Below are positions 1 to 64,000 of a stretch of DNA of 64,000 nt, piece after piece. Origin of the DNA: Escherichia coli. GTDB lineage: Bacteria > Pseudomonadota > Gammaproteobacteria > Enterobacterales > Enterobacteriaceae. Numbering within the stretch: position 1 is the stretch's first letter; every line of letters starts with the position of its first letter. The position numbers were made by a program, and so were the translations under genes. Under the pieces are notes generated by a model, which was not told the DNA's origin, did not search any database, and worked only from the letters and a program-made list of their open reading frames with translations. The stretch is taken from assembly GCF_050920415.1 (NCBI RefSeq), contig NZ_CP169309.1. One strand, written 5' to 3'.

Positions 1-1731
1 AGCCATACTTTGTACCAGCAGGCCGTGGATACGCGCCTGCGGCCAGGCCATTTTTACGCGATCGAAAATAGCATTTGCGGCTTGCTGGACTTCATTGGCT
101 GTACGCAAGTAGAGCATGACGCCCTGAACTTCTGATTTATGTGGAATATCCGGCGAGCGTAATTTTAGTGCCACCGGATAACCAATCTGTTCGGCAATAT
201 GCACAGCCTCGGTGCTGTCAGTGGCAATCCAGGTGGGAAGTGTGTTCATGCCGTACGCTTGCAGGATAGGCTGAACTTCATGGGTATCGAGCGACGTTGC
301 CCCTTCGACAATGGCCTGTTGCAACAGAAGATGCGCTTCTGCGGTATTAGAGGTCAGATTGCTGGGCAACGCCGGCGTTTCGCGTAGTTGCTTCTGATTA
401 CGCCGGTACTCCACCATATGCATAAAAGCGGTGATGGTTCCTTCCGGGGTGCGGTAGGTCGGCAGCCCGGCTTCGCTGAATAAACGTCGTGCCTCTTGCG
501 AGGAGTGCTCGCCGCACCAGTTCGTCAGCAGAGAAACATACTTGCTGCGGGGATGATGCTTTACCGCTTCAATTAATGCATGTGCGCTTTCTGTTGCGGG
601 AGCAGCGGCGCTGGGCGAATGAATAACCATCAGCGCATCAAAATCCTGACTGTGGAGCAGAATATCCAGCGTTTTAATATAATGCTCACTACTGGCGTCA
701 TCACGAAGATCGAGCGGGTTAGAGATTGCCACATGTTCTGGCAGTGCATCGCGCAATTTCTGGCAGGTTTCTTCACTGAGCGTAGCCAGCTTGCCATTGC
801 GTGACCATAAGGCATCCAGCGCCAGTGCGGCAGGTGCTGCACCGTTGCTGATAATCATCAGCCGCTCTCCACGTAGCGGGCGCATATGGCTAAGGGTTTC
901 GACTGCCGAAAACAGCTCGTGGGTATCCTGTACTCGCAACAAACCGGCGCGCTGAATAGCTGCATCCCAAGCAGGATCCATTCCTGCCGTGGTGTTCAGT
1001 AGTCGTTGCGCCGCCGGGCTACGTCCACTTTTAATCACCAGAATCGGTTTATTACGTGAGGCGCTACGTGCAGCCGAAACAAAACGTCGCGCATCACTTA
1101 ATTGTTCGAGGTAGAGCAGGATTGCACTGGTTTTGCTGTCGCGCGCCAGATAATCGAGCAATTCATCAACGTCGATATCCAGGCTGTCGCCGAGAGCAAT
1201 AAAGTAGGAAAAGCCCATTTCCCGCTGTTGTGCCCAGTCGAGGATGGTATTGGAGACGGCGGCAGACTGCGAAATAAACGCCAGTTTGCCGCGTTTAATC
1301 GGTACAGGCGAAAAGCTGGCATTCAGGCCTTGCCAGGGGGCCAGTAATCCCAGACTGTTTGGCCCCAGCAGACGCATGTTATGGCGCAGGGCGCAGGCGC
1401 GGAGATCTTCGTGTTGCGATACCGGGGCGGAAAGAATAATGCAGGTTTTACAGCCTTTCTCGCCGAGCTCTTCCAGAAGAGCAAGATTGCGGCTGGCATT
1501 GGTACATAAAACCGCAAGATCGGGTGTAAAGGGCAGGCTGGCAATATCCGGCCAGGCCAACACACCCAACACCGCTTTCCAGGCAGGCGTCACCGGGAGT
1601 ACCGGCCCGTTAAATCCCCCCGCCAGCAGGTTACGCATCATCAGATAACCTGCGCGATTGGGTTTCATCGATGCGCCAATTACCGCAATCGATTTTGGTC
1701 GCAGTAATGCTTCCAGTCCTCGCTGACTCAT
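1..1731 (-). CDS. patZ: Protein lysine acetyltransferase PatZ/Pka, N-terminal ~577 codons; 3' end lies beyond window start
   Basis: Reverse-strand translation from ATG at 1731 reads MSQRGLEALLRPKSIAVIGASMKPNRAGYLM, matching PatZ N-terminus; GGGAGA SD upstream; ORF runs off the window edge so it is absent from the ORF track. Confidence 0.85.
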   Translation of the reverse strand, partial: MSQRGLEALLRPKSIAVIGASMKPNRAGYLMMRNLLAGGFNGPVLPVTPAWKAVLGVLAWPDIASLPFTPDLAVLCTNASRNLALLEELGEKGCKTCIILSAPVSQHEDLRACALRHNMRLLGPNSLGLLAPWQGLNASFSPVPIKRGKLAFISQSAAVSNTILDWAQQREMGFSYFIALGDSLDIDVDELLDYLARDSKTSAILLYLEQLSDARRFVSAARSASRNKPILVIKSGRSPAAQRLLNTTAGMDPAWDAAIQRAGLLRVQDTHELFSAVETLSHMRPLRGERLMIISNGAAPAALALDALWSRNGKLATLSEETCQKLRDALPEHVAISNPLDLRDDASSEHYIKTLDILLHSQDFDALMVIHSPSAAAPATESAHALIEAVKHHPRSKYVSLLTNWCGEHSSQEARRLFSEAGLPTYRTPEGTITAFMHMVEYRRNQKQLRETPALPSNLTSNTAEAHLLLQQAIVEGATSLDTHEVQPILQAYGMNTLPTWIATDSTEAVHIAEQIGYPVALKLRSPDIPHKSEVQGVMLYLRTANEVQQAANAIFDRVKMAWPQARIHGLLVQSMA

Positions 1732-1762
1732 ATCGGTCTCCCGCAGAAGTGACCGAATGATT

Positions 1763-2461
1763 TTAAACGCTTTCTAACTGTTCTGCTGTGATGCTACCCA
1801 GATGTTGCGTTTTTCCTGCCAGATAGCGTGTTTTAAAGCGGGTGAAATACTCGCCTAGACCTGCCGCCGCTCCGGTATCGCCGGCCATATCTAACAGTGC
1901 GATGGCAACTTCGGCAGTGCAGTATTGGCCTTCAGCCTGGGCTTCACGCAGGCGATAGGCAGATAGCCGGGAAAGATCGACGGAAATGACGGGGAGATTA
2001 TCCAGATACGGACTTTTACGAAACATCTTGCGAGCTTCCGGCCAGGTACCATCGAGCATGATAAACAGCGGTGGCTTACCAGCAGGTGGTGTAAAAATCA
2101 CTTCCCGTTGTTCATTAGCATATGAGGCAGGGAAGACCACCACCGGTTGATAATCCGGGTTTTGTACCAGAGCCAGCAAATCCTGCGAGGGTTCGGTACG
2201 GGACCATTGAAACGCGACGGTATTTGGCAAGATATCGGCAATCAGACGCCCGGTGTTACTGGGCTTCATTGGCTCGGTGTCGAACATCAGCAAACAAAAG
2301 CGACTTTTAGCTTCCGCTGGAGTAATTGTCGAACAGAGACATAATTTCTCTGGCAAAAGACAGCGTTGGCAGCGACGAACGCGATTACCGCGGGCAAGAA
2401 AAGGACGTGTTGCGCGCGCAATACGCTCGGCGCGTAACTGGAGAACAGCGTTTTCGGTCAT
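1763..2461 (-). CDS. yfiP: DTW-domain tRNA-uridine aminocarboxypropyltransferase (YfiP/TapT), 232 aa
   Basis: ORF 1763..2527; DTW motif (LDGTWPEARKMF); start set at internal ATG (MTENAVLQLRAER) to match known length. Confidence 0.85.
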   Translation of the reverse strand: MTENAVLQLRAERIARATRPFLARGNRVRRCQRCLLPEKLCLCSTITPAEAKSRFCLLMFDTEPMKPSNTGRLIADILPNTVAFQWSRTEPSQDLLALVQNPDYQPVVVFPASYANEQREVIFTPPAGKPPLFIMLDGTWPEARKMFRKSPYLDNLPVISVDLSRLSAYRLREAQAEGQYCTAEVAIALLDMAGDTGAAAGLGEYFTRFKTRYLAGKTQHLGSITAEQLESV

Positions 2462-2529
2462 AAGAGAGCGTCGAAAAAACGCCATTGTCGCAGAGGAGAA
2501 AACGGGGCACAAGATGCACCCCGACAAGA

Positions 2530-2949
2530 TTAAAGCGATTCGTTCAGCCAGCTATCGAAAGGTGCTTTTGGTACTGCGCCATTAAGCATGTCGACAACCT
2601 GACCGTTTTTGAAAATCATGATTGTCGGAATGCTACGAATACCAAAGCGGCTGCTTAATTCACGTTCAGCTTCGGTATTCACTTTCACAAAGCGCACTTT
2701 ACCGCTACGCTCTTGCGCAACATCTTCAAAAATTGGTGCGAAATTACGGCAGGGGCCGCACCACGGCGCCCAGAAGTCGATCACCACAGGCAGATCATCT
2801 TTCAGCAATTTATCGAGCGTTTCACCGGTCGCATTAATCACCTCTCCGTCAAACAAGTCGTGACCGCAGCGTCCGCATTTTGCCGCATCTTCGATCCGAT
2901 CGTCGGGAATGCGATTGATGGCCTGACAATGGGTACAAACGGTATTCAT
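2530..2949 (-). CDS. trxC: Thioredoxin 2
   Basis: 139-aa ORF with N-terminal Zn-finger cysteines (CTHC..CGRC) and WAPWCGPCR active site. Confidence 0.95.
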
Positions 2950-3155
2950 AACTAACCTCGGGATGAGTAAGGAGACTTATCGGCAACGACGCCGGTATGT
3001 TTCTAATATGTTACATATTATCGGGGACATTGTTCCAGACAACAATCTGTTTTATTCAATAGGTATGATAGTCGCAGGCTTTGGTACGAAATCATGGCGA
3101 ACCGCGCGCACTTCGGGTAATCTGCGCGCTTCGCGCAGCGCTGGTGGAGAAAAGC

Positions 3156-4193
3156 ATGAACGATGAGATGAAAGGTAAAAGCGGCAAGGTCAAAGTGATG
3201 TATGTCCGCAGTGATGATGATTCTGATAAACGTACCCATAACCCGCGTACCGGGAAAGGGGGCGGGCGTCCAGGAAAATCTCGTGCCGACGGTGGCCGTC
3301 GCCCCGCCCGCGATGACAAACAAAGTCAGCCCCGTGACCGCAAGTGGGAAGAGTCTCCGTGGCGCACGGTTTCCCGCGCGCCGGGTGATGAGACGCCGGA
3401 AAAGGCCGATCACGGTGGCATCAGTGGTAAAAGTTTTATTGATCCGGAAGTGTTGCGTCGTCAGCGTGCGGAAGAAACCCGCGTCTACGGCGAAAACGCC
3501 TGTCAGGCACTGTTCCAGAGCCGCCCCGAAGCGATTGTTCGCGCCTGGTTTATTCAGAGCGTAACGCCACGTTTTAAAGAAGCATTGCGCTGGATGGCGG
3601 CAAACCGCAAAGCGTATCATGTGGTGGATGAAGCGGAACTGACCAAAGCGTCAGGCACGGAACATCACGGCGGCGTTTGCTTCCTGATCAAAAAGCGTAA
3701 CGGTACAACCGTGCAGCAGTGGGTAAGTCAGGCAGGTGCGCAGGATTGTGTACTGGCACTGGAAAACGAATCTAACCCGCATAACCTGGGTGGCATGATG
3801 CGCAGTTGCGCGCACTTCGGCGTGAAAGGCGTTGTGGTGCAGGATGCGGCGTTGCTGGAATCCGGTGCGGCTATCCGTACCGCAGAAGGCGGTGCAGAGC
3901 ATGTTCAGCCGATTACTGGCGACAACATTGTTAACGTGCTGGATGACTTCCGCCAGGCGGGTTACACCGTAGTGACCACCTCCAGCGAGCAGGGTAAACC
4001 GCTGTTCAAAACCAGTCTGCCAGAGAAAATGGTGCTAGTGCTGGGTCAGGAATATGAAGGGTTACCGGATGCCGCACGCGATCCGAACGATTTGCGCGTG
4101 AAGATTGACGGAACTGGCAATGTTGCCGGGCTGAATATCTCTGTTGCAACCGGCGTTTTGCTTGGCGAATGGTGGCGTCAGAACAAAGCCTGA
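3156..4193 (+). CDS. yfiF: SpoU/TrmH-family RNA 2'-O-methyltransferase YfiF with basic low-complexity N-terminal extension
   Basis: ORF 3081..4193; start at ATG 3156 ([11 protein letters not shown]) preceded by GGTGGAGA; C-terminal SpoU-like domain. Confidence 0.85.
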
Positions 4194-4200
4194 TAAATCA

Positions 4201-4231
4201 GCCGGGTGGCAATTCTGCCATCCGGCGTTTT
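4201..4231. terminator. Hairpin between convergent yfiF and ung (bidirectional terminator)
   Basis: gccgggtggcaattctgccatccggc stem-loop followed by T-run. Confidence 0.6.
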
Positions 4232-4240
4232 CCCTTAAAT

Positions 4241-4930
4241 TTACTCACTCTCTGCCGGTAATACTGGCATCCAGTCAATCGGTTTCTCGCCACGTTGTTC
4301 CAGCCACTGATTTGCCAGCACAAAATGATTGCAGCCAAAGAATCCACGATGTGCAGAAAGCGGCGATGGATGCGGCGCTTTCAGTACGTGGTGGCGTTGC
4401 TTATCTATAATCGCCCCTTTCTTTTGCGCATGTGATCCCCACAACAAAAACACCACGCCTTCGCGGTGCTGGTTAATCAGGCTGATGACTTTGTCGGTGA
4501 AGGTCTCCCAACCGAGGCTGGCGTGGGAATGCGCCTGACCTGCGCGAACCGTCAAGACGGTATTGAGCAGCAAAACGCCCTGACGCGCCCAGCTCTCAAG
4601 ATAGCCATGATCAGGGCGGGTAAAGCCGGGAATGGTATTTTCCAACTCTTTATACATATTCAGTAATGACGGAGGAATGGCGATTCCGGGACGAACAGAA
4701 AATGCCAGACCATGCGCTTGCCCGGGGCCATGATAGGGGTCCTGACCGAGGATCACGACTTTGACATCGCCCAACTCGGTAAAGCGAAAGGCGTTAAAGA
4801 CATCTTTTTGTGGTGGATAGATAGTGATGCCGGACTGCCGCTCGCTGGCGACGGTTTGAAGGGTATTAAGGAAATAGGGTTGTTGCTTCTCTTCAGCCAG
4901 CACGTCATGCCAGGTTAATTCGTTAGCCAT
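4241..4930 (-). CDS. ung: Uracil-DNA glycosylase
   Basis: 229-aa [27 protein letters not shown]... with [18 protein letters not shown] motif. Confidence 0.97.
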
Positions 4931-5060
4931 CTCGCTCTCCTGCGAATTTTCAATCCGCCTAGCTTAACTGCTTCTTTCTACAGAACAAAACCAAGCTCAT
5001 TTTTTAGACTTTAATGAGTGCAAAAAAATGTAAATTGGTAAAATTTCACACCCGTATAAG

Positions 5061-5127
5061 TTGATGTAAAACAATAAAATCCATTTGCGACCACACTTGA
5101 TGCGTGGTTTTTATTGATTTAAATCAA
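5061..5127 (+). promoter_or_regulatory. grcA promoter region with two FNR-type boxes (TTGATgtaaAACAA at ~5061-5074; TTGATttaaATCAA at ~5114-5127)
   Basis: Perfect TTGAT-N4-ATCAA palindrome about 120 nt upstream of grcA ATG, second half-conserved box ~53 bp further upstream; grcA is known to be FNR-activated. Confidence 0.6.
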
Positions 5128-5234
5128 TGAATCAAGGGTGTTTGAGGAGTATATATACACTCAAGCAACAATGGTTTTACCAATTGGCCGCGACAGGCTA
5201 AACAAATCAAATAATTTTGCCGGGGAGGCATCAC

Positions 5235-5618
5235 ATGATTACAGGTATCCAGATTACTAAAGCTGCTAATGACGATCTGCTGAACTCTTTCTGGCTGCTG
5301 GACAGCGAAAAAGGCGAAGCGCGTTGCATCGTTGCGAAAGCAGGTTTTGCAGAAGACGAAGTGGTTGCAGTAAGCAAACTGGGTGACATTGAATACCGTG
5401 AAGTTCCAGTAGAAGTTAAACCAGAAGTTCGCGTTGAAGGTGGTCAGCACCTGAACGTAAACGTTCTGCGTCGTGAAACTCTGGAAGATGCAGTTAAGCA
5501 TCCGGAAAAATATCCGCAGCTGACCATCCGTGTATCCGGTTATGCAGTTCGCTTTAACTCTCTGACTCCGGAACAGCAGCGCGATGTTATCGCTCGTACC
5601 TTTACTGAAAGCCTGTAA
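5235..5618 (+). CDS. grcA: Glycyl-radical autonomous cofactor (pyruvate formate-lyase repair protein)
   Basis: 127 aa from ATG 5235 ([14 protein letters not shown]...) with C-terminal RVSGYAVRF glycyl-radical motif; GGGGAGG SD. Confidence 0.95.
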
Positions 5619-5640
5619 GGTTTAAGTAGCAAGTTACTAA

Positions 5641-5671
5641 GCGGAAGAGGGCGACCTCTTCCGCTTTTTTT
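5641..5671. terminator. Bidirectional rho-independent terminator between grcA and eamB
   Basis: gcggaagagg-gcga-cctcttccgc hairpin followed by T7 run. Confidence 0.7.
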
Positions 5672-5673
5672 CA

Positions 5674-6261
5674 TTAACAGAAAATGCGCACCGCGCAATA
5701 GACCAGCAACAACGCCAGCACGATATTTAACTGGCGACCATACTGGCGAAACAATCGCTGAAACAGATGCCCCGCCAGCGCCCAGCACACATTGCCAAAG
5801 GTCCCAATCATTGCCAGCAAAACGCTGACGCCAATCACCCAGCTTAACGCCTGCGTTTGTGGCAGGACAAATGTCGACAGTGCTGTAATGCCGTACAAAA
5901 TAATTTTGACGTTCACAAACTGCAAAGCAAAGCTGGCCCAGAAGCTGATCGGTTTGGCCTGAAGTCCGTCTTCCTTGGTTGGACTGGTAGCGATTTTCCA
6001 CGCCAGCCAGACAATATATGCCGCTCCTGCCCAACTCAAAAGGTGCACCGCTGCCGGGTCAATAACAGCCAGTGAAAATGAAATTCCTGCACACAGTAAC
6101 ATCACAATCAAAAATCCCAGACTCATCCCTGCCAGCACGTGGGTACTCCGACGAAATCCATGCGACGTGGCAGAGCTAAGAGCGAGTATATTGTTTGGTC
6201 CTGGCGTCAGGGCGGTAATCAGGGTGTAGGTCCAAAAAGCACTTAAAAGGGTCGGTGTCAC
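5674..6261 (-). CDS. eamB: LysE/RhtB-family cysteine/O-acetylserine exporter
   Basis: 195-aa hydrophobic ORF, length and position match eamB (yfiK). Confidence 0.9.
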   Translation of the reverse strand: MTPTLLSAFWTYTLITALTPGPNNILALSSATSHGFRRSTHVLAGMSLGFLIVMLLCAGISFSLAVIDPAAVHLLSWAGAAYIVWLAWKIATSPTKEDGLQAKPISFWASFALQFVNVKIILYGITALSTFVLPQTQALSWVIGVSVLLAMIGTFGNVCWALAGHLFQRLFRQYGRQLNIVLALLLVYCAVRIFC

Positions 6262-6363
6262 TTGTTATCTCCTCTGTTTTGGTAGACAGTACCCGACACA
6301 AAACATTTAAAAAAATGAATGTTTTAACATTCTAAATTCGATATTTTCGATAGGTTTGGGGTT

Positions 6364-7245
6364 ATGGATCTGCGCCGTTTTATTACGCTTAAAACCGTGG
6401 TGGAAGAGGGTTCCTTTTTGCGAGCTTCGCAAAAATTGTGCTGCACACAATCGACGGTGACTTTTCATATTCAGCAGCTTGAACAGGAGTTCTCAGTACA
6501 ATTGTTTGAGAAAATTGGTCGACGCATGTGCCTCACTCGCGAAGGCAAAAAGTTGCTGCCGCACATCTATGAACTCACCAGAGTGATGGATACGCTTCGT
6601 GAGGCTGCCAAAAAAGAGTCTGATCCGGACGGAGAACTGCGCGTTGTTTCAGGCGAAACGCTGCTCTCTTACCGAATGCCGCAGGTGTTGCAGCGTTTTC
6701 GGCAACGTGCACCAAAAGTGCGTTTATCACTGCAGTCGCTGAACTGTTACGTGATCCGTGATGCTCTACTGAATGATGAGGCCGACGTCGGTGTTTTTTA
6801 TCGCGTAGGAAATGATGATGCTCTGAATCGACGAGAATTGGGTGAACAATCGCTGGTGCTGGTGGCTTCACCGCAAATTGCAGATGTCGATTTTACCCAG
6901 CCGGGAAGACATAACGCCTGTAGTTTTATTATCAACGAACCGCAATGTGTCTTCCGGCAGATATTTGAGAGCACGCTGCGCCAGCGGCGGATCACGGTGG
7001 AAAATACCATTGAGCTTATAAGTATCGAAAGCATAAAGCGTTGTGTCGCGGCGAATATCGGAGTTAGCTATCTGCCGCGTTTTGCGGTGGCAAAAGAGTT
7101 GGAGTGCGGAGAATTAATCGAATTGCCTTTTGGCGAACAGTCGCAGACCATTACGGCAATGTGCGCACACCATGCCGGGAAAGCGGTTAGCCCGGCGATG
7201 CACACTTTTATTCAGTGTGTTGAAGAGTGTTTTTTGCCGGGATAA
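6364..7245 (+). CDS. yfiE: LysR-family transcriptional regulator YfiE
   Basis: 293-aa ORF with N-terminal HTH (LRRFITLKTVVEEGSFLRASQKL) and LysR substrate-binding region. Confidence 0.9.
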   Translation: MDLRRFITLKTVVEEGSFLRASQKLCCTQSTVTFHIQQLEQEFSVQLFEKIGRRMCLTREGKKLLPHIYELTRVMDTLREAAKKESDPDGELRVVSGETLLSYRMPQVLQRFRQRAPKVRLSLQSLNCYVIRDALLNDEADVGVFYRVGNDDALNRRELGEQSLVLVASPQIADVDFTQPGRHNACSFIINEPQCVFRQIFESTLRQRRITVENTIELISIESIKRCVAANIGVSYLPRFAVAKELECGELIELPFGEQSQTITAMCAHHAGKAVSPAMHTFIQCVEECFLPG

Positions 7246-7303
7246 AAATAATGCCGGGCTTAAACCCGGCACCCAACTTGTCGACGAAGTGCGTTTTGTT
7301 CAT

Positions 7304-7401
7304 GCCGGATGCGGCGTGAACGCCTTATCCGGCCTACAAGATCGTGCAAATTCAATATATTGCATGAGCCATGTAGGCCTGATAAGCGTAGCGCATCAGG
7401 C
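7304..7401. repeat. BIME: inverted pair of REP elements, flanked by two copies of a ccgggcttaaacccgg hairpin (7253-7270 and 7426-7449)
   Basis: gccggatgcggcgtgaacgccttatccggcctac and inverted gtaggcctgataagcgtagcgcatcaggc; typical REP consensus. Confidence 0.85.
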
Positions 7402-7453
7402 AGTTTTGCGTTTGCCAGCACTTTTAATTCCGGGCTTAAACCCGGAATTAAGA

Positions 7454-8788
7454 TCACTCTTCTGTCGTTTGCGGTGGTACGCCTGTTCCGCTTGGTTTGC
7501 GTCGCTTACCAATATTTTTGGTATCGCGATGGCGTTTTTTCACCCGTGGCTTCTCTTTCTCTTTAGCCTTTTTCTTCTCGGCGCGTTTTGCCAGTACTTT
7601 CTTCGATGGCTTGCCGGTCTGCTTCTCGCTTGGCGCACGCGTTTTCGGGCGTAACTCATCAATTACGCGAGCTTTAATTGGCTCTTCAATATAACGGCCT
7701 ACTTTGCCCAGCAGCAGATGGTCATGAGCTTCAACCAGTGAAATCGCGGTTCCCTTACGACCAGCGCGAGCAGTACGTCCGATACGGTGTAAATAAGTAT
7801 CGCCACTGCGTGGCATATCGAAGTTAAAGACATGGCTGACATCCGGAATGTCGATACCGCGCGCGGCAACATCAGTGGCAACCAGTACGTTAACGCGACC
7901 TTCGGTCAGACGCTTGATCGCTTCGTTACGCTTGCCTTGTACCATCTCACCTTCGAGATAGCAGTTGTTGATGCCCGCTTCGCGCAGCCAGTTTGCCAAC
8001 TCATGCACACGCTCACGCTTACGCACAAATACAATTGAGCGGGTCGCTTCCGGTTGTTTTAACAGATGCACCAGTAATGCGGTTTTATGTTCCAGGTCAT
8101 CAGCGCGGTAATACCACTGATGAATCTTTTTGCGCTCACGGGTGGATGGATTCGCAGAAACTTCCACCGGATCTTCAAGCAGACGCTCGGCAAAATCCTG
8201 AATGGCATCGCCTTCAAGCGTTGCCGAGAAGAACAGAGTCTGTTTACGCCAGCGCGTTTCGCCCGCAATATGTTCGATATCCTGAGCAAAACCCATATCC
8301 AGCATTCGGTCTGCTTCGTCGAGGATCAGCGTTTCAACCGCGCGGCAATCGAAGTTCTCTTCTTTTATGTATTGCAGCAGACGTCCGGTCGTGGCAACCA
8401 CGATATCCTGGTTTTCGCTGAATACTTCCGCGTGGTTCATATAGGCTACGCCGCCGGTGATGGTGGCGATATCCAGATGCGTATGTTTCGCCAGTTCGCG
8501 GGCATGATCGGCCACCTGCATCGCCAATTCGCGAGTCGGGGTGAGGATCAAAATACGCGGCGGACCGGATTTCTTACGGGGAAAATCGAGCAGGTGCTGC
8601 AACGCTGGCAGCAGATACGCCGCCGTTTTACCGGTGCCTGTCGGCGCAGAACCGAGTACATCACGGCCATCGAGCGCAGGCGGAATGGCGGCAGCCTGAA
8701 TGGCGGTCGGGCGAGTGAAACCTTTATCCTGGAGGGCTTCCAGCAGGCTTTCGTCGAGTTCAAGTTCGGAAAAAGTCGTTACAGTCAT
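7454..8788 (-). CDS. srmB: DEAD-box ATP-dependent RNA helicase SrmB
   Basis: 444-aa ORF with GTGKT (Walker A), DEAD, SAT and [10 protein letters not shown] motifs and K/R-rich C-terminal tail. Confidence 0.95.
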
Positions 8789-8919
8789 GTTCTACCTCTG
8801 TGTGGGGCGCTGATTATAGACGTTACGGCTGCAATCTTCATCTGTTTGTATGGATATCGCTTCTCGGGTATTGTTCTCACCCGGTGCTATCGCCGTTTTT
8901 CCTGCAAGGTTTTATTTTC

Positions 8920-9657
8920 ATGTCACAGTCTACATCCGTGCTTCGTCGTAATGGATTTACTTTTAAACAGTTTTTTGTTGCTCACGATCGCTGTGCGATG
9001 AAAGTGGGAACGGATGGCATTTTGCTGGGCGCATGGGCACCGGTGGCTGGGGTAAAACGTTGCCTTGATATCGGCGCGGGTAGCGGGTTGCTGGCATTAA
9101 TGCTGGCGCAGCGAACCGATGACAGCGTGATGATTGATGCCGTTGAACTGGAAGGTGAAGCTGCGACTCAGGCGCAGGAAAATATCAACCAGTCCCCTTG
9201 GGCAGAGCGGATTAATATCTATCCGGCGGATATTCAGCAGTGGATCACCCAGCAGACAGCACGCTTTGATTTAATCATCAGTAACCCGCCTTATTATCAG
9301 CAGGGCGTTGAGTGCGCTACGCCGCAGAGGGAACAGGCACGCTATACCACTACGCTTGATCATCAATCGTTGCTAACCTGCGCGGCGGAGTGCATTACTG
9401 AAGAGGGATTTTTTTGCGTGGTGTTGCCAGAGCAGATTGGTAATGGTTTTACTGAACTGGCATTAAGAATGGGCTGGCATTTACGTTTACGGACGGATGT
9501 GGCGGAAAACGAAACGCGACAGCCGCATCGGGTGCTGCTGGCATTCTCCCCACAGGCGGGAGAATGCTATAGCGATCGCTTAGTGATTCGTGGGCCAGAC
9601 CAGAGCTATTCCGAAGCGTACACTGCGCTGACCCAGGCTTTTTATTTGTTTATGTAA
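8920..9657 (+). CDS. yfiC: tRNA (adenine37-N6)-methyltransferase TrmN6 (YfiC)
   Basis: ORF 8800..9657; start at ATG 8920 ([13 protein letters not shown]) gives 245 aa; NPPY methyltransferase motif (IISNPPYY). Confidence 0.85.
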
Positions 9658-11264
9658 AGGTTGTCGGGGGAAAGGATCGATGGGCCAGAGTGAGTGAGCA
9701 ACTCCGGGTAATCCAGCGTGAAATGCAGCCCCCGGCTCTCCTTGCGCACCATCGCACAGCGAACAATCAACTCGGCAACCTGTACCAGATTACGCAGCTC
9801 CAGCAAATTATTTGATACGCGGAAATGGGCGTAATATTCGTCTATTTCCTGCTGAAGCATATTGATCCGCCGCAGGGCGCGTTCCAGACGTTTCGTTGTG
9901 CGCACAATGCCGACGTAATCCCACATAAACAGACGTAGCTCGTGCCAGTTATGTTGAATCACCACCAGTTCGTCAGGGTTCTCAACACGGCTTTCATCCC
10001 ACGGCGGTAACGTACTGACGTCGTGGGCATAAGGCATACGCCTGGTAATATCCTCCGCCGCCGACCAGCCGTAAACCAGACACTCCAGTAATGAATTTGA
10101 GGCCATGCGGTTAGCGCCGTGTAAGCCGGTATAACTCACTTCGCCAATGGCGTACAAACCTTCGACGTCCGTACGCCCATGATCATCAACCATTACACCA
10201 CCGCAGGTATAGTGTGCAGCAGGCACAATCGGCACAGGGCCTTTCGTGAGATCAATCCCCAGTCCCAATAACTTTTCATAAATCATCGGGAAATGCTGAC
10301 GAATAAAATCGGCAGGCTTATGGCTGATGTCGAGATACATACAATCCGCACCGAGGCGTTTCATTTCATGATCAATAGCGCGGGCGACAATATCGCGCGG
10401 GGCCAGTTCGCCGCGCTCATCGAAATCGGGCATAAAACGCGTGCCATCCGGGCGCTTGAGATAAGCACCTTCGCCGCGCAGTGCTTCCGTTAACAGGAAA
10501 TTTCGTGCCTGTGGGTGATAGAGCGCGGTAGGGTGAAACTGATTAAATTCGAGATTGGCGACCCGGCAGCCCGCGCGCCACGCCATAGCAATGCCATCGC
10601 CAGAAGAAATATCCGGATTGGTGGTGTACTGATAAACCTTCGACGCACCGCCGGTTGCCAGCACAACCGCTTTTGCGTGGCAGGTTTCAACCGTTTCTTT
10701 ATTTCGGTTCCATACCCACGCGCCTACAACTCGTCGCGTGCCCGGCAGGCCAATTTTGTCAGAGACAATCAGATCAACCGCGTTGCTGCGCTCCAGCACG
10801 CGAATATTCGGATGGTTCTGCGCCTTGCTCACTAGGGTGGTTTCTACTTCTTTACCGGTGGCGTCCGCAGCATGAAGAATTCGTCGGTGACTATGTCCAC
10901 CTTCACGGGTCAAATGGTAACTTTCTTCGCCATTCGATTGAACGTGGGTATCAAACAACACCCCCTGGTCGATTAACCATTGCACACAGGAACGCGCATT
11001 GCTGGCGACAAATTCAACTGCATGGCGATCACAAATACCAGCACCGGCTATCATTGTGTCTTCCACATGCGAATCAATGCTGTCAGTTTCATCAAACACG
11101 GCGGCAATTCCGCCCTGGGCATAAAATGTTGAACCTTCCGTGACTGGGCCTTTACTTAGAACGATGACATGATGCCGATCAGCCAGACGTAGCGCCAGTG
11201 AAAGCCCGGCAGCGCCGCTACCGATAATCAACACGTCACATGAATGTTCAGGGAGAGTATTCAT
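9642..11264 (-). CDS. nadB: L-aspartate oxidase
   Basis: 540-aa ORF with N-terminal FAD-binding GSGAAGLS motif; 3' end overlaps yfiC 3' end by 16 nt. Confidence 0.95.
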
Positions 11265-11270
11265 TTTCTT

Positions 11271-11288
11271 TGTTTAATTTACTAAACA
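11271..11288. promoter_or_regulatory. NadR-type operator (TGTTTA-N6-TAAACA) immediately upstream of nadB
   Basis: tgtttaatttactaaaca palindrome 7 nt upstream of nadB start codon. Confidence 0.6.
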
Positions 11289-11561
11289 CGGTTTGGTCAG
11301 CATAGCATCATGTTGTGCGATTAAACACCTGCTATTTTAATTTTTGTTACAGAGGCTAAACAGACCGAATCACGGCGACGAGAAAACGAGAAGTTACTGG
11401 CTGGCGAAGGATTAGGTGGTGAAATAAAAAGGCCGTTGGGTTACTCTTCAGGCAGTTAAATGGGCATTTCTACACAGATAATGCGATGTTCAGATTCTGT
11501 AGACTTATAATGATAGATAATGATCCGTCTACAGCATGACAAACAAAAACAGATGCGTTAC

Positions 11562-11589
11562 GGAACTTTACAAAAACGAGACACTCTAA
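11562..11589 (+). promoter_or_regulatory. Sigma-E dependent promoter of rpoE (autoregulated P2-type)
   Basis: GGAACTT -16 nt- TCTAA, matching the sigma-E -35/-10 consensus, ~85 nt upstream of rpoE ATG. Confidence 0.7.
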
Positions 11590-11615
11590 CCCTTTGCTTG
11601 CTCAAATTGCAGCTA

Positions 11616-11675
11616 ATGGAGTGGCGTTTCGATAGCGCGTGGAAATTTGGTTTGGGGAGACTTTACCTCGGATGA
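11616..11675 (+). CDS. rseD: 19-codon leader ORF (rseD-type) translationally coupled to rpoE via ATGA overlap
   Basis: atg gag tgg cgt ttc ... ctc gga TGA, with the stop overlapping the rpoE ATG (ggATGAgc). Confidence 0.55.
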   Translation: MEWRFDSAWKFGLGRLYLG

Positions 11676-12247
11676 GCGAGCAGTTAACGGACCAGGTCCT
11701 GGTTGAACGGGTCCAGAAGGGAGATCAGAAAGCCTTTAACTTACTGGTAGTGCGCTATCAGCATAAAGTGGCGAGTCTGGTTTCCCGCTATGTGCCGTCG
11801 GGTGATGTTCCCGATGTGGTACAAGAAGCTTTTATTAAAGCCTATCGTGCGCTGGATTCGTTCCGGGGAGATAGCGCTTTTTATACATGGCTGTATCGGA
11901 TTGCTGTAAATACAGCGAAAAATTACCTGGTTGCTCAGGGACGCCGTCCACCTTCCAGTGATGTGGATGCCATTGAAGCTGAAAACTTCGAAAGTGGCGG
12001 CGCGTTGAAAGAAATTTCGAACCCTGAGAACTTAATGTTGTCAGAAGAACTGAGACAGATAGTTTTCCGAACTATTGAGTCCCTCCCGGAAGATTTACGC
12101 ATGGCAATAACCTTGCGGGAGCTGGATGGCCTGAGCTATGAAGAGATAGCCGCTATCATGGATTGTCCGGTAGGTACGGTGCGTTCACGTATCTTCCGAG
12201 CGAGGGAAGCTATTGATAACAAAGTTCAACCGCTTATCAGGCGTTGA
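11672..12247 (+). CDS. rpoE: RNA polymerase sigma-E (sigma-24) factor
   Basis: 191 aa from ATG 11672 (MSEQLTDQVLVERVQKGDQKAFNLLV...), ECF sigma regions 2 and 4. Confidence 0.97.
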   Translation: MSEQLTDQVLVERVQKGDQKAFNLLVVRYQHKVASLVSRYVPSGDVPDVVQEAFIKAYRALDSFRGDSAFYTWLYRIAVNTAKNYLVAQGRRPPSSDVDAIEAENFESGGALKEISNPENLMLSEELRQIVFRTIESLPEDLRMAITLRELDGLSYEEIAAIMDCPVGTVRSRIFRAREAIDNKVQPLIRR

Positions 12248-12279
12248 CGATAGCGGGATACTGGATAAGGGTATTAGGC

Positions 12280-12930
12280 ATGCAGAAAGAACAACTTTCC
12301 GCTTTAATGGATGGCGAAACGCTGGATAGTGAGCTGCTTAACGAACTGGCTCATAACCCAGAAATGCAGAAAACCTGGGAAAGCTATCACTTAATCCGTG
12401 ACTCAATGCGGGGTGATACTCCCGAGGTGCTCCATTTCGATATCTCTTCACGCGTAATGGCCGCCATTGAAGAAGAGCCAGTACGTCAACCGGCGACACT
12501 GATCCCAGAGGCCCAGCCTGCGCCGCATCAATGGCAGAAAATGCCATTCTGGCAGAAAGTACGTCCATGGGCTGCACAGCTTACCCAAATGGGCGTAGCA
12601 GCATGCGTATCGCTTGCAGTTATCGTTGGCGTCCAGCACTATAATGGGCAATCTGAAACGTCCCAGCAGCCCGAAACGCCAGTATTTAATACACTGCCGA
12701 TGATGGGTAAAGCCAGCCCGGTTAGCCTGGGAGTACCTTCTGAAGCGACTGCAAATAATGGTCAACAGCAGCAGGTACAGGAGCAGCGTCGTCGCATTAA
12801 TGCTATGTTGCAGGATTACGAACTGCAACGTCGACTCCACTCTGAACAGCTTCAGTTTGAGCAGGCCCAAACCCAGCAAGCCGCTGTACAGGTGCCAGGA
12901 ATTCAAACTTTAGGAACGCAATCGCAGTAA
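12280..12930 (+). CDS. rseA: Anti-sigma-E factor RseA
   Basis: 216 aa from ATG 12280 (MQKEQLSALMDGETLDSELL...), single TM segment, Q-rich C-terminus. Confidence 0.95.
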   Translation: MQKEQLSALMDGETLDSELLNELAHNPEMQKTWESYHLIRDSMRGDTPEVLHFDISSRVMAAIEEEPVRQPATLIPEAQPAPHQWQKMPFWQKVRPWAAQLTQMGVAACVSLAVIVGVQHYNGQSETSQQPETPVFNTLPMMGKASPVSLGVPSEATANNGQQQQVQEQRRRINAMLQDYELQRRLHSEQLQFEQAQTQQAAVQVPGIQTLGTQSQ

Positions 12931-13886
12931 TGAAGCAACTTTGGTTTGCCATGTCATTAGTGACAGGTAGCCTGTTATTCTCTGCTAACGCCTCGGCCAC
13001 TCCCGCGTCCGGGGCGTTATTACAGCAGATGAACCTGGCCAGTCAGTCACTGAATTACGAGCTGTCATTCATCAGCATCAATAAACAGGGTGTTGAGTCT
13101 CTGCGTTATCGACATGCACGCCTCGATAACCGTCCTCTTGCACAATTGTTGCAAATGGATGGCCCGCGCCGGGAAGTGGTACAGCGCGGCAATGAAATCA
13201 GCTACTTTGAACCGGGCCTTGAACCGTTCACGCTTAATGGCGATTACATTGTTGATTCTCTGCCATCGCTCATCTATACCGATTTCAAACGCCTTTCTCC
13301 TTACTACGACTTTATCTCCGTGGGACGCACGCGTATTGCTGATCGTCTTTGCGAAGTCATTCGCGTGGTGGCCCGTGATGGCACACGCTACAGCTACATC
13401 GTGTGGATGGACACCGAATCGAAATTACCGATGCGGGTTGATCTCCTTGATCGCGATGGTGAAACGCTGGAACAATTTCGCGTGATTGCTTTTAACGTTA
13501 ATCAGGATATCAGCAGCAGTATGCAGACGCTGGCGAAAGCAAATCTGCCGCCGCTGCTTTCTGTTCCTGTAGGTGAAAAAGCTAAATTCAGCTGGACGCC
13601 AACCTGGTTGCCACAGGGGTTTAGTGAGGTTTCCAGCAGCCGACGTCCGTTACCGACGATGGACAACATGCCTATCGAATCACGTCTCTATTCCGACGGA
13701 TTATTCAGCTTCTCGGTAAACGTTAACCGCGCTACGCCATCGAGCACCGATCAGATGTTGCGCACCGGACGCAGAACCGTCAGTACAAGCGTACGTGATA
13801 ACGCCGAAATCACCATTGTCGGCGAACTGCCGCCGCAAACGGCGAAACGCATTGCCGAGAATATTAAGTTCGGGGCAGCGCAATGA
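12930..13886 (+). CDS. rseB: Sigma-E regulatory protein RseB (periplasmic)
   Basis: 318-aa ORF with signal peptide, start overlaps rseA stop (TAATG). Confidence 0.95.
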   Translation: MKQLWFAMSLVTGSLLFSANASATPASGALLQQMNLASQSLNYELSFISINKQGVESLRYRHARLDNRPLAQLLQMDGPRREVVQRGNEISYFEPGLEPFTLNGDYIVDSLPSLIYTDFKRLSPYYDFISVGRTRIADRLCEVIRVVARDGTRYSYIVWMDTESKLPMRVDLLDRDGETLEQFRVIAFNVNQDISSSMQTLAKANLPPLLSVPVGEKAKFSWTPTWLPQGFSEVSSSRRPLPTMDNMPIESRLYSDGLFSFSVNVNRATPSSTDQMLRTGRRTVSTSVRDNAEITIVGELPPQTAKRIAENIKFGAAQ

Positions 13887-14362
13887 TCAAAGAGTGGGCT
13901 ACGGTCGTCTCCTGGCAAAACGGGCAGGCGCTGGTCAGTTGTGATGTTAAAGCCTCATGCAGCAGCTGTGCTTCTCGTGTCGGTTGCGGTAGCCGCGTGC
14001 TGAATAAACTTGGCCCACAAACCACGCATACCATTGTCGTACCCTGTGATGAACCGTTAGTGCCGGGGCAAAAAGTGGAATTAGGAATCGCCGAGGGCAG
14101 CCTGCTTAGCTCCGCATTACTGGTTTATATGTCGCCGTTGGTGGGATTATTCCTCATCGCTTCGTTATTTCAGCTACTCTTTGCTTCAGATATTGCAGCA
14201 TTATGCGGTGCGATTCTCGGCGGCGTTGGTGGATTCCTGATTGCACGCGGCTACTCGCGAAAGTTTGCTGCCCGGGCGGAATGGCAACCGATCATCTTAA
14301 GCGTGGCATTGCCGCCAGGCCTTGTGCGATTTGAAACATCTTCGGAAGACGCGAGCCAGTGA
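13883..14362 (+). CDS. rseC: RseC (SoxR-reducing system component-like membrane protein)
   Basis: 159-aa ORF, overlaps rseB stop; cysteine-rich N-terminus plus TM segments. Confidence 0.9.
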   Translation: MIKEWATVVSWQNGQALVSCDVKASCSSCASRVGCGSRVLNKLGPQTTHTIVVPCDEPLVPGQKVELGIAEGSLLSSALLVYMSPLVGLFLIASLFQLLFASDIAALCGAILGGVGGFLIARGYSRKFAARAEWQPIILSVALPPGLVRFETSSEDASQ

Positions 14363-14559
14363 TTTCACTGGCTTTGTTGCATTTTGCATAACAAATGCGA
14401 GGACGTTTCCAGATACCACAATCCATACCGTATGAACATTTCCTCGCCTCAATGTTGTAGTGTAGAATGCGGCGTTTCTATTAATACAGACGTTAAGCTC
14501 AGAACAGCGACTTCTAAAAGCCTGGTTAACCGGGCATTAAGGCACAATAATCATACTTT

Positions 14560-16359
<1,800 letters not shown>

Positions 16360-16374
16360 CCCTTAGGAGTTGGC

Positions 16375-17349
16375 ATGGCGAATATGTTTGCCCTCATTCT
16401 GGTGATTGCCACACTGGTGACGGGCATTTTATGGTGCGTGGATAAATTCTTTTTCGCACCTAAGCGACGGGAACGTCAGGCAGCGGCTCAAGCGGCTGCT
16501 GGTGACTCACTGGATAAAGCAACGCTGAAAAAAGTTGCGCCGAAGCCAGGTTGGCTGGAAACCGGGGCTTCTGTTTTTCCGGTGCTGGCTATTGTATTGA
16601 TTGTGCGTTCGTTTATTTATGAACCGTTCCAAATCCCGTCAGGTTCGATGATGCCGACTCTGTTAATCGGTGACTTTATTCTGGTAGAAAAGTTTGCTTA
16701 CGGCATTAAAGATCCTATCTACCAGAAAACGCTGATCGAAACCGGTCATCCGAAACGTGGCGATATCGTGGTCTTTAAATACCCGGAAGATCCAAAGCTT
16801 GATTACATCAAGCGTGCGGTGGGTTTACCGGGCGATAAAGTCACTTACGATCCGGTTTCAAAAGAGCTGACGATTCAGCCGGGATGCAGTTCCGGTCAGG
16901 CGTGTGAAAACGCGCTGCCGGTCACCTACTCAAACGTGGAACCGAGCGATTTCGTTCAGACCTTCTCGCGCCGTAATGGTGGGGAAGCAACCAGCGGATT
17001 CTTTGAAGTGCCGAAAAACGAAACCAAAGAAAATGGAATTCGTCTTTCCGAGCGTAAAGAGACTCTGGGTGATGTGACGCACCGTATTCTGACAGTGCCG
17101 ATTGCGCAGGATCAGGTGGGGATGTATTACCAGCAGCCAGGGCAACAACTGGCAACCTGGATTGTTCCACCGGGCCAATACTTCATGATGGGTGACAACC
17201 GTGACAACAGCGCGGACAGCCGTTACTGGGGCTTTGTGCCGGAAGCGAATCTGGTAGGTCGGGCAACGGCTATCTGGATGAGTTTCGATAAGCAAGAAGG
17301 CGAATGGCCGACTGGTGTGCGCTTAAGTCGTATTGGCGGCATCCATTAA
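16375..17349 (+). CDS. lepB: Signal peptidase I
   Basis: 324-aa ORF with catalytic SGSMMPTL and GDNRDNSADSRYWGFV boxes. Confidence 0.97.
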   Translation: MANMFALILVIATLVTGILWCVDKFFFAPKRRERQAAAQAAAGDSLDKATLKKVAPKPGWLETGASVFPVLAIVLIVRSFIYEPFQIPSGSMMPTLLIGDFILVEKFAYGIKDPIYQKTLIETGHPKRGDIVVFKYPEDPKLDYIKRAVGLPGDKVTYDPVSKELTIQPGCSSGQACENALPVTYSNVEPSDFVQTFSRRNGGEATSGFFEVPKNETKENGIRLSERKETLGDVTHRILTVPIAQDQVGMYYQQPGQQLATWIVPPGQYFMMGDNRDNSADSRYWGFVPEANLVGRATAIWMSFDKQEGEWPTGVRLSRIGGIH

Positions 17350-17364
17350 TAGCTTATCTTCGTT

Positions 17365-17400
17365 CACGTTGTCGCCGTTATGGCGACAACGTGAATTATT
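17365..17400 (+). terminator. Rho-independent terminator after lepB
   Basis: cacgttgtcgccgttatggcgacaacgtg perfect hairpin followed by T-rich tract. Confidence 0.7.
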
Positions 17401-17591
17401 TATGAGATAAATCTCCCGTGGCTAACGACATCCCCCGTCGTTGTGTATAGAATATTCCCCCGAAGTTTAAGGTTGGCACCTCCAGGTTGCCACGGCACAC
17501 GAAACAGCGTTGGTCCCCATATACCGGTAAACTGAAACTGCAGCGAAGCAGTTAGCAGAGCCATGTATATCAGGTCTGTTTCGTGTGCTGA

Positions 17592-19204
<1,613 letters not shown>

Positions 19205-19215
19205 GAGTTACTCCG

Positions 19216-19944
19216 ATGGAAGGCTGGCAGCGCGCATTTGTCCTGCATAGTCGCCCGTGGAGCGAAACCAGCCTGATGCTGGACGTCTTCACGGAGGAAT
19301 CGGGTCGCGTGCGTCTGGTTGCCAAAGGCGCACGCTCTAAACGCTCTACTCTGAAAGGTGCATTACAGCCTTTCACCCCTCTCTTGCTACGTTTTGGCGG
19401 GCGTGGCGAAGTCAAAACGCTGCGCAGTGCTGAAGCTGTCTCGCTGGCGCTGCCATTAAGCGGTATCACCCTTTACAGTGGTTTGTACATTAACGAACTT
19501 CTCTCCCGCGTGCTGGAATACGAGACGCGCTTCTCTGAACTCTTTTTCGATTACTTGCACTGCATTCAGTCTCTTGCAGGTGCCACTGGTACGCCAGAAC
19601 CCGCGCTGCGCCGCTTTGAACTGGCACTGCTCGGGCATCTGGGCTATGGCGTCAATTTTACCCATTGTGCGGGTAGCGGCGAGCCGGTAGATGACACCAT
19701 GACGTATCGTTATCGCGAAGAAAAAGGGTTTATCGCAAGTGTCGTTATCGATAATAAAACGTTCACCGGAAGGCAGTTAAAAGCGTTAAACGCGCGGGAA
19801 TTTCCTGACGCAGACACACTGCGCGCCGCGAAACGCTTTACCCGCATGGCGCTAAAGCCGTATCTTGGCGGTAAACCATTAAAGAGCAGGGAACTGTTCC
19901 GGCAGTTTATGCCTAAGCGAACGGTGAAAACACATTATGAATGA
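19216..19944 (+). CDS. recO: DNA repair protein RecO
   Basis: 242-aa ORF, operon position downstream of era. Confidence 0.93.
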
Positions 19945-19955
19945 TGAGGATTGTC

Positions 19956-20687
19956 ATGGCTGAATTACTGTTAGGCGTCAACATTGACCATATTGCAACG
20001 CTGCGTAACGCACGTGGTACTGCTTACCCGGATCCGGTGCAGGCGGCGTTTATTGCTGAGCAGGCGGGGGCGGATGGCATTACCGTGCATCTACGTGAAG
20101 ATCGTCGCCACATTACCGACCGCGACGTGCGCATCCTGCGTCAGACGCTGGATACCCGCATGAATCTGGAGATGGCGGTGACCGAAGAGATGCTGGCGAT
20201 CGCCGTTGAAATAAAGCCGCATTTTTGCTGCCTGGTACCTGAAAAGCGCCAGGAAGTCACAACCGAAGGTGGCCTGGACGTCGCAGGGCAGCGTGACAAA
20301 ATGCGCGATGCCTGTAAACGTCTGGCGGATGCCGGGATTCAGGTTTCTCTGTTTATCGACGCCGATGAAGAGCAGATCAAAGCCGCGGCAGAGGTTGGCG
20401 CACCGTTTATTGAGATCCACACCGGTTGCTATGCCGATGCCAAAACTGATGCCGAACAGGCGCAAGAGCTGGCGCGCATTACGAAAGCCGCGACCTTTGC
20501 GGCAAGCCTCGGTCTGAAAGTTAACGCTGGTCACGGTCTGACCTATCACAACGTGAAAGCCATTGCCGCCATCCCTGAGATGCATGAACTGAATATCGGT
20601 CATGCCATTATTGGTCGTGCAGTGATGACCGGACTGAAAGATGCGGTGGCAGAAATGAAGCGTTTGATGCTGGAAGCGCGTGGCTAA
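19956..20687 (+). CDS. pdxJ: Pyridoxine 5'-phosphate synthase
   Basis: 243 aa from ATG 19956 ([21 protein letters not shown]...). Confidence 0.93.
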
Positions 20688-21067
20688 TGGCAATATTAGG
20701 TTTAGGTACGGATATTGTGGAGATCGCTCGCATTGAATCGGTGATCGCCCGATCCGGTGAGCGCCTGGCTCGCCGCGTATTAAGCGATAACGAATGGGAA
20801 ATCTGGAAAACGCACCACCAGCCAGTGCGTTTTCTGGCGAAACGCTTTGCCGTAAAAGAAGCCGCAGCAAAAGCGTTTGGCACCGGGATCCGCAATGGTC
20901 TGGCGTTTAATCAGTTTGAAGTATTTAACGATGAGCTTGGTAAGCCACGGCTGCGACTGTGGGGTGAGGCATTAAAACTGGCGGAAAAGCTCGGCGTTGT
21001 AAATATGCATGTAACGCTGGCAGATGAACGCCACTATGCTTGCGCCACGGTAATTATCGAAAGTTAA
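20687..21067 (+). CDS. acpS: Holo-[acyl-carrier-protein] synthase
   Basis: 126-aa [19 protein letters not shown]..., start overlaps pdxJ stop. Confidence 0.95.
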
Positions 21068-21084
21068 AATAATACCGTTCTCTT

Positions 21085-21170
21085 TAAAAAGTAAAACCCC
21101 CGAACTGGTAAGGAACGGGGGTTTTACTTTACAACTTTAATTTTGTGCAGCACGCACCCTCAATGAGAGC
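21085..21170 (-). ncRNA. ohsC: Putative OhsC antisense sRNA (antitoxin of ShoB); boundaries approximate
   Basis: Known shoB-ohsC locus between acpS and yfhL; segment 21145-21164 is a 19/20 direct repeat of shoB 5'UTR segment 21393-21412, so a minus-strand transcript here would pair with the shoB leader; terminator at 21091-21130 fits a minus-strand 3' end. Confidence 0.45.
21091..21130. terminator. Bidirectional rho-independent terminator (acpS on + strand; likely also ohsC on - strand)
   Basis: aaaacccccg-N14-cgggggtttt hairpin flanked by A-run upstream and T-run downstream. Confidence 0.7.
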
Positions 21171-21486
21171 GATTATGGATCAGTGTGGTTATCTTTTACA
21201 AGCAACTTGCAATCTTTAGTATAAAAACTCGAGCCTTGACGAAGAAATCGATATTGATGGAAAGATTAACGTGACCACCAATTCGTAAGTACATTAAAAT
21301 TGGCTTCGTTATTGGAGATTTTGCTGTGCTTTAAACCATATCACTGAATTCCCCCATTGAAACGAGTGGTGTCGTCAAAGCTCTGGTGTGGAGTGCAGCA
21401 TGCACCCTCAATAACTCGCACGTTCAGATTTGGGGAGATGTAAGGGCTAATCTTAACGGCTGCATTCCTTGTTTAAGGAAAAACGA

Positions 21487-21567
21487 ATGACTGATTGCCG
21501 ATACCTGATTAAACGGGTCATTAAAGTCGTCATTGCTGTTTTACAGCTGATCCTTCTGTTCTTGTAA
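21487..21567 (+). CDS. shoB: Type I toxin ShoB, 26-aa hydrophobic peptide
   Basis: atg act gat tgc cga tac ... ttc ttg taa = MTDCRYLIKRVIKVVIAVLQLILLFL; AAGGA SD 7 nt upstream; hairpin terminator at ~21585-21625. Confidence 0.85.
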   Translation: MTDCRYLIKRVIKVVIAVLQLILLFL

Positions 21568-21760
21568 CACCAGGAAACGTACTTAAGGCGCGTCAGGTTA
21601 ACCAGCCAGGCGCGCCTTTAATAATTAGACGTAAGTGTCGGCGTATATATTATCGGAATTCATTTAATGAATATATTCATTAATGATATTATGGAAATTA
21701 ATATATAACTTTCGCTTTTATACGAGCAAATAAGTAATATCCTGTTCATAGAGCAAAATA

Positions 21761-22057
<297 letters not shown>

Positions 22058-22076
22058 TTATACGCGCATTCTTTAC

Positions 22077-22925
22077 TCAAACCAGTTTTTTCACCAGCGC
22101 TTCACTATGACGAATACGTTCTGGTGCCAGTTCCAGATCCTGCTGAATCAGCGCAATGAACAGTAAATCCGTTAACATTCCCTGAGCGTGACAAGCAGAG
22201 ATTGAAGCACTGTTTGTCGCTTGTTCTTCGGCAATGGTATACAGGCAGTGAGAAGCGCGTTGTTGCAGGGCATTGGGAGTAAAGCCGGTAATCGCCAGTA
22301 CTTTTCCGCCCACTCGCAGCATCTCATCTGCCGCCAGGTTTAACTCGCGTCGTACACCAGTGTAGGAAATGGCTAATAACAGATCGTCAGGGGACGACGC
22401 CTGGACTGTGGCGAGTAGCGCATGCATATCGCGCACTGCGGCGGCATTGAAGCCAATCTTCATCAGCTTCCAGGCAAAGTTTTGCGCCACCAGACCCGAA
22501 GCGCCAATACCGGTCAGAATTATCCGCCGTGCAGAGCGCAACATTGTTACGCATTCATGCAGTTTCTCTTCACTATTAACATTTAGCGTTGCGTACATAG
22601 CGGCAGTATTTTCTTTAATCAGTTTTTCGCCGACCAGCCGTAACGGATCATCACCGCGGATTTGGTTATGAATGGGCACGGAGGGAGATTCCGGCTGGCT
22701 TGCCAGCGCTTCACTCAACGCCAACTTAAGTGCCGGAAAACCTTTATAGCCGAGTTTTTGCGCGAACTTCACGACGCTGGACTGACTGACTCCGGCTTCG
22801 TTGGCCAGTTGCTGAGAGCTTAAATGGCGCGCCGTATCAGGTTGTAGTAGCAAATAGTCCGCCAGTTTTTTATCACTCTGGGCAAGCCCCTGGTAACGCT
22901 GACGGATACGAAGTAAGCCGTTCAT
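22077..22925 (-). CDS. murR: RpiR/SIS-family transcriptional regulator MurR
   Basis: ORF 22077..22997; HTH (VSQSSVVKFAQKLGYKGF) plus SIS domain; start placed at ATG 22925 (MNGLLRIRQRY), exact start uncertain. Confidence 0.8.
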   Translation of the reverse strand: MNGLLRIRQRYQGLAQSDKKLADYLLLQPDTARHLSSQQLANEAGVSQSSVVKFAQKLGYKGFPALKLALSEALASQPESPSVPIHNQIRGDDPLRLVGEKLIKENTAAMYATLNVNSEEKLHECVTMLRSARRIILTGIGASGLVAQNFAWKLMKIGFNAAAVRDMHALLATVQASSPDDLLLAISYTGVRRELNLAADEMLRVGGKVLAITGFTPNALQQRASHCLYTIAEEQATNSASISACHAQGMLTDLLFIALIQQDLELAPERIRHSEALVKKLV

Positions 22926-23133
22926 ATCTTTCCTCGCGATGAAACTATGGCGACAACAGGCAATATGAAACACACGCGAGTGAATTTTATATTCCATTGC
23001 TGTTAATTGCCATGAATTAAAAATTCCAGATAGCCATGATGCAGTCGATTGTTGCCGGAAAAGTGATGATCTATCTGTTAGGCTATGTAGTAGCGAAGAT
23101 TAATCAGGATGTTTCAGTCCAGAGGAGTATGGT

Positions 23134-23769
23134 TTGGCAACTCACGAGCGTCGTGTGGTGTTTTTTGACTTAGATGGAACATTGCATCAGCAGGATATGT
23201 TCGGCAGTTTTTTGCGTTATTTACTGCGTCGCCAACCGCTGAATGCATTACTTGTCCTGCCGTTGTTGCCGGTCATTGCCATCGCGTTATTGATAAAAGG
23301 TCGTGCAGCACGCTGGCCGATGAGTCTGCTTCTTTGGGGATGCACTTTTGGTCACAATGAAGCGCGTTTGCAGGCGTTGCAGGCCGATTTCGTACGCTGG
23401 TTTCGTGACAATGTTACCGCCTTTCCGCTGGTTCAGGAGCGATTAACCACCTACCTGTTAAGTTCCGATGCTGATATCTGGTTGATTACCGGCTCTCCGC
23501 AGCCGCTGGTTGAAGCGGTTTATTATGATACGCCCTGGCTGCCGCGGGTTAATCTTATTGCCAGTCAGATTCAGCGTGGCTATGGTGGTTGGGTATTGAC
23601 GATGCGTTGCCTCGGGCATGAGAAGGTCGCGCAACTGGAGCGTAAAATCGGCACGCCACTGCGGTTGTACAGTGGCTATAGCGACAGTAATCAGGACAAC
23701 CCGCTGCTTTATTTCTGCCAGCATCGTTGGCGGGTAACCCCGCGCGGTGAACTCCAGCAACTGGAATAG
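23134..23769 (+). CDS. pgpC: Phosphatidylglycerophosphatase C (HAD family)
   Basis: 211-aa ORF with HAD motif I (VVFFDLDGTL). Confidence 0.9.
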   Translation: MATHERRVVFFDLDGTLHQQDMFGSFLRYLLRRQPLNALLVLPLLPVIAIALLIKGRAARWPMSLLLWGCTFGHNEARLQALQADFVRWFRDNVTAFPLVQERLTTYLLSSDADIWLITGSPQPLVEAVYYDTPWLPRVNLIASQIQRGYGGWVLTMRCLGHEKVAQLERKIGTPLRLYSGYSDSNQDNPLLYFCQHRWRVTPRGELQQLE

Positions 23770-23781
23770 AGTAAAGCATAG

Positions 23782-25882
<2,101 letters not shown>

Positions 25883-26047
25883 TTAGTTAATTCTCTGTGT
25901 CGTGCGCATCCCAGCTTGAAAAAACGTAATAATAGTGAAAGGTTTACTCATAAATGAGCGGCATTTTGCGTAAACCAGCGCCAGTTGGCAACTTATTACA
26001 GCCATTGGCGGCACGCGTTGCTAATTCACAATGGTGATTTTATTTCC

Positions 26048-26063
26048 ACGCAAACGGTTTCGT
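26048..26063. promoter_or_regulatory. PurR operator upstream of purL
   Basis: acgcaaacggtttcgt matches the PurR box consensus (aCGCAAACGtTTtCnT), ~80 nt upstream of purL ATG. Confidence 0.7.
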
Positions 26064-26139
26064 CAGCGCATCAGATTCTTTATAATGACGCCCGTTTCCC
26101 CCCCTTGGGTACACCGAAAGCTTAGAAGACGAGAGACTT

Positions 26140-29100
26140 ATGATGGAAATTCTGCGTGGTTCGCCTGCATTGTCGGCATTCCGAATCAACAAACTGCTGG
26201 CACGTTTTCAGGCTGCCAGGCTCCCGGTTCACAATATTTACGCCGAGTATGTCCATTTTGCTGACCTCAATGCGCCGTTAAACGATGATGAGCACGCACA
26301 ACTTGAACGCCTGCTGAAATATGGCCCGGCACTCGCCAGCCACGCCCCGCAAGGTAAACTCCTGCTGGTGACCCCGCGTCCTGGTACCATCTCTCCCTGG
26401 TCTTCGAAAGCGACCGATATCGCCCATAACTGCGGGCTGCAACAGGTAAACCGCCTTGAGCGCGGCGTTGCTTACTATATAGAAGCCGGTACGCTGACCC
26501 ATGAACAATGGCAGCAGGTGACCGCTGAACTGCACGACCGCATGATGGAAACGGTCTTTTCTGCTTTAGATGATGCAGAGCAGCTGTTTGCACACCATCA
26601 ACCGACTCCGGTCACCAGCGTTGATTTGCTGGGGCAGGGACGTCAGGCGCTAATCGACGCTAACCTGCGTCTTGGCCTGGCACTGGCGGAAGATGAAATT
26701 GACTATCTGCAGGATGCATTCACAAAGCTGGGTCGTAACCCGAACGACATCGAGCTGTATATGTTCGCCCAGGCGAACTCTGAGCACTGCCGCCATAAAA
26801 TTTTTAACGCCGACTGGATTATCGACGGTGAACAACAGCCGAAATCGCTGTTCAAGATGATCAAAAACACCTTCGAAACCACGCCGGATCACGTTCTCTC
26901 GGCTTATAAAGATAACGCCGCCGTAATGGAAGGTTCTGAAGTGGGCCGCTACTTTGCTGACCACGAAACGGGCCGCTACGATTTCCATCAGGAACCGGCG
27001 CATATCCTGATGAAAGTAGAAACCCACAACCACCCAACGGCGATTTCTCCGTGGCCGGGTGCGGCAACCGGTTCCGGTGGCGAAATTCGTGATGAAGGTG
27101 CCACCGGCCGCGGCGCGAAGCCGAAAGCTGGTCTGGTCGGTTTCTCCGTATCCAACCTGCGTATTCCTGGCTTTGAACAACCGTGGGAAGAAGATTTCGG
27201 TAAGCCTGAGCGCATTGTCACCGCGCTGGACATCATGACAGAAGGTCCGCTGGGCGGCGCGGCATTTAACAACGAATTTGGTCGTCCGGCACTGAACGGC
27301 TACTTCCGTACCTATGAAGAAAAAGTGAACAGCCACAACGGCGAAGAGCTGCGCGGGTATCACAAACCGATCATGCTGGCGGGTGGGATCGGCAACATTC
27401 GCGCCGATCACGTACAAAAAGGCGAGATCAACGTCGGTGCGAAACTGGTCGTTCTCGGCGGCCCGGCAATGAACATCGGTCTTGGCGGCGGCGCGGCCTC
27501 TTCCATGGCCTCCGGCCAGTCTGACGCGGATCTCGATTTCGCGTCCGTTCAGCGCGATAACCCGGAAATGGAACGTCGCTGTCAGGAAGTGATCGACCGC
27601 TGCTGGCAGCTTGGCGACGCGAACCCGATTCTGTTTATCCACGACGTCGGCGCAGGCGGTCTTTCTAACGCCATGCCGGAGCTGGTGAGCGACGGCGGAC
27701 GCGGCGGTAAATTTGAACTGCGCGATATCCTGAGCGACGAACCGGGCATGAGCCCGCTGGAAATCTGGTGTAACGAATCCCAGGAACGCTACGTGCTGGC
27801 CGTTGCTGCCGATCAGTTACCGCTGTTTGACGAACTGTGTAAGCGTGAGCGCGCACCGTACGCGGTGATTGGTGAGGCCACCGAAGAATTACATCTTTCT
27901 CTGCACGATCGTCATTTTGATAATCAACCCATCGATCTGCCGCTCGACGTACTACTTGGCAAAACGCCGAAGATGACCCGCGATGTGCAAACGCTGAAAG
28001 CGAAAGGCGACGCGTTGTCCCGTGAAGGGATCACCATCGCTGACGCGGTGAAGCGTGTGTTACATCTGCCGACTGTGGCGGAGAAAACCTTTCTGGTGAC
28101 CATCGGCGATCGCAGCGTAACCGGCATGGTGGCGCGCGATCAGATGGTGGGTCCGTGGCAGGTGCCGGTCGCTAACTGCGCAGTCACTACCGCCAGCCTC
28201 GACAGTTACTACGGTGAAGCGATGGCAATAGGCGAACGTGCGCCAGTTGCACTGCTGGATTTCGCCGCTTCTGCCCGCCTGGCGGTCGGTGAAGCGTTAA
28301 CTAACATCGCCGCTACGCAGATTGGCGATATCAAACGCATTAAACTTTCCGCTAACTGGATGGCGGCAGCAGGTCATCCAGGTGAAGACGCGGGCCTGTA
28401 TGAAGCCGTTAAAGCGGTGGGCGAAGAGCTTTGTCCGGCGCTGGGCCTGACGATTCCGGTGGGTAAAGACTCTATGTCGATGAAAACCCGCTGGCAGGAA
28501 GGTAGCGAAGAGCGCGAAATGACCTCGCCGCTTTCGCTGGTGATTTCTGCATTTGCCCGCGTGGAAGATGTGCGTCACACCATCACGCCGCAGCTTTCTA
28601 CCGAAGATAACGCACTGCTGCTGATTGATCTGGGCAAAGGCAATAACGCGCTGGGCGCAACGGCGCTGGCGCAGGTTTATCGTCAGCTTGGCGACAAACC
28701 GGCAGATGTACGCGATGTCGCGCAACTGAAAGGCTTCTATGATGCGATTCAGGCGCTGGTTGCACAGCGTAAGCTGCTCGCGTATCACGACCGCTCTGAT
28801 GGCGGGCTGGTGGTAACGCTGGCGGAAATGGCCTTTGCTGGTCATTGCGGCATTGACGCGGATATCGCCACTCTGGGTGACGATCGCCTGGCGGCGTTGT
28901 TTAACGAAGAACTGGGGGCGGTGATTCAGGTGCGCGCTGCTGACCGTGAAGCGGTCGAAGCGGTACTGGCACAGCATGGCCTTGCTGATTGCGTCCATTA
29001 TGTTGGGCAGGCGGTTTCCGGTGACCGTTTTGTAATTACCGCCAACGGGCAGACTGTATTCAGCGAAAGCCGCACCACGTTGCGTGTCTGGTGGGCAGAA

Positions 29101-30027
29101 ACTACCTGGCAGATGCAGCGCCTGCGTGACAACCCGGAGTGTGCCGATCAGGAACATCAGGCGAAATCTAACGACGCCGATCCGGGCCTGAATGTGAAAC
29201 TGTCGTTTGATATCAACGAAGATGTGGCAGCACCGTATATTGCCACTGGTGCGCGTCCGAAAGTTGCCGTGCTGCGTGAGCAGGGGGTGAACTCGCATGT
29301 TGAAATGGCGGCAGCTTTCCACCGTGCAGGCTTCGATGCACTCGATGTGCATATGAGCGACCTGCTGGCTGGACGCACGGGCCTGGAGGATTTCCACGCT
29401 CTGGTAGCGTGCGGCGGTTTCTCCTACGGTGATGTGCTGGGTGCTGGTGAAGGCTGGGCGAAGTCTATCCTGTTCAATGACCGTGTACGCGATGAGTTTG
29501 CAACCTTCTTCCACCGTCCGCAAACGCTGGCGCTGGGGGTATGTAACGGTTGCCAGATGATGTCTAACCTACGCGAACTGATCCCAGGTAGCGAGTTGTG
29601 GCCACGTTTCGTGCGTAACACCTCCGATCGCTTTGAAGCGCGTTTCAGCCTGGTAGAAGTGACCCAAAGCCCGTCTCTGCTGTTGCAAGGGATGGTGGGT
29701 TCGCAGATGCCGATTGCTGTCTCTCACGGCGAAGGACGCGTGGAAGTGCGCGATGCGGCGCATCTGGCGGCACTGGAAAGCAAAGGGCTGGTGGCACTGC
29801 GCTATGTCGATAACTTCGGCAAAGTCACTGAAACCTACCCGGCTAACCCGAACGGTTCTCCGAATGGTATTACGGCGGTCACGACTGAAAGTGGTCGAGT
29901 CACCATTATGATGCCGCACCCGGAACGTGTTTTCCGTACTGTCAGTAACTCCTGGCATCCGGAAAACTGGGGCGAGGATGGCCCATGGATGCGTATTTTC
30001 CGCAATGCGCGTAAGCAGTTGGGGTAA
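26140..30027 (+). CDS. purL: Phosphoribosylformylglycinamidine synthase (FGAM synthase)
   Basis: 1295-aa [27 protein letters not shown]..., C-terminal glutaminase domain. Confidence 0.97.
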
Positions 30028-30049
30028 GTCGTCAAACTATTGGTTTTGC

Positions 30050-30082
30050 TGCCCGGATGTGGCATTCACGCCGCATCCGGCA
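30050..30082. repeat. REP element downstream of purL
   Basis: gcccggatgtggcattcacgccgcatccggca, REP consensus in inverted orientation. Confidence 0.75.
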
Positions 30083-30103
30083 TTAAACGCCGACCACTAT
30101 CAT

Positions 30104-30130
30104 AAGCTCCCAGCTCCGGGAGCTTTTTTT
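30104..30130 (+). terminator. Rho-independent terminator of purL
   Basis: aagctccc-agctcc-gggagctt hairpin followed by T7. Confidence 0.75.
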
Positions 30131-30131
30131 G

Positions 30132-30245
30132 TGTCTGTAAATCACGACAATGGGTGGTTTACTGTGTCGCTTTTTGGCGACATTTAATTGATTGATTTTA
30201 TTTGGGTCTAATAAATTTATCTTAAGGTGTCTCTTTTTAGCGACA
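30132..30245. promoter_or_regulatory. Three TGTC-N10-GACA sites (~30132-30149, 30165-30182, 30228-30245): GlrR/QseF activator binding sites upstream of glmY
   Basis: tgtctgtaaatcacgaca, tgtcgctttttggcgaca, tgtctctttttagcgaca; arrangement matches the known GlrR-dependent glmY upstream region. Confidence 0.65.
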
Positions 30246-30333
30246 CAATGGCTGATTGACACCCAAATAGCGAAGAAGTCATAAATCCATCAAAACAACG
30301 TATAATCAGTACGTTACCAAACTATTTTATTTA

Positions 30334-30349
30334 TTGGCACAGTTACTGC
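30334..30349 (+). promoter_or_regulatory. Sigma-54 (-24/-12) promoter of glmY
   Basis: TGGCAC-agtta-CTGCA with GG at -24 and GC at -12, about 12 nt upstream of the glmY 5' end. Confidence 0.65.
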
Positions 30350-30361
30350 ATAATAGTCATC

Positions 30362-30548
30362 AGTGGCTCATTCACCGACTTATGTCAGCCCCTTCGGGAC
30401 GTGCTACATAAAATTCGAATGACGCACAACAAGGTGCCTGCCGTCCAACTTCTGATATCAGCTTAGCTATATCAACCCTCGGGCGAAACGTCGAGTTAGG
30501 CACCGCCTTATTCCATAACAAAGCCGGGTCATTCCCGGCTTTGTTGTA
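30362..30548 (+). ncRNA. glmY: GlmY small RNA (regulator of glmS via GlmZ/RapZ)
   Basis: Starts AGTGGCTCATTCACCGACTTATGTCAGCCCC as recalled for GlmY; ends at aagccgggtcattcccggctt hairpin plus U-rich tail; lies between purL and glrK. Confidence 0.8.
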
Positions 30549-30603
30549 TCTGAACTTCCCCTCGGTTAGCATCAGGCTATTCGCGTCTGACGAGAGTAAC
30601 ACC

Positions 30604-32031
30604 TTGAAACGCTGGCCCGTTTTTCCCCGCTCATTACGACAACTGGTAATGCTGGCATTTTTGCTGATTCTGCTACCCCTGTTGGTGCTGGCATGGCAAG
30701 CCTGGCAAAGCCTGAATGCGCTTAGCGATCAGGCGGCGCTGGTTAACCGCACTACGCTTATTGATGCCCGGCGCAGTGAAGCGATGACCAACGCGGCGCT
30801 GGAGATGGAGCGTAGCTACCGTCAGTATTGCGTGCTGGATGACCCAACCCTGGCGAAGGTTTATCAAAGCCAGCGCAAGCGTTATAGCGAAATGCTCGAT
30901 GCCCACGCAGGCGTACTGCCGGACGATAAACTATACCAGGCATTGCGTCAGGACTTGAACAATCTGGCTCAACTTCAGTGTAACAACAGCGGTCCCGATG
31001 CTGCCGCCGCCGCGCGTCTGGAAGCTTTTGCCAGCGCCAATACCGAAATGGTACAGGCCACGCGCACAGTGGTGTTCTCTCGCGGACAGCAGCTTCAGCG
31101 TGAAATCGCCGAACGTGGGCAATATTTTGGTTGGCAATCGCTGGTGTTATTTCTGGTAAGTCTGGTGATGGTGCTGCTCTTCACGCGGATGATTATCGGC
31201 CCGGTGAAAAATATTGAACGGATGATCAACCGTCTGGGGGAAGGGCGTTCTCTGGGCAATAGCGTTTCGTTCAGTGGACCGAGTGAGTTACGCTCGGTTG
31301 GGCAACGTATTCTTTGGTTAAGTGAGCGCCTGTCATGGCTGGAATCCCAGCGCCATCAATTCTTAAGACATTTATCTCATGAATTAAAAACCCCGCTGGC
31401 GAGTATGCGAGAGGGCACTGAATTACTGGCTGACCAGGTTGTCGGGCCGCTTACGCCCGAGCAAAAAGAGGTGGTGAGCATCCTTGATAGCAGCAGCCGC
31501 AATTTGCAAAAACTGATCGAACAACTGCTTGATTACAACCGTAAACAGGCGGACGGTGCAGTGGAACTGGAGAGTGTAGAGTTAGCACCGCTGGTGGAAA
31601 TGGTGGTTTCTGCTCATAGCCTGCCCGCACGGGCTAAAATGATGCATACCGACGTCGATCTCAAAGCAACTGCTTGCCTGGCGGAGCCAATGCTGCTGAT
31701 GAGCGTACTGGATAATCTTTACTCCAATGCGGTGCACTACGGGGCTGAATCCGGTAACATTTGCCTTCGCAGCAGTTTACATGGCGCGCGGGTTTATATT
31801 GATGTCATCAATACGGGCACACCCATTCCGCAAGAGGAACGCGCCATGATCTTCGAACCCTTTTTTCAGGGAAGCCACCAGCGAAAAGGGGCGGTGAAGG
31901 GCAGCGGTCTGGGATTAAGCATTGCCAGGGATTGTATTCGCCGTATGCAGGGGGAACTGCATCTGGTCGACGAGAGCGGGCAAGAGGTTTGCTTCCGCAT
32001 TGAATTACCGTCGTCGAAAAACACGAAATAA
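30604..32031 (+). CDS. glrK: Sensor histidine kinase GlrK (QseE)
   Basis: ORF 30541..32031; start set at in-frame TTG 30604 (475 aa, clear of the glmY terminator); TM segment, HAMP and H-box (LSHELKTPL). Confidence 0.8.
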   Translation: MKRWPVFPRSLRQLVMLAFLLILLPLLVLAWQAWQSLNALSDQAALVNRTTLIDARRSEAMTNAALEMERSYRQYCVLDDPTLAKVYQSQRKRYSEMLDAHAGVLPDDKLYQALRQDLNNLAQLQCNNSGPDAAAAARLEAFASANTEMVQATRTVVFSRGQQLQREIAERGQYFGWQSLVLFLVSLVMVLLFTRMIIGPVKNIERMINRLGEGRSLGNSVSFSGPSELRSVGQRILWLSERLSWLESQRHQFLRHLSHELKTPLASMREGTELLADQVVGPLTPEQKEVVSILDSSSRNLQKLIEQLLDYNRKQADGAVELESVELAPLVEMVVSAHSLPARAKMMHTDVDLKATACLAEPMLLMSVLDNLYSNAVHYGAESGNICLRSSLHGARVYIDVINTGTPIPQEERAMIFEPFFQGSHQRKGAVKGSGLGLSIARDCIRRMQGELHLVDESGQEVCFRIELPSSKNTK

Positions 32032-32195
32032 TGTTAAGAGCCTATCCCATCAGGCTATTTTATTTGCCAGTTTGGCCCCGTGCAGTGCTCGAAATCCTTA
32101 CGTACTACGTGTACGCTCCGGTTTCTCCGCGCTGTCCATGTCCAAACTGCCTGCAACAATTACGCCCACTGGGATAGGTTTTAAGTCTGGTGAAT

Positions 32196-32909
32196 ATGCG
32201 ACACATTTTTCAACGATTATTGCCCCGACGGCTATGGCTGGCAGGGCTGCCATGTCTGGCATTGCTGGGTTGCGTGCAGAGTCACAATAAGCCAGCTATT
32301 GATGCGCCAGCAGAAGAAAAAATTCCGGTTTATCAACTGGCTGACTATCTTTCTACTGAATGTAGCGACATCTGGGCGCTGCAAGGTAAATCAACCGAAA
32401 CCAATCCGCTTTACTGGCTGCGGGCGATGGATTGTGCTGAACGTTTAATGCCTGCGCAGTCGCGTCAGCAAGCCCGCCAATATGACGACGGCAGCTGGCA
32501 AAATACCTTCAAACAAGGGATTTTGCTCGCCGACGCCAAAATTACGCCTTATGAGCGCCGCCAGCTGGTCGCGCGCATTGATGCGTTAAGTACCGAGATC
32601 CCGGCACAGGTTCGCCCACTGTATCAACTCTGGCGCGACGGTCAGGCGCTGCAACTGCAACTGGCGGAAGAGCGCCAACGCTACAGCAAACTCCAGCAGT
32701 CCAGCGACAGCGAACTGGATACTTTGCGCCAGCAACATCACGTTCTACAGCAGCAACTGGAGCTCACCACCCGCAAGCTGGAAAATCTGACCGATATTGA
32801 ACGTCAGCTCTCGACCCGCAAACCGGCTGGCAATTTCTCGCCGGATACGCCGCACGAGAGTGAAAATCCCGCGCCATCTACCCATGAGGTCACTCCTGAT
32901 GAGCCATAA
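32196..32909 (+). CDS. qseG: Outer-membrane lipoprotein QseG (YfhG)
   Basis: ORF 32190..32909 with lipoprotein signal (LALLGC) and Q-rich coiled-coil C-terminus; start 32190 or 32196. Confidence 0.8.
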   Translation: MRHIFQRLLPRRLWLAGLPCLALLGCVQSHNKPAIDAPAEEKIPVYQLADYLSTECSDIWALQGKSTETNPLYWLRAMDCAERLMPAQSRQQARQYDDGSWQNTFKQGILLADAKITPYERRQLVARIDALSTEIPAQVRPLYQLWRDGQALQLQLAEERQRYSKLQQSSDSELDTLRQQHHVLQQQLELTTRKLENLTDIERQLSTRKPAGNFSPDTPHESENPAPSTHEVTPDEP

Positions 32910-34233
32910 GCCTGCGCATTTATTACTGGTCGATGACGATCCTGGATTGCTGAAACTGCTTGGCTTGCGTCTGACCAGCGAAGGCTACAGCGTGGTCACG
33001 GCAGAAAGTGGAGCTGAAGGATTGCGGGTACTGAATCGCGAAAAAGTAGATTTAGTCATCAGCGACCTGCGGATGGATGAAATGGACGGTATGCAGTTGT
33101 TTGCCGAAATCCAGAAAGTGCAGCCGGGAATGCCGGTAATTATTCTTACCGCCCATGGTTCCATTCCCGATGCGGTTGCCGCGACACAGCAGGGCGTGTT
33201 CAGTTTCCTCACCAAGCCTGTCGATAAAGACGCGCTGTATCAGGCAATTGACGATGCTCTGGAGCAATCAGCTCCCACTACCGACGAACGCTGGCGCGAG
33301 GCGATTGTCACTCGTAGTCCGTTAATGTTGCGCTTGTTGGAACAGGCGAGGCTGGTGGCGCAGTCAGATGTTAGCGTTTTGATTAACGGTCAGAGCGGTA
33401 CCGGGAAAGAGATTTTTGCCCAGGCGATCCACAACGCCAGCCCGCGCAACAGCAAGCCGTTTATTGCTATTAACTGTGGCGCATTGCCCGAGCAATTACT
33501 GGAGTCCGAGCTGTTTGGTCATGCGCGTGGCGCGTTTACTGGCGCTGTCAGCAATCGCGAAGGTTTATTCCAGGCGGCGGAAGGCGGTACGCTGTTTCTC
33601 GATGAGATTGGCGACATGCCCGCACCGTTGCAGGTCAAACTGCTACGCGTGTTGCAGGAGCGCAAAGTGCGCCCGCTGGGGAGCAACCGCGATATTGATA
33701 TCGACGTGCGGATTATTTCCGCCACTCACCGTGACCTGCCAAAGGCGATGTCGCGCGGGGAATTCCGTGAAGATCTCTACTATCGCCTCAACGTTGTCAG
33801 TCTGAAAATCCCGGCATTGGCGGAGCGCACAGAAGACATTCCGCTACTGGCAAACCACTTATTGCGCCAGGCGGCAGAGCGACATAAACCGTTTGTCCGC
33901 GCATTCTCCACCGATGCAATGAAACGACTGATGACCGCGAGCTGGCCGGGTAATGTGCGCCAGTTGGTCAACGTGATTGAACAGTGCGTGGCGCTAACAT
34001 CATCTCCGGTGATTAGTGATGCGTTAGTCGAGCAGGCGCTGGAGGGCGAAAATACGGCTCTGCCAACCTTTGTTGAGGCGCGTAATCAGTTTGAACTCAA
34101 CTACTTGCGTAAGCTGCTGCAAATCACCAAAGGTAATGTCACCCACGCGGCGAGAATGGCGGGGCGCAACCGGACAGAATTTTATAAACTGCTTTCCCGA
34201 CACGAGCTGGATGCAAACGATTTCAAGGAATGA
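32899..34233 (+). CDS. glrR: Sigma-54-dependent response regulator GlrR (QseF)
   Basis: ORF 32797..34233; start at ATG 32899 ([18 protein letters not shown]) gives 444 aa; receiver domain, AAA+ sigma-54 activator domain (GESGTGKE-like GQSGTGKE), C-terminal HTH. Confidence 0.9.
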
Positions 34234-34257
34234 ATCGGCGTAATGTGTTACGTTTAG

Positions 34258-34632
<375 letters not shown>

Positions 34633-34675
34633 ACCGCGTCAGGGTTGCCGGATGTCTCCATCCGGCAACCTCAAA

Positions 34676-35866
34676 TCACAGCACTTTATGCGGGCCAAAG
34701 CATTCGTAATGAATGTTTTCCTGTTTCACACCCAGGTCCACTAACTGTTTCGCGGCAAACTGCATGAAGCCAACCGGGCCGCAGAGATAGAACTGCATTG
34801 TCGGATCGCTGAACGCACCTTCCAGTTTGCTCAAATCCATCAGACCTTCACTATCAAACTGACCTTTAGCGCGATCGGCTTCGCTCGGCTGACGATACCA
34901 GGTGTGCGCGGTAAAGCGTGGCAGTGCTTGCCCCAGTTCCTTAACTTCATCGGCAAAGGCATGAACATCGCCATTTTCTGCCGCATGGAACCAGTTTACC
35001 TCAGCGCTATGACCTGCTTTTGCCAGCGTGTCGAGCATTGCCAGCATTGGTGTTTGACCGACACCGGCAGAGATTAACGTCACCGGCGTGTCATCTGCGA
35101 TAGCCATAAAGAAATCACCTGCCGGAGCGACCAGTTTCACGACATCGCCAACGTTGGCGTGATTGTGTAACCAGTTTGATACCTGCCCACCCTCTTCGCG
35201 TTTCACTGCAATACGATAGCCTTTGCCATCCGGTTTGCGCGTCAAAGAGTACTGACGAATTTCCTGATGTGGGAAACCTTCCGGCTTCAGCCAGACGCCG
35301 AGATATTGCCCTGGACGGTATTCCGCCACTGCGCCGCCGTCCACCGGCTCAAGTTCGAAACTGGTGATAAGCGTGCTGCGCGGTGTTTTAGCTACAATGC
35401 GGAAATCGCGAGTACCTTCCCAGCCACCGGCTTTGCTGGCGTTTTCGTTATAGATTTCCGCCTCGCGATTAATAAATACATTAGCCAGTACGCCATAGGC
35501 TTTACCCCACGCGTCCAGTACTTCCTGGCCCGGGCTGAACATTTCGTCCAGCGTCGCCAACAGGTGTTCACCGACGATATTGTATTGTTCCGGTTTGATC
35601 TGGAAGCTGGTGTGTTTCTGAGCGATTTTTTCTACCGCTGGTAACAGCGCAGGCAGGTTTTCAATATTGCTGGCGTAGGCGGCAATAGCGTTAAACAGGG
35701 CTTCACGTTGATCGCCATTACGCTGGTTACTCATGTTAAAAATTTCTTTGAGTTCTGGGTTATGAGTAAACATACGGTCGTAGAAATGGGCGGTTAACTT
35801 TGGCCCTGTTTCCACCAGTAAAGGGATGGTGGCTTTTACTGTAGCGATGGTTTGAGCGTCAAGCAT
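34676..35866 (-). CDS. hmp: Flavohemoprotein (nitric oxide dioxygenase)
   Basis: 396 aa from ATG 35866 ([17 protein letters not shown]...), globin domain plus FAD/NAD reductase domain. Confidence 0.95.
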
Positions 35867-35892
35867 ATGGTCTTCCTTTTTTTGCATCTTAA

Positions 35893-35915
35893 TTGATGTA
35901 TCTCAAATGCATCTT
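35893..35915 (-). promoter_or_regulatory. NsrR operator in hmp promoter
   Basis: Reverse strand reads AAGATGCATTTGAGATACATCAA, an 11-1-11 inverted repeat matching the NsrR consensus, ~30 nt upstream of hmp ATG. Confidence 0.6.
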
Positions 35916-36193
35916 ATAAAAAATAGCCCTGCAATGTAAATGGTTCTTTGGTGTTTTTCATGAAGAATGTGATGAAGTGAAAAATTTGCATCACAAACCT
36001 GAAAAGAAATCCGTTTACGGTTGCAAGCTCTTTATTCTCCAAAGCCTTGCGCAGCCTGAAGGTAATCGTTTGCGTAAATTCCTTTGTCAAGACCTGTTAT
36101 CGCACAATGATTCGGTTATACTGTTCGCCGTTGTCCAACAGGACCGCCTATAAAGGCCGAAAATTTTATTGTTAGCTGAGTCAGGAGATGCGG

Positions 36194-37447
36194 ATGTTAA
36201 AGCGTGAAATGAACATTGCCGATTATGATGCCGAACTGTGGCAGGCTATGGAGCAGGAAAAAGTACGTCAGGAAGAGCACATCGAACTGATCGCCTCCGA
36301 AAACTACACCAGCCCGCGCGTAATGCAGGCGCAGGGTTCTCAGCTGACCAACAAATATGCTGAAGGTTATCCGGGCAAACGCTACTACGGCGGTTGCGAG
36401 TATGTTGATATCGTTGAACAACTGGCGATCGATCGCGCGAAAGAACTGTTCGGCGCTGACTACGCTAACGTCCAGCCGCACTCCGGCTCCCAGGCGAACT
36501 TTGCGGTCTACACCGCGCTGCTGGAACCCGGCGACACCGTTCTGGGTATGAACCTGGCGCATGGCGGTCACCTGACTCACGGTTCTCCGGTTAACTTCTC
36601 CGGTAAACTGTACAACATCGTTCCTTACGGTATCGATGCTACCGGTCATATCGACTACGCCGATCTGGAAAAACAAGCCAAAGAACACAAGCCGAAAATG
36701 ATCATCGGTGGCTTCTCTGCATATTCCGGCGTGGTTGACTGGGCGAAAATGCGTGAAATCGCTGACAGCATCGGTGCTTACCTGTTCGTTGATATGGCGC
36801 ACGTTGCGGGACTGGTCGCTGCTGGCGTCTACCCGAACCCGGTTCCTCATGCTCACGTAGTGACTACCACCACTCACAAAACCCTGGCGGGTCCGCGCGG
36901 CGGCCTGATCCTGGCGAAAGGCGGTAGCGAAGAACTGTACAAAAAACTGAACTCTGCCGTTTTCCCTGGTGGTCAGGGCGGCCCGTTGATGCACGTAATC
37001 GCTGGTAAAGCGGTTGCTCTGAAAGAAGCGATGGAACCTGAGTTCAAAACTTACCAACAGCAGGTCGCGAAAAACGCTAAAGCGATGGTAGAAGTATTCC
37101 TGGAGCGCGGTTACAAAGTGGTTTCCGGCGGTACTGATAACCACCTGTTCCTGGTTGATCTGGTTGATAAAAACCTGACCGGTAAAGAAGCTGACGCCGC
37201 TTTGGGCCGTGCTAACATCACCGTTAACAAAAACAGCGTACCGAACGATCCGAAGAGCCCGTTTGTAACCTCCGGTATTCGCGTGGGTACTCCGGCGATT
37301 ACACGTCGTGGCTTTAAAGAAGCCGAAGCGAAAGAACTGGCTGGCTGGATGTGTGACGTGCTGGACAGCATCAATGATGAAGCCGTTATCGAGAGCATCA
37401 AAGGTAAAGTTCTCGATATCTGCGCACGTTACCCGGTTTACGCATAA
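36194..37447 (+). CDS. glyA: Serine hydroxymethyltransferase
   Basis: 417 aa from ATG 36194 ([22 protein letters not shown]...), PLP-lysine motif TTTTHKTL. Confidence 0.97.
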
Positions 37448-37486
37448 GCGAAACGGTGATTTGCTGACAATGTGCTCGTTGTTCAT

Positions 37487-37584
37487 GCCGGATGCGGCGT
37501 GAACGCCTTATCCGGCCTACAAATTATTGCAAATTCAAGATATTGCAATCTCCGTGTAGGCCTGATAAGCGTAGCGCATCAGGC
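37487..37584. repeat. BIME: inverted pair of REP elements downstream of glyA, followed by bidirectional terminator hairpin (~37605-37628)
   Basis: gccggatgcggcgtgaacgccttatccggcctac ... gtaggcctgataagcgtagcgcatcaggc, nearly identical to the BIME at 7304-7401; caaggcttcc-ttag-ggaagccttg hairpin. Confidence 0.85.
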
Positions 37585-37644
37585 AATTTTTCGTTTGTGA
37601 TCATCAAGGCTTCCTTAGGGAAGCCTTGTTACGTTATCGTGCCA

Positions 37645-38838
37645 TCAAATCTGTCGTAACTGCGCCTCAACATACAAATAGCCAATCCCCAGCACCTGCT
37701 GTGCGCGGCTTAATTGCCCAAAGCCAATCTGTGTCGCTTTCACGCTCGGTCCTTCGTCACGGTCGAACGGGTTAAATCCTGTCTGGCGAATAATGGAATT
37801 AAGCCAGTTCTCACCAAAGGCGCAGCTGCGACCATACAGCCAAATCTGATTAATATTGAGGATATTGAGGAAGTTATACAGACTCAAACCAATGGCGTTG
37901 GCACTGCGGTCAACCCAGCTGGTGATCCACGGTTCTCCACTCTGCCAGGCAGCGATTAATTGTGCGGTTGTCAATTTTTCAGGATCAAGCTGAGTATTAA
38001 CCGGTTGTGATTTTAGCCATACTCGCGCCTGTTTTTTTAATGCGCTTAACGAGGCGACGGTTTCCAGGCAGCCATAACGTCCACAGTCGCAGGCGACGCC
38101 ATCCGGATTAACGATGGTGTGACCAATCTGTCCGCTACCATACAAACTGCCGCGATAAATTTGCTCGTTAATCACGAACGACGAGCCAATACCGTAATCA
38201 ACGTTGATCACGCAGAAATCCCGTCCTTGCGAATTATTTTGCCATTTCTCCGCCAGCGCCAGCATCACGCAGTCATTATCGACCATCACCCGAATGCCCA
38301 GCTTCTCTTCCAGCAGATACTTCACCTCAACCGGTGTTGTCCACGGCGCTTGCGGCATGGTTTGCGACACGCCAGTCACTGGATCAACCTGACCGTGGAT
38401 AGCCAGCGCCAGGTTGATGGTACGGTCTGGCCACAGTTTACGATGGCGATGCCAGCATTTTTCGATTTCGGACAACAGAGCCTGCGGTGTCGGTGCATCA
38501 ATCTGAAAATATTCAAATTCGCCTTTCGGACTTAAACAGGCATTAGCGACCTGACACTCAATGCTGGTGGGCGTCACGTTCAGGCACAGCGTCCAGTCAC
38601 CTTCCGGCGCGATCAGCCATGTACCGCTACTGTGCCCGCGCGTCTGGCTTTCATCGTCGATATTCACCACCCGTTTTTCGCTTTCCAGCTCCTGCAAAAT
38701 ATTACTGACCGCTGGAATTGAAATTTGCGCCAGCCGGGCCAGCGTTGATTTATTGGCGCGCTTTTGCCGGTACAGCAGTTCCAGAATCACGCATTTGTTA
38801 TGGTGGCGAATCTGTTGATTATTAATGCAGGCTCTCAT
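37645..38838 (-). CDS. yphH: ROK-family (NagC/Mlc-like) transcriptional regulator YphH
   Basis: ORF 37645..38844; N-terminal HTH, ROK sugar-kinase-like core with CxCGxxGC zinc motif (CDCGRYGCLE). Confidence 0.85.
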   Translation of the reverse strand: MRACINNQQIRHHNKCVILELLYRQKRANKSTLARLAQISIPAVSNILQELESEKRVVNIDDESQTRGHSSGTWLIAPEGDWTLCLNVTPTSIECQVANACLSPKGEFEYFQIDAPTPQALLSEIEKCWHRHRKLWPDRTINLALAIHGQVDPVTGVSQTMPQAPWTTPVEVKYLLEEKLGIRVMVDNDCVMLALAEKWQNNSQGRDFCVINVDYGIGSSFVINEQIYRGSLYGSGQIGHTIVNPDGVACDCGRYGCLETVASLSALKKQARVWLKSQPVNTQLDPEKLTTAQLIAAWQSGEPWITSWVDRSANAIGLSLYNFLNILNINQIWLYGRSCAFGENWLNSIIRQTGFNPFDRDEGPSVKATQIGFGQLSRAQQVLGIGYLYVEAQLRQI

Positions 38839-38955
38839 CTTCACTAAACCTTGTTTAGTTAATTGCGTGATTATTCCGCGAAAACATTGCCAGATTGTTC
38901 AATACACTGCCACAAATCTTTTAATTCAGTATGTCTTGTTAATATTGAGGGCACT

Positions 38956-41900
38956 ATGACTCCAGTAAAAGTGTGGCAAGAGCGCGTTGAGATCCCGACT
39001 TATGAAACCGGGCCGCAGGATATACACCCTATGTTCCTGGAAAATCGCGTTTATCAGGGATCGTCCGGCGCGGTTTATCCCTACGGCGTGACCGATACGC
39101 TGAGCGAGCAGAAAGTCCTGAAATCCTGGCAAGCGGTGTGGCTGGAAAACGACTATATCAAAGTGATGATCCTGCCGGAGTTGGGCGGTCGGGTGCATCG
39201 CGCTTGGGATAAAGTGAAACAGCGCGATTTTGTCTATCACAATGAGGTGATTAAACCGGCGCTGGTAGGGCTATTGGGGCCGTGGATTTCGGGCGGGATT
39301 GAGTTTAACTGGCCACAACACCATCGCCCGACTACCTTTATGCCCGTTGATTTCACCCTCGAAGCCCATGAAGACGGCGCACAGACGGTGTGGGTCGGCG
39401 AAACGGAGCCGATGCACGGTTTACAGGTGATGACCGGTTTCACACTACGCCCTGACCGGGCGGCGCTGGAGATTGCCAGCCGCGTCTATAACGGCAATGC
39501 CACGCCGCGTCATTTCTTGTGGTGGGCCAACCCGGCAGTGAAAGGTGGCGAAGGGCATCAGAGCGTTTTCCCGCCGGATGTAACGGCGGTGTTTGATCAC
39601 GGCAAACGGGCTGTTTCAGCTTTCCCTATCGCTACCGGCACTTACTACAAAGTGGACTACTCCGCCGGAGTGGATATTTCTCGCTATAAAAATGTGCCAG
39701 TGCCGACTTCGTATATGGCCGAAAAATCGCAGTACGATTTTGTTGGCGCATGGTGTCACGATGAAGATGGCGGTTTGCTACACGTTGCCAACCACCACAT
39801 CGCGCCAGGTAAAAAACAGTGGAGCTGGGGACACAGTGAATTCGGCCAGGCGTGGGATAAGAGCCTGACCGACAATAACGGCCCGTATATCGAACTGATG
39901 ACGGGTATTTTTGCCGATAACCAGCCCGATTTTACCTGGCTTGATGCTTACGAAGAGAAGCGTTTCGAGCAGTATTTCCTGCCTTATCATTCTCTGGGCA
40001 TGGTGCAAAACGCCTCCCGCGATGCGGTGATTAAACTCCAGCGTAGCGAGCGGGGGATTGAGTGGGGGCTGTATGCCATCTCCCCGTTGAACGGATACCG
40101 GCTGGCGATCCGCGAAATCGGCAGATGCAACGCGTTACTCGACGATGCCGTGGCTCTGACACCAGCGAACGCCATTCAGGGCGTGTTGCATGGTATCAAT
40201 CCTGACAGACTAACCATTGAACTCTCCGATGCTGACGGCAATATCGTACTGAGTTATCAGGAACATCAGCCGCAAGAGTTGCCGTTGCCGGACGTCGCCA
40301 AAGCGCCACTGGCAGCACAAGAGATTACCAGTACAGATGAAGCCTGGTTTATCGGGCAGCATCTGGAGCAATATCATCATGCCAGCCGTTCCCCCTTCGA
40401 TTACTACCTGCGCGGCGTGGCGCTGGACCCGCTGGATTATCGCTGTAACCTGGCGTTGGCGATGCTGGAATATAACCGCGCCGACTTCCCGCAAACGGTG
40501 GCGTATGCCACTCAGGCGCTGAAACGCGCACATGCGTTGAACAAAAACCCGCAGTGCGGACAGGCGAGTTTAATTCGCGCCAGTGCTTACGAACGTCAGG
40601 GGCAATATCAACAAGCCGAAGAGGATTTCTGGCGTGCGGTCTGGAGCGGCAACAGTAAAGCGGGTGGCTATTATGGTCTGGCACGGCTGGCTGCGCGTAA
40701 TGGTAACTTTGACGCTGGTCTGGATTTTTGCCAACAAAGTCTTCGCGCCTGCCCAACCAATCAGGAAGTGCTTTGCCTGCATAACCTGCTGCTGGTGTTA
40801 AGTGGTCGTCAGGACAACGCGCGTTTGCAGCGAGAGAAGTTGCTGCGTGATTATCCGCTGAACGCCACTCTGTGGTGGCTGAACTGGTTCGATGGTTGTA
40901 GCGAATCTGCCCTCGTACAGTGGCGAGGTCTGTGTCAGGGACGCGACGTTAACGCCCTGATGACCGCCGGGCAACTGATTAACTGGGGCATGCCCGCTCT
41001 GGCGGCAGAGATGCTGAACGCACTGGACTGTCAGCGCACGCTACCGCTTTACCTGCAAGCCAGCTTGCTGCCGAAAGCTGAACGCGGCGAACTGGTCGCA
41101 AAAGCCATTGATGTTTTCCCGCAGTTTGTCCGTTTCCCTAATACGCTGGAAGAGGTTGCGGCGCTGGAGAGTATTGAAGAGTGCTGGTTTGCCCGGCATT
41201 TACTGGCCTGTTTCTACTACAACAAGCGCAGCTACGGCAAAGCAATTGCCTTATGGCAACGTTGCGTTGAGATGTCGCCGGAGTTTGCCGACGGCTGGCG
41301 TGGGCTGGCAATCCATGCGTGGAATAAGCAGCATGATTATGAACTGGCCGCGCGTTATCTTGATAGTGCTTATCAGCTTGCGCCGCAGGATGCTCGTCTG
41401 CTTTTTGAACGGGATTTGCTGGATAAGCTAACCGGAGCCGCACCGGAGAAACGACTGGCTCGTCTGGAAAATAATCTGGAAATTGCTCTGAAACGCGACG
41501 ACATGACCGCAGAATTGCTCAATTTGTGGCATCTCACTGGTCAGGCGGACAAAGCGGCAGACATTCTCGCCACGCGTAAATTCCATCCGTGGGAAGGCGG
41601 AGAAGGGAAAGTCACCAGTCAGTTTATCCTCAACCAGTTGTTACGCGCCTGGCAACACCTTGATGCCAGACAACTGCAGCAGGCCAGCGAACTGCTTCAT
41701 GCCGCGCTGCACTATCCGGAGAATTTAAGCGAAGGCCGTTTACCGGGGCAAACTGACAACGACATCTGGTTCTGGCAGGCGATATGTGCCAAAGCCCAGG
41801 GCGATGAAACTGCAGCAACGCGCTGTTTACGTCTGGCGGCGACTGGCGATCGCACCATTAACATTCACAGTTATTACAACGATCAACCGGTTGATTATCT

Positions 41901-42237
41901 CTTCTGGCAAGGGATGGCGTTGCGATTACTGGGCGAACAAAAAACCGCACAGCAACTGTTTAGTGAAATGAAACAGTGGGCGCAAGAGATGGCAAAAACC
42001 AGTATCGAAGCGGATTTCTTTGCCGTCTCGCAACCTGACTTGTTATCGCTGTATGGCGATTTACAACAGCAACATAAAGAAAAATGCCTGATGGTGGCGA
42101 TGCTGGCGGCCGCGGGATTAGGCGAGATTGCGCAATACGAATCTGCTCGCGCTGAATTGACGGCGATTAATCCGGCCTGGCCGAAAGCGGCATTATTCAC
42201 CACCGTGATGCCTTTTATTTTTAACCGCGTTCACTAA
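38956..42237 (+). CDS. yphG: Large uncharacterised protein YphG (N-terminal domain of unknown function plus C-terminal TPR-like helical repeats), 1093 aa
   Basis: ORF 38863..42237; start at ATG 38956 (MTPVKVWQERVEIP) after GAGGG; no signal peptide seen. Confidence 0.8.
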   Translation: MTPVKVWQERVEIPTYETGPQDIHPMFLENRVYQGSSGAVYPYGVTDTLSEQKVLKSWQAVWLENDYIKVMILPELGGRVHRAWDKVKQRDFVYHNEVIKPALVGLLGPWISGGIEFNWPQHHRPTTFMPVDFTLEAHEDGAQTVWVGETEPMHGLQVMTGFTLRPDRAALEIASRVYNGNATPRHFLWWANPAVKGGEGHQSVFPPDVTAVFDHGKRAVSAFPIATGTYYKVDYSAGVDISRYKNVPVPTSYMAEKSQYDFVGAWCHDEDGGLLHVANHHIAPGKKQWSWGHSEFGQAWDKSLTDNNGPYIELMTGIFADNQPDFTWLDAYEEKRFEQYFLPYHSLGMVQNASRDAVIKLQRSERGIEWGLYAISPLNGYRLAIREIGRCNALLDDAVALTPANAIQGVLHGINPDRLTIELSDADGNIVLSYQEHQPQELPLPDVAKAPLAAQEITSTDEAWFIGQHLEQYHHASRSPFDYYLRGVALDPLDYRCNLALAMLEYNRADFPQTVAYATQALKRAHALNKNPQCGQASLIRASAYERQGQYQQAEEDFWRAVWSGNSKAGGYYGLARLAARNGNFDAGLDFCQQSLRACPTNQEVLCLHNLLLVLSGRQDNARLQREKLLRDYPLNATLWWLNWFDGCSESALVQWRGLCQGRDVNALMTAGQLINWGMPALAAEMLNALDCQRTLPLYLQASLLPKAERGELVAKAIDVFPQFVRFPNTLEEVAALESIEECWFARHLLACFYYNKRSYGKAIALWQRCVEMSPEFADGWRGLAIHAWNKQHDYELAARYLDSAYQLAPQDARLLFERDLLDKLTGAAPEKRLARLENNLEIALKRDDMTAELLNLWHLTGQADKAADILATRKFHPWEGGEGKVTSQFILNQLLRAWQHLDARQLQQASELLHAALHYPENLSEGRLPGQTDNDIWFWQAICAKAQGDETAATRCLRLAATGDRTINIHSYYNDQPVDYLFWQGMALRLLGEQKTAQQLFSEMKQWAQEMAKTSIEADFFAVSQPDLLSLYGDLQQQHKEKCLMVAMLAAAGLGEIAQYESARAELTAINPAWPKAALFTTVMPFIFNRVH

Positions 42238-42333
42238 ACCTTATTAACTGTAATATTTGAGCGGCACGCGCTGCCGCTCACGCTCAAATAATTAAAATAA
42301 GCCGTTGTAAATAAAAACCCTACAGGAGGCACT

Positions 42334-43317
42334 ATGCCTAAAAAAATGAGAACAACCCGTAATCTATTATTAATGGCTACGCTATTAGGTAGCACACTAT
42401 TTGCCAACGCTGCGGATAAAGAAATGACCATTGGCGCAATATACCTTGATACCCAGGGATATTACGCTGGAGTGCGCCAGGGCGTTCAGGATGCGGCAAA
42501 AGATTCTTCAGTACAGGTACAGTTAATTGAAACTAACGCCCAGGGCGATATTTCGAAAGAAAGTACCTTTGTTGATACCCTCGTGGCGCGTAATGTCGAT
42601 GCCATTATTTTGTCGGCAGTGTCCGAAAATGGCAGTAGCCGCACCGTTCGCCGCGCCAGTGAGGCGGGTATTCCGGTGATTTGCTACAACACCTGTATTA
42701 ATCAAAAGGGTGTCGATAAATATGTCTCGGCATATCTGGTTGGCGACCCGCTGGAATTTGGTAAAAAACTGGGTAACGCTGCCGCCGATTATTTTATTGC
42801 CAACAAAATTGACCAGCCGAAAATTGCCGTCATCAATTGCGAAGCCTTTGAAGTTTGTGTGCAACGACGTAAAGGGTTTGAAGAAGTATTAAAAGCCCGC
42901 GTTCCCGGCGCGAAAATTGTCGCTAATCAGGAAGGGACTGTTTTAGATAAAGCGATTTCTGTTGGTGAAAAATTGATTATCTCCACGCCAGATCTCAACG
43001 CCATTATGGGGGAATCGGGGGGAGCGACACTCGGCGCGGTAAAAGCGGTACGTAATCAAAATCAGGCTGGAAAAATTGCCGTTTTCGGTTCGGATATGAC
43101 CACTGAAATTGCACAGGAACTGGAAAATAACCAGGTGCTGAAAGCGGTAGTGGATATTTCCGGTAAGAAAATGGGCAATGCTGTTTTCGCGCAAACATTG
43201 AAGGTTATCAATAAACAAGCCGACGGTGAAAAAGTGATTCAGGTGCCAATCGATCTCTATACCAAAACGGAAGACGGTAAACAGTGGCTGGCAACGCACG
43301 TTGATGGTCTGCCCTAA
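42334..43317 (+). CDS. yphF: Periplasmic sugar-binding protein of ABC transporter (YphF)
   Basis: 327-aa ORF with signal peptide, ribose/galactose-binding-protein-like. Confidence 0.85.
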   Translation: MPKKMRTTRNLLLMATLLGSTLFANAADKEMTIGAIYLDTQGYYAGVRQGVQDAAKDSSVQVQLIETNAQGDISKESTFVDTLVARNVDAIILSAVSENGSSRTVRRASEAGIPVICYNTCINQKGVDKYVSAYLVGDPLEFGKKLGNAAADYFIANKIDQPKIAVINCEAFEVCVQRRKGFEEVLKARVPGAKIVANQEGTVLDKAISVGEKLIISTPDLNAIMGESGGATLGAVKAVRNQNQAGKIAVFGSDMTTEIAQELENNQVLKAVVDISGKKMGNAVFAQTLKVINKQADGEKVIQVPIDLYTKTEDGKQWLATHVDGLP

Positions 43318-43339
43318 TCGCTGATTCGCAGAGGTCCCT

Positions 43340-44851
43340 ATGTTCACGGCAACAGAGGCAGTTCCGGTAGCAAAAGTGGTGGCAGGAAATAAGCGTTACC
43401 CCGGCGTCGTTGCGCTGGATAACGTTAACTTTACGCTCAATAAAGGCGAAGTTCGCGCGCTGTTAGGCAAAAACGGTGCGGGAAAATCGACCCTCATTCG
43501 AATGCTTACCGGTAGCGAACGTCCGGATAGCGGTGATATCTGGATTGGCGAGACGCGACTGGAAGGCGACGAAGCTACGCTGACTCGCCGTGCCGCTGAA
43601 CTGGGGGTACGCGCGGTTTATCAGGAATTAAGTCTGGTGGAAGGGCTGACAGTGGCGGAAAACCTCTGCCTCGGTCAGTGGCCCCGCCGCAACGGCATGA
43701 TTGATTACCTGCAAATGGCGCATGACGCCCAACGTTGCTTGCAGGCGTTGGGCGTTGACGTTAGTCCTGAACAACTTGTTTCGACACTAAGCCCGGCGCA
43801 AAAGCAACTGGTGGAAATTGCGCGGGTGATGAAAGGCGAGCCGCGCGTGGTCATTCTTGATGAACCCACCAGCTCGCTTGCCAGTACGGAAGTTGAACTG
43901 GTAATCAGCGCCGTGAAAAAAATGTCAGCACTGGGCGTGGCGGTGATTTATGTCAGCCACCGGATGGAAGAAATTCGCCGCATTGCCTCCTGTGCCACCG
44001 TTATGCGCGATGGTCAGGTGGCGGGCGATGTGATGCTCGAAAACACCTCAACCCGTCATATTGTGTCGCTGATGCTCGGGCGCGATCACGTTGATCTTGC
44101 ACCGGTTGTAGCTCAGGAGATTGCGGACCAGACCGTACTGGAAGTTCGCGCGTTACGCCACAGACCAAAACTTACGGAGATCAGTTTTTCCCTGCGTCGT
44201 GGCGAAGTGCTCGGCATTGCTGGCCTGCTGGGGGCAGGGCGCAGTGAATTGCTGAAGGCGATTGTTGGGCTGGAGACGTATGAACAGGGCGAAATTGTTA
44301 TCAACGGCGAGAAAATCACGCGCCCCGATTACGGCGAGATGCTGAAACGCGGTATTGGCTATACGCCAGAAAACCGCAAAGAAGCGGGGATCATTCCCTG
44401 GCTGGGCGTTGACGAAAATACGGTACTGACCAATCGGCAAAAAATCAGCGCCAACGGTGTGCTGCAATGGTCCACCATCCGCCGCCTGACCGAAGAGGTG
44501 ATGCAGCGGATGACGGTCAAGGCAGCCAGTAGCGAAACGCCTATTGGTACGCTTTCTGGCGGCAATCAGCAAAAAGTGGTGATCGGTCGTTGGGTCTATG
44601 CCGCCAGCCAGATTTTATTGCTCGACGAGCCAACGCGCGGCGTCGATATCGAAGCCAAACAGCAGATTTACCGTATTGTCCGCGAGCTGGCTGCCGAAGG
44701 GAAAAGCGTGGTGTTTATCTCCAGTGAAGTGGAGGAGTTGCCGCTGGTGTGCGACCGCATCCTGTTATTACAGCACGGTACGTTCTCGCAGGAGTTTCAC
44801 TCGCCGGTCAATGTGGATGAGCTGATGTCCGCCATTCTGTCTGTGCACTGA
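43340..44851 (+). CDS. yphE: Sugar ABC transporter ATP-binding protein with duplicated ATPase domains (YphE)
   Basis: 503-aa ORF; Walker A GKNGAGKST, signature LSGGNQQK, second NBD. Confidence 0.9.
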   Translation: MFTATEAVPVAKVVAGNKRYPGVVALDNVNFTLNKGEVRALLGKNGAGKSTLIRMLTGSERPDSGDIWIGETRLEGDEATLTRRAAELGVRAVYQELSLVEGLTVAENLCLGQWPRRNGMIDYLQMAHDAQRCLQALGVDVSPEQLVSTLSPAQKQLVEIARVMKGEPRVVILDEPTSSLASTEVELVISAVKKMSALGVAVIYVSHRMEEIRRIASCATVMRDGQVAGDVMLENTSTRHIVSLMLGRDHVDLAPVVAQEIADQTVLEVRALRHRPKLTEISFSLRRGEVLGIAGLLGAGRSELLKAIVGLETYEQGEIVINGEKITRPDYGEMLKRGIGYTPENRKEAGIIPWLGVDENTVLTNRQKISANGVLQWSTIRRLTEEVMQRMTVKAASSETPIGTLSGGNQQKVVIGRWVYAASQILLLDEPTRGVDIEAKQQIYRIVRELAAEGKSVVFISSEVEELPLVCDRILLLQHGTFSQEFHSPVNVDELMSAILSVH

Positions 44852-44875
44852 TGAATTTTACCGAGGAACCTGAAG

Positions 44876-45874
44876 ATGTCTGCTTCGTCATTATCATTGC
44901 CGCAGGGCAAGAGCGTCTCGCTCAAACAATTTGTCAGTCGCCATATTAATGAGATTGGTTTGCTGGTGGTAATCGCCATTCTTTATCTGGTCTTCTCCCT
45001 GAACGCACCGGGCTTTATCTCATTGAATAATCAGATGAACGTGCTGCGCGATGCTGCCACCATCGGGATTGCCGCCTGGGCAATGACGCTGATTATTATC
45101 TCCGGTGAAATTGATGTCAGTGTTGGACCGATGGTGGCTTTTGTCTCGGTGTGCCTGGCATTTTTGCTGCAATTTGACGTTCCACTGGCGATTGCTTGTC
45201 TGCTGGTGTTGCTGTTAGGCGCGCTGATGGGGACGCTGGCGGGCGTGCTGCGCGGCGTGTTTAACGTGCCCAGTTTCGTTGCCACGCTGGGGCTGTGGAG
45301 CGCCCTGCGCGGAATGGGGCTGTTTATGACTAATGCCCTGCCAGTGCCGATTGACGAAAACGAGGTACTGGACTGGCTGGGGGGACAATTTCTCGGTGTG
45401 CCAGTATCCGCGCTGATCATGATGGTGTTGTTTGCGCTGTTTGTGTTCATTAGCCGCAAAACCGCCTTCGGGCGCTCGGTTTTTGCTGTTGGCGGTAATG
45501 CCACGGCGGCGCAGTTGTGCGGTATTAATGTTCGTCGGGTACGCATTCTTATTTTTACCCTTTCGGGATTATTAGCGGCGGTGACCGGCATTTTGTTGGC
45601 GGCGCGCCTCGGTTCTGGTAACGCAGGTGCCGCAAACGGTCTGGAGTTTGACGTGATCGCCGCGGTCGTGGTTGGCGGTACGGCACTTTCCGGCGGTCGC
45701 GGTTCCTTGTTCGGTACGTTGCTTGGTGTGCTGGTGATTACGCTAATCGGTAACGGTCTGGTGCTGCTCGGGATTAACTCCTTTTTCCAGCAGGTGGTGC
45801 GCGGCGTCATCATCGTGGTGGCGGTGCTGGCGAATATCTTGCTGACCCAGCGTAGCAGTAAAGCGAAACGCTAA
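44876..45874 (+). CDS. yphD: Sugar ABC transporter permease (YphD)
   Basis: 332-aa polytopic membrane ORF, RbsC/AraH-like. Confidence 0.85.
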   Translation: MSASSLSLPQGKSVSLKQFVSRHINEIGLLVVIAILYLVFSLNAPGFISLNNQMNVLRDAATIGIAAWAMTLIIISGEIDVSVGPMVAFVSVCLAFLLQFDVPLAIACLLVLLLGALMGTLAGVLRGVFNVPSFVATLGLWSALRGMGLFMTNALPVPIDENEVLDWLGGQFLGVPVSALIMMVLFALFVFISRKTAFGRSVFAVGGNATAAQLCGINVRRVRILIFTLSGLLAAVTGILLAARLGSGNAGAANGLEFDVIAAVVVGGTALSGGRGSLFGTLLGVLVITLIGNGLVLLGINSFFQQVVRGVIIVVAVLANILLTQRSSKAKR

Positions 45875-45939
45875 ACCTTAACGCCCCTGGCGCGGGTGCG
45901 GCAGGGATGAAAATTAATCGTATTGTTAATGAGGGATTT

Positions 45940-47001
45940 ATGAAAACGATGCTGGCAGCTTATTTACCAGGAAATTCGACCGTCGATCTGCGGGAAGTTG
46001 CGGTGCCGACGCCGGGGATTAACCAGGTACTGATCAAAATGAAATCCTCCGGAATTTGCGGGAGCGATGTCCACTATATCTACCACCAGCACCGCGCTAC
46101 GGCGGCGGCACCCGATAAACCGTTATACCAGGGATTTATCAACGGTCATGAACCGTGCGGGCAGATTGTGGCGATGGGGCAAGGCTGCCGCCATTTTAAA
46201 GAGGGCGACCGCGTGCTGGTGTATCACATTTCTGGCTGTGGTTTTTGCCTGAACTGCCGTCGCGGTTTTCCTATCTCTTGTACTGGCGAAGGAAAAGCCG
46301 CTTACGGCTGGCAGCGTGATGGCGGTCATGCCGAATACCTGCTGGCGGAAGAAAAAGATCTGATCCTCCTGCCGGATGCGTTGAGCTACGAAGATGGTGC
46401 GTTTATCAGTTGTGGCGTTGGCACAGCGTATGAAGGGATTTTGCGCGGCGAAGTTTCCGGCAGTGATAACGTGCTGGTGGTCGGTCTGGGGCCGGTCGGC
46501 ATGATGGCGATGATGCTGGCGAAAGGTCGCGGTGCAAAAAGGATCATCGGCGTTGATATGCTGCCGGAACGTCTGGCGATGGCGAAACAGTTAGGGGTGA
46601 TGGATCACGGCTATTTAGCAACGACCGAAGGCCTGCCGCAGATTATCGCCGAACTCACCCACGGTGGCGCGGATGTTGCGCTCGATTGTTCCGGTAATGC
46701 CGCAGGTCGCTTACTGGCGTTGCAATCCACTGCTGACTGGGGACGGGTGGTTTACATCGGGGAAACCGGAAAAGTGGAGTTCGAGGTTAGCGCTGATCTG
46801 ATGCATCATCAACGGCGGATTATTGGCTCCTGGGTGACCAGTCTGTTCCATATGGAAAAATGCGCCCACGATTTAACGGACTGGAAACTGTGGCCGCGTA
46901 ACGCCATTACCCACCGCTTCACGCTGGAACAGGCAGGTGATGCCTATGCGCTGATGGCGAGCGGCAAATGCGGGAAAGTTGTGATTAACTTCCCGGATTA
47001 A
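45940..47001 (+). CDS. yphC: Zn-dependent medium-chain alcohol/polyol dehydrogenase (YphC)
   Basis: ORF 45907..47001; start at ATG 45940 (353 aa); GHEPCG zinc ligand motif and GLGPVG Rossmann motif. Confidence 0.85.
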   Translation: MKTMLAAYLPGNSTVDLREVAVPTPGINQVLIKMKSSGICGSDVHYIYHQHRATAAAPDKPLYQGFINGHEPCGQIVAMGQGCRHFKEGDRVLVYHISGCGFCLNCRRGFPISCTGEGKAAYGWQRDGGHAEYLLAEEKDLILLPDALSYEDGAFISCGVGTAYEGILRGEVSGSDNVLVVGLGPVGMMAMMLAKGRGAKRIIGVDMLPERLAMAKQLGVMDHGYLATTEGLPQIIAELTHGGADVALDCSGNAAGRLLALQSTADWGRVVYIGETGKVEFEVSADLMHHQRRIIGSWVTSLFHMEKCAHDLTDWKLWPRNAITHRFTLEQAGDAYALMASGKCGKVVINFPD

Positions 47002-47012
47002 GGAGTCAGCGG

Positions 47013-47885
47013 ATGACCATCTATACCTTATCTCACGGGCCGCTAAAGCTGGACGTTTCTGACCGGGGCGGCGTCATCGAAGGCTTCTGGCGTGACGCGA
47101 CGCCGCTCTTACGTCCCGGTAAAAAAAGCGGTGTGGCAACCGATGCCTCTTGTTTTCCGCTGGTGCCGTTTGCAAACCGGGTGAGTGGCAACCGTTTTGT
47201 CTGGCAGGGGCGTGAGTATCAACTGCAACCGAATGTTGAGTGGGATGCGCACTATCTGCACGGCGACGGCTGGCTGGGGCAGTGGCAATGTGTCTCGCGC
47301 AGCGATGATAGCTTGTGTCTGGTGTATGAACATCGCAGCGGTGTTTATCACTATCGGGTAAGTCAGGCGTTTCATTTAACGGCAGATACGCTGACGGTGA
47401 CGCTCTCTGTCACCAATCAAGGGGCAGAGACGCTGCCATTTGGTACCGGCTGGCATCCTTATTTTCCGTTGTCACCACAAACGCGGATTCAGGCGCAGGC
47501 GAGCGGTTACTGGCTGGAACGGGAGCAGTGGCTGGCGGGGGAGTTTTGCGAGCAGCTACCGCAGGAGCTGGATTTCAACCAGCTCGCGCCGTTGCCGCAC
47601 CAGTGGGTGAACAATGGCTTTGCCGGATGGAATGGTCAGGCCCGCATTGAGCAGCCGCAGGAGGGTTATGCCATCATCATGGAAACGACGCCACCTGCAC
47701 CATGTTATTTCATCTTTGTTTCCGACCCGGCGTTTGATAAAGGATATGCGTTTGATTTCTTCTGTCTGGAACCGATGAGCCATGCGCCGGATGACCATCA
47801 TCGCCCGGAAGGAGGTGACCTCATTGCGCTTGCGCCGGGGGAATCAACAACGTCAGAGATGTCGTTGCGGGTTGCGTTACTGTAA
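47013..47885 (+). CDS. yphB: Aldose 1-epimerase family protein (YphB)
   Basis: 290-aa ORF, galactose mutarotase-like fold inferred from family assignment of YphB. Confidence 0.8.
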   Translation: MTIYTLSHGPLKLDVSDRGGVIEGFWRDATPLLRPGKKSGVATDASCFPLVPFANRVSGNRFVWQGREYQLQPNVEWDAHYLHGDGWLGQWQCVSRSDDSLCLVYEHRSGVYHYRVSQAFHLTADTLTVTLSVTNQGAETLPFGTGWHPYFPLSPQTRIQAQASGYWLEREQWLAGEFCEQLPQELDFNQLAPLPHQWVNNGFAGWNGQARIEQPQEGYAIIMETTPPAPCYFIFVSDPAFDKGYAFDFFCLEPMSHAPDDHHRPEGGDLIALAPGESTTSEMSLRVALL

Positions 47886-47895
47886 TTTATAAAAT

Positions 47896-47925
47896 GCCGG
47901 ATAAGGCGTTCACGCCGCATCCGGC
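47896..47925. repeat. REP element between yphB and yphA
   Basis: gccggataaggcgttcacgccgcatccggc. Confidence 0.75.
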
Positions 47926-47932
47926 ATCTTTC

Positions 47933-48355
47933 CTAACGCCGATCGAGAGAAATTGCCCCCGGCCCGGTAATTGCCAACAGCAGGAATGCGCCAGCGATAC
48001 TGACATTCTTCCAGAAATTAATCATATTTGGCCCAACCGCATCGCCGGTCATATCCCAGTAATGGTGACCAATCACCGCCGTACCCAGCGTGTAGAAAAT
48101 AAACAGCACCGCCAGCGGACGGGTGAAAAAGCCAAGCACGATTAAAATCGCGGCGGGCACTTCCATAACTACCGCAATAATCGCTGCCAGCATCGGCATT
48201 GGCGCGCCCAGCGAGGCCATATATTGGACCGTACCGTCAAAGCCCATCATTTTGGGAAAACCAAAAATAATGAAAATTAAGACCACGGCGATACGGGCAA
48301 TTAATAACAAAACGGGGCGGGCAGCACCAAAATCAAAATAACGTAGTGTGTTCAT
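47933..48355 (-). CDS. yphA: DoxX-family inner membrane protein YphA
   Basis: ORF 47933..48400 (GTG); start at ATG 48355 gives 140 aa; four predicted TM helices. Confidence 0.8.
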
Positions 48356-48451
48356 AACCAATCCCTTTGCAAGATAATGTGATTTAAACGTAATACACAC
48401 TCTGGTACCTCGCCACGCCCCAGGCGTTGAGATATTCGCTAATTATCCTGG

Positions 48452-49663
<1,212 letters not shown>

Positions 49664-50476
49664 TTAAAGATCCAGCCCAGCCGCTACGTGGCGAATGCCG
49701 CGAATCGCTAAACCCGCATCAGCGTTGATCATCACACCGCTTAATGCGCGATTATTGCGCCGCGATGCCAACATCACATACGGACCCGTAAAATCCGCCG
49801 GTTGCGGGAAAAATTGCAGCGGTAATATGGCGGCAATTTTCTCCGGCGTCAGAGACTGCATTATCGAGGTTTCACTTTGCCCGAGCGCCTGTGGGCCGCG
49901 CAGGTCGCTGGCCATACCACACGGGCCGACGCCATTCACCCGCACTTTCGGTGCCAGTTCATAAGCCAGTTGGCGAATAAGTCCGGTTGCGGCATGTTTA
50001 CTGGCGGTGTACAGCGGGCCACCGCCGCCGGGATACCAGGCGGCATTTGACAGTGTGAAAATCATGCTGCCTTCACTGGCGATTAACGCCGGAGCGCAGG
50101 CTTTTGCGCCCAGCAGGTAACCGAGTACGTTGACGTTAAACAGCTCGTGGAAGCCGGTTTCGAGCGTCTCTGCGGGAGTATTAACCAGTGAGGCATTGTG
50201 ATCCCAGATGCCCGCATTGCCGATAAAACAATCCAGCTTGCCAGAACGAGTCAGGATCTGATCGACCGCGCGTTGATAATCGGCATAGCAGGTCACGTTA
50301 CCTTCCACCGCCAGAATATGTTCGCCAAATCGCTGACGCAGACTGGCGACTTTTGCCGCCGACAGTTCCAGCGTGGCAACCTGCGCACCTTCTTCGATAA
50401 ATCGCTCGACCAGTGCCAGTCCTAATCCCGATCCGCCACCAGTAATAAAGATGGACTCGTTATGCAGATCGCTCAT
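49664..50476 (-). CDS. hcaB: 2,3-dihydroxy-2,3-dihydrophenylpropionate dehydrogenase (SDR family)
   Basis: 270-aa [12 protein letters not shown] cofactor motif, YxxxK catalytic pair. Confidence 0.93.
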
Positions 50477-50792
50477 GGCTGCGCCTCCGGTAAGTCGATG
50501 AAGATATCACCACCTTCAACGTGTACTGGATAAGTGGTTAGCGGATCGGTGGCGGGCAGGCATAACGCTTTCCCCGTTTTCAGGCAAAAACTGGCGGCGT
50601 GCAGTGGGCACTCTACCGTAGCATCATCTTCCAGATACCCTTCTGACATCGACGCATTACCATGACTGCAACGATCGTTAATGGCATAAAACTCGCCGCC
50701 AACGTTGAACAGGGCGATGACGGGCGAGGTATCGAGCCGGAGAGCCTCACCTTCCGGCACATCCGCAACGGGACACGCATAAATTCGATTCA

Positions 50793-50793
<1 letters not shown>
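50473..50793 (-). CDS. hcaC: Rieske-type ferredoxin of 3-phenylpropionate dioxygenase
   Basis: 106-aa ORF with CSH...CPLH Rieske motifs. Confidence 0.93.
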
Positions 50794-52705
<1,912 letters not shown>

Positions 52706-52804
52706 CTATTTTTGTGCCATAAGGATGTTGCTGGTTGGTTGCTGATATGTGAAATAGTTAATTTCTACCAACTGAGACGTTTTTTCGATAACAAGGGGAA
52801 GGTG

Positions 52805-53695
52805 ATGGAACTACGGCATTTACGCTATTTCGTCGCAGTGGCGCAGGCACTGAACTTTACCCGTGCGGCGGAAAAACTGCATACCTCACAGCCTTCGTTA
52901 AGCAGCCAGATCCGCGATCTCGAAAACTGTGTTGGTGTTCCGCTACTGGTACGTGATAAACGTAAAGTCGCGTTGACGGCGGCGGGAGAATGTTTTCTCC
53001 AGGACGCGCAGGCAATCCTGGAACAAGCGGAAAATGCCAAACAACGGGCGCGGAAAATTGTTCAGGAAGATAAGCATTTAATCATCGGTTTTGTGCCATC
53101 GGCGGAAGTGAATTTACTGCCAAAAGTATTGCCCATGTTCCGACTGAAACAGCCAGAAACCTTGATCGAGTTGGTGAGTTTAATTACCACGGAACAGGAA
53201 GAAAAAATTCGCCGTGGTGAACTGGATGTCGGCTTAATGCGCCATCCTGTCTATAGCCCGGAGATTGATTATCTGGAACTTTTTGACGAACCATTAGTGG
53301 TGGTGTTGCCGGTTGATCATCCTTTAGCACAAGAAAAAGAGATCACCGCCGCGCAGCTGGATGGCGTGAATTTCGTTAGTACCGATCCGGCATATTCCGG
53401 TTCGCTTGCGCCGATCGTTAAGGAGTGGTTTGCGCAAGAAAACAGCCAGCCGAATATCGTCCAGGTGGCAACCAATATTCTGGTAACGATGAATTTGGTG
53501 GGGATGGGGCTTGGCGTAACTTTGATACCCGGTTATATGAATAATTTTAATACCGGGCAGGTGGTATTTCGGCCAATTGCCGGAAATGTGCCTTCCATTG
53601 CCCTACTAATGGCGTGGAAGAAAGGCGAAATGAAACCGGCATTACGCGATTTCATCGCCATTGTGCAGGAACGTTTGGCAAGCGTAACGGCATAA
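52805..53695 (+). CDS. hcaR: LysR-family activator of the hca operon
   Basis: ORF 52712..53695; start at ATG 52805 (MELRHLRYFVAVAQALNFTRAAEKLH) gives 296 aa; divergent from hcaE. Confidence 0.9.
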   Translation: MELRHLRYFVAVAQALNFTRAAEKLHTSQPSLSSQIRDLENCVGVPLLVRDKRKVALTAAGECFLQDAQAILEQAENAKQRARKIVQEDKHLIIGFVPSAEVNLLPKVLPMFRLKQPETLIELVSLITTEQEEKIRRGELDVGLMRHPVYSPEIDYLELFDEPLVVVLPVDHPLAQEKEITAAQLDGVNFVSTDPAYSGSLAPIVKEWFAQENSQPNIVQVATNILVTMNLVGMGLGVTLIPGYMNNFNTGQVVFRPIAGNVPSIALLMAWKKGEMKPALRDFIAIVQERLASVTA

Positions 53696-53855
53696 ATACG
53701 CAATAATTTTGCAAGGTGCGTTGTGGGGCGCAGCTTTTTTAGTGCTTGCGAACAGGCGTTACAGACATCGGGAAGCAGGCTCGAATATTCTTATTTTTCA
53801 ACTTGCACCAACATTCGATTAACCCCAGACTAACGCCTCCTGACGGGAGGGACTC

Positions 53856-54995
53856 ATGGTTTTGCAATCCACGCGCTGGTTGGCGCTCGGTTATTTCACA
53901 TACTTTTTTAGTTACGGCATTTTTCTACCTTTCTGGAGCGTCTGGCTTAAGGGGATTGGCTTAACGCCAGAAACTATCGGCCTGTTATTGGGGGCTGGTC
54001 TGGTTGCCCGTTTTCTCGGGAGTTTGATCATCGCGCCCCGCGTTAGCGATCCTTCCCGCCTGATTTCCGCCTTGCGCGTACTGGCACTGCTGACACTTCT
54101 CTTTGCTGTCGCCTTCTGGGCGGGGGCGCATGTAGCGTGGTTGATGGTGGTGATGATTGGCTTTAACCTCTTTTTCTCACCGCTGGTACCGTTGACCGAT
54201 GCACTGGCGAATACATGGCAAAAACAGTTCCCGCTTGATTACGGCAAAGTGCGACTGTGGGGCTCGGTGGCGTTTGTCATTGGCTCGGCGCTGACAGGCA
54301 AACTGGTCAGTATGTTGGATTATCGGGTGATCCTCGCGCTGTTGACGTTGGGCGTGGCGTCCATGCTGCTCGGATTTCTCATTCGTCCAACGATTCAGCC
54401 ACAAGGGGCTAGCCGTCAGCAGGAGAGCACGGGAGGGCCAGCCTGGCTGACACTGGTCCGCCAGAACTGGCGCTTTCTGGCCTGCGTTTGTTTATTACAG
54501 GGAGCGCATGCAGCCTATTACGGTTTTAGCGCTATTTACTGGCAGGCAGCTGGGTATTCTGCTTCAGCGGTGGGCTATTTGTGGTCGCTGGGCGTGGTGG
54601 CAGAAGTCATTATTTTTGCGCTGAGTAATAAACTTTTCCGCCGTTGTAGTGCACGCGATATGCTGCTGATCTCGGCGATTAGCGGTGTAATGCGCTGGGG
54701 AATTATGGGAGCAACGACGGCGTTGCCGTGGTTGATAGTGGTGCAAATTCTGCATTGCGGCACCTTCACGGTCTGCCACCTGGCGGCCATGCGTTATATT
54801 GCCGCCCGCCAGGGTAGCGAAGTCATCCGTTTGCAGGCGGTTTACTCTGCCGTTGCAATGGGCGGTAGTATCGCCATCATGACCGTCTTCGCCGGTTTCC
54901 TGTATCAATATCTGGGCCACGGCGTGTTCTGGGTGATGGCGCTGGTGGCGCTTCCGGCAATGTTCTTGCGCCCGAAAGTTGTTCCCTCATGCTGA
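53856..54995 (+). CDS. hcaT: MFS transporter (probable 3-phenylpropionate permease)
   Basis: 379-aa polytopic ORF. Confidence 0.9.
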   Translation: MVLQSTRWLALGYFTYFFSYGIFLPFWSVWLKGIGLTPETIGLLLGAGLVARFLGSLIIAPRVSDPSRLISALRVLALLTLLFAVAFWAGAHVAWLMVVMIGFNLFFSPLVPLTDALANTWQKQFPLDYGKVRLWGSVAFVIGSALTGKLVSMLDYRVILALLTLGVASMLLGFLIRPTIQPQGASRQQESTGGPAWLTLVRQNWRFLACVCLLQGAHAAYYGFSAIYWQAAGYSASAVGYLWSLGVVAEVIIFALSNKLFRRCSARDMLLISAISGVMRWGIMGATTALPWLIVVQILHCGTFTVCHLAAMRYIAARQGSEVIRLQAVYSAVAMGGSIAIMTVFAGFLYQYLGHGVFWVMALVALPAMFLRPKVVPSC

Positions 54996-56267
54996 TTCGA
55001 GCATTTTGCGGATCTGCTCCTGTTGGTGTGTTGTCAGCGTCAGATCTGTGTAGATCAGTGGTGGTGAAAAAAGCGGTAACGGCGTGGTGTAAGGCGCAAT
55101 AATCAGTGCCGCGCCGCGTGGAGCACCTCTCTGCAAAAATGCTTTTACCGACATATGCTTAATGTTGAGCGGCAGTAACGTCAGTTCACGTAACTGCTGC
55201 TCAATCTGCGCTTCACGCTCGCTATCATTCCCGGTCAGTAGAATAATCTGTTTTTCATGCAGGTCGTTTTCCTGCATTAGCCAGGCACCGAAAATCACAG
55301 CGACCAGACCGCTTTCCTCATCAGAAAGATGGACGCTGTATTCACTTTCAAATCCGGTCAGCGCCGCGCGGGTGGTGCGCACCAGGCGTGGGTACAGTCT
55401 GGAGAACTCTTCTGGCAGGGTGTTATCAATACCGATGGCAAACAAACTGCGATTTAACGCCTGGGCGAGGTGAGTATAAAGCTGATCGCATAACCCCTGT
55501 TCATCATAAAAACGAACATTTCCCAGCTCACGAAAATGGTTTACCAGACGTTTGATAGACTGACGCAATTGTCTGTCCCGCTGATGCGCATCCCGAATTG
55601 GATCGGGAACTCGCAACATGGAAAAAAGTAATGCCATAAATAGTGGCTCATCAGGCGGTACAGGCTGAAGCGCCCGACGCTGCCAGTGGCGTCCAATTTC
55701 CTGCGCTACCTGAAATTCCAGGCAGGATTCTGCCCAGCGACGTTGGAGCGGATTAAACTGAGGCGTAATGCCAGCGTGGTGTTGCAGCAAGCAATATTGC
55801 AGATACAGACACAGGAAATGAATATCGCGCGTTTCAAAGCGTTTTTGTAGCCGTCGAGAGCAGAGATTCACTAACGCTTGTAGATTGGTATCGTCGTAAA
55901 AGTTACGCGAAATTCCGCGCCGCTTTAGTTCACTCTTCAGAGCAGGTGTGAATTGGCTGGTAATAAATGACGGACACAGACGGAAACCACGTCGTAGCCA
56001 ATGAAATAAACACAAACGTTGGTTAAGCACTGTGCCTTCAACCCGATAGCTACCGTCATAACCAGTAGTCAGTGTGAGTTGATGATAGCGCAGGATCTCC
56101 CGTCCTGTTTCGCTGATATCAAGACTGGCAATATCATCATCCACACCATTAAGCTTGCTGAAGGTTGCCGTGGTGGCGGTCAACCCCGGCTGAAAGAGTG
56201 TCAGCAAGATCTGGCAGCGGCGCTGGGGAGCCGAAAGGACAGATGGTGAAGCAAGCGTAGGCATCAT
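54987..56267 (-). CDS. csiE: Stationary-phase inducible protein CsiE
   Basis: ORF 54987..56288; start at ATG 56267 (MMPTLASPSVLS) gives 426 aa; 3' end overlaps hcaT 3' end by 9 nt. Confidence 0.85.
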   Translation of the reverse strand: MMPTLASPSVLSAPQRRCQILLTLFQPGLTATTATFSKLNGVDDDIASLDISETGREILRYHQLTLTTGYDGSYRVEGTVLNQRLCLFHWLRRGFRLCPSFITSQFTPALKSELKRRGISRNFYDDTNLQALVNLCSRRLQKRFETRDIHFLCLYLQYCLLQHHAGITPQFNPLQRRWAESCLEFQVAQEIGRHWQRRALQPVPPDEPLFMALLFSMLRVPDPIRDAHQRDRQLRQSIKRLVNHFRELGNVRFYDEQGLCDQLYTHLAQALNRSLFAIGIDNTLPEEFSRLYPRLVRTTRAALTGFESEYSVHLSDEESGLVAVIFGAWLMQENDLHEKQIILLTGNDSEREAQIEQQLRELTLLPLNIKHMSVKAFLQRGAPRGAALIIAPYTTPLPLFSPPLIYTDLTLTTHQQEQIRKMLESA

Positions 56268-56457
56268 CTGTAGATCTCCCATAAGCATAATTGATAAGAA
56301 TAGCTAAAGTTTGCTCAGGGAAATGGCGAAGGGAATGCTAATCATCAGAAATGTTGGCAAGCGTCACAGAATTTTTCTCATCTTAAACTGTTCTGACCAG
56401 TGGATTAGCTCGTCTAAAGGTGGATTTGTGAATGATTATCGCGCTAGCGATCATGGG

Positions 56458-57312
56458 TTAGTTGTGCGGATTCAACGTGCTAAGGATAAAATCCACTATT
56501 TGTTCGCGATAAACATCACCGTGACGATCGGAAAAAGCATCAATGTGTTCGCCGTCAGGGATTAAGATTAAACGTTTTGGCTCTTTTGCCAGATCATACA
56601 ACTTTTGGCTGTGCTGCCATGGGATAACGTGATCGGCCTTACCGTGAATGAGTAAAACTGGGATCGGGCTGACGCTGGCGATGTAATTTTCGCCGCTGTA
56701 ACTCTCATCAAGTAAGTAGCCACTGCCGGGGATCATCTGGTTGGCGATGGTTGCATAAGAGGCAAATGTGGAGTCGAGGATCACTGCACGTATGCCCTCA
56801 CGATCACCCTGACCAACAACATCAAGAATATTCGCCCCGCCAATACTCTGCCCGAACAGCACCAGTCGTTGTGGGTTTACATCACTGCGATGGCGCACCA
56901 CATTGATGGCACTTAGCGTATCGTCCAGCAATCCGGCCTGAGACGGCGTGCCTTTTGATTTACCAAACCCGCGATAATCAAACATAAAAACGTTGAAATT
57001 ACGCTCGGGTAACCAACTGACCAGCGGCCAGTGGGCGGACATATTTCCGGCATTGCCGTGAGCATGAATGATGGTTGCGATGGCGTTGTCAGCGGGGCCT
57101 GTCGAAGAAGGGATAAACCAGCCTTGCAGACGAGTACCGTCCTTAGCTGTAAATTCGACGGATTCCGCCGACCAGGGGTCGGGACCGTAAATTTTGTCGT
57201 CGGGATAAAAGAAGAAGTTGATGGCAACGCGCGGCACTAAATAAACGCAGAAGGCAACAACAAAGAGAATAAACAGAATTTTGAGAACGCGTGTGTTCAC
57301 TGGCAGTGCCAT
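56458..57312 (-). CDS. yfhR: Alpha/beta-hydrolase-fold membrane-anchored protein YfhR
   Basis: ORF 56458..57339; start at ATG 57312 gives 284 aa; N-terminal TM anchor, GQSIGG nucleophile elbow. Confidence 0.85.
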   Translation of the reverse strand: MALPVNTRVLKILFILFVVAFCVYLVPRVAINFFFYPDDKIYGPDPWSAESVEFTAKDGTRLQGWFIPSSTGPADNAIATIIHAHGNAGNMSAHWPLVSWLPERNFNVFMFDYRGFGKSKGTPSQAGLLDDTLSAINVVRHRSDVNPQRLVLFGQSIGGANILDVVGQGDREGIRAVILDSTFASYATIANQMIPGSGYLLDESYSGENYIASVSPIPVLLIHGKADHVIPWQHSQKLYDLAKEPKRLILIPDGEHIDAFSDRHGDVYREQIVDFILSTLNPHN

Positions 57313-57456
57313 AACCTTTCCTTGCGACTTCTTTATCATCCATTAATCGGGGAAAGATGGTGGGAGAGTGACGAAAGAAAGTAAAGCAGAGCGGAAGCAT
57401 TTCGGAATAGCGCCTGAAAGGCGAGGGCGGGTGAGAGAAATCACCCGCCAGAGAAA

Positions 57457-58260
57457 TTAACGCTTCAGGGCGTCGCTTAACTCGTCACGCATGTTCGCCA
57501 GCATGGCTTTAACAACGCGCGGGTTACCGGCAACGATGTTACCGGTCAGCATGTAGTTATGACCACCGGTGAAGTCGCTGACGATACCGCCCGCTTCACG
57601 AACCAGCAGCTCACCTGCGGCGAAATCCCACGGACGCAGACCGATTTCAAAGAAACCGTCAACACGACCTGCGGCAACGTAAGCCAGATCCAGCGCCGCA
57701 GAACCAGTACGACGGAAGTCTGCACATTCGTTGAACAGTTTGCCGACGATGTTGATGTAAGTGGTAGCGTACTGTTTTGCTTTGAACGGGAAGCCGGTCG
57801 CCAGAATAGTACCGTCGAGATCGCGAGCGGTGCTGCCGCGCAGACGGTAGCCGTTCAGCTGTGCGCCCTGACCGCGAGTCGCGGTGAACAGTTCGTTACG
57901 CATAGGATCATAAACCACAGCAACTTCAGTGCGGCCTTTGATACGAACGGCAATAGATACCGCGAAGTGCGGCAGGCGTTTGATAAAGTTGGTAGTGCCA
58001 TCCAGTGGATCGATAACCCATTGAACATCCTGATCGGTACCTTCAAGTTCACCGCTTTCTTCGGTGATGATGGTGTGCTGTGGGTAAGATTTACGAATCG
58101 TGTCGATAATCACCGCTTCGGCAGCTTTATCTACGTTGGTCACGAAATCGTTACTGCCTTTCTGGCTCGCTTCTACAGCGTCCGGGGTTTCATAGTTTTT
58201 GGCAATTAAATTACCCGCCTTGCGCGCTGCGCGCACGGCGATGTTCAGCATCGGATGCAT
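57457..58260 (-). CDS. suhB: Inositol monophosphatase SuhB
   Basis: 267-aa ORF with IMPase motifs (WVIDPLDGTTNF). Confidence 0.95.
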   Translation of the reverse strand: MHPMLNIAVRAARKAGNLIAKNYETPDAVEASQKGSNDFVTNVDKAAEAVIIDTIRKSYPQHTIITEESGELEGTDQDVQWVIDPLDGTTNFIKRLPHFAVSIAVRIKGRTEVAVVYDPMRNELFTATRGQGAQLNGYRLRGSTARDLDGTILATGFPFKAKQYATTYINIVGKLFNECADFRRTGSAALDLAYVAAGRVDGFFEIGLRPWDFAAGELLVREAGGIVSDFTGGHNYMLTGNIVAGNPRVVKAMLANMRDELSDALKR

Positions 58261-58378
58261 CGGTCTCTCTCACTGGATGTTAAAGAACGGGAAAACGGCG
58301 CAGAGTATAGCAGCGAGATCGGCATCTGTCTTCGTTTTATGATAAGATGCGTGAATAATCTTTAGATGAAGAAAGACA

Positions 58379-59119
58379 ATGCTGCAAAATATTCGAATTG
58401 TGCTGGTGGAGACGTCACACACCGGTAATATGGGTTCTGTTGCCCGTGCCATGAAAACAATGGGCTTAACCAATCTGTGGCTGGTTAATCCACTAGTGAA
58501 ACCTGACTCCCAGGCGATTGCTCTGGCAGCAGGGGCCAGCGATGTGATTGGTAATGCTCACATTGTCGATACACTCGACGAAGCGTTAGCCGGTTGTAGC
58601 CTGGTGGTTGGCACCAGTGCACGCTCGCGCACGCTGCCGTGGCCGATGCTCGACCCGCGCGAATGCGGTTTGAAAAGCGTCGCTGAAGCGGCAAATACGC
58701 CGGTGGCACTGGTTTTTGGTCGTGAGCGTGTCGGCTTGACCAATGAAGAGTTGCAAAAGTGCCATTATCATGTCGCCATTGCCGCTAACCCGGAATACAG
58801 TTCGCTGAACCTGGCGATGGCTGTTCAGGTTATTGCCTATGAAGTCCGTATGGCCTGGCTGGCGACTCAGGAGAACAGCGAGCAGGTTGAACATGACGAG
58901 ACGCCGTATCCGCTGGTCGATGATCTGGAACGTTTTTACGGTCATCTTGAACAAACGCTGCTGGCAACCGGCTTTATCCGTGAAAACCATCCGGGGCAGG
59001 TGATGAATAAGCTGCGTCGTCTGTTTACCCGTGCGCGCCCGGAAAGCCAGGAGTTGAATATCCTGCGCGGGATTCTGGCTTCTATTGAGCAGCAGAATAA
59101 AGGTAACAAGGCCGAATAA
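58379..59119 (+). CDS. trmJ: tRNA (cytidine/uridine-2'-O)-methyltransferase TrmJ
   Basis: 246-aa ORF, SPOUT fold. Confidence 0.93.
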
Positions 59120-59127
59120 CCGAGGTT

Positions 59128-59211
59128 GCCTGATGCGGCGCTTAACGCGTCTTGTCAGGCCTACATTGTACTGAACCCCTGGACGGATAAAGTGTTTACG
59201 CCGCACCCGAC
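59128..59211. repeat. Two REP-like palindromic units downstream of trmJ
   Basis: gcctgatgcggcgcttaacgcgtcttgtcaggcctac and ggacggataaagtgtttacgccgcacccgac. Confidence 0.65.
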
Positions 59212-59255
59212 AACAGGTACAAACGCCACGATAAAAAAATGGCACTGAAGGTTAA

Positions 59256-59305
59256 ATACCCGACTAAATCAGTCAAGTAAATAGTTGACCAATTTACTCG
59301 GGAAT
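59256..59305 (+). promoter_or_regulatory. Tandem IscR type-1 binding sites in the iscR promoter
   Basis: ATACCCGACTAAATCAGTCAAGTAA followed by ATAGTTGACCAATTTACTCGGGAAT, 85-135 nt upstream of iscR ATG. Confidence 0.65.
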
Positions 59306-59388
59306 GTCAGACTTGACCCTGCTATGCAATACCCCCACTTTTACAATAAAAAACCCCGGGCAGGGGCGAGTTTGAGGTGAAGTAAGAC

Positions 59389-59877
59389 ATGAGACTGACA
59401 TCTAAAGGGCGCTATGCCGTGACCGCAATGCTTGACGTTGCGCTCAACTCTGAAGCGGGCCCGGTACCGTTGGCTGATATTTCCGAACGTCAGGGAATTT
59501 CCCTTTCTTATCTGGAACAACTGTTTTCCCGTCTGCGTAAAAATGGTCTGGTTTCCAGCGTACGCGGGCCAGGCGGTGGTTATCTGTTAGGCAAAGATGC
59601 CAGCAGCATCGCCGTTGGCGAAGTAATTAGCGCCGTTGATGAATCTGTAGATGCTACCCGTTGTCAGGGTAAAGGCGGCTGCCAGGGGGGCGATAAATGC
59701 CTGACCCACGCGCTGTGGCGTGATTTGAGCGACCGCCTTACCGGTTTTCTCAACAACATTACTTTAGGCGAACTGGTTAATAACCAGGAAGTGCTGGATG
59801 TATCTGGTCGTCAGCATACTCACGACGCGCCACGCACCCGCACACAAGACGCGATCGACGTTAAGTTACGCGCTTAA
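59389..59877 (+). CDS. iscR: Fe-S cluster biogenesis transcriptional regulator IscR
   Basis: 162-aa [23 protein letters not shown]..., Rrf2 HTH and C92/C98/C104 cluster ligands. Confidence 0.97.
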
Positions 59878-59880
59878 TTT

Positions 59881-60002
59881 AACCGTCCTGTTTCGTGTTG
59901 CATCTGCGTTGACTGCACATACTCACTCCGGTCACTTACTTATGTAAGCTCCCGGAGATTCGTAAGTTTGTCAACTTGCTGAAACCCGAAACAGTTAGGT
60001 TA
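59881..60002. repeat. ERIC/IRU-like imperfect palindromic element within the iscR-iscS spacer
   Basis: Reverse strand reads GAATCTCCGGGAGCTTACATAAGTAAGTGACCGGAGTGAG...AACGCAGATGCAAC, closely matching the ERIC core (both ERIC primer sites); nested inverted repeats centred on cttacttatgtaag. Confidence 0.7.
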
Positions 60003-60117
60003 AAGATAACAAGATATTAGAATCAGGCCGGGGCGTCTCGCGCTCCGTAAACACGGTCGTACATCCAGCCGGTAGCCTGGTTCCTTGCATTGAGTGATGT
60101 ACGGAGTTTATAGAGCA

Positions 60118-61332
60118 ATGAAATTACCGATTTATCTCGACTACTCCGCAACCACGCCGGTGGACCCGCGTGTTGCCGAGAAAATGATGCAGTTTATGAC
60201 GATGGACGGAACCTTTGGTAACCCGGCCTCCCGTTCTCACCGTTTCGGCTGGCAGGCTGAAGAAGCGGTAGATATCGCTCGTAATCAGATTGCCGATCTG
60301 GTTGGCGCTGATCCGCGTGAAATTGTCTTTACCTCTGGTGCTACCGAATCTGACAACCTGGCGATCAAAGGTGCTGCTAACTTTTATCAGAAAAAAGGCA
60401 AGCACATCATCACCAGCAAAACCGAACACAAAGCGGTACTGGATACCTGCCGTCAGCTGGAGCGCGAAGGTTTTGAAGTCACTTACCTGGCACCGCAGCG
60501 TAACGGTATTATCGACCTGAAAGAACTCGAAGCAGCGATGCGTGACGACACCATCCTTGTTTCCATCATGCACGTAAATAACGAAATCGGCGTGGTGCAG
60601 GATATCGCGGCTATCGGTGAAATGTGCCGTGCTCGTGGCATTATCTATCATGTTGATGCAACCCAGAGCGTGGGCAAACTGCCTATCGACCTGAGCCAGT
60701 TGAAAGTTGACCTGATGTCTTTCTCCGGTCACAAAATCTACGGCCCGAAAGGTATCGGTGCGCTGTATGTGCGTCGTAAACCGCGCGTACGTATCGAAGC
60801 ACAAATGCACGGCGGCGGTCACGAGCGCGGTATGCGTTCCGGTACTCTGCCTGTTCACCAGATCGTCGGTATGGGCGAAGCCTATCGCATCGCAAAAGAA
60901 GAGATGGCGACCGAGATGGAACGTCTGCGCGGCCTGCGTAACCGTCTGTGGAACGGCATCAAAGATATCGAAGAAGTTTACCTGAACGGTGACCTGGAAC
61001 ACGGTGCGCCGAACATTCTCAACGTCAGCTTCAATTACGTTGAAGGTGAGTCGCTGATTATGGCGCTGAAAGACCTTGCGGTTTCTTCCGGTTCTGCCTG
61101 TACGTCAGCAAGCCTCGAACCGTCCTACGTGCTGCGCGCGCTGGGGCTGAACGATGAGCTGGCACATAGCTCTATCCGTTTCTCTTTAGGTCGTTTTACT
61201 ACTGAAGAAGAGATCGACTACACCATCGAGTTAGTTCGTAAATCCATCGGTCGTCTGCGTGACCTTTCTCCGCTGTGGGAAATGTACAAGCAGGGCGTGG
61301 ATCTGAACAGCATCGAATGGGCACATCATTAA
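60118..61332 (+). CDS. iscS: Cysteine desulfurase IscS
   Basis: 404 aa from ATG 60118 ([19 protein letters not shown]...), PLP-lysine [12 protein letters not shown], active-site SSGSACTS. Confidence 0.97.
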
Positions 61333-61359
61333 TCGGTATCGGAATCAGGAGAATTTATA

Positions 61360-61746
61360 ATGGCTTACAGTGAAAAAGTTATCGACCATTACGAGAATCC
61401 GCGTAACGTGGGTTCCTTTGACAACAACGACGAGAACGTCGGCAGTGGCATGGTGGGTGCACCGGCCTGTGGCGACGTGATGAAGTTGCAGATTAAAGTC
61501 AACGATGAAGGTATCATTGAAGACGCGCGTTTTAAAACTTACGGCTGCGGTTCCGCTATCGCTTCCAGCTCCCTGGTCACCGAATGGGTGAAAGGGAAGT
61601 CTCTCGACGAAGCACAGGCGATCAAAAACACCGATATTGCTGAAGAACTTGAACTGCCGCCGGTGAAAATTCACTGTTCTATTCTGGCAGAAGACGCGAT
61701 CAAAGCCGCCATTGCGGACTATAAAAGCAAACGTGAAGCAAAATAA
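61360..61746 (+). CDS. iscU: Fe-S cluster scaffold IscU
   Basis: 128-aa ORF MAYSEKVIDHYENPRNVG... with LPPVK motif. Confidence 0.97.
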   Translation: MAYSEKVIDHYENPRNVGSFDNNDENVGSGMVGAPACGDVMKLQIKVNDEGIIEDARFKTYGCGSAIASSSLVTEWVKGKSLDEAQAIKNTDIAEELELPPVKIHCSILAEDAIKAAIADYKSKREAK

Positions 61747-61762
61747 GAGTTGAGGTTTGGTT

Positions 61763-62086
61763 ATGTCGATTACACTGAGCGACAGTGCAGCAGCGCGAGT
61801 AAATACCTTTCTGGCTAACCGCGGCAAAGGGTTTGGCCTGCGTCTGGGTGTGAGAACCTCCGGATGTTCAGGTATGGCTTATGTACTGGAATTTGTTGAC
61901 GAACCGACGCCGGAAGACATCGTGTTTGAAGACAAAGGCGTGAAAGTCGTGGTCGATGGCAAAAGCCTGCAATTTCTGGACGGTACGCAACTGGATTTTG
62001 TAAAAGAAGGCCTGAACGAAGGGTTTAAATTTACCAACCCGAACGTCAAAGATGAGTGTGGTTGCGGCGAAAGCTTCCACGTTTGA
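61763..62086 (+). CDS. iscA: Fe-S cluster insertion (A-type carrier) protein IscA
   Basis: 107 aa from ATG 61763 ([13 protein letters not shown]...), C-terminal CGCGESF. Confidence 0.95.
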
Positions 62087-62181
62087 TGCGCATACCGATA
62101 ACCCCACCGTGGTCAGCTGCGCGTGGGGTTTGTTTTACCTGATTCGTCGTTATTGCGGCGGATCGCAGCCCTGAGAATGTT

Positions 62182-62697
62182 ATGGATTACTTCACCCTCT
62201 TTGGCTTGCCTGCCCGTTATCAACTCGATACCCAGGCACTGAGCCTGCGTTTTCAGGATCTACAACGTCAGTATCATCCTGATAAATTCGCCAGCGGAAG
62301 CCAGGCGGAACAACTCGCCGCCGTACAGCAATCTGCAACCATTAACCAGGCCTGGCAAACGCTGCGTCATCCGTTAATGCGCGCGGAATATTTACTTTCT
62401 TTGCACGGTTTTGATCTCGCCAGCGAGCAGCATACTGTGCGCGACACCGCGTTCCTGATGGAACAGCTGGAGCTGCGCGAAGAACTGGACGAGATCGAAC
62501 AGGCGGAAGATGAAGCACGGCTGGAAAGCTTTATCAAACGTGTGAAAAAGATGTTTGATACCCGCCATCAGTTGATGGTTGAACAGTTAGACAACGAGAC
62601 GTGGGACGCGGCGGCGGATACCGTGCGTAAGCTGCGTTTTCTCGATAAACTGCGAAGCAGTGCCGAACAACTCGAAGAAAAACTGCTCGATTTTTAA
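62182..62697 (+). CDS. hscB: Co-chaperone HscB (J-protein)
   Basis: 171-aa ORF with J-domain HPD motif (RQYHPDKF). Confidence 0.95.
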
Positions 62698-62713
62698 TTT
62701 CTGGAAGCTAAAC

Positions 62714-64000
62714 ATGGCCTTATTACAAATTAGTGAACCTGGTTTGAGTGCTGCGCCGCATCAGCGTCGTCTGGCGGCCGGTATTGACCTGGGCACAACC
62801 AACTCGCTGGTGGCGACAGTACGCAGCGGTCAGGCCGAAACGTTAGCCGACCATGAAGGCCGTCACCTGCTGCCCTCTGTTGTTCACTATCAACAGCAGG
62901 GGCATTCGGTGGGTTATGACGCGCGCACTAACGCAGCGCTTGACACCGCCAACACCATTAGTTCTGTTAAACGCCTGATGGGGCGCTCGCTGGCTGATAT
63001 CCAGCAACGCTACCCGCATTTGCCTTATCAATTCCAGGCCAGCGAAAACGGCTTGCCGATGATTGAAACAGCAGCGGGATTGCTGAATCCGGTGCGCGTT
63101 TCTGCGGACATCCTCAAAGCACTGGCGGCGCGGGCAACTGAAGCCCTGGCAGGCGACTTGGATGGTGTCGTTATCACCGTTCCGGCGTACTTTGACGATG
63201 CCCAGCGTCAGGGCACCAAAGACGCGGCGCGTCTGGCGGGGCTACATGTTCTGCGCTTGCTTAACGAACCGACCGCTGCGGCTATCGCCTACGGACTGGA
63301 CTCCGGTCAGGAAGGCGTGATCGCTGTTTATGACCTCGGTGGCGGGACGTTTGATATTTCCATTCTGCGCTTAAGTCGCGGCGTGTTCGAAGTGCTGGCG
63401 ACCGGCGGTGATTCCGCGCTCGGCGGTGATGACTTTGACCATCTGTTAGCAGATTACATTCGCGAACAGGCGGGCATTCCTGACCGTAGCGATAACCGCG
63501 TTCAGCGTGAACTGCTGGATGCCGCCATTGCGGCCAAAATCGCGCTGAGCGATGCGGACTCTGTGACCGTGAATGTTGCGGGCTGGCAGGGTGAAATCAG
63601 CCGTGAACAATTCAACGAACTGATCGCGCCATTGGTAAAACGAACCTTACTGGCTTGTCGTCGTGCGCTGAAAGACGCGGGCGTAGAAGCTGATGAAGTG
63701 CTGGAAGTGGTTATGGTTGGTGGTTCTACCCGCGTGCCGCTGGTGCGTGAACGGGTGGGTGAATTTTTCGGTCGTCCACCGCTGACTTCCATCGACCCGG
63801 ATAAAGTCGTCGCTATTGGCGCGGCGATTCAGGCGGATATTCTGGTGGGTAACAAGCCGGACAGCGAAATGCTGTTGCTTGATGTGATCCCGCTGTCGCT
63901 GGGCCTGGAAACTATGGGCGGCCTGGTGGAGAAAGTGATCCCGCGTAACACCACAATTCCGGTGGCGCGCGCCCAGGATTTCACCACCTTTAAAGATGGT
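62714..64000 (+). CDS. hscA: Hsp70-type chaperone HscA, N-terminal ~429 codons; 3' end beyond window
   Basis: ATG at 62714, translation [34 protein letters not shown]... (Hsp70 ATPase domain); runs off window end. Confidence 0.9.

Follow-up and report, generated by a model that had tools for sequence, protein, structure and literature searches.

The closest solved structure to YfiF is that of RlmB (YjfH; PDB 1gz0), the 23S rRNA Gm2251 2'-O-methyltransferase, with which it shares an L30e-like domain, a SPOUT domain and the catalytic motifs. RlmB has no N-terminal extension and its substrate is known, unlike that of YfiF. YfiF was described by Tkaczuk et al. 2007 (BMC Bioinformatics 8:73, PMC1829167) as an RlmB paralog found in gammaproteobacteria, with all 2'-O-methyltransferase residues retained, and that report already stated the N-terminal extension explicitly. 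The existence of the tail, which is the clearest distinction between YfiF and its paralog, is thus not new, and the object treated here is the same. The tail was not dissected in that paper; the detail added by the present analysis is its microdomain structure (three microdomains and a repeat-driven spacer), an unusually strong constraint, in which purifying selection exceeds that acting on the catalytic domain, and a confirmed N-terminus.

Several other systems bear comparison with this tail. The mitochondrial proteins MRM1/Pet56 and MRM3/RNMTL1, which are also members of COG0566B/C, possess positively charged N-terminal extensions, and Mrm1p has an essential role that is independent of methylation (PMC1829167). 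MRM-type factors bind large-subunit assembly intermediates (Foldseek matches 7oi6, 9hcd and 6yxy). A tail-only search with YfiF detected no sequence relation to the MRM extensions. These eukaryotic extensions are probably, at least in part, organelle-targeting sequences. [quoted passage not shown] The DEAD-box helicases RhlE1 and RhlE2 likewise carry a charged, disordered appendage on an RNA enzyme, and their basic IDRs raise RNA binding, tune the activity of the core and mediate the interaction with RNase E (PMC11260450). The RhlE IDRs are C-terminal, belong to another enzyme class and have a demonstrated function, whereas that of the YfiF tail is one we infer.

As to YfiF itself, OOPS together with iCLIP revealed that the protein crosslinks in vivo to rRNA, to tRNA, to csrB, arrS and chiX, and to its own mRNA, and, of the new RNA-binding proteins that were tested, YfiF was reported as the one whose deletion impaired growth most (PMC11066096, 2024). 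The rRNA and tRNA binding published in that study is that of the whole YfiF protein, and the tail is not mentioned there. YfiF was also reported to co-purify with ribosomal proteins and rRNA-modification enzymes (PMC3384335). The initial annotation of this locus considered the methylation substrate of YfiF to be unassigned, and none is reported in the searchable literature (PMC11066096, 2024), which leaves YfiF as one of the last E. coli SPOUT methyltransferases without a substrate.

The yfiF coding sequence occupies positions 3156-4193 on the plus strand of the window (the whole 64-kb stretch of E. coli DNA that was analysed), as indicated by the open reading frame, the RefSeq annotation and the NCBIfam equivalog NF008117, and its translation comprises 345 codons and a stop; the elements located below lie on this same strand, with the exception of one antisense ORF. 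The K-12 RefSeq counterpart is b2581, 'putative methyltransferase YfiF', with a CDS of equal length (1,038 nt). The gene order of the window is that of K-12, with patZ-tapT-trxC divergent from yfiF and ung-grcA convergent with it. Most of the 1.4-kb region is contained in 5,424 of 5,426 complete E. coli genomes, in which RefSeq labels the gene 'yfiF: tRNA/rRNA methyltransferase', between trxC and ung. The context is the same in Salmonella, Klebsiella and Cronobacter, and trxC/DTW are kept upstream in Symbiopectobacterium. A scan of positions 2900-4300 yielded no match to a sigma-70 promoter, while a consensus scan located a terminator-like hairpin with an 11-bp stem (8 G-C pairs), followed by a T run, 3' of the yfiF stop at 4201-4226.

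Judged from its sequence, the core of YfiF is an RlmB-like, two-domain SPOUT 2'-O-methyltransferase of predicted activity. Pfam recognises an L30e-like substrate-binding domain (SpoU_sub_bind, PF08032; 55.8 bits against a cutoff of 22.8) at residues 110-181 (3483-3698) and a SPOUT catalytic domain (SpoU_methylase, PF00588; 111.3 bits against 29.7) at residues 199-336 (3750-4163). The AlphaFold2 (AF2) model returned RlmB 1gz0 as its top Foldseek match (E 8e-17), superposing over 240 columns with a TM score of 0.74-0.76 normalised to the target, and the RlmB motifs (the Asn and Arg of motif 1, the Glu of motif 2 and the Asn of motif 3) are matched in the alignment by residues N210, R216, E299 and N327. 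Among 23 orthologs, R216 and N327 never vary and N210 is kept in at least 90%; E299 is invariant in the seven Enterobacterales-type sequences, the Glu motif being absent from the four Orbales-type sequences. SpoU_methylase, the L30e-like domain and the motif residues together place the protein among the SpoU/TrmH-type SPOUT enzymes, in the RlmB-like subfamily (COG0566B). Its closest structural relatives according to Foldseek are dominated by L30e+SpoU 23S rRNA methyltransferases, and include RlmB, RlmR, YsgA, Tsr/NHR, AviRb and the MRM-type factors. The equivalog NF008117 (PRK10864, 'tRNA/rRNA methyltransferase') matches with 666.7 bits against a cutoff of 267; since this match spans residues 1-345 of the protein (profile 1-344), the tail belongs to the family model. 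The RlmB equivalogs TIGR00186 and NF008386 are missed, at 118.2 against 160.15 bits and 91.4 against 366 bits, respectively, and it is because of this shortfall (118 bits against a cutoff of 160) that YfiF is, by sequence, a paralog of RlmB and not RlmB proper.

The alignment of RlmB (1gz0) to YfiF starts only at residue 108, and residues 1-107 (3156-3476) constitute an N-terminal extension absent from the paralog, as supported by this alignment, Pfam, composition and dN/dS. Homology thus gives the extension a length of ~107 residues, and predicted disorder one of 91. A charged extension of ~95 residues (residues 1-95, 3156-3440) before the SpoU core, as originally proposed, is a fair delimitation, with Pfam domains from residue 110; the tail has no Pfam match even at E≤10. 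Residues 1-108 are rich in R (13.9%), G (12.0%), D (11.1%) and K (10.2%), which together make up 47%, and contain 26 K+R and 20 D+E (~43% charged) for a net charge of +6 and a pI of 9.84. The hydrophobic fraction of the tail is 0.18-0.19, versus 0.43 for the core. Among 2,938 local segments of 95 residues, taken from every ORF in the window that encodes 150 aa or more (59 in all), only the YfiF N-terminus combines a charged fraction of at least 0.38 with a hydrophobic fraction of at most 0.22. The charge pattern (FCR 0.42, NCPR +0.07, kappa 0.175 versus 0.162 ± 0.048 in shuffles) is that of a well-mixed polyampholyte with a small positive excess. The term 'basic', applied to the tail at the outset, therefore holds for net charge and pI, but weakly so in view of 20 acidic residues and the low NCPR. 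Direct reading of residues 1-108 found no RGG or RG dipeptide, only GGGR and GGRR, and the tail thus lacks the clustered RGG/RG repeats of an RGG/RG-box RNA-binding region. The sequence entropy of the whole tail falls at the 8th percentile locally, with a minimum of 2.9 bits at about residues 31-60, and no tandem repeat was found in the E. coli tail. The epithet 'low-complexity' applies to these ~30 residues and not to the remainder, with about 60 of 107 residues lying in conserved islands.

The tail is preceded by a GGAG Shine-Dalgarno sequence (3146-3149, read from the sequence), 6 nt 5' of the ATG at 3156, and neither element varies among E. coli, Salmonella, Klebsiella and Cronobacter. In Klebsiella the frame 5' of the start is interrupted by a 1-nt indel, such that the upstream GTG/TTG codons are no longer in frame with yfiF. 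The SILProNAQ N-terminomics table records an N-terminal peptide of YfiF (P0AGJ5) at position 1 (PMC8902505), and a downstream start is excluded by this observation. Upstream and downstream alternative starts were both ruled out by the leader alignment, the Klebsiella indel and the observed peptide. Across residues 1-107, the four genera differ by 35-48 synonymous versus 18-38 non-synonymous changes, mostly synonymous from codon 1. The chance that the start is mis-annotated, with the basic segment outside the protein, or that the region instead encodes a 200-aa antisense ORF (3018-3620), is in our estimation next to nil. Such a reading could appeal to the presence of this long ORF and to the few database YfiF entries that begin at M15 (331 aa); these entries are annotation variants, one of them a doubly frameshifted allele, and the ORF was rejected, having neither a family match in Pfam nor an annotation in RefSeq. 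A start downstream of the basic segment, the one circumstance that the initial annotation named as fatal to its proposal, is ruled out by the N-terminomics peptide, by conservation at the level of codons and by the conserved Shine-Dalgarno sequence, and the annotated start is genuine.

In the AF2 monomer, computed with a 23-ortholog alignment, residues 1-91 (3156-3428) have a pLDDT of ~34 (block means 31-37, all below 50) and no secondary structure, in agreement with the disorder that had been presumed for the tail. A helix at residues 97-122 (pLDDT 69-90) runs without a break into helix 1 of the L30e-like domain. When two copies were fused through a (GGGGS)6 linker, both tails had a pLDDT of 24-29, a weak negative in a shallow model (7 sequences, mean pLDDT 58), and neither the monomer nor this low-confidence fused dimer revealed docking or fold-back of the tail on the enzyme. 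The lack of structure at residues 1-91 in two AF2 runs, the low hydrophobicity and the FCR of 0.42 all characterise a disordered region, and it is virtually certain that the YfiF tail is real, translated and disordered.

Regional identities in an alignment across 12 Enterobacteriaceae genera divide the tail into three islands and two variable stretches. Island 1 (residues 8-35, 3177-3260) has an identity of 0.97 over residues 8-22 and 0.91 over residues 23-35; its V-x-V-M/F-Y core extends to Orbales, and the E. coli version, the hydrophobic V-K-V-M-Y-V, has a β-strand-like pattern. Island 2 (residues 66-76, 3351-3383; identity 0.91) contains an 'SPW' motif, and island 3 (residues 85-107, 3408-3476; identity 0.99) adopts the predicted helix from residue 97. 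Only residues 36-65 and 77-84 are variable. The former (3261-3350) form an Arg/Gly/Asp/Lys spacer with an identity of 0.62 in enterics and 0.14 in distant orthologs, and the latter have an identity of 0.69. The corresponding values are 0.97 for the L30e-like domain and 0.78 for the SpoU domain, so that the conservation of the islands, at 91-99%, matches or exceeds that of the catalytic domain, at 78%. Within the islands, Y16 and Q103 are each shared by at least 90% of 23 orthologs, and E107 is invariant in the same alignment; P68 never varies, and 7 of 10 distant orthologs retain W69. All five residues are kept in orthologs from Symbiopectobacterium, Sodalis and Orbales (Zophobihabitans). All large indels fall within the 36-65 spacer, which contains RKRDD repeats in Enterobacter and Klebsiella, the latter as a 15-nt tandem repeat of 2.9 copies. 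The tail thus consists of three strongly constrained microdomains placed around a charged spacer that is driven by repeats, its truly low-complexity part being residues 36-65 only, and its conserved motif islands inside a variable, indel-rich background are those of a SLiM-type IDR.

Pairwise dN/dS was estimated in four comparisons among E. coli, Salmonella, Klebsiella and Cronobacter. For the tail (residues 1-107) it was 0.09-0.13 in the three E. coli comparisons and 0.05 between Salmonella and Klebsiella, with 0.05-0.12 for the core and 0.005-0.014 for the L30e-like domain. Residues 66-107 had values of 0.02-0.04, and the spacer (36-65) values of 0.19-0.26 in the E. coli comparisons and 0.07 between Salmonella and Klebsiella, where dS is saturated. 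A tail that is translated, disordered and mostly made of constrained motifs argues against its treatment as a mere linker.

HMMER, run exhaustively over 1.84 billion cluster representatives (E≤1e-30), produced 356 relatives. N-terminal extensions of 60-367 aa are present in 61 of the 127 best complete-core relatives; most are charged, net-positive and poorly hydrophobic, several have long tandem peptide repeats, and some distant relatives carry repeats of the GGxRG/RGP type. On a neighbour-joining tree of the core, long tails cluster (42 runs versus 64.8 ± 5.6 in shuffles), and they are present in almost all members of the YfiF-proximal clade. In the tails of the 61 relatives there are 17 PW dipeptides, versus an expected 5.3 ± 2.2 (3-fold), usually as S/T-P-W followed by basic residues. 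Tail length varies even inside a single 90%-identity cluster, with proteins of 421, 590 and 617 aa. The tail-only search for homologs outside YfiF gave 191 matches, of which every named one was YfiF or a tRNA/rRNA methyltransferase; a few bore no more than the label 'hypothetical' or 'putative methyltransferase'. Matches without a name were short fragments, 49-100% identical to the query.

We lean, with modest confidence, towards the tail acting as a flexible RNA/pre-50S tether that carries docking motifs, this being its likeliest role. The charged spacer would provide low-specificity electrostatic affinity for RNA and serve as a flexible leash, while the microdomains would fold upon binding a specific surface of the target particle, which would most probably be 23S rRNA or a pre-50S intermediate. 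Tethering through the tail could raise the local concentration of the enzyme and position its dimeric catalytic core. Spacer 36-65 evolves quickly, tandem repeats gained and lost altering its length. The tail resembles other IDRs of bacterial RNA enzymes: in architecture it parallels the RNase E noncatalytic region, and in its proposed function the RhlE IDRs. The tether model draws on these analogies, on the selection acting on the tail, on the occurrence of charged tails across the clade, and on the contacts of the whole protein with RNA and ribosomes. That the tail itself binds RNA or ribosomes is plausible but conjectural at this stage, and so is the partner proposed for it; RNA binding could lie wholly in the L30e-like and SPOUT domains. 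A clamp that held RNA purely as a polycation would be expected to exceed a net charge of +6 over 108 residues, 20 of them acidic. Furthermore, the partner of the islands could be a protein and not RNA, the AF2 models containing no folded or docked state of an island. The deletion of residues 2-91, Y16, W69 and the 85-107 helix offer handles for finding the ligands of YfiF.

The tail might instead be a hub for proteins, its microdomains docking RNase E/degradosome-type assemblies, DEAD-box helicases or rRNA-modifying enzymes, or driving partition into RNA-protein condensates, without direct RNA binding. YfiF is enriched with RNase E (the 'BR body' query rne), alongside deaD, rhlB, rluB and srmB (PMC13106914), and PMC11066096 cites Rne, Rnr, RluC and PhoL as physical interactors of YfiF. 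Short conserved motifs in disorder are characteristic of SLiMs that bind proteins, RNase E being an example (PMC4435900), the IDR of RhlE2 binds RNase E (PMC11260450), and the β-strand-like V-K-V-M-Y-V of island 1 would suit such a function. However, RNA or ribosomes may bridge the co-purification, no partner interface is predicted, and a kappa of 0.175, with well-mixed charges, does not particularly favour phase separation. We consider this role unlikely, and it is in any case compatible with RNA tethering and not exclusive of it. Another proposal is that the tail is neutral low-complexity sequence made by repeat expansion and tolerated at the N-terminus. The spread of tail lengths among relatives (60-367 aa), many with obvious tandem repeats, the differences of length within one 90%-identity cluster and the poor conservation of residues 36-65 are what such a process would leave. 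Against this stand a whole-tail dN/dS of about 0.1, islands more conserved than the catalytic domain and the retention of the tail throughout the YfiF-proximal clade; neutrality is tenable for the spacer only, and for the tail as a whole we regard it as highly improbable.

A regulatory role was also weighed, in which the tail would be an autoinhibitory module that masks the RNA-binding surface until it is displaced, or in which yfiF would be autoregulated and its 5' coding sequence partly constrained as RNA. YfiF crosslinks to its own mRNA (PMC11066096), and the ~45 nt of its leader 5' of the ATG hardly vary. This stretch includes a conserved element (3115-3138; four-genus alignment and centroid fold), GGGTAATCT followed by the hairpin CTGCGCG-CTT-CGCGCAG, which is nearly invariant in the four enteric genera and whose hairpin is the sole element of the centroid fold. 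The dS of codons 1-35 (0.30-0.78) lies below that of the core (1.03-1.59) in all four pairwise comparisons, and the acidic runs of the tail (DDDSD, and EE near residues 65-66) could mimic nucleic acid. Yet the low dS was estimated from only 35 codons, the tail does not fold back in the AF2 monomer or fused dimer, and codons 36-107 combine a high dS with a low dN, and hence selection there acts on the protein. We regard a regulatory role as quite improbable.

Beyond the tether model, the ultra-conserved microdomains may be specific docking sites through which YfiF serves as a factor in 50S assembly, in ribosome quality or in association with RNase E, its main role then being structural or chaperone-like and at least in part independent of methylation. 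We hold this to be a doubtful extension, for which the methylation-independent role reported for the mitochondrial relative Mrm1p provides a precedent. The known Nm sites in the rRNA and tRNA of E. coli have each been assigned to some other enzyme. If YfiF were such a factor, this would explain why no Nm site is left unassigned for it despite the slowed growth upon its loss.

Some further observations concern the nucleic acids around and bound by YfiF. A strongly structured leader was considered and rejected, with the 141-nt segment of leader and 5' coding sequence being less stable than its shuffles (z = +1.87) and containing one robust hairpin. Rfam returned, in and around yfiF, only a sub-threshold chance match (Ms_IGR-2, 19 bits versus 45). 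The (G)GTAATCT motif of the leader is kept in Symbiopectobacterium, Sodalis and one further relative. With an RNA as abundant as rRNA, an iCLIP signal can be non-specific, a point against the tether model. The top rRNA motif reported for YfiF by this method is AACCTTTACW (PMC11066096), which maps just once in the K-12 rrnG operon, within domain V of the 23S rRNA (nt 2070-2079).

The leader immediately upstream of yfiF (window 3115-3155, plus strand) is nearly invariant across four enteric genera: the ~45 nt preceding the ATG show almost no change among E. coli, Salmonella, Klebsiella and Cronobacter. Within this leader, GGGTAATCT precedes a perfectly paired hairpin at 3122-3138 (plus strand; CTGCGCG-CTT-CGCGCAG), which lies directly 5' of the Shine-Dalgarno sequence, and the (G)GTAATCT leader motif is kept in Symbiopectobacterium, Sodalis and one further relative. 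The leader gave no family match in Rfam. Because the yfiF mRNA itself has been reported among the crosslinking targets of YfiF (PMC11066096), the conserved leader may serve as an autoregulatory site or a promoter element. The first 35 codons of the gene (3156-3260, plus strand) exhibit low dS, with values of 0.30-0.78 that fall below those of the core (1.03-1.59) in all four pairwise comparisons, albeit in a small sample of 35 codons, and this hints that the start of the coding sequence is constrained at the RNA level.

The top rRNA motif in the YfiF iCLIP data is AACCTTTACW (PMC11066096). This motif has a single site in the K-12 rrnG operon (positions 1607-1616, minus strand, of the K-12 locus carrying rrlG), corresponding to nt 2070-2079 in domain V of the 23S rRNA. 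The site lies directly 3' of the known m7G2069, and the motif itself is not known to contain a modification.

The conserved tail motifs V-F-Y and SPW are present in four Orbales-type orthologs (P0156, P0166, P0173 and P0230) in the YfiF ortholog alignment. In RlmB, the catalytic Glu sits in the conserved 'LGxExxG' motif 2, whereas these four proteins carry 'FQQ---' in its place (alignment columns 420-440). The replacement of motif 2 together with the kept tail motifs suggests, on sequence grounds, that catalysis may be changed or lost in these Orbales-type orthologs while the tail is retained.

Among other relatives, three RlmB/YfiF-like representatives (P0214, P0217 and P0241) possess an N-terminal DUF559 domain (Pfam, 90-138 bits), a Vsr-like endonuclease fold that either replaces or precedes a disordered linker; either the fusions are genuine or separate gene calls have been merged. 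Lengths of 421, 590 or 617 aa occur inside one 90%-identity cluster (Corallincola-like; P0162, members P0425-P0438), which indicates that repeat-rich tails grow and shrink over very short evolutionary timescales.

The tail-coding region of yfiF is overlapped by a 200-aa antisense ORF (3018-3620, minus strand) with neither a Pfam match nor a RefSeq annotation, which is probably a by-product of GC-rich Arg/Gly/Asp codons on the sense strand. The deposited E. coli YfiF P0381 (331 aa) has its annotated start at M15, and its residues ~36 to ~94 are in the +1 frame (GVGVQENLV...), shared with the window ORF 3202-3564, before the normal frame resumes; judged from its sequence, this entry carries a double frameshift or a sequencing error limited to the tail. 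Finally, the YfiF of the window strain has E66 ('WEESPW', 3351-3353, plus strand) and E289 ('LPEKM', about 4020-4022, plus strand), where the other E. coli YfiF sequences retrieved, several large clusters among them, have D66 ('WEDSPW') and A289 ('LPAKM'), both being minor allelic differences.

Follow-up and report, generated by a model that had tools for sequence, protein, structure and literature searches.

Tandem FNR boxes upstream of grcA in an Escherichia coli chromosome: very probable identity with the FNR I and FNR II operators of yfiD, and conservation of their spacing

Introduction

Which FNR operators stand before grcA (yfiD) in this Escherichia coli chromosome, and is the imperfect box found upstream of a perfect one a working part of the promoter? 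We address this question in a stretch of 64 kb, called the window throughout, where both boxes lie in the intergenic region between the divergently transcribed genes ung and grcA. GrcA/YfiD is an autonomous glycyl-radical cofactor that repairs oxygen-damaged pyruvate formate-lyase (PMC3181329), and its gene is induced on a shift to microaerobic conditions (PMC3181329, PMC3798270), the wild-type yfiD promoter being more active microaerobically than under full anaerobiosis (PMC10208419). ArcA, as an activator, and PdhR, as a repressor, also act at the yfiD promoter (PMC3181329, PMC3798270). The original prediction had read the two boxes as the dual-site FNR architecture of the yfiD/grcA promoter, and had presented them as an interpretable signal rather than as a novelty.

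Results

In the window, the gene order is tapT-trxC-yfiF-ung(-)-grcA(+)-eamB(-)-yfiE(+)-srmB(-). Positions 4900-5260 were matched in 5,425 of 5,426 complete E. coli genomes, in one copy each and always on the chromosome, with 100% identity to E. coli strain MFDS1022581. Identical DNA is annotated in RefSeq as grcA (WP_000627804.1), and the translated product carries the glycyl-radical motif at the protein end.

5235..5618, plus strand, grcA (yfiD) coding sequence, 127 aa, ATG at 5235, from the translated open reading frame
5639..5666, plus strand, grcA intrinsic terminator, a 12-pair stem followed by a T run

Rfam gave no RNA family in the ung-grcA intergenic region or in the grcA leader. Elsewhere in the window there were six gathering-level Rfam matches, all of which this region of the E. 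coli chromosome would be expected to contain:

7338-7380, ES036/CssrF sRNA
13847-14678, minus strand, AsrC antisense RNA
17462-17676, rncO leader
21088-21164, minus strand, OhsC antitoxin sRNA
30362-30509, GlmY sRNA
60007-60116, iscRS stability element

The segment that holds both FNR boxes, 5061-5127, reads gTTGATgtaaAACAAtaaaatccatttgcgaccacacttgatgcgtggtttttaTTGATttaaATCAA, and its two operators are as follows:

5114..5127, plus strand, FNR I, TTGATttaaATCAA / TTGATTTAAATCAA, perfect box, class II activating site centred at -40.5
5061..5074, plus strand, FNR II, TTGATgtaaAACAA / TTGATGTAAAACAA, imperfect upstream box, down-regulating site centred at -93.5

FNR I agrees with TTGAT-N4-ATCAA at 10 of 10 positions, which bears out the perfect palindrome originally described, and it is the sole exact match on either strand of the 64-kb window, where 0.08 would be expected and where 8 of 100 shuffles of the window contained one. 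FNR II agrees at 9 of 10 positions, the mismatch (ATCAA to AACAA) falling in the promoter-proximal half, and is one of six sites in the window that depart from the consensus at no more than one position. The centres, 5067.5 for FNR II and 5120.5 for FNR I, are exactly 53 bp apart. The distance of about 53 bp given in the original prediction was therefore right, and its term "half-conserved" was too weak for FNR II, since nine of ten consensus positions match. Further 9/10 matches occur in the window at 13068, 35893, 43198 and 62880 (TTCATCAGCATCAA, TTGATGTATCTCAA, TTGAAGGTTATCAA and TTGTTCACTATCAA, respectively).

The 304-bp ung-grcA intergenic region (37% G+C) was shuffled 200,000 times. A perfect FNR site arose in 172 shuffles, in 4 of which a second site scoring at least 9/10 lay somewhere in the region; none had such a pair at a spacing of 52-54 bp. 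From the matches to the consensus, the spacing and this shuffle result, we consider the tandem boxes real and not a product of chance.

Against K-12 MG1655 the intergenic region aligns free of gaps, and FNR I and FNR II are identical; identity to K-12 strains is 96.4% over the 304-bp intergenic region and 98% over the 316-column MG1655 alignment. The K-12 yfiD/grcA promoter has the same locus, boxes, 53-bp spacing, -10 region, 5' UTR and ArcA/PdhR region, and differs only in that every substitution in this window falls outside both boxes. The nearest ones lie just downstream of FNR I, at 5128 (T/A) and 5131 (A/T) (the -33/-30 region), and in the spacer, at 5094 and 5103. Within a sample of nine E. 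coli alleles the T at 5128 is unique; it is shared with Enterobacter and Lelliottia.

The promoter variant yfiD-m, mutated in FNR II, is attributed to Marshall et al. 2001. In the supplement of a 2023 promoter-engineering paper, the yfiD-m primer converts FNR II from gttGatgtaaaaCaa to gttTatgtaaaaAaa; the oligonucleotide for the wild-type yfiD fragment starts with acccgcataagTTGATgtaaAACA, yfiD-m has the box as TTtATgtaaAAaAA, and the oligonucleotide for yfiD-P1, from which the upstream site is deleted, starts just before TTGATTTAAATCAA (PMC10208419). Two predicted sites are listed for the yfiD/ung region of K-12 (U00096.2), namely TTGATTTAAATCAA at 2714579 with a score of 17.25 and TTGTTTTACATCAA at 2714632 with a score of 13.87 (Myers 2013, Table S6). 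The latter is the reverse complement of FNR II, the two are 53 bp apart, and by the gap-free alignment they map to window 5114-5127 and 5061-5074. The K-12 FNR ChIP-chip/ChIP-seq peak for yfiD, at 2714605-2714607 (Myers 2013, Table S5), maps to window 5099-5101, between both boxes, so that the comparison with published sites and ChIP data proposed earlier places both boxes under a single K-12 peak. In the same work, yfiD is classed as "Activated" in the comparison of wild type with delta-fnr, with an aerobic/anaerobic ratio of 0.11, and its activating site is placed at -40.5 in the main table (Myers 2013).

Accordingly, we identify the two boxes with high confidence as FNR I and FNR II of the grcA (yfiD) promoter of E. 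coli, the dual-site architecture that had been proposed. The finding is already known, as had been anticipated, because this promoter is a textbook case that has been dissected experimentally. Judged from the sequence, the promoter of the present strain would behave like that of K-12.

The transcription start was taken indirectly from the K-12 coordinates in Park 2013 and Myers 2013.

5161, plus strand, transcription start derived from K-12 coordinates (U00096.2 2714545), with a 74-nt 5' UTR
5150..5155, plus strand, -10 hexamer TATATA, the first hexamer of a (TA)4 run at 5150-5157

The ArcA site at 2714524-2714555 is given as "-10/+22" of yfiD (Park 2013), from which it follows that +1 is 2714545, that is, window position 5161. 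This derived +1 puts FNR I at -40.5 and FNR II at -93.5. The title of Green et al. 1998 reportedly names FNR sites at these same two positions. Of the pair -41.5/-93.5 in the original prediction, -93.5 is thus retained and -41.5 gives way to the published -40.5, which fits the 53-bp spacing, since -41.5/-93.5 would need 52 bp and 53 bp is observed. A sigma-70 ChIP-seq peak for K-12 is listed at 2714546 (Myers 2013), and the available part of the Kim 2012 supplements holds no TSS entry for grcA. The derived +1, a T, follows the hexamer by only 5 nt, a slightly unusual arrangement.

From the centre of FNR I (5120.5) to the first base of the hexamer is 29.5 bp, the distance of a class II activator, whose centre lies about 29.5 bp upstream of the -10 hexamer; the published start gives -40.5, and 29.5 bp is equally the distance of a -41.5 site with a hexamer at -12. 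The geometry of FNR I is therefore that of a canonical class II promoter despite the -40.5 numbering. A sigma-70 consensus scan of 4900-5700 gave no -35/-10 pair, as expected of an activator-dependent class II promoter, for which such a scan is uninformative. The allele of E. coli MS 85-1 is one TA unit shorter in the (TA)4 run (aligned to 5150-5151), so that either the distance from the -10 element to the start or that from FNR I to the -10 element changes by 2 bp.

Among E. coli genomes the intergenic region shows a fair degree of polymorphism, with identities of 92.5-100%. In nine divergent alleles sampled to span this range, both FNR boxes are invariant (9/9), and variation occurs in about 12 columns of the intervening 39-bp spacer.

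For the comparison across species, one genome per species was scanned with the codon pattern of the GrcA N-terminus, a search independent of the promoter, and at least 120 loci were matched, all of which encode GrcA. Among the matches listed, the 300 nt upstream of grcA were then scanned in 110 species, and these 110 upstream regions contained 183 boxes of at least 9/10, compared with 4.1 in shuffles. The box-to-box spacing among the matches listed was 53 bp in 62 pairs and 52 bp in 5, and shuffles gave none. When a pair was counted as one box of at least 9/10 and another of at least 8/10 at 52 or 53 bp, it was present, among the matches listed, in 34/34 Enterobacteriaceae, 13/17 other Enterobacterales, 34/35 Vibrionaceae and 4/4 Aeromonas, or 85 of the 90 species of Enterobacterales, Vibrionaceae and Aeromonas, shuffles averaging at most 0.1. 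By the same definition, none of the 14 Pasteurellaceae and none of the 6 Orbaceae among the matches listed had a pair.

The upstream box was imperfect in 84 of 86 pairs among the matches listed, which is consistent with a damping role; in these matches its defect always falls in the promoter-proximal half (AACAA, CTCAA, AACAT), the distal TTGAT being kept. A TAYAHW hexamer followed at 29.5 bp in 29/34 Enterobacteriaceae, 12/14 other Enterobacterales and 18/34 Vibrionaceae, and at 30.5 bp in 4/4 Aeromonas, again among the matches listed. In the listed Vibrionaceae the proximal box is usually also a 9/10 match (TTGAC...ATCAA).

Other layouts were seen beside these. Six Pasteurellaceae loci have a perfect box with an imperfect box 43-44 bp downstream of it, the second box being followed by a TTGAA-N4-TTCAA palindrome and TGATAAAAT. 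In Orbaceae (Gilliamella and relatives) there is a single FNR box about 73 bp from the ATG. A grcA orthologue of 128 aa is also present in Neisseria sp. MVDL19-042950, preceded by a 9/10 FNR box at 85.5 bp from the ATG. Among the matches listed, all other named genomes belong to the Gammaproteobacteria, and the presence of grcA outside this class makes horizontal transfer possible.

Around the two boxes, the promoter region contains further elements:

5105..5112, plus strand, conserved tract GGTTTTTA, adjoining FNR I on its upstream side, about -56 to -49
5151..5182, minus strand, ArcA site of three direct repeats, published for K-12
5170..5184, plus strand, PdhR-operator-like palindrome AATGGTtttACCAAT, about +10 to +24

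Conservation of the block gTgtgGTTTTTa extends over 30 Enterobacteriaceae, and its place is taken by a T-rich tract in Vibrionaceae; the GGTTTTTA tract might serve as an alpha-CTD or bending element. We call AATGGTtttACCAAT PdhR-like on the basis of ATTGGT-N3-ACCAAT, which we take to be the pdhR operator consensus, and it is the sole match with at most one mismatch to that pattern in the window. This PdhR-like block is kept across Enterobacteriaceae, Yersinia, Serratia, Hafnia and Edwardsiella, and the block CAACAATGGTTTTACCAAT is conserved in Enterobacterales and not in Vibrio or Aeromonas. Repression of yfiD by PdhR has been reported (PMC3181329, PMC10572922). The K-12 ArcA site, TGGTAAAACCATTGTTGCTTGAGTGTATATAT at 2714524-2714555, has ChIP peaks at 2714537 and 2714570 (Park 2013, supplement), and it reads as the reverse complement of window 5151-5182.

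A perfect 11-nt inverted repeat, AATTGGTAAAA / TTTTACCAATT at 5033-5043 and 5175-5185 (131 nt apart), brackets the entire grcA promoter. Its downstream arm is half of the PdhR-like palindrome, its upstream arm resembles an additional PdhR-type half-site, and the arms could possibly mediate looping or form a second operator. In Enterobacter and Lelliottia, AATTGGTAAGA is found a short way upstream of FNR II.

Two other candidates were set aside. The TTGAT at 5097-5101 has no partner half that would make it a third half-site, and it is TCGAT in several E. coli alleles. Between the boxes, at 5086-5112, a dyad ACCACA...GCGTGGT followed by T5 resembles a small terminator; when the spacer was folded for 81 species, z averaged about -1.5 for either strand in Enterobacteriaceae and was weaker in the other groups, and the dyad was rejected as a conserved structure on this weak z and on its absence from E. 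albertii and a Klebsiella.

Discussion

The promoter described here shares with the canonical class II FNR promoters narG, dmsA and nirB, in which FNR binds near -41.5, the box-to-hexamer distance of 29.5 bp and the want of a recognisable -35 element. It differs from them in the numbering of its site as -40.5, owing to the mapped +1, and in a second FNR site at -93.5 that damps rather than helps. Two-site FNR arrangements are otherwise reported for FNR-repressed promoters (PMC11264516). The same paper cites Barnard, Green & Busby 2003 for strong repression of a class II FNR promoter by FNR at -85 to -95; their tandem-FNR promoters, derived from melR, were synthetic and engineered, whereas the -93.5 site of grcA is natural and falls within that interval.

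The sequence, the identity with K-12, the geometry to the -10 hexamer and the conservation come from the present analysis, and beside them the following course of regulation may be proposed. As oxygen falls, [4Fe-4S]-FNR dimers would bind the perfect box at -40.5 and, from there, would activate RNA polymerase as in class II promoters. Under full anaerobiosis, active FNR would build up until the weaker box at -93.5, which lies five helical turns further upstream on the same face of the DNA as FNR I, is also filled by a dimer. This second dimer would damp activation, and GrcA expression would therefore peak microaerobically. The difference in affinity between the boxes may set the order of filling, the perfect box first and the imperfect one at high levels of active FNR. 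By mismatch counts, such a simple hierarchy of affinity is not evident in Vibrionaceae, because the proximal box there is usually also a 9/10 match.

Tandem CRP/FNR sites are often synergistic, and boxes 53 bp apart, about five turns, lie on the same helical face, both of which would suit an upstream dimer that acts as a co-activator in class I-type synergy instead of as a brake. We consider this very improbable, as later papers describe the opposite: FNR bound upstream suppresses activation by FNR bound downstream, with alpha-CTD said not to be involved (PMC3445967), occupancy of the activating site does not prevent down-regulation by the upstream yfiD site, and synthetic promoters are repressed by upstream FNR placed at -85 to -95 (PMC11264516). 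Moreover, mutation or deletion of FNR II (yfiD-m and yfiD-P1) yields a far higher anaerobic output than the wild type (PMC10208419). The rise in output on mutation of FNR II speaks equally against the idea that the perfect box alone is functional and that the 9/10 box resembles the consensus by coincidence in AT-rich sequence. Matches with at most two mismatches are indeed common in the window (41 against 30.6 expected), and the intergenic region has a low G+C content, but no shuffle reproduced the pair at 52-54 bp, FNR II is invariant in E. coli while the adjoining spacer varies, and the same offset recurs in 85 of 90 species of Enterobacterales, Vibrionaceae and Aeromonas among the matches listed. 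Chance is consequently the least credible of the alternatives, and we regard it as extremely improbable.

It could also be asked whether the upstream box serves the divergent ung promoter. The centre of FNR II is 137.5 bp from the ung start (4930, minus strand), and a divergent ung adjoins grcA in all scorable loci of Enterobacterales and Pasteurellaceae among the matches listed. The distance of the upstream box is, however, fixed to FNR I and not to ung; among the matches listed, ung is adjacent and divergent in just 2 of 27 scorable Vibrionaceae loci, and 34 of 35 Vibrionaceae keep the pair. In the supplements of Myers 2013, ung appears only as a label of the intergenic region and is absent from the tables of FNR- and O2-dependent expression. 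Since the pair persists in Vibrionaceae and ung is missing from those tables, FNR II belongs to grcA rather than to ung, and a role at ung seems very unlikely.

Conclusion

With the boxes read as the FNR I and FNR II operators of grcA, the finding matters for the annotation of this window only as a correct regulatory label, one that explains the oxygen response of grcA and its microaerobic rather than strictly anaerobic peak. What the present analysis contributes is the breadth and strictness with which the tandem layout is conserved, a modest addition. To judge from the upstream regions compared, it is fairly likely that the 53-bp layout is an ancestral feature of grcA in Enterobacterales, Vibrionaceae and Aeromonadaceae, with an upstream box that would be deliberately imperfect, and that Pasteurellaceae and Orbaceae have been rewired. 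The latter two families offer natural variants for probing repression by an upstream FNR dimer, the mechanism of which was called unknown in 2024 (PMC11264516). As the spacing and the weakened upstream box are kept over much of the Gammaproteobacteria, the damping site appears to be under selection and not an accident of E. coli; if this is true, the "activate, then self-limit" layout for a microaerobic FNR response would be no peculiarity of E. coli.

Follow-up and report, generated by a model that had tools for sequence, protein, structure and literature searches.

A BIME-1 element between two copies of a terminator hairpin at the yfiE/srmB locus of Escherichia coli

In the Escherichia coli DNA analysed here the convergent genes yfiE and srmB are separated by a BIME-1 element with a copy of one and the same hairpin on either side and, as judged by comparison with alleles that lack the element, this hairpin pair is a target duplication arising from BIME-1 insertion into the ancestral yfiE/srmB terminator. 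That a complete 151-bp BIME-1 entered the bidirectional terminator shared by the two genes, and that the whole stem-loop was duplicated in the process, is in our view very probable. The hairpin-duplication footprint, as read from the flanks of other copies, recurs across the BIME-1 family.

The BIME-1 element and its presence/absence polymorphism are already textbook E. coli biology. The pairs of filled and empty alleles constrain the mechanism: a structure-specific target, a stagger of palindrome length and defined element ends. In 2021 the mechanism of REP/BIME dissemination was described as still to be elucidated (PMC8266576), and a 2026 preprint, which regards the spread of REPs as not fully established and their insertion as semi-random, places 78 REPs within 306 predicted bidirectional terminators, in agreement with terminator targeting by BIME-1. 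The footprint bears on this reported enrichment. If our reading is true, it would be the first concrete footprint of REP/BIME dissemination and a case of structure-defined, variable-length target duplication; in the accessible literature we found no description of such duplication for REP/BIME or for any bacterial mobile element. Should the BIME literature of the 1990s already hold the footprint, the value of the present analysis would lie in its confirmation over thousands of genomes.

A BIME-1 and a hairpin pair at yfiE/srmB

The window, i.e. the whole stretch of E. coli DNA that we analysed (64,000 nt of contig NZ_CP169309.1, assembly GCF_050920415.1), contains yfiE, coding for a LysR-family regulator, at 6364–7245 on the plus strand (TAA stop at 7243–7245) and srmB, coding for a DEAD-box RNA helicase, at 7454–8788 on the minus strand (stop codon at 7454–7456), both as read from the open reading frames and matching E. 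coli annotations. The two genes converge on a spacer of 208 bp. The gene names used for this locus and for glyA/yphH are those given in annotated E. coli records that match the sequence; the K-12 record NC_000913.3 annotates no repeat features at yfiE/srmB. On the yfiE side, the spacer begins with the first hairpin copy, the direct repeat TAATGCCGGGCTTAAACCCGGCACC at 7249–7273 (stem 7252–7271). It is followed, on the plus strand, by the 30-nt left outer arm of BIME-1 (7274–7303, CAACTTGTCGACGAAGTGCGTTTTGTTCAT; consensus CAGATTGTTGACAAAGTGCGCTTTGTTCAT in the family alignment), the Y REP (7304–7337, a palindromic unit with CTAC at its end, recognised by its inverted repeat and the REP class definitions), the 35-nt L linker (7338–7372), the 29-nt Z1 REP (7373–7401, with GTAG at its start and inverted relative to the Y REP) and the 23-nt right outer arm (7402–7424, AGTTTTGCGTTTGCCAGCACTTT; consensus A(A/G)TTTTGCGTTTGTCATCAGTCTC). 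The second hairpin copy, the direct repeat TAATTCCGGGCTTAAACCCGGAATT at 7425–7449 with a stem that extends to 7424–7451, lies on the srmB side.

By its sequence, the segment 7274–7424 is one complete, typical BIME-1 (alias RIP or RIB). Its 151 bp align over their full length with the consensus of 25 BIME-1 sites, and it is extragenic, lying between the yfiE and srmB stop codons as a single unit with no tandem array. Searching the window with the Y REP pattern GCCGGATGCGGCGTGAACGCCTTATCCGGCCTAC returned matches with zero mismatches at 7304–7337 and 37487–37520, and the Z1 REP pattern GTAGGCCTGATAAGCGTAGCGCATCAGGC matched, likewise with zero mismatches, at 7373–7401 and 37556–37584; from shuffles of the window, zero matches are expected for either pattern. 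Both BIMEs described in the earlier note, at 7304–7401 and 37487–37584, are thus present. The Y REP at 7304–7337 is a palindrome with 14-nt arms and a CTAC terminus, the same as the Y REPs of other BIME-1 copies. The linker at 7338–7372 includes the family-wide word TGCAAATTCAATATATTGCA, and the Rfam family ES036 (CssrF) matches 7338–7380 above its gathering score. Within the linker, ATTCAATATATTG (7350–7362) has one mismatch to WATCAANNNNTTR, which we take to be the IHF core consensus, and is a putative IHF site.

The published definition of BIME-1 comprises y and z1 REPs with a long conserved L linker that often holds an IHF site, and gives the z1 REP a length of 29 nt (PMC8266576); a Y-type REP and an inverted 29-nt Z1-type REP are both present at 7304–7401. 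As in the BIME-1/RIP/RIB elements of E. coli, a Y REP, an L linker with a putative IHF site and an inverted Z1 REP make up the element, which is extragenic, found at gene 3' ends in tens of copies per genome and present or absent depending on the strain; places matching BIME-1 number at least 39 per E. coli genome (median). It has been reported that 71% of BIME-1 length falls in strain-specific loops, and whole BIME-1 'excisions' are credited to Bachellier 1997 (PMC1187871). A scan of viral contigs found no BIME-1 copies.

In other strains the yfiE/srmB BIME-1 is itself interrupted: the Z1 REP carries IS621 immediately after its GTAG, and the Y REP loop holds an IS3-family element. IS621 (IS110 family) and IS1397 (IS3 family) target REPs; theirs are secondary insertions, and they are not the agents that place BIME-1.

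The earlier note had described the first BIME as lying between two copies of a hairpin, which proved correct, with coordinates that are essentially right. The hairpin core CCGGGCTTAAACCCGG occurs exactly twice in the 64 kb, at 7254–7269 and 7430–7445, where 0.05 occurrences are expected by chance. The repeated unit is 25 nt long, its two copies are identical at 21 of 25 positions, and their starts are 176 nt apart. The note had also proposed a check of presence or absence across strains, which we ran with positions 7000–7700 as the query against about 5,425 complete E. coli genomes, and the yfiE/srmB BIME-1 is indeed polymorphic. The full-length, filled locus is found in 2,524 of these genomes (~47%). 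Other E. coli alleles that we sampled are exactly 176 bp shorter, a difference equal to the 151-bp insert plus one 25-bp repeat; their intergenic region measures 32 bp and contains a single hairpin, AATGCCGGGCTTAAACCCGGCATT, in the context GGGATAAAAA(C/T)AATGCCGGGCTTAAACCCGGCATTGAGATTACTCTTC.

We then scanned species-representative genomes with YfiE and inspected the region downstream of the gene. The one-hairpin allele is found in E. albertii, E. whittamii and the GTDB representative of E. coli, and there is one hairpin between the yfiE and srmB stop codons at eight Citrobacter loci, in Cedecea and in two other Enterobacteriaceae. Since outgroups have one hairpin, the single-hairpin state is ancestral. 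The hairpin is flanked by a 7-nt A-run and a 7-nt T-run at two of the Citrobacter loci (L010 and L011), and that of Citrobacter sp. NCU1, AAAAAAATGCCGGGCTAAATTACCCGGCGATTTTTTTA, is a classic bidirectional intrinsic terminator, with the hallmarks of one on both strands. In Escherichia sp. E1V33 (L008) the locus has grown to three hairpins and two BIME-1s with a periodicity of 176 bp, and all three of its hairpin copies are identical.

The footprint at other BIME-1 sites and possible routes of insertion

As a calibration set we scanned metagenome contigs for the exact linker word TGCAAATTCAANATATTGCA and removed orthologous duplicates, which yielded 25–26 distinct BIME-1 sites that are not a random sample. 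For 25 sites the flank left of the left arm was aligned with the flank right of the right arm; 600 swapped-flank pairs, with flanks taken from different sites, served as controls (mean score 13.3, 99th percentile 20). Nine of the 25 sites score above the 99th percentile of the controls (scores 21–35), and 16 have no significant flanking repeat; here repeats may have been lost to decay or may not have existed to begin with. Stereotyped junctions are seen at eight of the nine sites, with the repeat ending 29–32 nt before the Y REP and starting 23–26 nt after the Z1 REP. Each of these eight repeats is a single G+C-rich, locus-specific hairpin of 16–26 nt, with at most three unpaired end bases in the better-kept copy. 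With 'stable' set at –8 kcal/mol or better in 34 nt, 23 of 26 sites have a stable hairpin adjoining the BIME-1 on at least one side, 11 of them on both sides, and control positions ~100 nt away have stable hairpins at 5 and 4 of 26 sites (Mann-Whitney p = 1e-5).

Empty and filled alleles bear out the duplication at three further loci, all from among the sites with flanking repeats. At tkt/prohibitin the empty allele reads GAGAAGGGCCGCGAAAGCGGCCCTTTTTTTAC, and the filled allele reads AAGGGCCGCAAATGCGGCCCTT, then the element (CAGATTG...CAGTCTC), then AAGGGCCGCGAAAGCGGCCCTTTTTTAC; the left junction thus joins ...CCCTT to CAGATTG and the right one CAGTCTC to AAGGG. The empty alleles of yqjF/yqjG and ysgA/metE have one terminator hairpin, and the filled alleles have this hairpin on either side of the element, with duplications of ~25 bp and ~20 bp, respectively. 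Over the three loci the duplications measure 20–26 bp and run from palindrome foot to palindrome foot, A-T extension included, and the U-tract remains with the right-hand hairpin copy. Comparison of eight sites by eye showed no consistent pattern in how the element is oriented with respect to the U-tract. Three other loci, which lack flanking repeats, were less informative: every E. coli match listed for uvrB/yvcK has the filled state, and the alternative alleles of katE/chbG (unrelated) and lafA/fliD (a solo Y REP) say nothing about insertion. E. coli N96 (L173) carries two tandem BIME-1 units at yqjF/yqjG, as does L008 at yfiE/srmB, while published accounts describe BIME-1 'as single copies'. 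The key BIME papers of the 1990s aside, the accessible literature does not describe duplication of a whole terminator hairpin, fixed outer ends or tandem doubling of BIME-1.

The generalisation that BIME-1s, rather than being REP pairs placed semi-randomly, are discrete elements of ~150 bp with fixed ends (CAGATTG...CAGTCTC), which home to terminator palindromes and duplicate the entire stem-loop, is one that we put forward tentatively, as possible and leaning towards doubt. As to mechanism, we would give slightly less than an even chance to structure-directed insertion, with a hairpin or cruciform as the target, breaks at its opposite feet and fill-in synthesis that copies the palindrome. The target would be recognised as a structure, either an extruded hairpin or a cruciform, and its strands would be broken at opposite feet of the palindrome, producing a stagger as long as the palindrome itself; equivalently, a cruciform might be resolved into two hairpin-capped ends that are opened later. 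The element would be joined between the broken ends, and filling in of the gaps would leave the palindrome on either side. Breakage at opposite feet is the simplest geometry for the arrangement X-P-E-P-Y with variable P (the palindrome P on either side of the element E).

The same arrangement is the predicted outcome of a replicative template switch, in which the nascent strand jumps to a donor BIME-1, returns upstream of its point of departure and so copies the hairpin twice. Palindromes stall polymerases, with BIME-dependent stalling mentioned in PMC3333891, and such a switch needs no transposase capable of making duplications, which would suit the Y1 family. However, it predicts ragged ends and co-copied donor flanks, whereas the element ends are constant at independent loci; furthermore, reading of the junctions, e.g. 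those at tkt, revealed no consistent microhomology of the element ends with the target. We consider template switching rather unlikely, and return to insertion guided by target structure in comparing BIME-1 with known systems.

REPINs (RAYT/TnpA_REP) share with BIME-1 the two inverted REPs with a spacer, the lack of autonomy and the GTAG/CTAC tags, and their spread is attributed to a single-copy domesticated transposase that works on single-stranded hairpins. The usual candidate for REP mobility is TnpA_REP, a Y1 HUH enzyme that is related to IS200/IS605 and acts on single strands. The IS200/IS605 (Y1) family makes no target duplications, and TnpA_REP cleaves between C and T of CT dinucleotides (PMC3333891). 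At the BIME-1 sites, in contrast, the duplication is 16–26 bp long and set by the structure of the target, and the junctions fall between T and C and between C and A or T; we therefore rejected them as TnpA_REP cleavage sites. This mismatch, together with the duplication, suggests either that host structure-specific nucleases contribute or that the pathway departs from the IS608 paradigm. CT dinucleotides do occur in the consensus ~2 nt inside each 3' end; they are moderately conserved and absent in the window copy.

With MITEs such as Correia, ERIC and RUP, BIME-1 has in common that it is small, non-coding, palindromic and polymorphic and is flanked by a direct repeat of the target, which the empty-site comparison puts at 25 bp for yfiE/srmB. 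The consensus ends of BIME-1 form an inverted repeat at 14 of 17 positions (TTCAGATTGTTGACAAA and TTGAGACTGATGACAAA). Unlike those of MITEs, the inverted repeats of individual copies are weak, exceeding the 99th percentile of shuffles in only five of 25 copies and falling below it in the window copy, and we did not accept them as a strong MITE signature, given that their support is at the level of the consensus only. MITE duplications are moreover short and fixed by the transposase, whereas those of BIME-1 correspond to the 16–26 bp of the target palindrome; reviews likewise state that REPs lack MITE signatures.

Target choice by stem-loop structure is a feature of class C group II introns, of integron attC sites and of CTX-type folded-strand recombination, and intergenic terminators are safe havens for mobile elements that home to hairpins. 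To our knowledge, insertion in these hairpin-homing systems takes place next to the folded strand or inside it, and no second copy of the entire stem-loop is made.

Distribution of alleles and the second BIME-1

The polarity of the event at yfiE/srmB could in principle be the reverse, with the filled state ancestral and the one-hairpin alleles produced by 176-bp deletion between the 25-bp repeats, through slippage or recombination. Repeats of 25 bp around a foldable palindrome are well suited to RecA-independent deletion; the tandem doubles prove that the repeats recombine; and about half of E. coli is empty, in a pattern of filled and empty alleles that is incongruent with relatedness. However, every outgroup examined has one hairpin, which there makes up a complete bidirectional terminator, and on these grounds we rejected the filled allele as the ancestral state. 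The empty E. coli alleles inspected hold the unmutated ancestral hairpin rather than a chimera of the diverged K-12 copies, and deletion would leave the origin of the repeat unexplained. An ancestral filled state is improbable, and we proceed with insertion into a one-hairpin terminator.

The junctions are identical in the window and K-12 alleles, which points to one insertion event; between these alleles the flanking genes are 5–7% apart and the 98-nt core is one base apart. Filled alleles are found in K-12, in the lineage of the window (~5% divergent) and in two further Escherichia species, and the filled and empty alleles are scattered over lineages. As this distribution is incongruent with relatedness, either precise secondary deletions between the repeats or recombinational spread is also needed. 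An old insertion that was spread by homologous recombination and occasionally lost through its repeats, with the core homogenised or constrained, would fit.

The second BIME-1 of the window lies downstream of glyA at 37457–37605 on the plus strand (core 37487–37584 plus outer arms). Its right end is adjoined by a single terminator-like hairpin, AAGGCTTCCTTAGGGAAGCCTT (37606–37627), which is also found in the BIME-less glyA/yphH allele. This site, too, is polymorphic; the empty allele is 134 bp shorter and has, in the element's place, TAATCTGTTGAAAA, which resembles the left end of BIME-1 itself. Comparison of the empty with the filled allele revealed no duplicated hairpin around the element, and hence the footprint is not universal.

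The earlier note had singled out the two BIMEs of the window as near-identical, with almost the same REP units and spacer. For the REP units this holds, with zero mismatches; the spacers differ at 10 of 35 positions. In pairwise alignment the 98-nt cores are identical at 88 positions (89.8%), all ten differences lying in the linker, and while the likeness goes beyond the limits first drawn, by ~30 nt on the left and ~20 nt on the right, the arms differ at about 30%. Such identity is ordinary for the family. Over the 300 pairs formed by 25 independent BIME-1 sites core identity averages 87.0% (range 76–95%), and 34% of the pairs equal or exceed the window pair. When the arms are counted as well, the identity of this pair is 78.6%, the family median, and 52% of extended pairs reach or surpass that value. 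The note had itself named merely generic REP similarity as the outcome that would speak against near identity, and generic similarity is what the family comparison returns. A special kinship between them, whether through recent copying or through gene conversion across 30 kb, might be read from their fully identical REP units and from the low divergence of the window core from that of K-12 (1 of 98 positions, against 5–7% in the flanking genes), which is compatible with general homogenisation among copies. Set against these are the differing spacer positions and arms, the mid-range place of the window pair in the family distribution – the ground on which we discarded special kinship – and the presence of several nearer relatives of each window BIME at other loci. 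Such kinship is very improbable, and we treat the two as ordinary members of one family.

Terminator function after the insertion

The earlier note had given each of the two genes its own terminator. What stands of this is that both hairpins keep strand-specific pairing; a canonical U-tract, however, is found in only one of the four combinations of hairpin and strand. The origin that the claim implied, two separate terminators, is not borne out, since the empty alleles point to one ancestral terminator that was duplicated by BIME-1 insertion. That the two hairpins are independent terminators which came to look alike by convergence is barely conceivable: each copy does stay paired when read in the direction of its neighbouring gene, but loop and flank bases (TAAT...CTTAAA...) are common to the two copies and the empty-allele hairpin, the three copies in L008 are identical, different locus-specific hairpins bracket other BIME-1 sites, the U-tract is missing from three of the four combinations, and the empty alleles contradict it.

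The one combination with a U-tract is hairpin 1 on the minus, srmB, strand, where GGTGCCGGGTTTAAGCCCGGCATT is followed by ATTTTTATCC; the resulting terminator-like site occupies 7240–7273, with a stem of 10 pairs (7273–7250). No T-run follows hairpin 1 on the plus strand or hairpin 2 on either strand, and these three are not canonical intrinsic terminators; there is no canonical terminator on the yfiE strand. As the duplication starts at TAAT, the ancestral A-run, which is the U-tract in the srmB sense, was left with copy 1; transcription of srmB is thus likely to run across copy 2 and the BIME before stopping at copy 1. Going by the position of the U-tract, BIME-1 most likely lies in the 3'UTR of srmB, with the canonical srmB terminator beyond the BIME. 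The recurrent order in such 3'UTRs, i.e. a hairpin without a U-tract, a BIME and a hairpin with a U-tract, matters for terminator prediction, and duplication of the target hairpin, if true, would explain why elements in 3'UTRs have a hairpin lacking a U-tract on one side and the true terminator on the other. By analogy with other loci, the REPs and the putative IHF site might act as an mRNA stabiliser, a partial Rho-dependent attenuator or a protein-binding site.

Judging by the pattern of substitutions and predicted folds, selection seems to have preserved each hairpin copy as an RNA stem of the gene closer to it, and both may have been kept as stem-loops that serve this gene in 3'-end protection or as pause sites. 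In the K-12 type, copy 1 folds with –12.3 kcal/mol in the yfiE sense and –8.3 kcal/mol in the srmB sense, and copy 2 with –7.6 and –12.9 kcal/mol, respectively; copy 2 of a sister allele (the L061 type) folds with –2.9 kcal/mol in the yfiE sense and –12.2 kcal/mol in the srmB sense. The substitutions in the K-12 and L061 types are compatible with G.U pairing solely in the sense of the nearer gene. Finally, copy 2 of the window has undergone a double change from G-C to T-A, of which Escherichia sp. MOD1-EC7003 (L009) has the first half only.

Divergence of the window and of its yfiE/srmB element

In comparison with E. coli K-12 W3110 (L001), the flanking sequence in window 6900-7800 is 5.2% divergent in yfiE and 7.2% divergent in srmB, each copy of the terminator hairpin that brackets the BIME-1 differs by 16%, and the BIME core itself (7304-7401) differs by one base over 98 nt. 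The core is constrained, or else homogenised against other copies. Across regions 1-16000 and 37150-37900, which were compared for whole-window identity, the window is ~94-96% identical to K-12 and ~94% identical to Escherichia sp. MOD1-EC7003, while the 'E. coli' strain MFDS1022581 is 100% identical to it in both probes (700-750 bp). Given these identities to K-12 and MOD1-EC7003, and given that close records are few (nine at most are at least 99% identical), the source of the window is a divergent lineage of Escherichia, close to the species boundary.

Tandem doubling of the BIME-1 and hairpin unit

BIME-1 is described as occurring in single copy. In contrast, the unit composed of BIME-1 and hairpin is present twice in tandem both at yfiE/srmB of Escherichia sp. 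E1V33 (L008:10880-11270, local coordinates here and for the other comparison sequences) and at yqjF/yqjG of E. coli N96 (L173:260-690). Each of these doubled loci holds two BIME-1s and three hairpins, with a period of 176-178 bp. Evidently, unequal recombination can amplify the unit, and it is the flanking duplication that enables this.

Empty, reduced and interrupted alleles

The glyA/yphH BIME-1 (window 37447-37630) is polymorphic. The empty alleles, found in comparison sequences L174 and L175, are 134 bp shorter than that of the window and lack the hairpin duplication; the place of the element is occupied by TAATCTGTTGAAAA, which is similar to the left end of BIME-1 itself, GATTTGCTGACAAT. 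The empty allele may be a deletion derivative, or it may reflect another insertion mode. At lafA/fliD, the allele of E. coli O152:H23 (L177:330-400) retains, as compared to L076, the sole Y REP fused to the downstream hairpin, with the L linker, the Z1 REP and the right arm (~84 bp) gone: this REP singlet is a BIME-1 remnant. The BIME-less allele of katE/chbG (L176:285-330, compared to L072) is not an empty site: its intergenic sequence is unrelated and contains another hairpin, GGTCACGTCCCCTGGGGAGTGACC, indicating that the entire spacer has been replaced.

The yfiE/srmB BIME is also a target of insertion sequences. In E. coli SI-NP020 (L004:1870-3170) it is interrupted by IS621, of the IS110 family, inserted in the Z1 REP between GTAG and GCCTGATAAG. 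In E. coli Yu5 (L005:85-1500) a frameshifted IS3-family element lies within the Y REP loop, with an AAC duplication at the insertion; judged from its target, this is a putative IS1397-like element.

Solitary REP and Rfam matches in the window

A solitary Y REP on the minus strand (47880-47930), its CTAC tag lost by truncation and TTTTATAAAT following, sits between convergent ORFs (47013-47885 on the plus strand and 47933-48400 on the minus strand). It is a REP hairpin with the form of an intrinsic terminator, resembling the 'REPt' elements of the literature. Elsewhere in the window, AsrC, rncO, ohsC, GlmY and the iscRS stability element match Rfam over the gathering score (regions 13847-14678, 17462-17676, 21088-21164, 30362-30509 and 60007-60116); these matches are to be expected in this part of the E. 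coli genome.

Follow-up and report, generated by a model that had tools for sequence, protein, structure and literature searches.

Convergent genes that share their last bases have been catalogued in E. coli, where 75 convergent overlapping pairs were counted (Huvet & Stumpf 2014, PMC4161906). At the transcript level, ExcludonFinder listed 165 convergent excludons in E. coli MG1655, the basis being that transcription overlaps in 50% or more of 58 RNA-seq sets, and nadB-yfiC, csiE-hcaT and mltF-tadA are among them (Sanmartin et al., NAR 2025, PMC12288877, Table 1). A further related system is that of the bidirectional terminators of Ju et al. 2019 which, as cited through bioRxiv 10.1101/2022.10.23.513370, lie between convergent genes, are driven by collision of RNA polymerases and have ynaJ-uspE as their model pair.

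The same three gene pairs are found in the stretch of 64,000 nucleotides analysed here, referred to below as the window. Their overlaps are real, already known and ordinary, as both the K-12 reference annotation and the published catalogue of overlapping transcripts contain them. We consider it probable that they are ordinary and ancient tail-to-tail overlaps, either frozen by the TrmN protein or sliding, in which the transcripts end inside the partner gene mainly in a Rho-dependent manner and mutual interference is a by-product. The small addition made by this analysis concerns how the codons of TrmN hold the overlap at 16 nt throughout the Enterobacteriaceae.

The overlapping genes and their annotation

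The genes and the shared bases at the three junctions are the following.

8920..9657, plus strand: trmN (yfiC) coding sequence, tRNA1(Val) m6A37 methyltransferase, 245 aa, ending in FYLFM and the stop (ORF list, RefSeq annotation of a near-identical strain)
9642..11264, minus strand: nadB coding sequence, L-aspartate oxidase, 540 aa, ending in LYINK and the stop (ORF list, annotation)
9642..9657, both strands: tail-to-tail overlap of trmN and nadB, 16 nt (sequence, identical in K-12)
53856..54995, plus strand: hcaT coding sequence, 3-phenylpropionate MFS transporter, 379 aa (ORF list, annotation, NCBIfam NF008346)
54987..56267, minus strand: csiE coding sequence, stationary-phase-inducible protein with a PRD domain, 426 aa from the annotated start (ORF list, annotation)
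54987..54995, both strands: tail-to-tail overlap of hcaT and csiE, TCATGCTGA, 9 nt (sequence)
23827..24330, plus strand: tadA coding sequence, tRNA adenosine-34 deaminase (ORF list, sequence, NCBIfam NF008113)
24327..25882, minus strand: mltF, present as two ORFs through a frameshift near 25319 (ORF list, sequence)

The overlaps of yfiC with nadB (16 nt, 9642-9657) and of hcaT with csiE (9 nt, 54987-54995) had been pointed out in an earlier note on this DNA, and both are base-exact in the ORF list and in the raw sequence. The 3' frame of trmN reads ...GCT TTT TAT TTG TTT ATG TAA with its last base at 9657, while that of nadB, on the minus strand, reads ...CTT TAC ATA AAC AAA TAA with the stop running from 9644 to 9642. 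The nadB stop TAA is thus the reverse complement of a TTA taken from the Phe-Tyr codons of TrmN (T from the first codon and TA from the second), and the trmN stop falls inside the Leu-Tyr codons of NadB. At the other junction hcaT ends in TCA TGC TGA (last base 54995) and csiE, on the minus strand, in GAA TCA GCA TGA (stop 54989 to 54987). These two genes lie in one codon register, in which each TGA stop is the reverse complement of a Ser codon, TCA, of the partner.

A further convergent overlap, absent from the earlier note, joins tadA to mltF through 4 nt (TTAA, 24327-24330). The two ORFs of mltF encode 330 aa and 187 aa, and the locus is 1 nt short of the intact 1557-nt mltF of strain 2013C-4282; the break near 25319 marks a frameshift pseudogene or else stems from an error of sequencing. 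Of the roughly 10 convergent pairs that the window contains, three therefore overlap, where about one would be expected per 64 kb. As the 75 pairs known in E. coli amount to about one per 64 kb, three in the window is no significant excess.

The K-12 MG1655 annotation contains all three overlaps, with nadB at 2710420..2712042 and yfiC at 2712027..2712764 (16 nt), csiE at 2665435..2666715 and hcaT at 2666707..2667846 (9 nt), and tadA at 2697354..2697857 and mltF at 2695801..2697357 (the same 4 nt). The RefSeq annotation of strain 2013C-4282 also shows the same trmN/nadB and hcaT/csiE overlaps. TrmN, NadB, HcaT and CsiE match NCBIfam equivalog models essentially end to end; TrmN covers profile positions 1-244 of 244 of NF047853, CsiE covers positions 1-425 of 426 of NF008597, and NadB matches NF006567. 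The core of TIGR00551, the universal nadB model, stops at residue 520 of 540, the last 20 aa or so being a tail. Both frames of the overlapping pairs are thus real full-length genes with orthologues across the Enterobacteriaceae, and the 16-, 9- and 4-nt overlaps all consist of stop-proximal nucleotides shared by genes on opposite strands. Moreover, the overlaps are retained in orthologous pairs, and are for this reason neither strain-specific mutations nor sequencing errors.

One could still suppose that the C-terminus of one partner is misannotated or non-functional. The NadB tail and the final four HcaT residues are indeed poorly conserved, and in one Escherichia species (L011) a 1-nt deletion shifts the frame of the NadB tail while leaving the gene undestroyed. 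Against this, the 3' end of a coding sequence is its first in-frame stop whichever start is chosen, so that misannotated starts cannot produce such overlaps; homology verifies the frames up to the C-termini, and the FYLFM end of TrmN and the ...LE[SA] end of CsiE are conserved. The reading of the overlaps as C-terminal artefacts is effectively refuted. A shorter annotated C-terminus, which the earlier note had named as what would speak against the overlaps, has no application here since the stop codons are unambiguous and the C-termini conserved.

Compared with 5,426 complete E. coli genomes, the junction regions show 91-94% identity to almost every one, and a few strains that carry the name E. 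coli match them at 100%; over its full length the window is 98.6-98.9% identical to strain 2013C-4282. The closest TrmN among species representatives is that of Escherichia sp. MOD1-EC7003 (95%). The window, filed in RefSeq under E. coli, appears to come from a divergent or cryptic lineage of Escherichia. In the closest complete genome, NZ_CP027579.1, the era/recO spacer (window about 19204-19215) has about 121 extra bases, the identity outside this spacer being 98.6-98.9%.

Six elements of the window were matched at the Rfam gathering threshold, none of them near the junctions.

7338-7380, plus strand: ES036 sRNA (Rfam)
13847-14678, minus strand: AsrC, antisense RNA of rseC (Rfam)
17462-17676, plus strand: rncO (Rfam)
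21088-21164, minus strand: ohsC antitoxin RNA (Rfam)
30362-30509, plus strand: GlmY (Rfam)
60007-60116, plus strand: iscRS stability element (Rfam)

Evolution of a frozen and of a sliding junction

The trmN/nadB junction was surveyed with one genome per species in 80 Enterobacteriaceae loci, 79 of which have nadB adjacent. The 16-nt overlap is found in 75 of these 79, the exceptions being of 8, 8 and 12 nt; the 1-nt deletion in the NadB tail accounts for at least one of these (L011). TrmN ends in FYLFM and the stop in all loci but one, and NadB ends in [HY][IM][NK][RK] and the stop. Read on the other strand and in the frame of nadB, the Phe-Tyr codons of TrmN (TTY TAY) always give TAA or TAG. 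Further upstream in NadB, the Met codon and stop of TrmN force the residue at position -4, which is Tyr where the trmN stop is TAA or TAG and His where it is TGA, and the synonymous choices made for the Phe and Leu codons of TrmN determine whether NadB has Ile or Met, Asn or Lys, and Arg or Lys. The last four residues of NadB are therefore by-products of TrmN codons. Column entropies point the same way, with codon positions 1 and 2 of TrmN fixed and the preceding 15 or so codons of NadB variable at all three positions. With the TrmN C-terminus fixed and the NadB tail variable the constraint is one-sided, and the free tail of NadB runs on to the stop that TrmN forces.

On these alignments, the conservation of the 16-nt overlap is fully explained by the constraint on the TrmN protein. 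An earlier stop in the NadB tail was seen in 0 of 79 species, which are phylogenetically non-independent; such a count could hint that selection acts on how long the NadB tail is, or else on the overlap as such. For one-sided constraint in an overlap across a whole bacterial family, trmN/nadB provides a clean case.

The TrmN homologue search covered relatives of at least 71% identity, and a search of representatives together with four contigs (L096-L099) reached further. The FYL motif is kept in TrmN homologues at 45-54% identity. One relative in this range (L097) has unchanged synteny, ung-grcA-srmB-trmN followed by the convergent nadB-rpoE-rseA, and in it trmN and nadB are separated by a spacer of 70 nt (3757-3826) with a 9-bp GC hairpin, AGGGCGCA-N11-TGCGCCCT. 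In the other distant TrmN relatives examined nadB is displaced or absent. The presence of a spacer in a distant relative with the same gene order indicates that the overlap is a derived state, fixed within the Enterobacteriaceae, and the spacer hairpin may represent an ancestral terminator element between the two genes that was lost in this family.

For csiE/hcaT we compared 10 genomes in all, including eight contigs from other genera analysed with tblastn. The overlap is of 9 nt in Escherichia, including K-12 and E. albertii, of 6 nt in Citrobacter koseri, C. freundii and Salmonella, and of 4 nt in Kosakonia, Cronobacter and a Klebsiella-like genome; Lelliottia has a gap of 3 nt. The two genes hence abut in 10/10 genomes and overlap in 9/10, and the abutment holds even where the rest of the hca operon is missing. 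Both proteins have conserved ends, CsiE ...IRxxLE[SA] and HcaT ...LRPKV, that are followed by short variable tails, and it is because of these tails that the junction slides between genera.

Transcript ends and termination

The earlier note had deduced from the stop-to-stop arrangement that the 3' UTRs are antisense, with transcriptional read-through or interference, and that there is no room for terminators. Since neither junction has intergenic space, each mRNA is antisense to its partner beyond its own stop. In K-12 this antisense extension is borne out by the ExcludonFinder listing and by a csiE transcript end that lies within hcaT, mapped by Term-seq (Adams et al., eLife 2021, PMC7815308). 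The listing adds little, given that for overlapping coding sequences a call of overlapping transcription is near-automatic once both genes are expressed. The Term-seq end is at K-12 position 2666762 (+), 47 nt beyond the csiE stop; its two classes are 'primary', with respect to csiE, and 'antisense', with respect to hcaT (sheet LB OD 2.0 of supplementary file 1; PMC7815308). A gap-free alignment places it at 54940 of the window, which gives one more feature.

54940..54986, minus strand: inferred csiE 3' UTR, 47 nt, all of it inside hcaT and antisense to its coding sequence (position carried over from the K-12 Term-seq end through a gap-free alignment)

The RNA of csiE would then end in ...GCCGGAAGCGCCACCAGCG. 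In the tables of Term-seq 3' ends and Rho regions that we searched (Adams et al., PMC7815308), bicyclomycin also defines a Rho region at 2697064 (-), which is antisense to mltF and lies some 290 nt past the tadA stop. These tables give no Term-seq 3' end or Rho region for nadB or yfiC, and no bicyclomycin-defined Rho region for csiE or hcaT. As for the supposed lack of room for terminators, intergenic ones are excluded, but termination signals can sit in the coding sequence of the partner, as the Rho region 3' of tadA indicates.

We searched both junctions with consensus scans for intrinsic terminators and found none beyond the expectation from shuffled sequences and none just past a stop. A conserved GC-rich stem-loop followed by a U-tract (or, for a bidirectional element, flanked also by an A-tract) was not found just past the stops at the junctions, no Rfam family was matched at any junction, and at the mapped end of the csiE transcript there is no U-tract, the z-score for folding against shuffles being -0.36. 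Stretches richer in C than in G, ranked at or above the 90th percentile for the window, lie 80-360 nt past each of the six stops. Such an enrichment is typical of antisense-of-coding RNA in general and is for this reason weak evidence for Rho.

Two structured segments were considered as terminators and rejected. The plus-strand RNA 3' of the hcaT stop (54980-55200), which is antisense to the 3' region of csiE, folds better than its shuffles (z = -3.9); its fold includes a long-range pairing of GAGCAUUUUGCGGA with UCUGCAAAAAUGCUUUU within the csiE coding sequence and has no resemblance to a terminator. The other segment is a perfect 10-bp inverted repeat, GCATTCTCCC-N7-GGGAGAATGC, in the trmN coding sequence (9541-9567), at a distance of 75-100 nt past the nadB stop. 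K-12 has conserved it, and all 10 pairs are kept in 12 of 82 sequences (the 80 loci, the window and K-12). As an embedded terminator or as a stem protecting a 3' end it was discarded, having no U-tract, decaying outside Escherichia and showing no compensatory changes.

These results bear on the possibility that intrinsic terminators embedded in the coding sequence of the partner give short, defined 3' UTRs with minimal read-through. The perfect hairpin present in Escherichia would fit with it, as would a weak stem followed by a T-run just past the mltF stop and the TransTermHP-predicted overlapping terminators of 146 of the 165 convergent excludons, a figure that holds for the whole set and not per pair (PMC12288877). 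The defects of that hairpin, the fact that terminator-like sites are no commoner than in shuffled sequences, with none just past a stop, and a csiE 3' end with no U-tract and no excess structure all count against it, and we regard such embedded terminators as improbable.

The course of events that we favour, of ordinary overlaps with mainly Rho-dependent ends, would be the following. The spacer between two convergent genes would have been lost, one frame running on to the first stop available inside the partner, and with no intergenic DNA left each transcript would continue as antisense RNA into the partner and stop inside it, no canonical intrinsic terminator being involved. Most probably Rho would act on the RNA that is left untranslated once the ribosomes have been released; RNA polymerases meeting head-on might assist, and 3' trimming would come afterwards. 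A role for such collisions at convergent pairs has been put forward (bioRxiv 10.1101/2022.10.23.513370), and they may contribute here. Rho or polymerase collision inside the partner gene is the likely termination mechanism at these junctions; for nadB/yfiC, termination is something that we only infer. Mutual interference between the partners would be a minor by-product and not a selected function.

Possible function and comparison with known systems

A different view of the three pairs is that they are functional convergent excludons, in which overlapping transcription has been selected for mutual exclusivity through polymerase collision and cleavage of RNA duplexes by RNase III; the examples would be csiE, expressed in stationary phase, against hcaT, and NadR-regulated nadB against trmN. 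All three pairs do belong to the published E. coli excludome, in which synteny is higher for excludon pairs than for other adjacent pairs (PMC12288877), and abutment or overlap is conserved across the Enterobacteriaceae. However, membership of the excludome follows near-automatically for overlapping coding sequences, the TrmN protein constraint fully accounts for the conservation of the 16 nt, the length of the csiE/hcaT overlap varies between genera, and the relative with the 70-nt spacer keeps the same gene order. Nothing specific supports a selected excludon function, and we hold it to be unlikely.

We give still less credit to the idea that the family-wide zero spacing at trmN/nadB and csiE/hcaT is itself selected, with convergent transcription coupling the partners. 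If it were true, strong induction of nadB under NAD limitation would lower the expression of trmN, and strong induction of csiE in stationary phase that of hcaT, the coupling being exerted via polymerase collision and decay of duplex RNA. Working excludons would in that case tie tRNA modification to the synthesis of NAD, and the uptake of phenylpropionate to signalling in stationary phase.

With the reading of ordinary overlaps, which we prefer, there remains a practical meaning, namely that a deletion or tag made in one gene of a pair can harm its neighbour. For example, the primer for the Keio deletion of csiE takes out the 3' end of hcaT (PMC9431181).

Compared with the bidirectional terminators of Ju et al., as these are cited through the preprint named above, the junctions of the window are alike in having convergent genes, transcripts that overlap at their 3' ends and ends unlike canonical intrinsic terminators. 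The elements of Ju et al. are placed between genes and depend on a stem-loop formed by the RNA where the transcripts overlap, whereas the junctions of the window lack intergenic DNA and no conserved stem-loop was found at them. The convergent excludons of MG1655 (PMC12288877) are closer, as the three pairs are named among them and share with them a short intergenic distance, negative in this case, and a 3' overlap of the transcripts; the differences are that the window comes from a divergent Escherichia lineage, not from K-12, and that the outcome which defines an excludon, reciprocal expression of the partners with processing by RNase III, is at most putative for these pairs. The nearest likeness is to the 75 convergent overlapping pairs of E. 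coli (PMC4161906), which are also opposite-strand genes with shared 3' bases and with stops inside the last codons of the partner. The short overlaps of 4, 9 and 16 nt, conserved among relatives, resemble them as well and none is different in kind, the one-sided fixation of the 16 nt of trmN/nadB by the FYLFM end of TrmN being only an added detail.

Follow-up and report, generated by a model that had tools for sequence, protein, structure and literature searches.

The question raised by this locus is how translation of rpoE, the gene for sigma-E, is tied to the leader that precedes it, and which open reading frame, if any, acts in that leader. In the 64-kb window, that is, the whole stretch of E. 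coli DNA analysed, nadB and rpoE are divergently transcribed and are separated by 407 bp (11265-11671), the nadB start codon ending at 11264 and the rpoE ATG beginning at 11672 (Table 1). An earlier note on this DNA had described the spacer as a divergent control region with a NadR operator, a sigma-E promoter and a leader ORF that ends over the rpoE start, and this description, the spacer length and the coordinates of all its elements were borne out. A 551-bp query covering the region (11200-11750) finds a single, chromosomal match in each of 5425 out of 5426 complete E. coli genomes and is 100% identical to E. coli MFDS1022581; the RefSeq annotation gives the gene order as nadB, divergent from rseD (51 aa), followed by rpoE, rseA and rseB. 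The region is very probably, mechanism included, the known intergenic control region between nadB and rseD-rpoE-rseABC of E. coli. Its NadR operator, sigma-E promoter, rseD and CsrA-regulated leader are each members of a known family and are already known, the first three being found in textbooks or databases for K-12-like E. coli genomes, and the novelty is residual: a conserved, predicted pairing of the 5' end of the sigma-E transcript with the rpoE start codon, and evidence that selection does not act on rseD as a protein.

Table 1. Features of the nadB-rpoE region, with positions in the window, strand and the basis of each assignment
Feature	Position	Strand	Basis
nadB (L-aspartate oxidase)	9642-11264	minus	540-aa ORF; annotated in an E. 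coli RefSeq record with 100% identity
NadR operator, perfect 18-bp palindrome TGTTTA-ATTTAC-TAAACA	11271-11288	none	exact consensus; 7 nt from the nadB ATG
Probable nadB -10 hexamer TATGCT	11299-11304	minus	conserved block CAGCATAGCA in 12 genera; putative promoter assignment
Second, weaker NadR-like site TGTTACAGAGGCTAAACA	11345-11362	none	2 mismatches to consensus
Perfect -10 hexamer TATAAT, upstream non-sigma-E rpoE promoter	11506-11511	plus	GACTTATAATGA conserved in 15/17 Enterobacteriaceae
rseD, 51-codon rpoE leader ORF	11520-11675	plus	ORF list; RefSeq CDS 'rpoE leader peptide RseD'; NCBIfam NF033697
Sigma-E-dependent rpoE promoter (-35 GGAACTT, 16-nt spacer, -10 TCTAA)	11562-11589	plus	published consensus and conservation
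9-nt island GCTTGCTCA, RNA GCUUGCUCA	11596-11604	plus	would occupy +1 to +9 of the sigma-E transcript; complement of 11673-11681
19-codon ORF (rseD codons 33-51 and stop)	11616-11675	plus	no Shine-Dalgarno; ATG only in Escherichia/Citrobacter
Predicted hairpin UUUGGGG/CCUCGGA around the rpoE Shine-Dalgarno, pairing the A of AUG	11651-11672	plus	RNAalifold and MFE fold
rpoE (sigma-E)	11672-12247	plus	ORF list and RefSeq annotation; rseA and rseB downstream

Transcription of rpoE would start at several promoters further upstream as well as at the autoregulated sigma-E promoter (-35 at 11562, -10 at 11585). The latter had been proposed as GGAACTT-N16-TCTAA; its two elements (11562-68 and 11585-89) form the sole match in the window at 0-1 mismatch, agree with the sigma-E consensus and are conserved. 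Since about 0.7 one-mismatch matches per window are expected by chance, the significance of this promoter rests on conservation and not on the motif count: [G/T]GAA[C/T]T[T/A]-N16-TCNNA is present at the equivalent place upstream of rpoE in 30 of the 31 Enterobacterales compared. The published rules for sigma-E promoters comprise a GGAACTT -35, a TCAAA -10, a spacer of 15-19 nt with a strong preference for 16, a 5/6-nt discriminator and a purine start, and a highly conserved sigma-E promoter precedes the entire rpoE operon (Rhodius et al. 2005). The locus is like the regulon promoters of that study in its -35, its 16-nt spacer, its -10 (TCTAA vs the consensus TCAAA), its 6-nt discriminator to a purine and its A-rich upstream region, and no difference from them was found. 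With the 6-nt discriminator, the predicted start is G11596, which gives a leader of 76 nt. Reviews describe six promoters for rpoE, all upstream of or within rseD, the autoregulated sigma-E promoter being P6 (formerly P2) and the other five lying upstream of it. The TATAAT of Table 1 ends 8 nt before the rseD ATG at 11520, a distance that suggests a leaderless or near-leaderless rseD mRNA as a possible product; a scan for sigma-70 promoters and terminators over 11150-11800 returned nothing, and missed this hexamer because no -35 accompanies it. A search with the sigma-54 pattern gave 226 matches vs 225 expected, none of them in the nadB-rpoE spacer.

The leader ORF is longer than the earlier note had it. 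The frame that had been delimited there, from ATG 11616 to TGA 11673-75, does comprise 19 sense codons (MEWRFDSAWKFGLGRLYLG) and a stop, and its TGA overlaps the rpoE ATG (11672-74) as ATGA; the leader ORF does bear the name rseD, but the annotated rseD is the 51-codon ORF of Table 1, in which ATG 11616 encodes Met33. The open frame reaches back to 11517, with in-frame ATGs at 11520 (51 codons), 11553 (40) and 11616 (19), and the 19-codon stretch was rejected as a separate ORF on the grounds of this upstream opening. The 51-aa product of 11520-11672 scores 104.2 bits against NCBIfam NF033697 (cut-off 35) over residues 7-51. In comparison with rseD/ORF51 of that family, the locus is alike in position, in frame, in the stop over the rpoE ATG and in being the first gene of rseD-rpoE-rseABC, whereas the 19-codon ORF corresponds to the last codons only and the full ORF starts upstream of the sigma-E promoter. 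Anyone reusing the annotation should take rseD as 51 codons, not 19. Codons 15-24 of rseD hold the -35 and -10 of the sigma-E promoter, and G11596, the predicted start, falls in codon 26. Because its promoter is inside rseD, the sigma-E transcript cannot encode full-length RseD; it lacks ATG 11520, and so only the 19-codon tail, with its AUG at +21, is translatable on that transcript.

These features make it conceivable that a separate 19-codon uORF starts at AUG 11616 on the sigma-E transcript and that termination at AUGA drives re-initiation at rpoE, in which case sigma-E autoregulation would depend on a 19-codon mini-ORF. The picture is internally coherent, with ATG 11553 also missing from that transcript and ATG 11616 the sole in-frame ATG left; in the MFE fold the area around 11616 is largely open and the rpoE AUG is paired, and a GGA overlaps ATG 11616 (AUGGAG, 11618-20), so that control by CsrA would be possible in principle. 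Nevertheless, a Shine-Dalgarno sequence is missing in front of all three in-frame ATGs (anti-SD duplexes of +0.4, +0.7 and +1.2 kcal/mol, in the order given above), and the value for ATG 11616 is worse than the median of -2.8 kcal/mol for all ATGs of the window. In the 17-genus Enterobacteriaceae alignment, moreover, this ATG occurs only in E. coli, E. albertii and Citrobacter, whereas the sigma-E promoter, the 5' island and the Shine-Dalgarno region are conserved in all, and the 19-codon ORF is not what either the annotation or the literature calls rseD. On balance, a dedicated 19-codon uORF is rather unlikely.

The wider comparison covered 80 fetched rpoE loci, one genome per species, of which 31 Enterobacterales were compared; Salmonella was outside the sample, and looking up the exact protein gave E. 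coli-type loci alone. The ATGA overlap is present in almost every one of the 80 loci, including those of Vibrio, Aeromonas and Pseudoalteromonas, whose upstream frame has just 0-10 open codons; it is near-universal because rpoE codon 2 is AGC. As evidence of coupling the overlap was accordingly rejected, being forced by that codon and occurring without an upstream ORF, and it should not be read as diagnostic of coupling elsewhere. The open frame that ends at the overlapping TGA ranges from 8 to 83 codons among the 31 Enterobacterales, and in 14 of them it contains no in-frame ATG (GTG and TTG not scored). The ATG at the position of 11520 is shared by Enterobacter, whose frame is interrupted, and the annotated rseD start of Citrobacter is a different ATG that overlaps TATAAT. 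Between 11605 and 11620 the genera differ by indels whose lengths are not divisible by three; two lineages have a 1-nt insertion within the 19-codon part, Siccibacter has an in-frame stop and Shimwellia a frameshift. The minimal numbers of substitutions by codon position over the last 18 codons of the uORF are 16:19:15, to be compared with 8:1:82, 9:5:86 and 7:4:75 in three 60-codon blocks of rpoE from the same genomes. The third-position excess, conserved frame and conserved start of a protein-coding sequence are thus not found in the uORF.

Because the codon-position test is even, the strong nucleotide conservation of 11620-11671 is not of the protein-coding kind. As judged from these alignments, it reflects an RNA or DNA function, namely the Shine-Dalgarno sequence, GGA motifs and structure, and conservation further upstream reflects the promoter elements embedded in rseD. 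We infer that the sequence of the RseD peptide is not under selection, that its effect can come only from translation passing through the region, and that the coupling ORF would be a feature of the Escherichia/Citrobacter lineage. Since no selection on the peptide is apparent and the ORF is unconserved beyond these two genera, rseD is better treated as a cis-acting leader than as a fifth Rse protein.

The same data could be taken a step further, to a uORF that is incidental, with 11596-11671 being a 5' UTR element (Shine-Dalgarno, CsrA sites, structure) and rpoE being mainly independently initiated. The absence of a codon-position signature, the unconserved frame, length and starts, and the forced ATGA all agree with this view. 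In E. coli the uORF is simply open in the -1 frame, and an open frame of about 52 codons is expected by chance with a probability of (61/64)^52, or about 0.08, which is not improbable. In addition, rpoE has a strong Shine-Dalgarno sequence of its own, GGGGAG (11654-59), with an anti-SD duplex of -8.5 kcal/mol that ends 11 nt before the ATG. This sequence, however, lies 12 nt from the AUG and is partly base-paired in the predicted folds, in keeping with a need for coupling, and it was published experiments that gave the ORF its name and the annotation 'rpoE leader peptide RseD'. Yakhnin and colleagues are said to have found in 2017 that the ORF51 stop overlaps the rpoE start and that rpoE is translationally coupled to ORF51, loss of the coupling reportedly lowering rpoE translation by more than half. 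An incidental uORF is distinctly unlikely in the light of these points. The name 'rse' might suggest a functional small protein with a trans-acting role in the envelope stress response; nearly all E. coli have the ORF intact, and the Escherichia and Citrobacter peptides share 73-98% identity. The codon-position test, however, led to the rejection of such a protein and makes it most improbable, the substitutions being spread evenly over codon positions and mostly non-synonymous, the N-terminus not being positionally conserved even between E. coli and Citrobacter, the ORF being broken or start-less in sister genera, truncated and frameshifted alleles existing in E. coli and Shigella, and half of the ORF overlapping promoter elements that explain its nucleotide conservation.

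The favoured reading is therefore that of the known coupled leader, in which rseD, described as the rpoE leader peptide in the RefSeq annotation, NCBIfam NF033697 and reviews, would act through its translation. Transcripts from the upstream promoters would carry the 51-codon rseD, and ribosomes that end it at UGA 11673-75 would find themselves on the overlapping rpoE AUG and re-initiate there. For CsrA, three leader sites have been reported, two of them over the rpoE Shine-Dalgarno and start codon, with repression of translation (review; EMSA and fusion data), and the GGA motifs at 11656 and 11670 are likely to be these two; CsrA bound there would repress rpoE translation. The nearest analogue in mechanism is idlP-iraD (Park et al. 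2017), described by the laboratory that also described the rpoE leader: a short leader ORF is translationally coupled to a regulator gene whose start it likewise overlaps slightly, and the leader is bound by CsrA. The two differ in that CsrA acts on iraD only via the uORF, whereas at rpoE it binds the Shine-Dalgarno and start codon themselves according to the literature, and in that the main stress promoter of rpoE is embedded in its uORF.

The start site of rpoE would, moreover, be masked by two helices that upstream translation could melt. In an RNAalifold consensus of 17 genera, the 5' island GCUUGCUCA (11596-11604) pairs over 9 bp with UGAGCGAGC (11673-11681), a stretch made up of the last two bases of the AUG and codons 2-4, and a second helix joins UUUGGGG (11651-57) to CCUCGGA (11666-72) and encloses the Shine-Dalgarno sequence; both the island helix and the SD hairpin are held in the E. 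coli MFE and centroid folds. Positions 1-8 of the island (GCUUGCUC, 11596-11603) are identical in 29-31 of the 31 Enterobacterales and position 9 in 23, compared with a majority base in only 10-16 of the 31 at the flanks, or 21-24 at two flanking positions. The island always begins 5-6 nt past the sigma-E -10, which places it at the 5' end of the transcript. The main substitutions, at position 6 (C>U, two lineages) and position 9 (A>G, seven lineages), retain G-U pairing; the others are confined to two divergent loci and to Rahnella, where a G>A at position 1 costs one pair. The two divergent loci are one Pantoea MAG, with a diverged island and two mismatches, and Siccibacter, whose diverged element still pairs without mismatch once the register is shifted (CUGCUCG with CGAGCAG). 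In the SD hairpin, a G>A at 11655 in three genera replaces a G-U pair by an A-U pair.

The strength of the island/start duplex is -17.2 kcal/mol, a value also reached by about 2% each of shuffles and of genomic 30-mers (p about 0.02). A covariation search of the predicted UTR structure over the 17 genera found no compensatory pairs and one-sided pairing-compatible changes only, a lack of compensation that is due to the rpoE side being invariant. The MFE z-scores are unremarkable (-1.2 and -0.7), the longer transcript is predicted to fold differently, an Rfam search of the region gave no family down to E = 1, and in Vibrio and Pasteurellaceae the 5' element and its pairing are not kept (-7 to -10 kcal/mol). 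It is plausible that the island helix is the reason why upstream translation helps rpoE initiation, the ribosomes melting both helices; the island could alternatively be conserved for a reason at the DNA level or for the stability of the 5' end. As a tentative proposal, less probable than not, the conserved 9-nt 5' end and the SD hairpin may together form a translational lock on the positive-feedback transcript, opened by upstream translation (of the 19-codon tail in Escherichia/Citrobacter), by displacement of CsrA or by another factor. Such a lock would be a post-transcriptional brake specific to sigma-E autoregulation and, if the pairing is real, would help to explain how cells limit runaway positive feedback by sigma-E, an excess of which is lethal (review).

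On the other side of the spacer, the palindrome TGTTTA-N6-TAAACA that had been noted next to nadB (half-sites at 11271-76 and 11283-88) matches exactly the published 18-bp NadR consensus, TGTTTA-N6-TAAACA (PMC2330245), and an exact match occurs once in the 64-kb window and in none of 100 shuffles. Where nadB upstream of rpoE was located by tblastn in the fetched loci and every spacer was searched, about 20 genera of Enterobacteriaceae and Erwiniaceae proved to have the same box at 2-8 nt from the nadB ATG, nearly always with the ATTTAC spacer. These include Escherichia, Citrobacter, Enterobacter, Pluralibacter, Pseudescherichia, Superficieibacter, Shimwellia, Siccibacter and Mixta, together with most Pantoea loci, some of which have one mismatch; the box is absent from the nadB spacers of Serratia, Rahnella, Vibrio, Aeromonas, Shewanella and others sampled, and among the sampled loci none was found outside Enterobacteriaceae and Erwiniaceae. 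This distribution is in agreement with the confinement of the DNA-binding domain to enterobacterial NadR (PMC2330245). In Salmonella, NadR binds the nadB promoter (EMSA, ChIP) and represses nadB. When NAD is sufficient, NadR would accordingly be expected on the perfect palindrome, just downstream of the probable nadB promoter, with repression of nadB as the outcome; given the predicted -10, the box would span positions of about +4 to +21 in the nadB transcript. The operator is like those of nadA-pnuC, pncB and nadB in Enterobacteria in having the exact consensus beside a gene of de novo NAD synthesis, and there is no material difference from them, save a possible second, weak site. This putative second NadR site (11345-11362), whose right half CTAAAC is invariant in 12 genera, lies 74 bp from the perfect box, centre to centre, and may contribute to NadR binding.

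The sigma-E transcript, which starts at the autoregulated rpoE promoter, carries at its predicted 5' end a 9-nt island, GCTTGCTCA, conserved throughout the 31 Enterobacterales compared; the rpoE start-codon region is its perfect complement, and the recurrent substitutions found within the island preserve this pairing. The leader of the same transcript also contains four GGA motifs, the first of which overlaps the ATG at 11616 that opens the 19-codon tail of rseD, the rpoE leader ORF (AUGGAG); of the three CsrA sites described in the literature, two cover the SD and the start codon, and the third would be at one of the GGAs upstream of these.

Features of the nadB-rpoE spacer and rpoE start (window positions)
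Feature	Position	Remark
NadR-like site TGTTACAGAGGCTAAACA	11345-11362	2 mismatches
Conserved blocks GTGGTGAAATAAAA and GTTACTCT	11416-11448	invariant core TACTCT-like
Perfect TATAAT hexamer	11506-11511	ends 8 nt before rseD ATG (11520)
9-nt island GCTTGCTCA	11596-11604	predicted 5' end of sigma-E transcript; partner 11673-11681
GGA motifs (n = 4)	11618, 11641, 11656, 11670	within 76-nt sigma-E leader

Further upstream, the TATAAT hexamer is kept as GACTTATAATGA in 15 of the 17 Enterobacteriaceae, and no SD precedes the rseD ATG; since this ATG lacks an SD and lies so close to the hexamer, the mRNA that serves for rseD translation may be leaderless or nearly so. Possible matches for the hexamer are the published upstream rpoE promoters named P1-P5, and the blocks GTGGTGAAATAAAA and GTTACTCT, common to 12 genera, are presumably elements of upstream rpoE promoters.

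Within the species, SNPs are clustered in the middle of the spacer (11342-11407), in contrast to the nearly invariant 11420-11690; the window strain is unlike most E. coli in this cluster, only 18 of 5425 genomes reach at least 99% identity over 11200-11750, and other genera carry insertions of 20-40 bp in the same stretch. The NadR-like site, a candidate auxiliary operator, has its centre 74 bp from that of the perfect NadR box adjoining nadB and sits on the upstream side of the probable nadB -35; 12 genera show no variation in CTAAAC, the right half of the site.

Rare natural rseD alleles occur in E. coli and Shigella (proteins P0003, P0004, P0006, and P0013), with a truncation (40 aa), a frameshift, or a 3-codon deletion; another, from a Shigella flexneri record, has a frameshift that lets the ORF continue into rpoE (64 aa). 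Such variation fits a peptide that is weakly constrained.

Follow-up and report, generated by a model that had tools for sequence, protein, structure and literature searches.

The locus described here, in a 64,000-nucleotide stretch of Escherichia coli DNA (hereafter the window), is with a probability of about 0.9 a chromosomal shoB/ohsC toxin–antitoxin system of type I, in which the first 20 nucleotides of the antitoxin RNA OhsC pair with positions 21393–21412 of the shoB leader and toxin synthesis is blocked. ShoB is a membrane-depolarising peptide of 26 residues, and the K-12 genes (shoB/ohsC, or ryfB/ryfC) reportedly go back to Kawano 2005 and Fozo 2008. Both the locus and the site of pairing have been described before, and the observation itself is confirmed; the allele in the window is a rare one of an otherwise ordinary locus.

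The genes occupy the spacer between acpS (stop at 21067) and yfhL (end at 21761). The 541-nt region examined is 100% identical to strain 2013C-4282, for which RefSeq gives the neighbourhood recO, pdxJ, acpS, shoB, yfhL and yfhH, and K-12 MG1655 carries ohsC (b4608) and shoB (b4687) at the identical acpS–yfhL site. Among complete E. coli genomes, 5,425 of 5,426 matched the locus, which was chromosomal in every case and always at the same acpS–yfhL site. Identity over the locus was at least 99% in 5 genomes, 95–99% in 476, 90–95% in 3,280 and 80–90% in 1,664, and on these sequence comparisons the variability of shoB/ohsC is unusual for a core-genome site. A divergent allele spans 19941–21640 of the window, with pdxJ–acpS 94% identical to K-12 as against 97.4% for yfhL–yfhH; this segment may be recombinant or introgressed. 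The AT-rich stretch from the shoB terminator to yfhL (21626–21760) is very poorly conserved among E. coli and differs almost wholly between the window and K-12. Elsewhere in the window, further Rfam matches above threshold were to AsrC, rncO, GlmY, the iscRS stability element and ES036, at 13847–14678 (minus strand), 17462–17676, 30362–30509, 60007–60116 and 7338–7380 (all plus strand).

The antitoxin gene lies at 21088–21164 on the minus strand, where the Rfam model RF02495 (ohsC_RNA) is covered from position 1 to 77 of 77 with a score of 104.8 bits, compared with a gathering score of 50, and where the sequence aligns to K-12 b4608. An earlier note on this DNA had anticipated a minus-strand RNA of about 60–90 nt running over the first of two repeat copies. 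Because RF02495 matches at full length at the terminator in question, that RNA is OhsC; it measures 77 nt by the model (79 nt in the K-12 annotation), and the repeat copy forms its exact 5′ end. The note had also placed a minus-strand terminator at 21091–21130. A hairpin is indeed present, with its boundary at 21088 instead: an inverted-repeat search returned a palindrome at 21088–21130 with arms at 21088–21102 and 21116–21130 that form 15 perfect base pairs around a 13-nt loop. This terminator sits 21 nt past the acpS stop and is probably bidirectional, serving acpS too. Its near-palindromic form, also remarked on in the 2024 survey PMC11264685, accounts for the 36.7 bits that the ohsC model scores on the plus strand (21063–21130). 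A simple terminator scan called neither the ohsC nor the shoB hairpin, whereas the repeat finder picked up both; the ohsC hairpin was missed because its 13-nt loop exceeds the 8-nt limit of the scan. A promoter scan placed the ohsC promoter at 21172–21201 on the minus strand (TTGTAA at 21201–21196, an 18-nt spacer and CATAAT at 21177–21172), giving a predicted start at 21164, 7 nt beyond the −10 box. At the level of the motifs, these hexamers are the same as in Table 2 of PMC11264685. Start sites for the window strain are assigned throughout from promoter motifs and from homology to K-12.

On the plus strand, the 26-codon hydrophobic open reading frame that the note had reported in the acpS–yfhL spacer, with its own Shine–Dalgarno (SD) sequence and terminator, is RefSeq shoB (21487–21567; WP_000128779.1 in the identical strain 2013C-4282). 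The encoded hydrophobic peptide of 26 amino acids, MTDCRYLIKRVIKVVIAVLQLILLFL, is identical to K-12 ShoB at 24 of 26 residues and similar at all 26, with V14 and V15 against I14 and I15 in K-12. The window peptide, with this valine pair, is identical to the ShoB of E. whittamii. No NCBIfam model scored the 26-residue peptide, a search that is uninformative at such a length. The SD sequence AAGGAA, read directly from the sequence at 21475–21480, lies 6 nt ahead of the ATG and is the 100%-conserved shoB ribosome-binding site of PMC11264685 (Table 2). Upstream, the promoter scan identified GTGACC, an 18-nt spacer and TAAAAT at 21271–21300, hexamers that again agree with that table as motifs. Counting from a start at about 21307–21308, placed from the −10 box, the 5′ untranslated region (UTR) is about 180 nt long (21308–21486). 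Downstream of the gene, an inverted repeat at 21580–21623 (arms 21580–21597 and 21606–21623, 78% complementary) forms the terminator hairpin, in which substitutions relative to K-12 largely keep the pairing in the alignment. In K-12, shoB mRNA occurs as a full-length species of about 320 nt and a 5′-processed species of about 280 nt, and translation is from the processed form only (PMC5668327); a second 5′ end has been found 41 nt downstream of the first (PMC5066626). By analogy, the processed, active 5′ end in the window strain should lie at about 21349, some 41 nt downstream. In K-12, both RNAs are expressed, and overproduction of ShoB is toxic, an effect relieved by OhsC, according to the part of PMC5668327 that cites Fozo 2008.

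The two genes are joined by a direct repeat. Positions 21145–21164 (GTGCAGCACGCACCCTCAAT) and 21393–21412 (GTGCAGCATGCACCCTCAAT) are identical at 19 of 20 positions and lie 248 nt apart, and their similarity is limited to these 20 nt, with no extension beyond. With two mismatches allowed, no third copy was found in the 64-kb window, and none appeared in 100 dinucleotide shuffles; the repeat that the note had described is therefore present at its coordinates and unique in the window. Copy 1, read on the minus strand as AUUGAGGGUGCGUGCUGCAC, constitutes the first 20 nt of OhsC and its antisense pairing segment, as indicated by the repeat search, by Rfam and by the published 5′-end pairing (PMC3919570). 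Copy 2, on the plus strand, is the OhsC target in the shoB leader; the note had put it about 75–95 nt upstream of the ATG, which is right as to location and becomes 75–94 nt with the coding sequence at 21487–21567. The predicted duplex, for the allele in the window, held up as described: 20 contiguous pairs, 19 of them Watson–Crick and one G–U, with an energy of −38.5 kcal/mol. The single wobble arises because copy 1 has C where copy 2 has T.

Passages of PMC3919570 and PMC2887945 that cite Fozo 2008 describe 19 nt at the OhsC 5′ end as complementary to the shoB 5′ UTR, and the two genes as divergent and non-overlapping. The same arrangement, which the note had invoked, is seen in the K-12 annotation and in the window, where ohsC and shoB diverge without overlap at a distance of 248 nt. 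An RNase III site has been found in vivo within the shoB/OhsC duplex region (PMC6212723). The site that the note offered as a prediction is the published site, and the finding was therefore already known; the prediction was correct, and natural compensatory variation, set out below, backs it, but it was not new.

We aligned loci from 11 complete genomes, 6 Escherichia species representatives and 84 metagenome contigs. A 20-nt segment could be extracted at both positions from 96 loci, among them one (L072) that has unrelated DNA instead of ohsC. At least 19 of 20 pairs are kept in all 95 loci with both segments and likewise in 11 further loci (106 in all). There are two major haplotypes. Haplotype A, the K-12 type, combines OhsC GUUGAGGGUGCAUGCUGCAC with shoB GUGCAGCAUGCACCCUCAAU, and haplotype B combines OhsC GUUGGAAUCGUGUGCUGCAC with shoB GUGCAGCACUCGAUUCCAAU. 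Each copy differs between the two at 7 of its 20 positions, and five pairs are compensated on both sides; haplotype B has one internal U–U mismatch in every copy examined. A and B diverge at 14 of 40 pairing positions and, in the rest of the transcribed sequence, at 7 of 385 columns (Fisher p = 3e-11); all 7 differences found within the leader (21353–21452) lie inside the 20-nt site. Over the OhsC:shoB duplex, the paired fraction of cells is 99.3%, and 5 pairs are doubly changed; none of 500 shuffles matched either the paired fraction or the doubly changed count, and slid controls were 21–49% paired. Cognate duplexes have energies of −32 to −39 kcal/mol, as against −17 to −20 kcal/mol for A/B cross-combinations. 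Among minor variants, the two copies differ at positions 9, 11, 13 and 20, and in each case ohsC has C and shoB has T, giving G–U; the reverse orientation, which would give an A–C mismatch, was never seen among the loci compared.

Pairing between OhsC and shoB is supported by this natural compensatory variation in the aligned sequences. The five doubly compensated pairs all trace to the single A/B split and may represent one evolutionary event. Because only 248 nt separate the two sites, the lack of A/B recombinants carries little weight on its own. Across the 5,426 complete E. coli genomes, haplotype A accounts for about 69% and B for about 31%: 1,693 genomes have the B-type ohsC end and 1,690 the B-type shoB site, and the A-type shoB site was counted in 3,721. 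The clean counts are those for B and for the shoB side, and the A-type ohsC census is too low because of flank variants. The allele in the window (A at OhsC nt 1 and G at nt 12) was otherwise seen only in L013, a locus labelled E. coli SCPM-O-B-8794 that stands as representative of a distinct GTDB species of Escherichia.

Both haplotypes occur beyond E. coli. Loci with flanks that match the type strain of E. albertii at 98.8–99.7% identity, and E. coli at about 89%, include A and B alike. In this comparison (loci L008–L011, L102–L107 and L021), acpS groups by species, with 99.2% identity within E. albertii and 90–91% between species. For the pairing segments, by contrast, the grouping is by haplotype regardless of species (B–B 97.5%, A–A 92.5%, A–B 62–70%), as it is for the promoter spacer (B–B 91.6%, A–A 95.8%, A–B 80–87%). 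With an exact 21-mer anchor, haplotype B of E. albertii had gone undetected, as had E. fergusonii, and E. albertii and E. whittamii had been truncated upstream. The E. albertii loci were obtained through that species' YfhL protein; the YfhL tried for E. whittamii is a common E. coli variant, and neither the 21-mer anchor nor the YfhL search yielded a complete E. whittamii locus. The pattern suggests either an old polymorphism common to both species or exchange between them. Tentatively, and at slightly under even odds, we propose that single-copy shoB/ohsC consists of two old specificity alleles, predicted not to cross-react, that form a trans-species polymorphism under balancing or diversifying selection. 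Part of this two-allele picture may already be contained in Fozo 2008 or Fozo 2012.

The repeat has also been a route to loss. One locus (L113, CP078557.1) has an exact 248-nt deletion between the repeat copies, which leaves a single hybrid copy; the two promoters are lost, together with roughly the first 85 nt of the shoB leader. At least 24 complete E. coli genomes (hits H37–H60), several ETEC O6:H16 strains among them, contain this junction in one 68-nt piece, and the upper bound is 81 genomes. The repeat caused this 248-nt deletion of both promoters. Two other loci depart from the usual arrangement in different ways. In L072, a B-type shoB leader and open reading frame are joined to unrelated DNA inside the 5′ UTR, upstream of the equivalent of 21356, without ohsC; the join may stem from an insertion or a rearrangement, or the contig may be an assembly chimera. 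In strain EC96 (NZ_CP060748.1, hit H15), only the first 94 nt of the query match, comprising ohsC and its −10 region, and EC96 may be among the antitoxin-only strains that PMC11264685 mentions.

As to how OhsC would silence shoB, the most likely mechanism, to which we give even odds and which folding supports in part, is a four-element structural switch like that of dinQ/agrB that closes the SD sequence. Kristiansen et al. 2016 (PMC5066626) had already put forward a dinQ-like model for shoB. As long as the mRNA is full-length, element 1 (21322–21338) would hold element 2 (21384–21400), and the anti-SD UUCCUU (21465–21470) would then close the SD, which serves as element 4. After 5′ processing, element 2 would capture GCUGCAUUCC (21459–21468) and the SD would be freed. 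OhsC binding at 21393–21412 would remove element 2 again and allow the SD hairpin to re-form. All four elements lie on the plus strand. Only in the full-length mRNA is element 1 predicted to pair with element 2, with a duplex energy of −20.9 kcal/mol in the window and −27.1 kcal/mol in K-12. Element 2, for which elements 1 and 3 would be alternative partners, extends over the first 8 nt of the OhsC target. Element 3 (21459–21470, GCUGCAUUCCUU), which includes the anti-SD, can form 10 bp with element 2 (−19.3 kcal/mol) or 6 bp with the SD (−5.5 kcal/mol). The predicted helices are mutually exclusive and rank in the order 1:2 (−20.9 to −27.1), 2:3 (−19.3) and 3:4 (−5.5 kcal/mol), and 7 of the 10 nt in the 2:3 duplex fall within the OhsC site.

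Folding of the window allele reproduced this scheme, with a mean probability of the SD being unpaired of 0.22 in the full-length mRNA (from 21308), 0.87 in the processed form (at about +41) and 0.09 when the OhsC site was masked. In RNAfold, the corresponding values were 0.23, 0.21 and 0.18 for the K-12 allele and 0.13, 0.08 and 0.08 for a haplotype-B allele. The switch is therefore not robustly predicted, because the K-12 and B alleles keep the SD closed when processed. In all three alleles, the cost of opening the OhsC site falls upon processing (17.2 to 6.9, 20.0 to 7.3 and 11.7 to 9.2 kcal/mol), which fits OhsC acting on the processed mRNA, whether through the switch or through a ribosome standby site. 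Comparison of 29 UTR haplotypes showed the element 1:2 helix paired in 99.4% of cells, with one-sided changes only. Across the alternative helices, 99.4–100% of cells are paired and 7 pairs have one-sided, pair-preserving changes, including four transitions in E. albertii haplotype B; the shuffle control is uninformative here (500/500). No doubly compensated pair was found in the alternative intramolecular helices among the haplotypes compared. The switch would account for the near-invariance of the site's first 8 nt (GUGCAGCA), when the remainder is replaced between haplotypes. At 21334, the window has a C-to-A change that is absent from the other 99 aligned loci and breaks one element 1:2 pair, shifting the duplex from −27.1 to −20.9 kcal/mol; it could leave the full-length mRNA of the window strain less tightly closed.

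A different account, possible but clearly less probable than the switch, is that OhsC acts on shoB as IstR-1 does on tisB, by occupying a single-stranded ribosome standby site that is needed as the SD is locked in a hairpin. The SD is indeed predicted to lie in a stable UUCCUU/AAGGAA hairpin, whose central pair has a probability of 0.59–0.98 in five of six unmasked folds, and the OhsC site, 75–94 nt upstream of the ATG, is placed much as the standby site of tisB is, at about 100 nt (PMC7708055). Cheaper opening of the site after processing, common to all three alleles, is as this account expects, and reviews have suggested the possibility (PMC4147584). Yet the site is not predicted to be open, with a mean unpaired probability of 0.31–0.45 in processed forms, and 12–13 variable nucleotides within it are wholly different between haplotypes, so that a conserved standby sequence is not evident; according to PMC5668327, no standby experiment on shoB has been reported. 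It is unlikely, in turn, that destruction of the mRNA is the main effect, with the 20-bp duplex serving as an RNase III substrate whose cleavage removes a part of the leader needed for translation. The duplex is long enough to be such a substrate, the in vivo cleavage site falls in the shoB/OhsC duplex region (PMC6212723), and the related zorO–OrzO and tisB–IstR-1 duplexes are cleaved (PMC4147584). However, for the related tisB, dinQ, zorO and bsrG, repression persists without RNase III or needs no cleavage (PMC5066626, PMC3919570), and haplotype B persists in about 31% of genomes despite its internal mismatch.

Both of these accounts, like the switch, take the pairing as given. That the repeat is instead a neutral duplication remnant or a product of gene conversion, with no role in RNA pairing, is very improbable, and we reject it. 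Its copies are close, direct and on the same strand, and they do recombine, as the 248-nt deletion attests. Against neutrality, a curated sRNA model has its 5′ end exactly at copy 1, and substitutions cluster in the two segments (p = 3e-11). At four of the five sites where the copies differ, the difference is oriented, ohsC having C where shoB has T, which gives G–U, and the orientation that would yield A–C was never seen. Homogenisation by conversion is disfavoured because fixed differences between the copies persist, at position 20 in most genomes and at position 10 in all B haplotypes. The data thus already contradict a neutral repeat.

For the finding as first given, little is at stake: a published gene pair and its pairing site were correctly re-identified from raw sequence. 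The 2024 survey (PMC11264685) noted the variability of the locus, and the adequacy of pairing could not yet be assessed there. The cross-genome comparison makes a modest addition: it answers this open point, in that the OhsC of each genome remains able to pair with the shoB of that genome even though the pairing region varies heavily, and it adds natural compensatory evidence for a pairing that the literature surveyed describes only as predicted. [quoted passage not shown]

Set beside known systems, the locus in the window agrees with K-12 shoB/ohsC in site, gene order, orientation, promoter hexamers, the target sequence on the shoB side and pairing through the OhsC 5′ end. Its OhsC differs in having A for G at nt 1, which turns a terminal G–U into A–U, and G for A at nt 12, which turns an A–U pair into G–U. 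With dinQ/agrB it shares a divergent sRNA gene, a long 5′ UTR, an inactive full-length mRNA and an active 5′-processed one. Antitoxin binding to element 2 of dinQ lets the anti-SD close the SD, a scheme that folding alone reproduces for the window allele; the two systems have no sequence homology, and the shoB scheme is a prediction that is absent from the K-12 and B-allele folds. [quoted passage not shown] Finally, zor/orz is often multicopy, with a variable pairing region that is thought to prevent cross-talk, whereas shoB/ohsC is single-copy and yet has a dimorphic pairing region.

Follow-up and report, generated by a model that had tools for sequence, protein, structure and literature searches.

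The glmY small RNA locus and its GlrR/sigma-54 control region upstream of glrK in an Escherichia coli genome

The region 30132-30548 of the window (the whole 64,000-nucleotide, or 64-kb, stretch of E. coli DNA analysed here), together with its flanks, is almost certainly the canonical Escherichia glmY locus, with glrK translated from the TTG codon at 30604. The identity of the small RNA gene, and of the GlrR/sigma-54 control region that precedes it, is supported by an Rfam match, by the curated K-12 annotation, by the published promoter anatomy (PMC3045617) and by a sigma-54 motif obtained by ChIP-seq (PMC4591121), and we found nothing substantive that speaks against it. The locus is an ordinary one: it is already known and thoroughly characterised, and it holds no novelty. 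A sequence-only reading of the same DNA had described a complete glmY regulatory module between purL and glrK, composed of three TGTC-N10-GACA activator sites, a TGGCAC-N5-CTGCA sigma-54 promoter and an RNA of ~185 nt ending in a hairpin terminator, all directly upstream of glrK, qseG and glrR. Each of these parts was recovered where it had been placed (Table 1), the RNA measuring 184 nt by homology with K-12. The description left out two IHF-like sites, the sigma-70 -10 hexamer that overlaps the sigma-54 promoter, and the promoter that glrK has of its own. What had to be corrected in that reading is detail, not substance.

Table 1. Features of the glmY locus and of the genes on either side (positions in the window; distances are from the glmY +1)
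Feature	Position	Strand	Details
purL intrinsic terminator	30104..30131	+	hairpin AAGCTCCC-AGCTCC-GGGAGCTT plus T-run; terminator scan
ABS1, GlrR/QseF activator site	30132..30149		TGTCTGTAAATCACGACA; at -230; identical in K-12
ABS2, GlrR/QseF activator site	30165..30182		TGTCGCTTTTTGGCGACA; at -197; half-sites fully or almost invariant over 11 species
IHF-like site 1, distal	30185..30197	-	AATCAATCAATTA; matches WATCARNNNNTTR
ABS3, GlrR/QseF activator site	30228..30245		TGTCTCTTTTTAGCGACA; at -134; exact TGTC-N10-GACA match
IHF-like site 2, proximal	30304..30316	+	AATCAGTACGTTA; matches WATCARNNNNTTR; identical in K-12
Sigma-54 promoter of glmY	30335..30350	+	TGGCACAGTTACTGCA (TGGCAC-N5-CTGCA); -24 GG at 30336-37, -12 GC at 30348-49
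Sigma-70 -10 hexamer of glmY	30349..30354	+	CATAAT; overlaps the -12 element; named in PMC3045617
Predicted glmY primary transcript	30362..30545	+	184 nt; Rfam RF00128; K-12 b4441 by alignment
Predicted processed, active GlmY	30362..30509	+	148 nt; end coincides exactly with the end of the Rfam match; form from PMC4152352
Predicted glmY intrinsic terminator	30515..30547	+	14-bp hairpin; core GCCGGG-TCATT-CCCGGC; 3' arm and tail TTTGTTGT
Putative sigma-70 -10 hexamer of glrK	30567..30572	+	TAGCAT; exact in 9 of 11 species
glrK/qseE, sensor kinase	30604..32031	+	475 aa, MKRWPVFPRSLRQ...; TTG start; PGAP in 100% identical record; K-12 b2556
qseG, lipoprotein	32196..32909	+	NCBIfam NF007997, 357 bits (cut-off 234)
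glrR/qseF, sigma-54-dependent response regulator	32899..34233	+	NCBIfam equivalog NF011695, 980 bits (cut-off 763)

The RNA gene and its neighbourhood

The following observations identify the gene and its setting: (i) The Rfam model of GlmY (RF00128) matches 30362..30509 on the + strand with 145.3 bits (gathering score 33) and is covered in full (model positions 1-163). This is the only match to the GlmY clan in the window, and Rfam assigns it best to GlmY, not to GlmZ. (ii) In the curated annotation of K-12 MG1655 the ncRNA gene glmY (b4441, 184 nt) lies between purL and glrK, which starts 58 nt further on; alignment with this annotation gives the window coordinates of both genes, and the comparison with annotated glmY that the sequence-only reading had proposed thus comes out in its favour. 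(iii) The location of glmY upstream of glrK (qseE) is conserved synteny (PMC6075780), and in the window the gene lies 3' of purL, whose stop is at 30027, and immediately 5' of glrK/qseE. (iv) The genes that follow are glrK, qseG and glrR both by name and by content. In one genome that is 100% identical to the window over 30028-30700 (NZ_CP169399.1), PGAP gives the order mltF, purL, qseE, qseG, glrR, glnB, hmpA; GlrK (PGAP name QseE/GlrK) carries the Pfam domains HAMP, HisKA and HATPase_c, and GlrR carries Response_reg and Sigma54_activat. QseG and GlrR exceed the cut-offs of their NCBIfam models, and for GlrK none of the NCBIfam models reached its cut-off. (v) Used as a query, the 673 bp from 30028 to 30700 matched once each, always on the chromosome, in 5,425 of the 5,426 complete E. 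coli genomes.

GlmY exists as a 184-nt primary transcript and a 148-nt processed form, and serves as a decoy for RapZ that stabilises GlmZ and activates glmS (PMC4152352). GlmZ (RF00083, in the same Rfam clan, CL00011) is an sRNA homologous to GlmY, folds in a similar way and is bound by RapZ; it carries the base-pairing site for glmS, which GlmY does not (PMC4152352), and its gene lies elsewhere in E. coli, between aslA and hemY, behind a plain sigma-70 promoter (PMC3045617, PMC4152352). When the 187 nt from 30362 to 30548 were folded and compared with shuffles, a z of -5.6 was obtained, and the four substitutions that separate this GlmY from that of K-12 over its 184 nt (30415, 30463, 30478 and 30530) are all unpaired in the predicted fold. 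Fold and homology are also what point to the predicted glmY terminator, whose interrupted T-run was missed by the terminator scan, which flagged only that of purL. Its hairpin also occurs in other Enterobacteriaceae; in Erwinia and Winslowiella its position is taken by a different hairpin with a T-run. An ORF of 76 aa with a GTG start on the minus strand (30372..30602) was dismissed as antisense to the conserved structured RNA and its terminator.

Elsewhere in the window, the other Rfam matches above the gathering score were ES036 (7338-7380, +), AsrC antisense to rseC (13847-14678, -), the rncO leader (17462-17676, +), the ohsC antitoxin sRNA (21088-21164, -) and the iscRS stability element (60007-60116, +). 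A search of the window returned no tRNA genes.

The control region of glmY

In K-12, transcription of glmY by sigma-54 depends on rpoN, glrR and IHF. There, the binding sites of GlrR are three TGTCN10GACA motifs located over 100 bp upstream of the gene, ABS2 and ABS3 being essential and ABS1 dispensable and less conserved, and two IHF-like regions with the consensus WATCARNNNNTTR flank ABS3, the distal one being indispensable to the sigma-54 promoter (PMC3045617). On both strands of the window together, exactly three exact matches to TGTC-N10-GACA are present, against an average of 0.78 in shuffles, and these are the three activator sites, which all fit in 114 bp; by arithmetic from the shuffle rate, the chance of finding three in any one span of 114 bp is roughly 1e-5 or less. 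The two IHF-like sites lie on either side of ABS3. Since the excess of IHF consensus matches in the window is slight (7, against 3.8 expected), what supports these two sites is their position and their conservation, the TTAA...TGAT columns of the distal one being invariant across 11 species.

Upstream of these elements, ABS1 directly abuts the end of the T-run of the purL terminator, an arrangement that is the same in K-12. Between the purL stop and this terminator lies a REP-like palindrome (GCCCGGATG...CATCCGGC, 30047-30090). Relative to K-12, this element has an insertion of 18 nt (30060-30077), and the purL terminator has one extra T.

TGGCAC-N5-YTGCA is matched once in the window, at the sigma-54 promoter, which departs from the consensus TGGCAC-N5-TTGCA at one base. 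Genome-wide ChIP-seq of sigma-54 in K-12 assigned the motif TTGGCACAGTTACTGCA to glmY (PMC4591121), and positions 30334-30350 of the window are identical to it. The sigma-70 hexamer CATAAT overlaps the -12 element, and both promoters share one start site (PMC3045617); for K-12 glmY (b4441; SroF/Tke1) the dual sigma-54/sigma-70 promoter is credited, in the citation given by PMC3045617, to Reichenbach, Göpel & Görke (2009, Mol Microbiol 74:1054). A simple sigma-70 scan of 29950-30700 returned no promoter. This fits the view that both sigma-70 promoters, that of glmY and that of glrK, are weak and non-consensus, and because of it neither promoter draws independent support from sequence alone.

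A second published sigma-54 target of QseF/GlrR is rpoE (PMC6075780), which lies in the same window, and the nadB-rpoE spacer (11265-11671) was examined for P2 promoter signals. Upstream of rpoE there are two loose TGT-N12-ACA matches (11271-11288 and 11345-11362), to a motif that is no more frequent in the window than chance predicts; with up to two mismatches allowed, the spacer yielded no sigma-54-like element.

For a comparison beyond Escherichia, a collection of genomes (298 Gb) was scanned with a pattern of 14 specified bases from the 5' end of glmY. The pattern was too short: it returned 120 loci, mostly chance matches in unrelated phyla, nine of them being Enterobacterales glmY loci (Citrobacter, Kluyvera, two Enterobacter, Enterobacteriaceae RIT714, two Erwinia, Winslowiella and Rahnella), and in all nine glmY was confirmed by Rfam. 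Activator-like sites with at least 7 of the 8 specified bases stand at about -230, -197 and -134 in eight of these loci; at this threshold Erwinia rhapontici has just the two promoter-proximal ones. A sigma-54 -24/-12 element is found at -27 or -26 in every one of the nine, and the distances are as in the window. In an alignment of 11 sequences, the half-sites (entirely or nearly), the distal IHF-like columns given above, the GG and TGC of the promoter (element at -27) and the 5' end of the RNA are invariant. Judged from such comparisons, the putative control architecture of glmY is conserved across three families of Enterobacterales. Like the window, the glmY loci of other Enterobacterales (groups I-III of Göpel et al. 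2011) have a sigma-54 promoter preceded at conserved distances by IHF-like sites and three sites for GlrR, and in them glmY lies immediately 5' of glrK wherever the start could be mapped. The overlapping sigma-70 hexamer is distributed differently: the alignment rows of Escherichia, Citrobacter, Kluyvera, RIT714 and the Enterobacter MAG have CATAAT, Enterobacter ENT03 has CATATT, and Erwinia, Winslowiella and Rahnella lack the hexamer, a group-restricted distribution that agrees with the published one. The window, with its CATAAT, is thus of the Escherichia/Klebsiella type, unlike these last three genera, whose loci lack the hexamer and have a different terminator hairpin.

The window appears to come from a divergent lineage of Escherichia that is catalogued as E. 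coli. Over 11.5 kb (25000-36500), coding sequences included, it is ~95% identical to K-12 (purL 94.9%, glrR 93.4%, glnB 94.1%), and over 30028-30700 an identity of 99% or more to it is reached by just six of the 5,426 complete E. coli genomes, 5,138 falling in the 90-95% band. A locally transferred intergenic allele was considered and rejected, the flanking coding genes being similarly diverged from K-12 (93-97% identity). What window and K-12 have in common is the order purL-glmY-glrK-qseG-glrR-glnB, the +1 and the 184-nt length as mapped by homology, the positions of the activator sites (-230/-197/-134) and the IHF-like sites; the -24/-12 elements and CATAAT are identical in the two.

The control region (30132-30361) differs from K-12 by 27 substitutions in 230 bp (12%), compared with about 5% in the flanking genes. 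This excess could be taken to mean that the motif matches are remnants, or chance, in a divergent lineage, and that glmY is driven by the sigma-70 promoter alone. We give this reading practically no credence: the 57 positions that the motifs specify (in ABS1-3, both IHF-like sites, the sigma-54 -24/-12 elements and CATAAT) are all free of the 27 substitutions (hypergeometric P about 2.6e-4), the sigma-54 element is identical to the one bound experimentally in K-12, glrK, qseG and glrR are intact and of full length, and the architecture is shared by the three families just described. Three of the substitutions are close to the sigma-70 promoter: 30329 falls in its presumptive -35 region, and 30358 and 30360 lie between the -10 and +1. 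We consider it unlikely that they retune glmY, compared with K-12, in its basal (sigma-70) against its induced (sigma-54) output.

The start of glrK

The sequence-only reading had also proposed the TTG at 30604 as the start of glrK, on the grounds that an in-frame ATG at 30541 sits inside the sRNA terminator. The codon at 30541 was misread. It is TTG, it is followed by a second TTG at 30544, and there is no ATG in this frame between 30481 and 30604; the location inside the terminator is right for both TTG codons, which lie in the descending arm and the T-run, but not for an ATG. The start at 30604 itself stands, on reasons that are stronger than the terminator argument. The curated K-12 annotation and PGAP both place it there. 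The codon is in frame with the long ORF, 21 codons downstream of 30541, and a Shine-Dalgarno-like GAGAG run (30592-30596) lies 7 nt upstream of it. The homologous TTG is directly preceded by an in-frame stop in five species (Kluyvera, RIT714, Erwinia mallotivora and the two Enterobacter), and is therefore the only possible start in those five; in Erwinia rhapontici and Winslowiella the homologous start codon is GTG.

The transcription of the gene has been described in K-12. Göpel and Görke (PMC6075780) report that qseEGF has a sigma-70 promoter of its own immediately downstream of glmY, with a start 25 bp upstream of the glrK start codon, that read-through from glmY into glrK is virtually absent, and that QseE is undetectable in the global proteome. 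Because of that distance, the 5' end of glrK would lie near 30579 in the window, downstream of 30541 and 30544, and from the right spacing to this start we infer that TAGCAT is the -10 hexamer. The stretch from the terminator to the TTG, including the 58-nt spacer between glmY and glrK, is identical in K-12 and the window. Within the terminator loop, positions 30529-30531 read TCA here and TAA in K-12, where they form an in-frame stop before both TTG codons. With TCA the frame is open back through glmY, with no ATG, GTG or TTG before 30541, and this has no apparent consequence.

One could still imagine that glrK starts at TTG 30541 or 30544, and that a kinase of 496 or 495 aa is made from transcripts that read through from glmY. 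Indeed, the frame has no stop from upstream of 30541 as far as 30604 (the ORF finder gives a maximal ORF of 30541..32031), both TTG codons are also present in K-12 and Citrobacter, and in Proteus mirabilis glmY-qseEGF is reported to form one operon (PMC8745638), so that independent transcription of glrK would not be universal. We nevertheless regard an extended GlrK as very improbable. Both codons are buried in the 14-bp stem of the terminator, no Shine-Dalgarno-like sequence lies upstream of 30541 (CGGGTCATTCCCGGCT), the codons precede the mapped transcription start of glrK, and in K-12 hardly any read-through from glmY is reported. Furthermore, because the in-frame stops of the five species named above lie between the terminator and the homologous start, an N-terminal extension cannot be conserved. 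The start that we retain is thus the TTG at 30604, the one annotated both in K-12 and by PGAP.

Proposed mechanism and significance

The mechanism published for K-12 can be carried over to the strain of the window by mapping its parts. GlrK (QseE), together with the lipoprotein QseG, would activate GlrR (QseF), and the phosphorylated regulator, encoded two genes downstream, would bind the three TGTC-N10-GACA sites, which lie 117-230 bp ahead of the first nucleotide of the RNA. IHF would bend the DNA at the two sites that flank ABS3, allowing GlrR to contact the sigma-54 RNA polymerase at the -24/-12 elements, and the weak, overlapping sigma-70 promoter would fire from the same start at 30362. 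The resulting transcript of 184 nt would stop at the hairpin terminator, at about 30545, and then be trimmed to 148 nt; in this form GlmY would sequester the adaptor RapZ, GlmZ would be protected from RNase E, and more GlmS would be synthesised. Past the terminator, glrK would be separately transcribed from its own weak sigma-70 promoter (-10 at 30567, start near 30579).

The value of this analysis is chiefly that of a quality check: the raw sequence sufficed to recognise a known sRNA gene together with its enhancer sites and sigma-54 promoter, as well as a start codon other than ATG. The biology of the locus is important, since through GlmY, GlmZ, RapZ and GlmS it controls the synthesis of cell-envelope precursors, and it has been established in K-12. 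To this the window adds one thing only, a footprint of natural variation that is consistent with the published map of sites.
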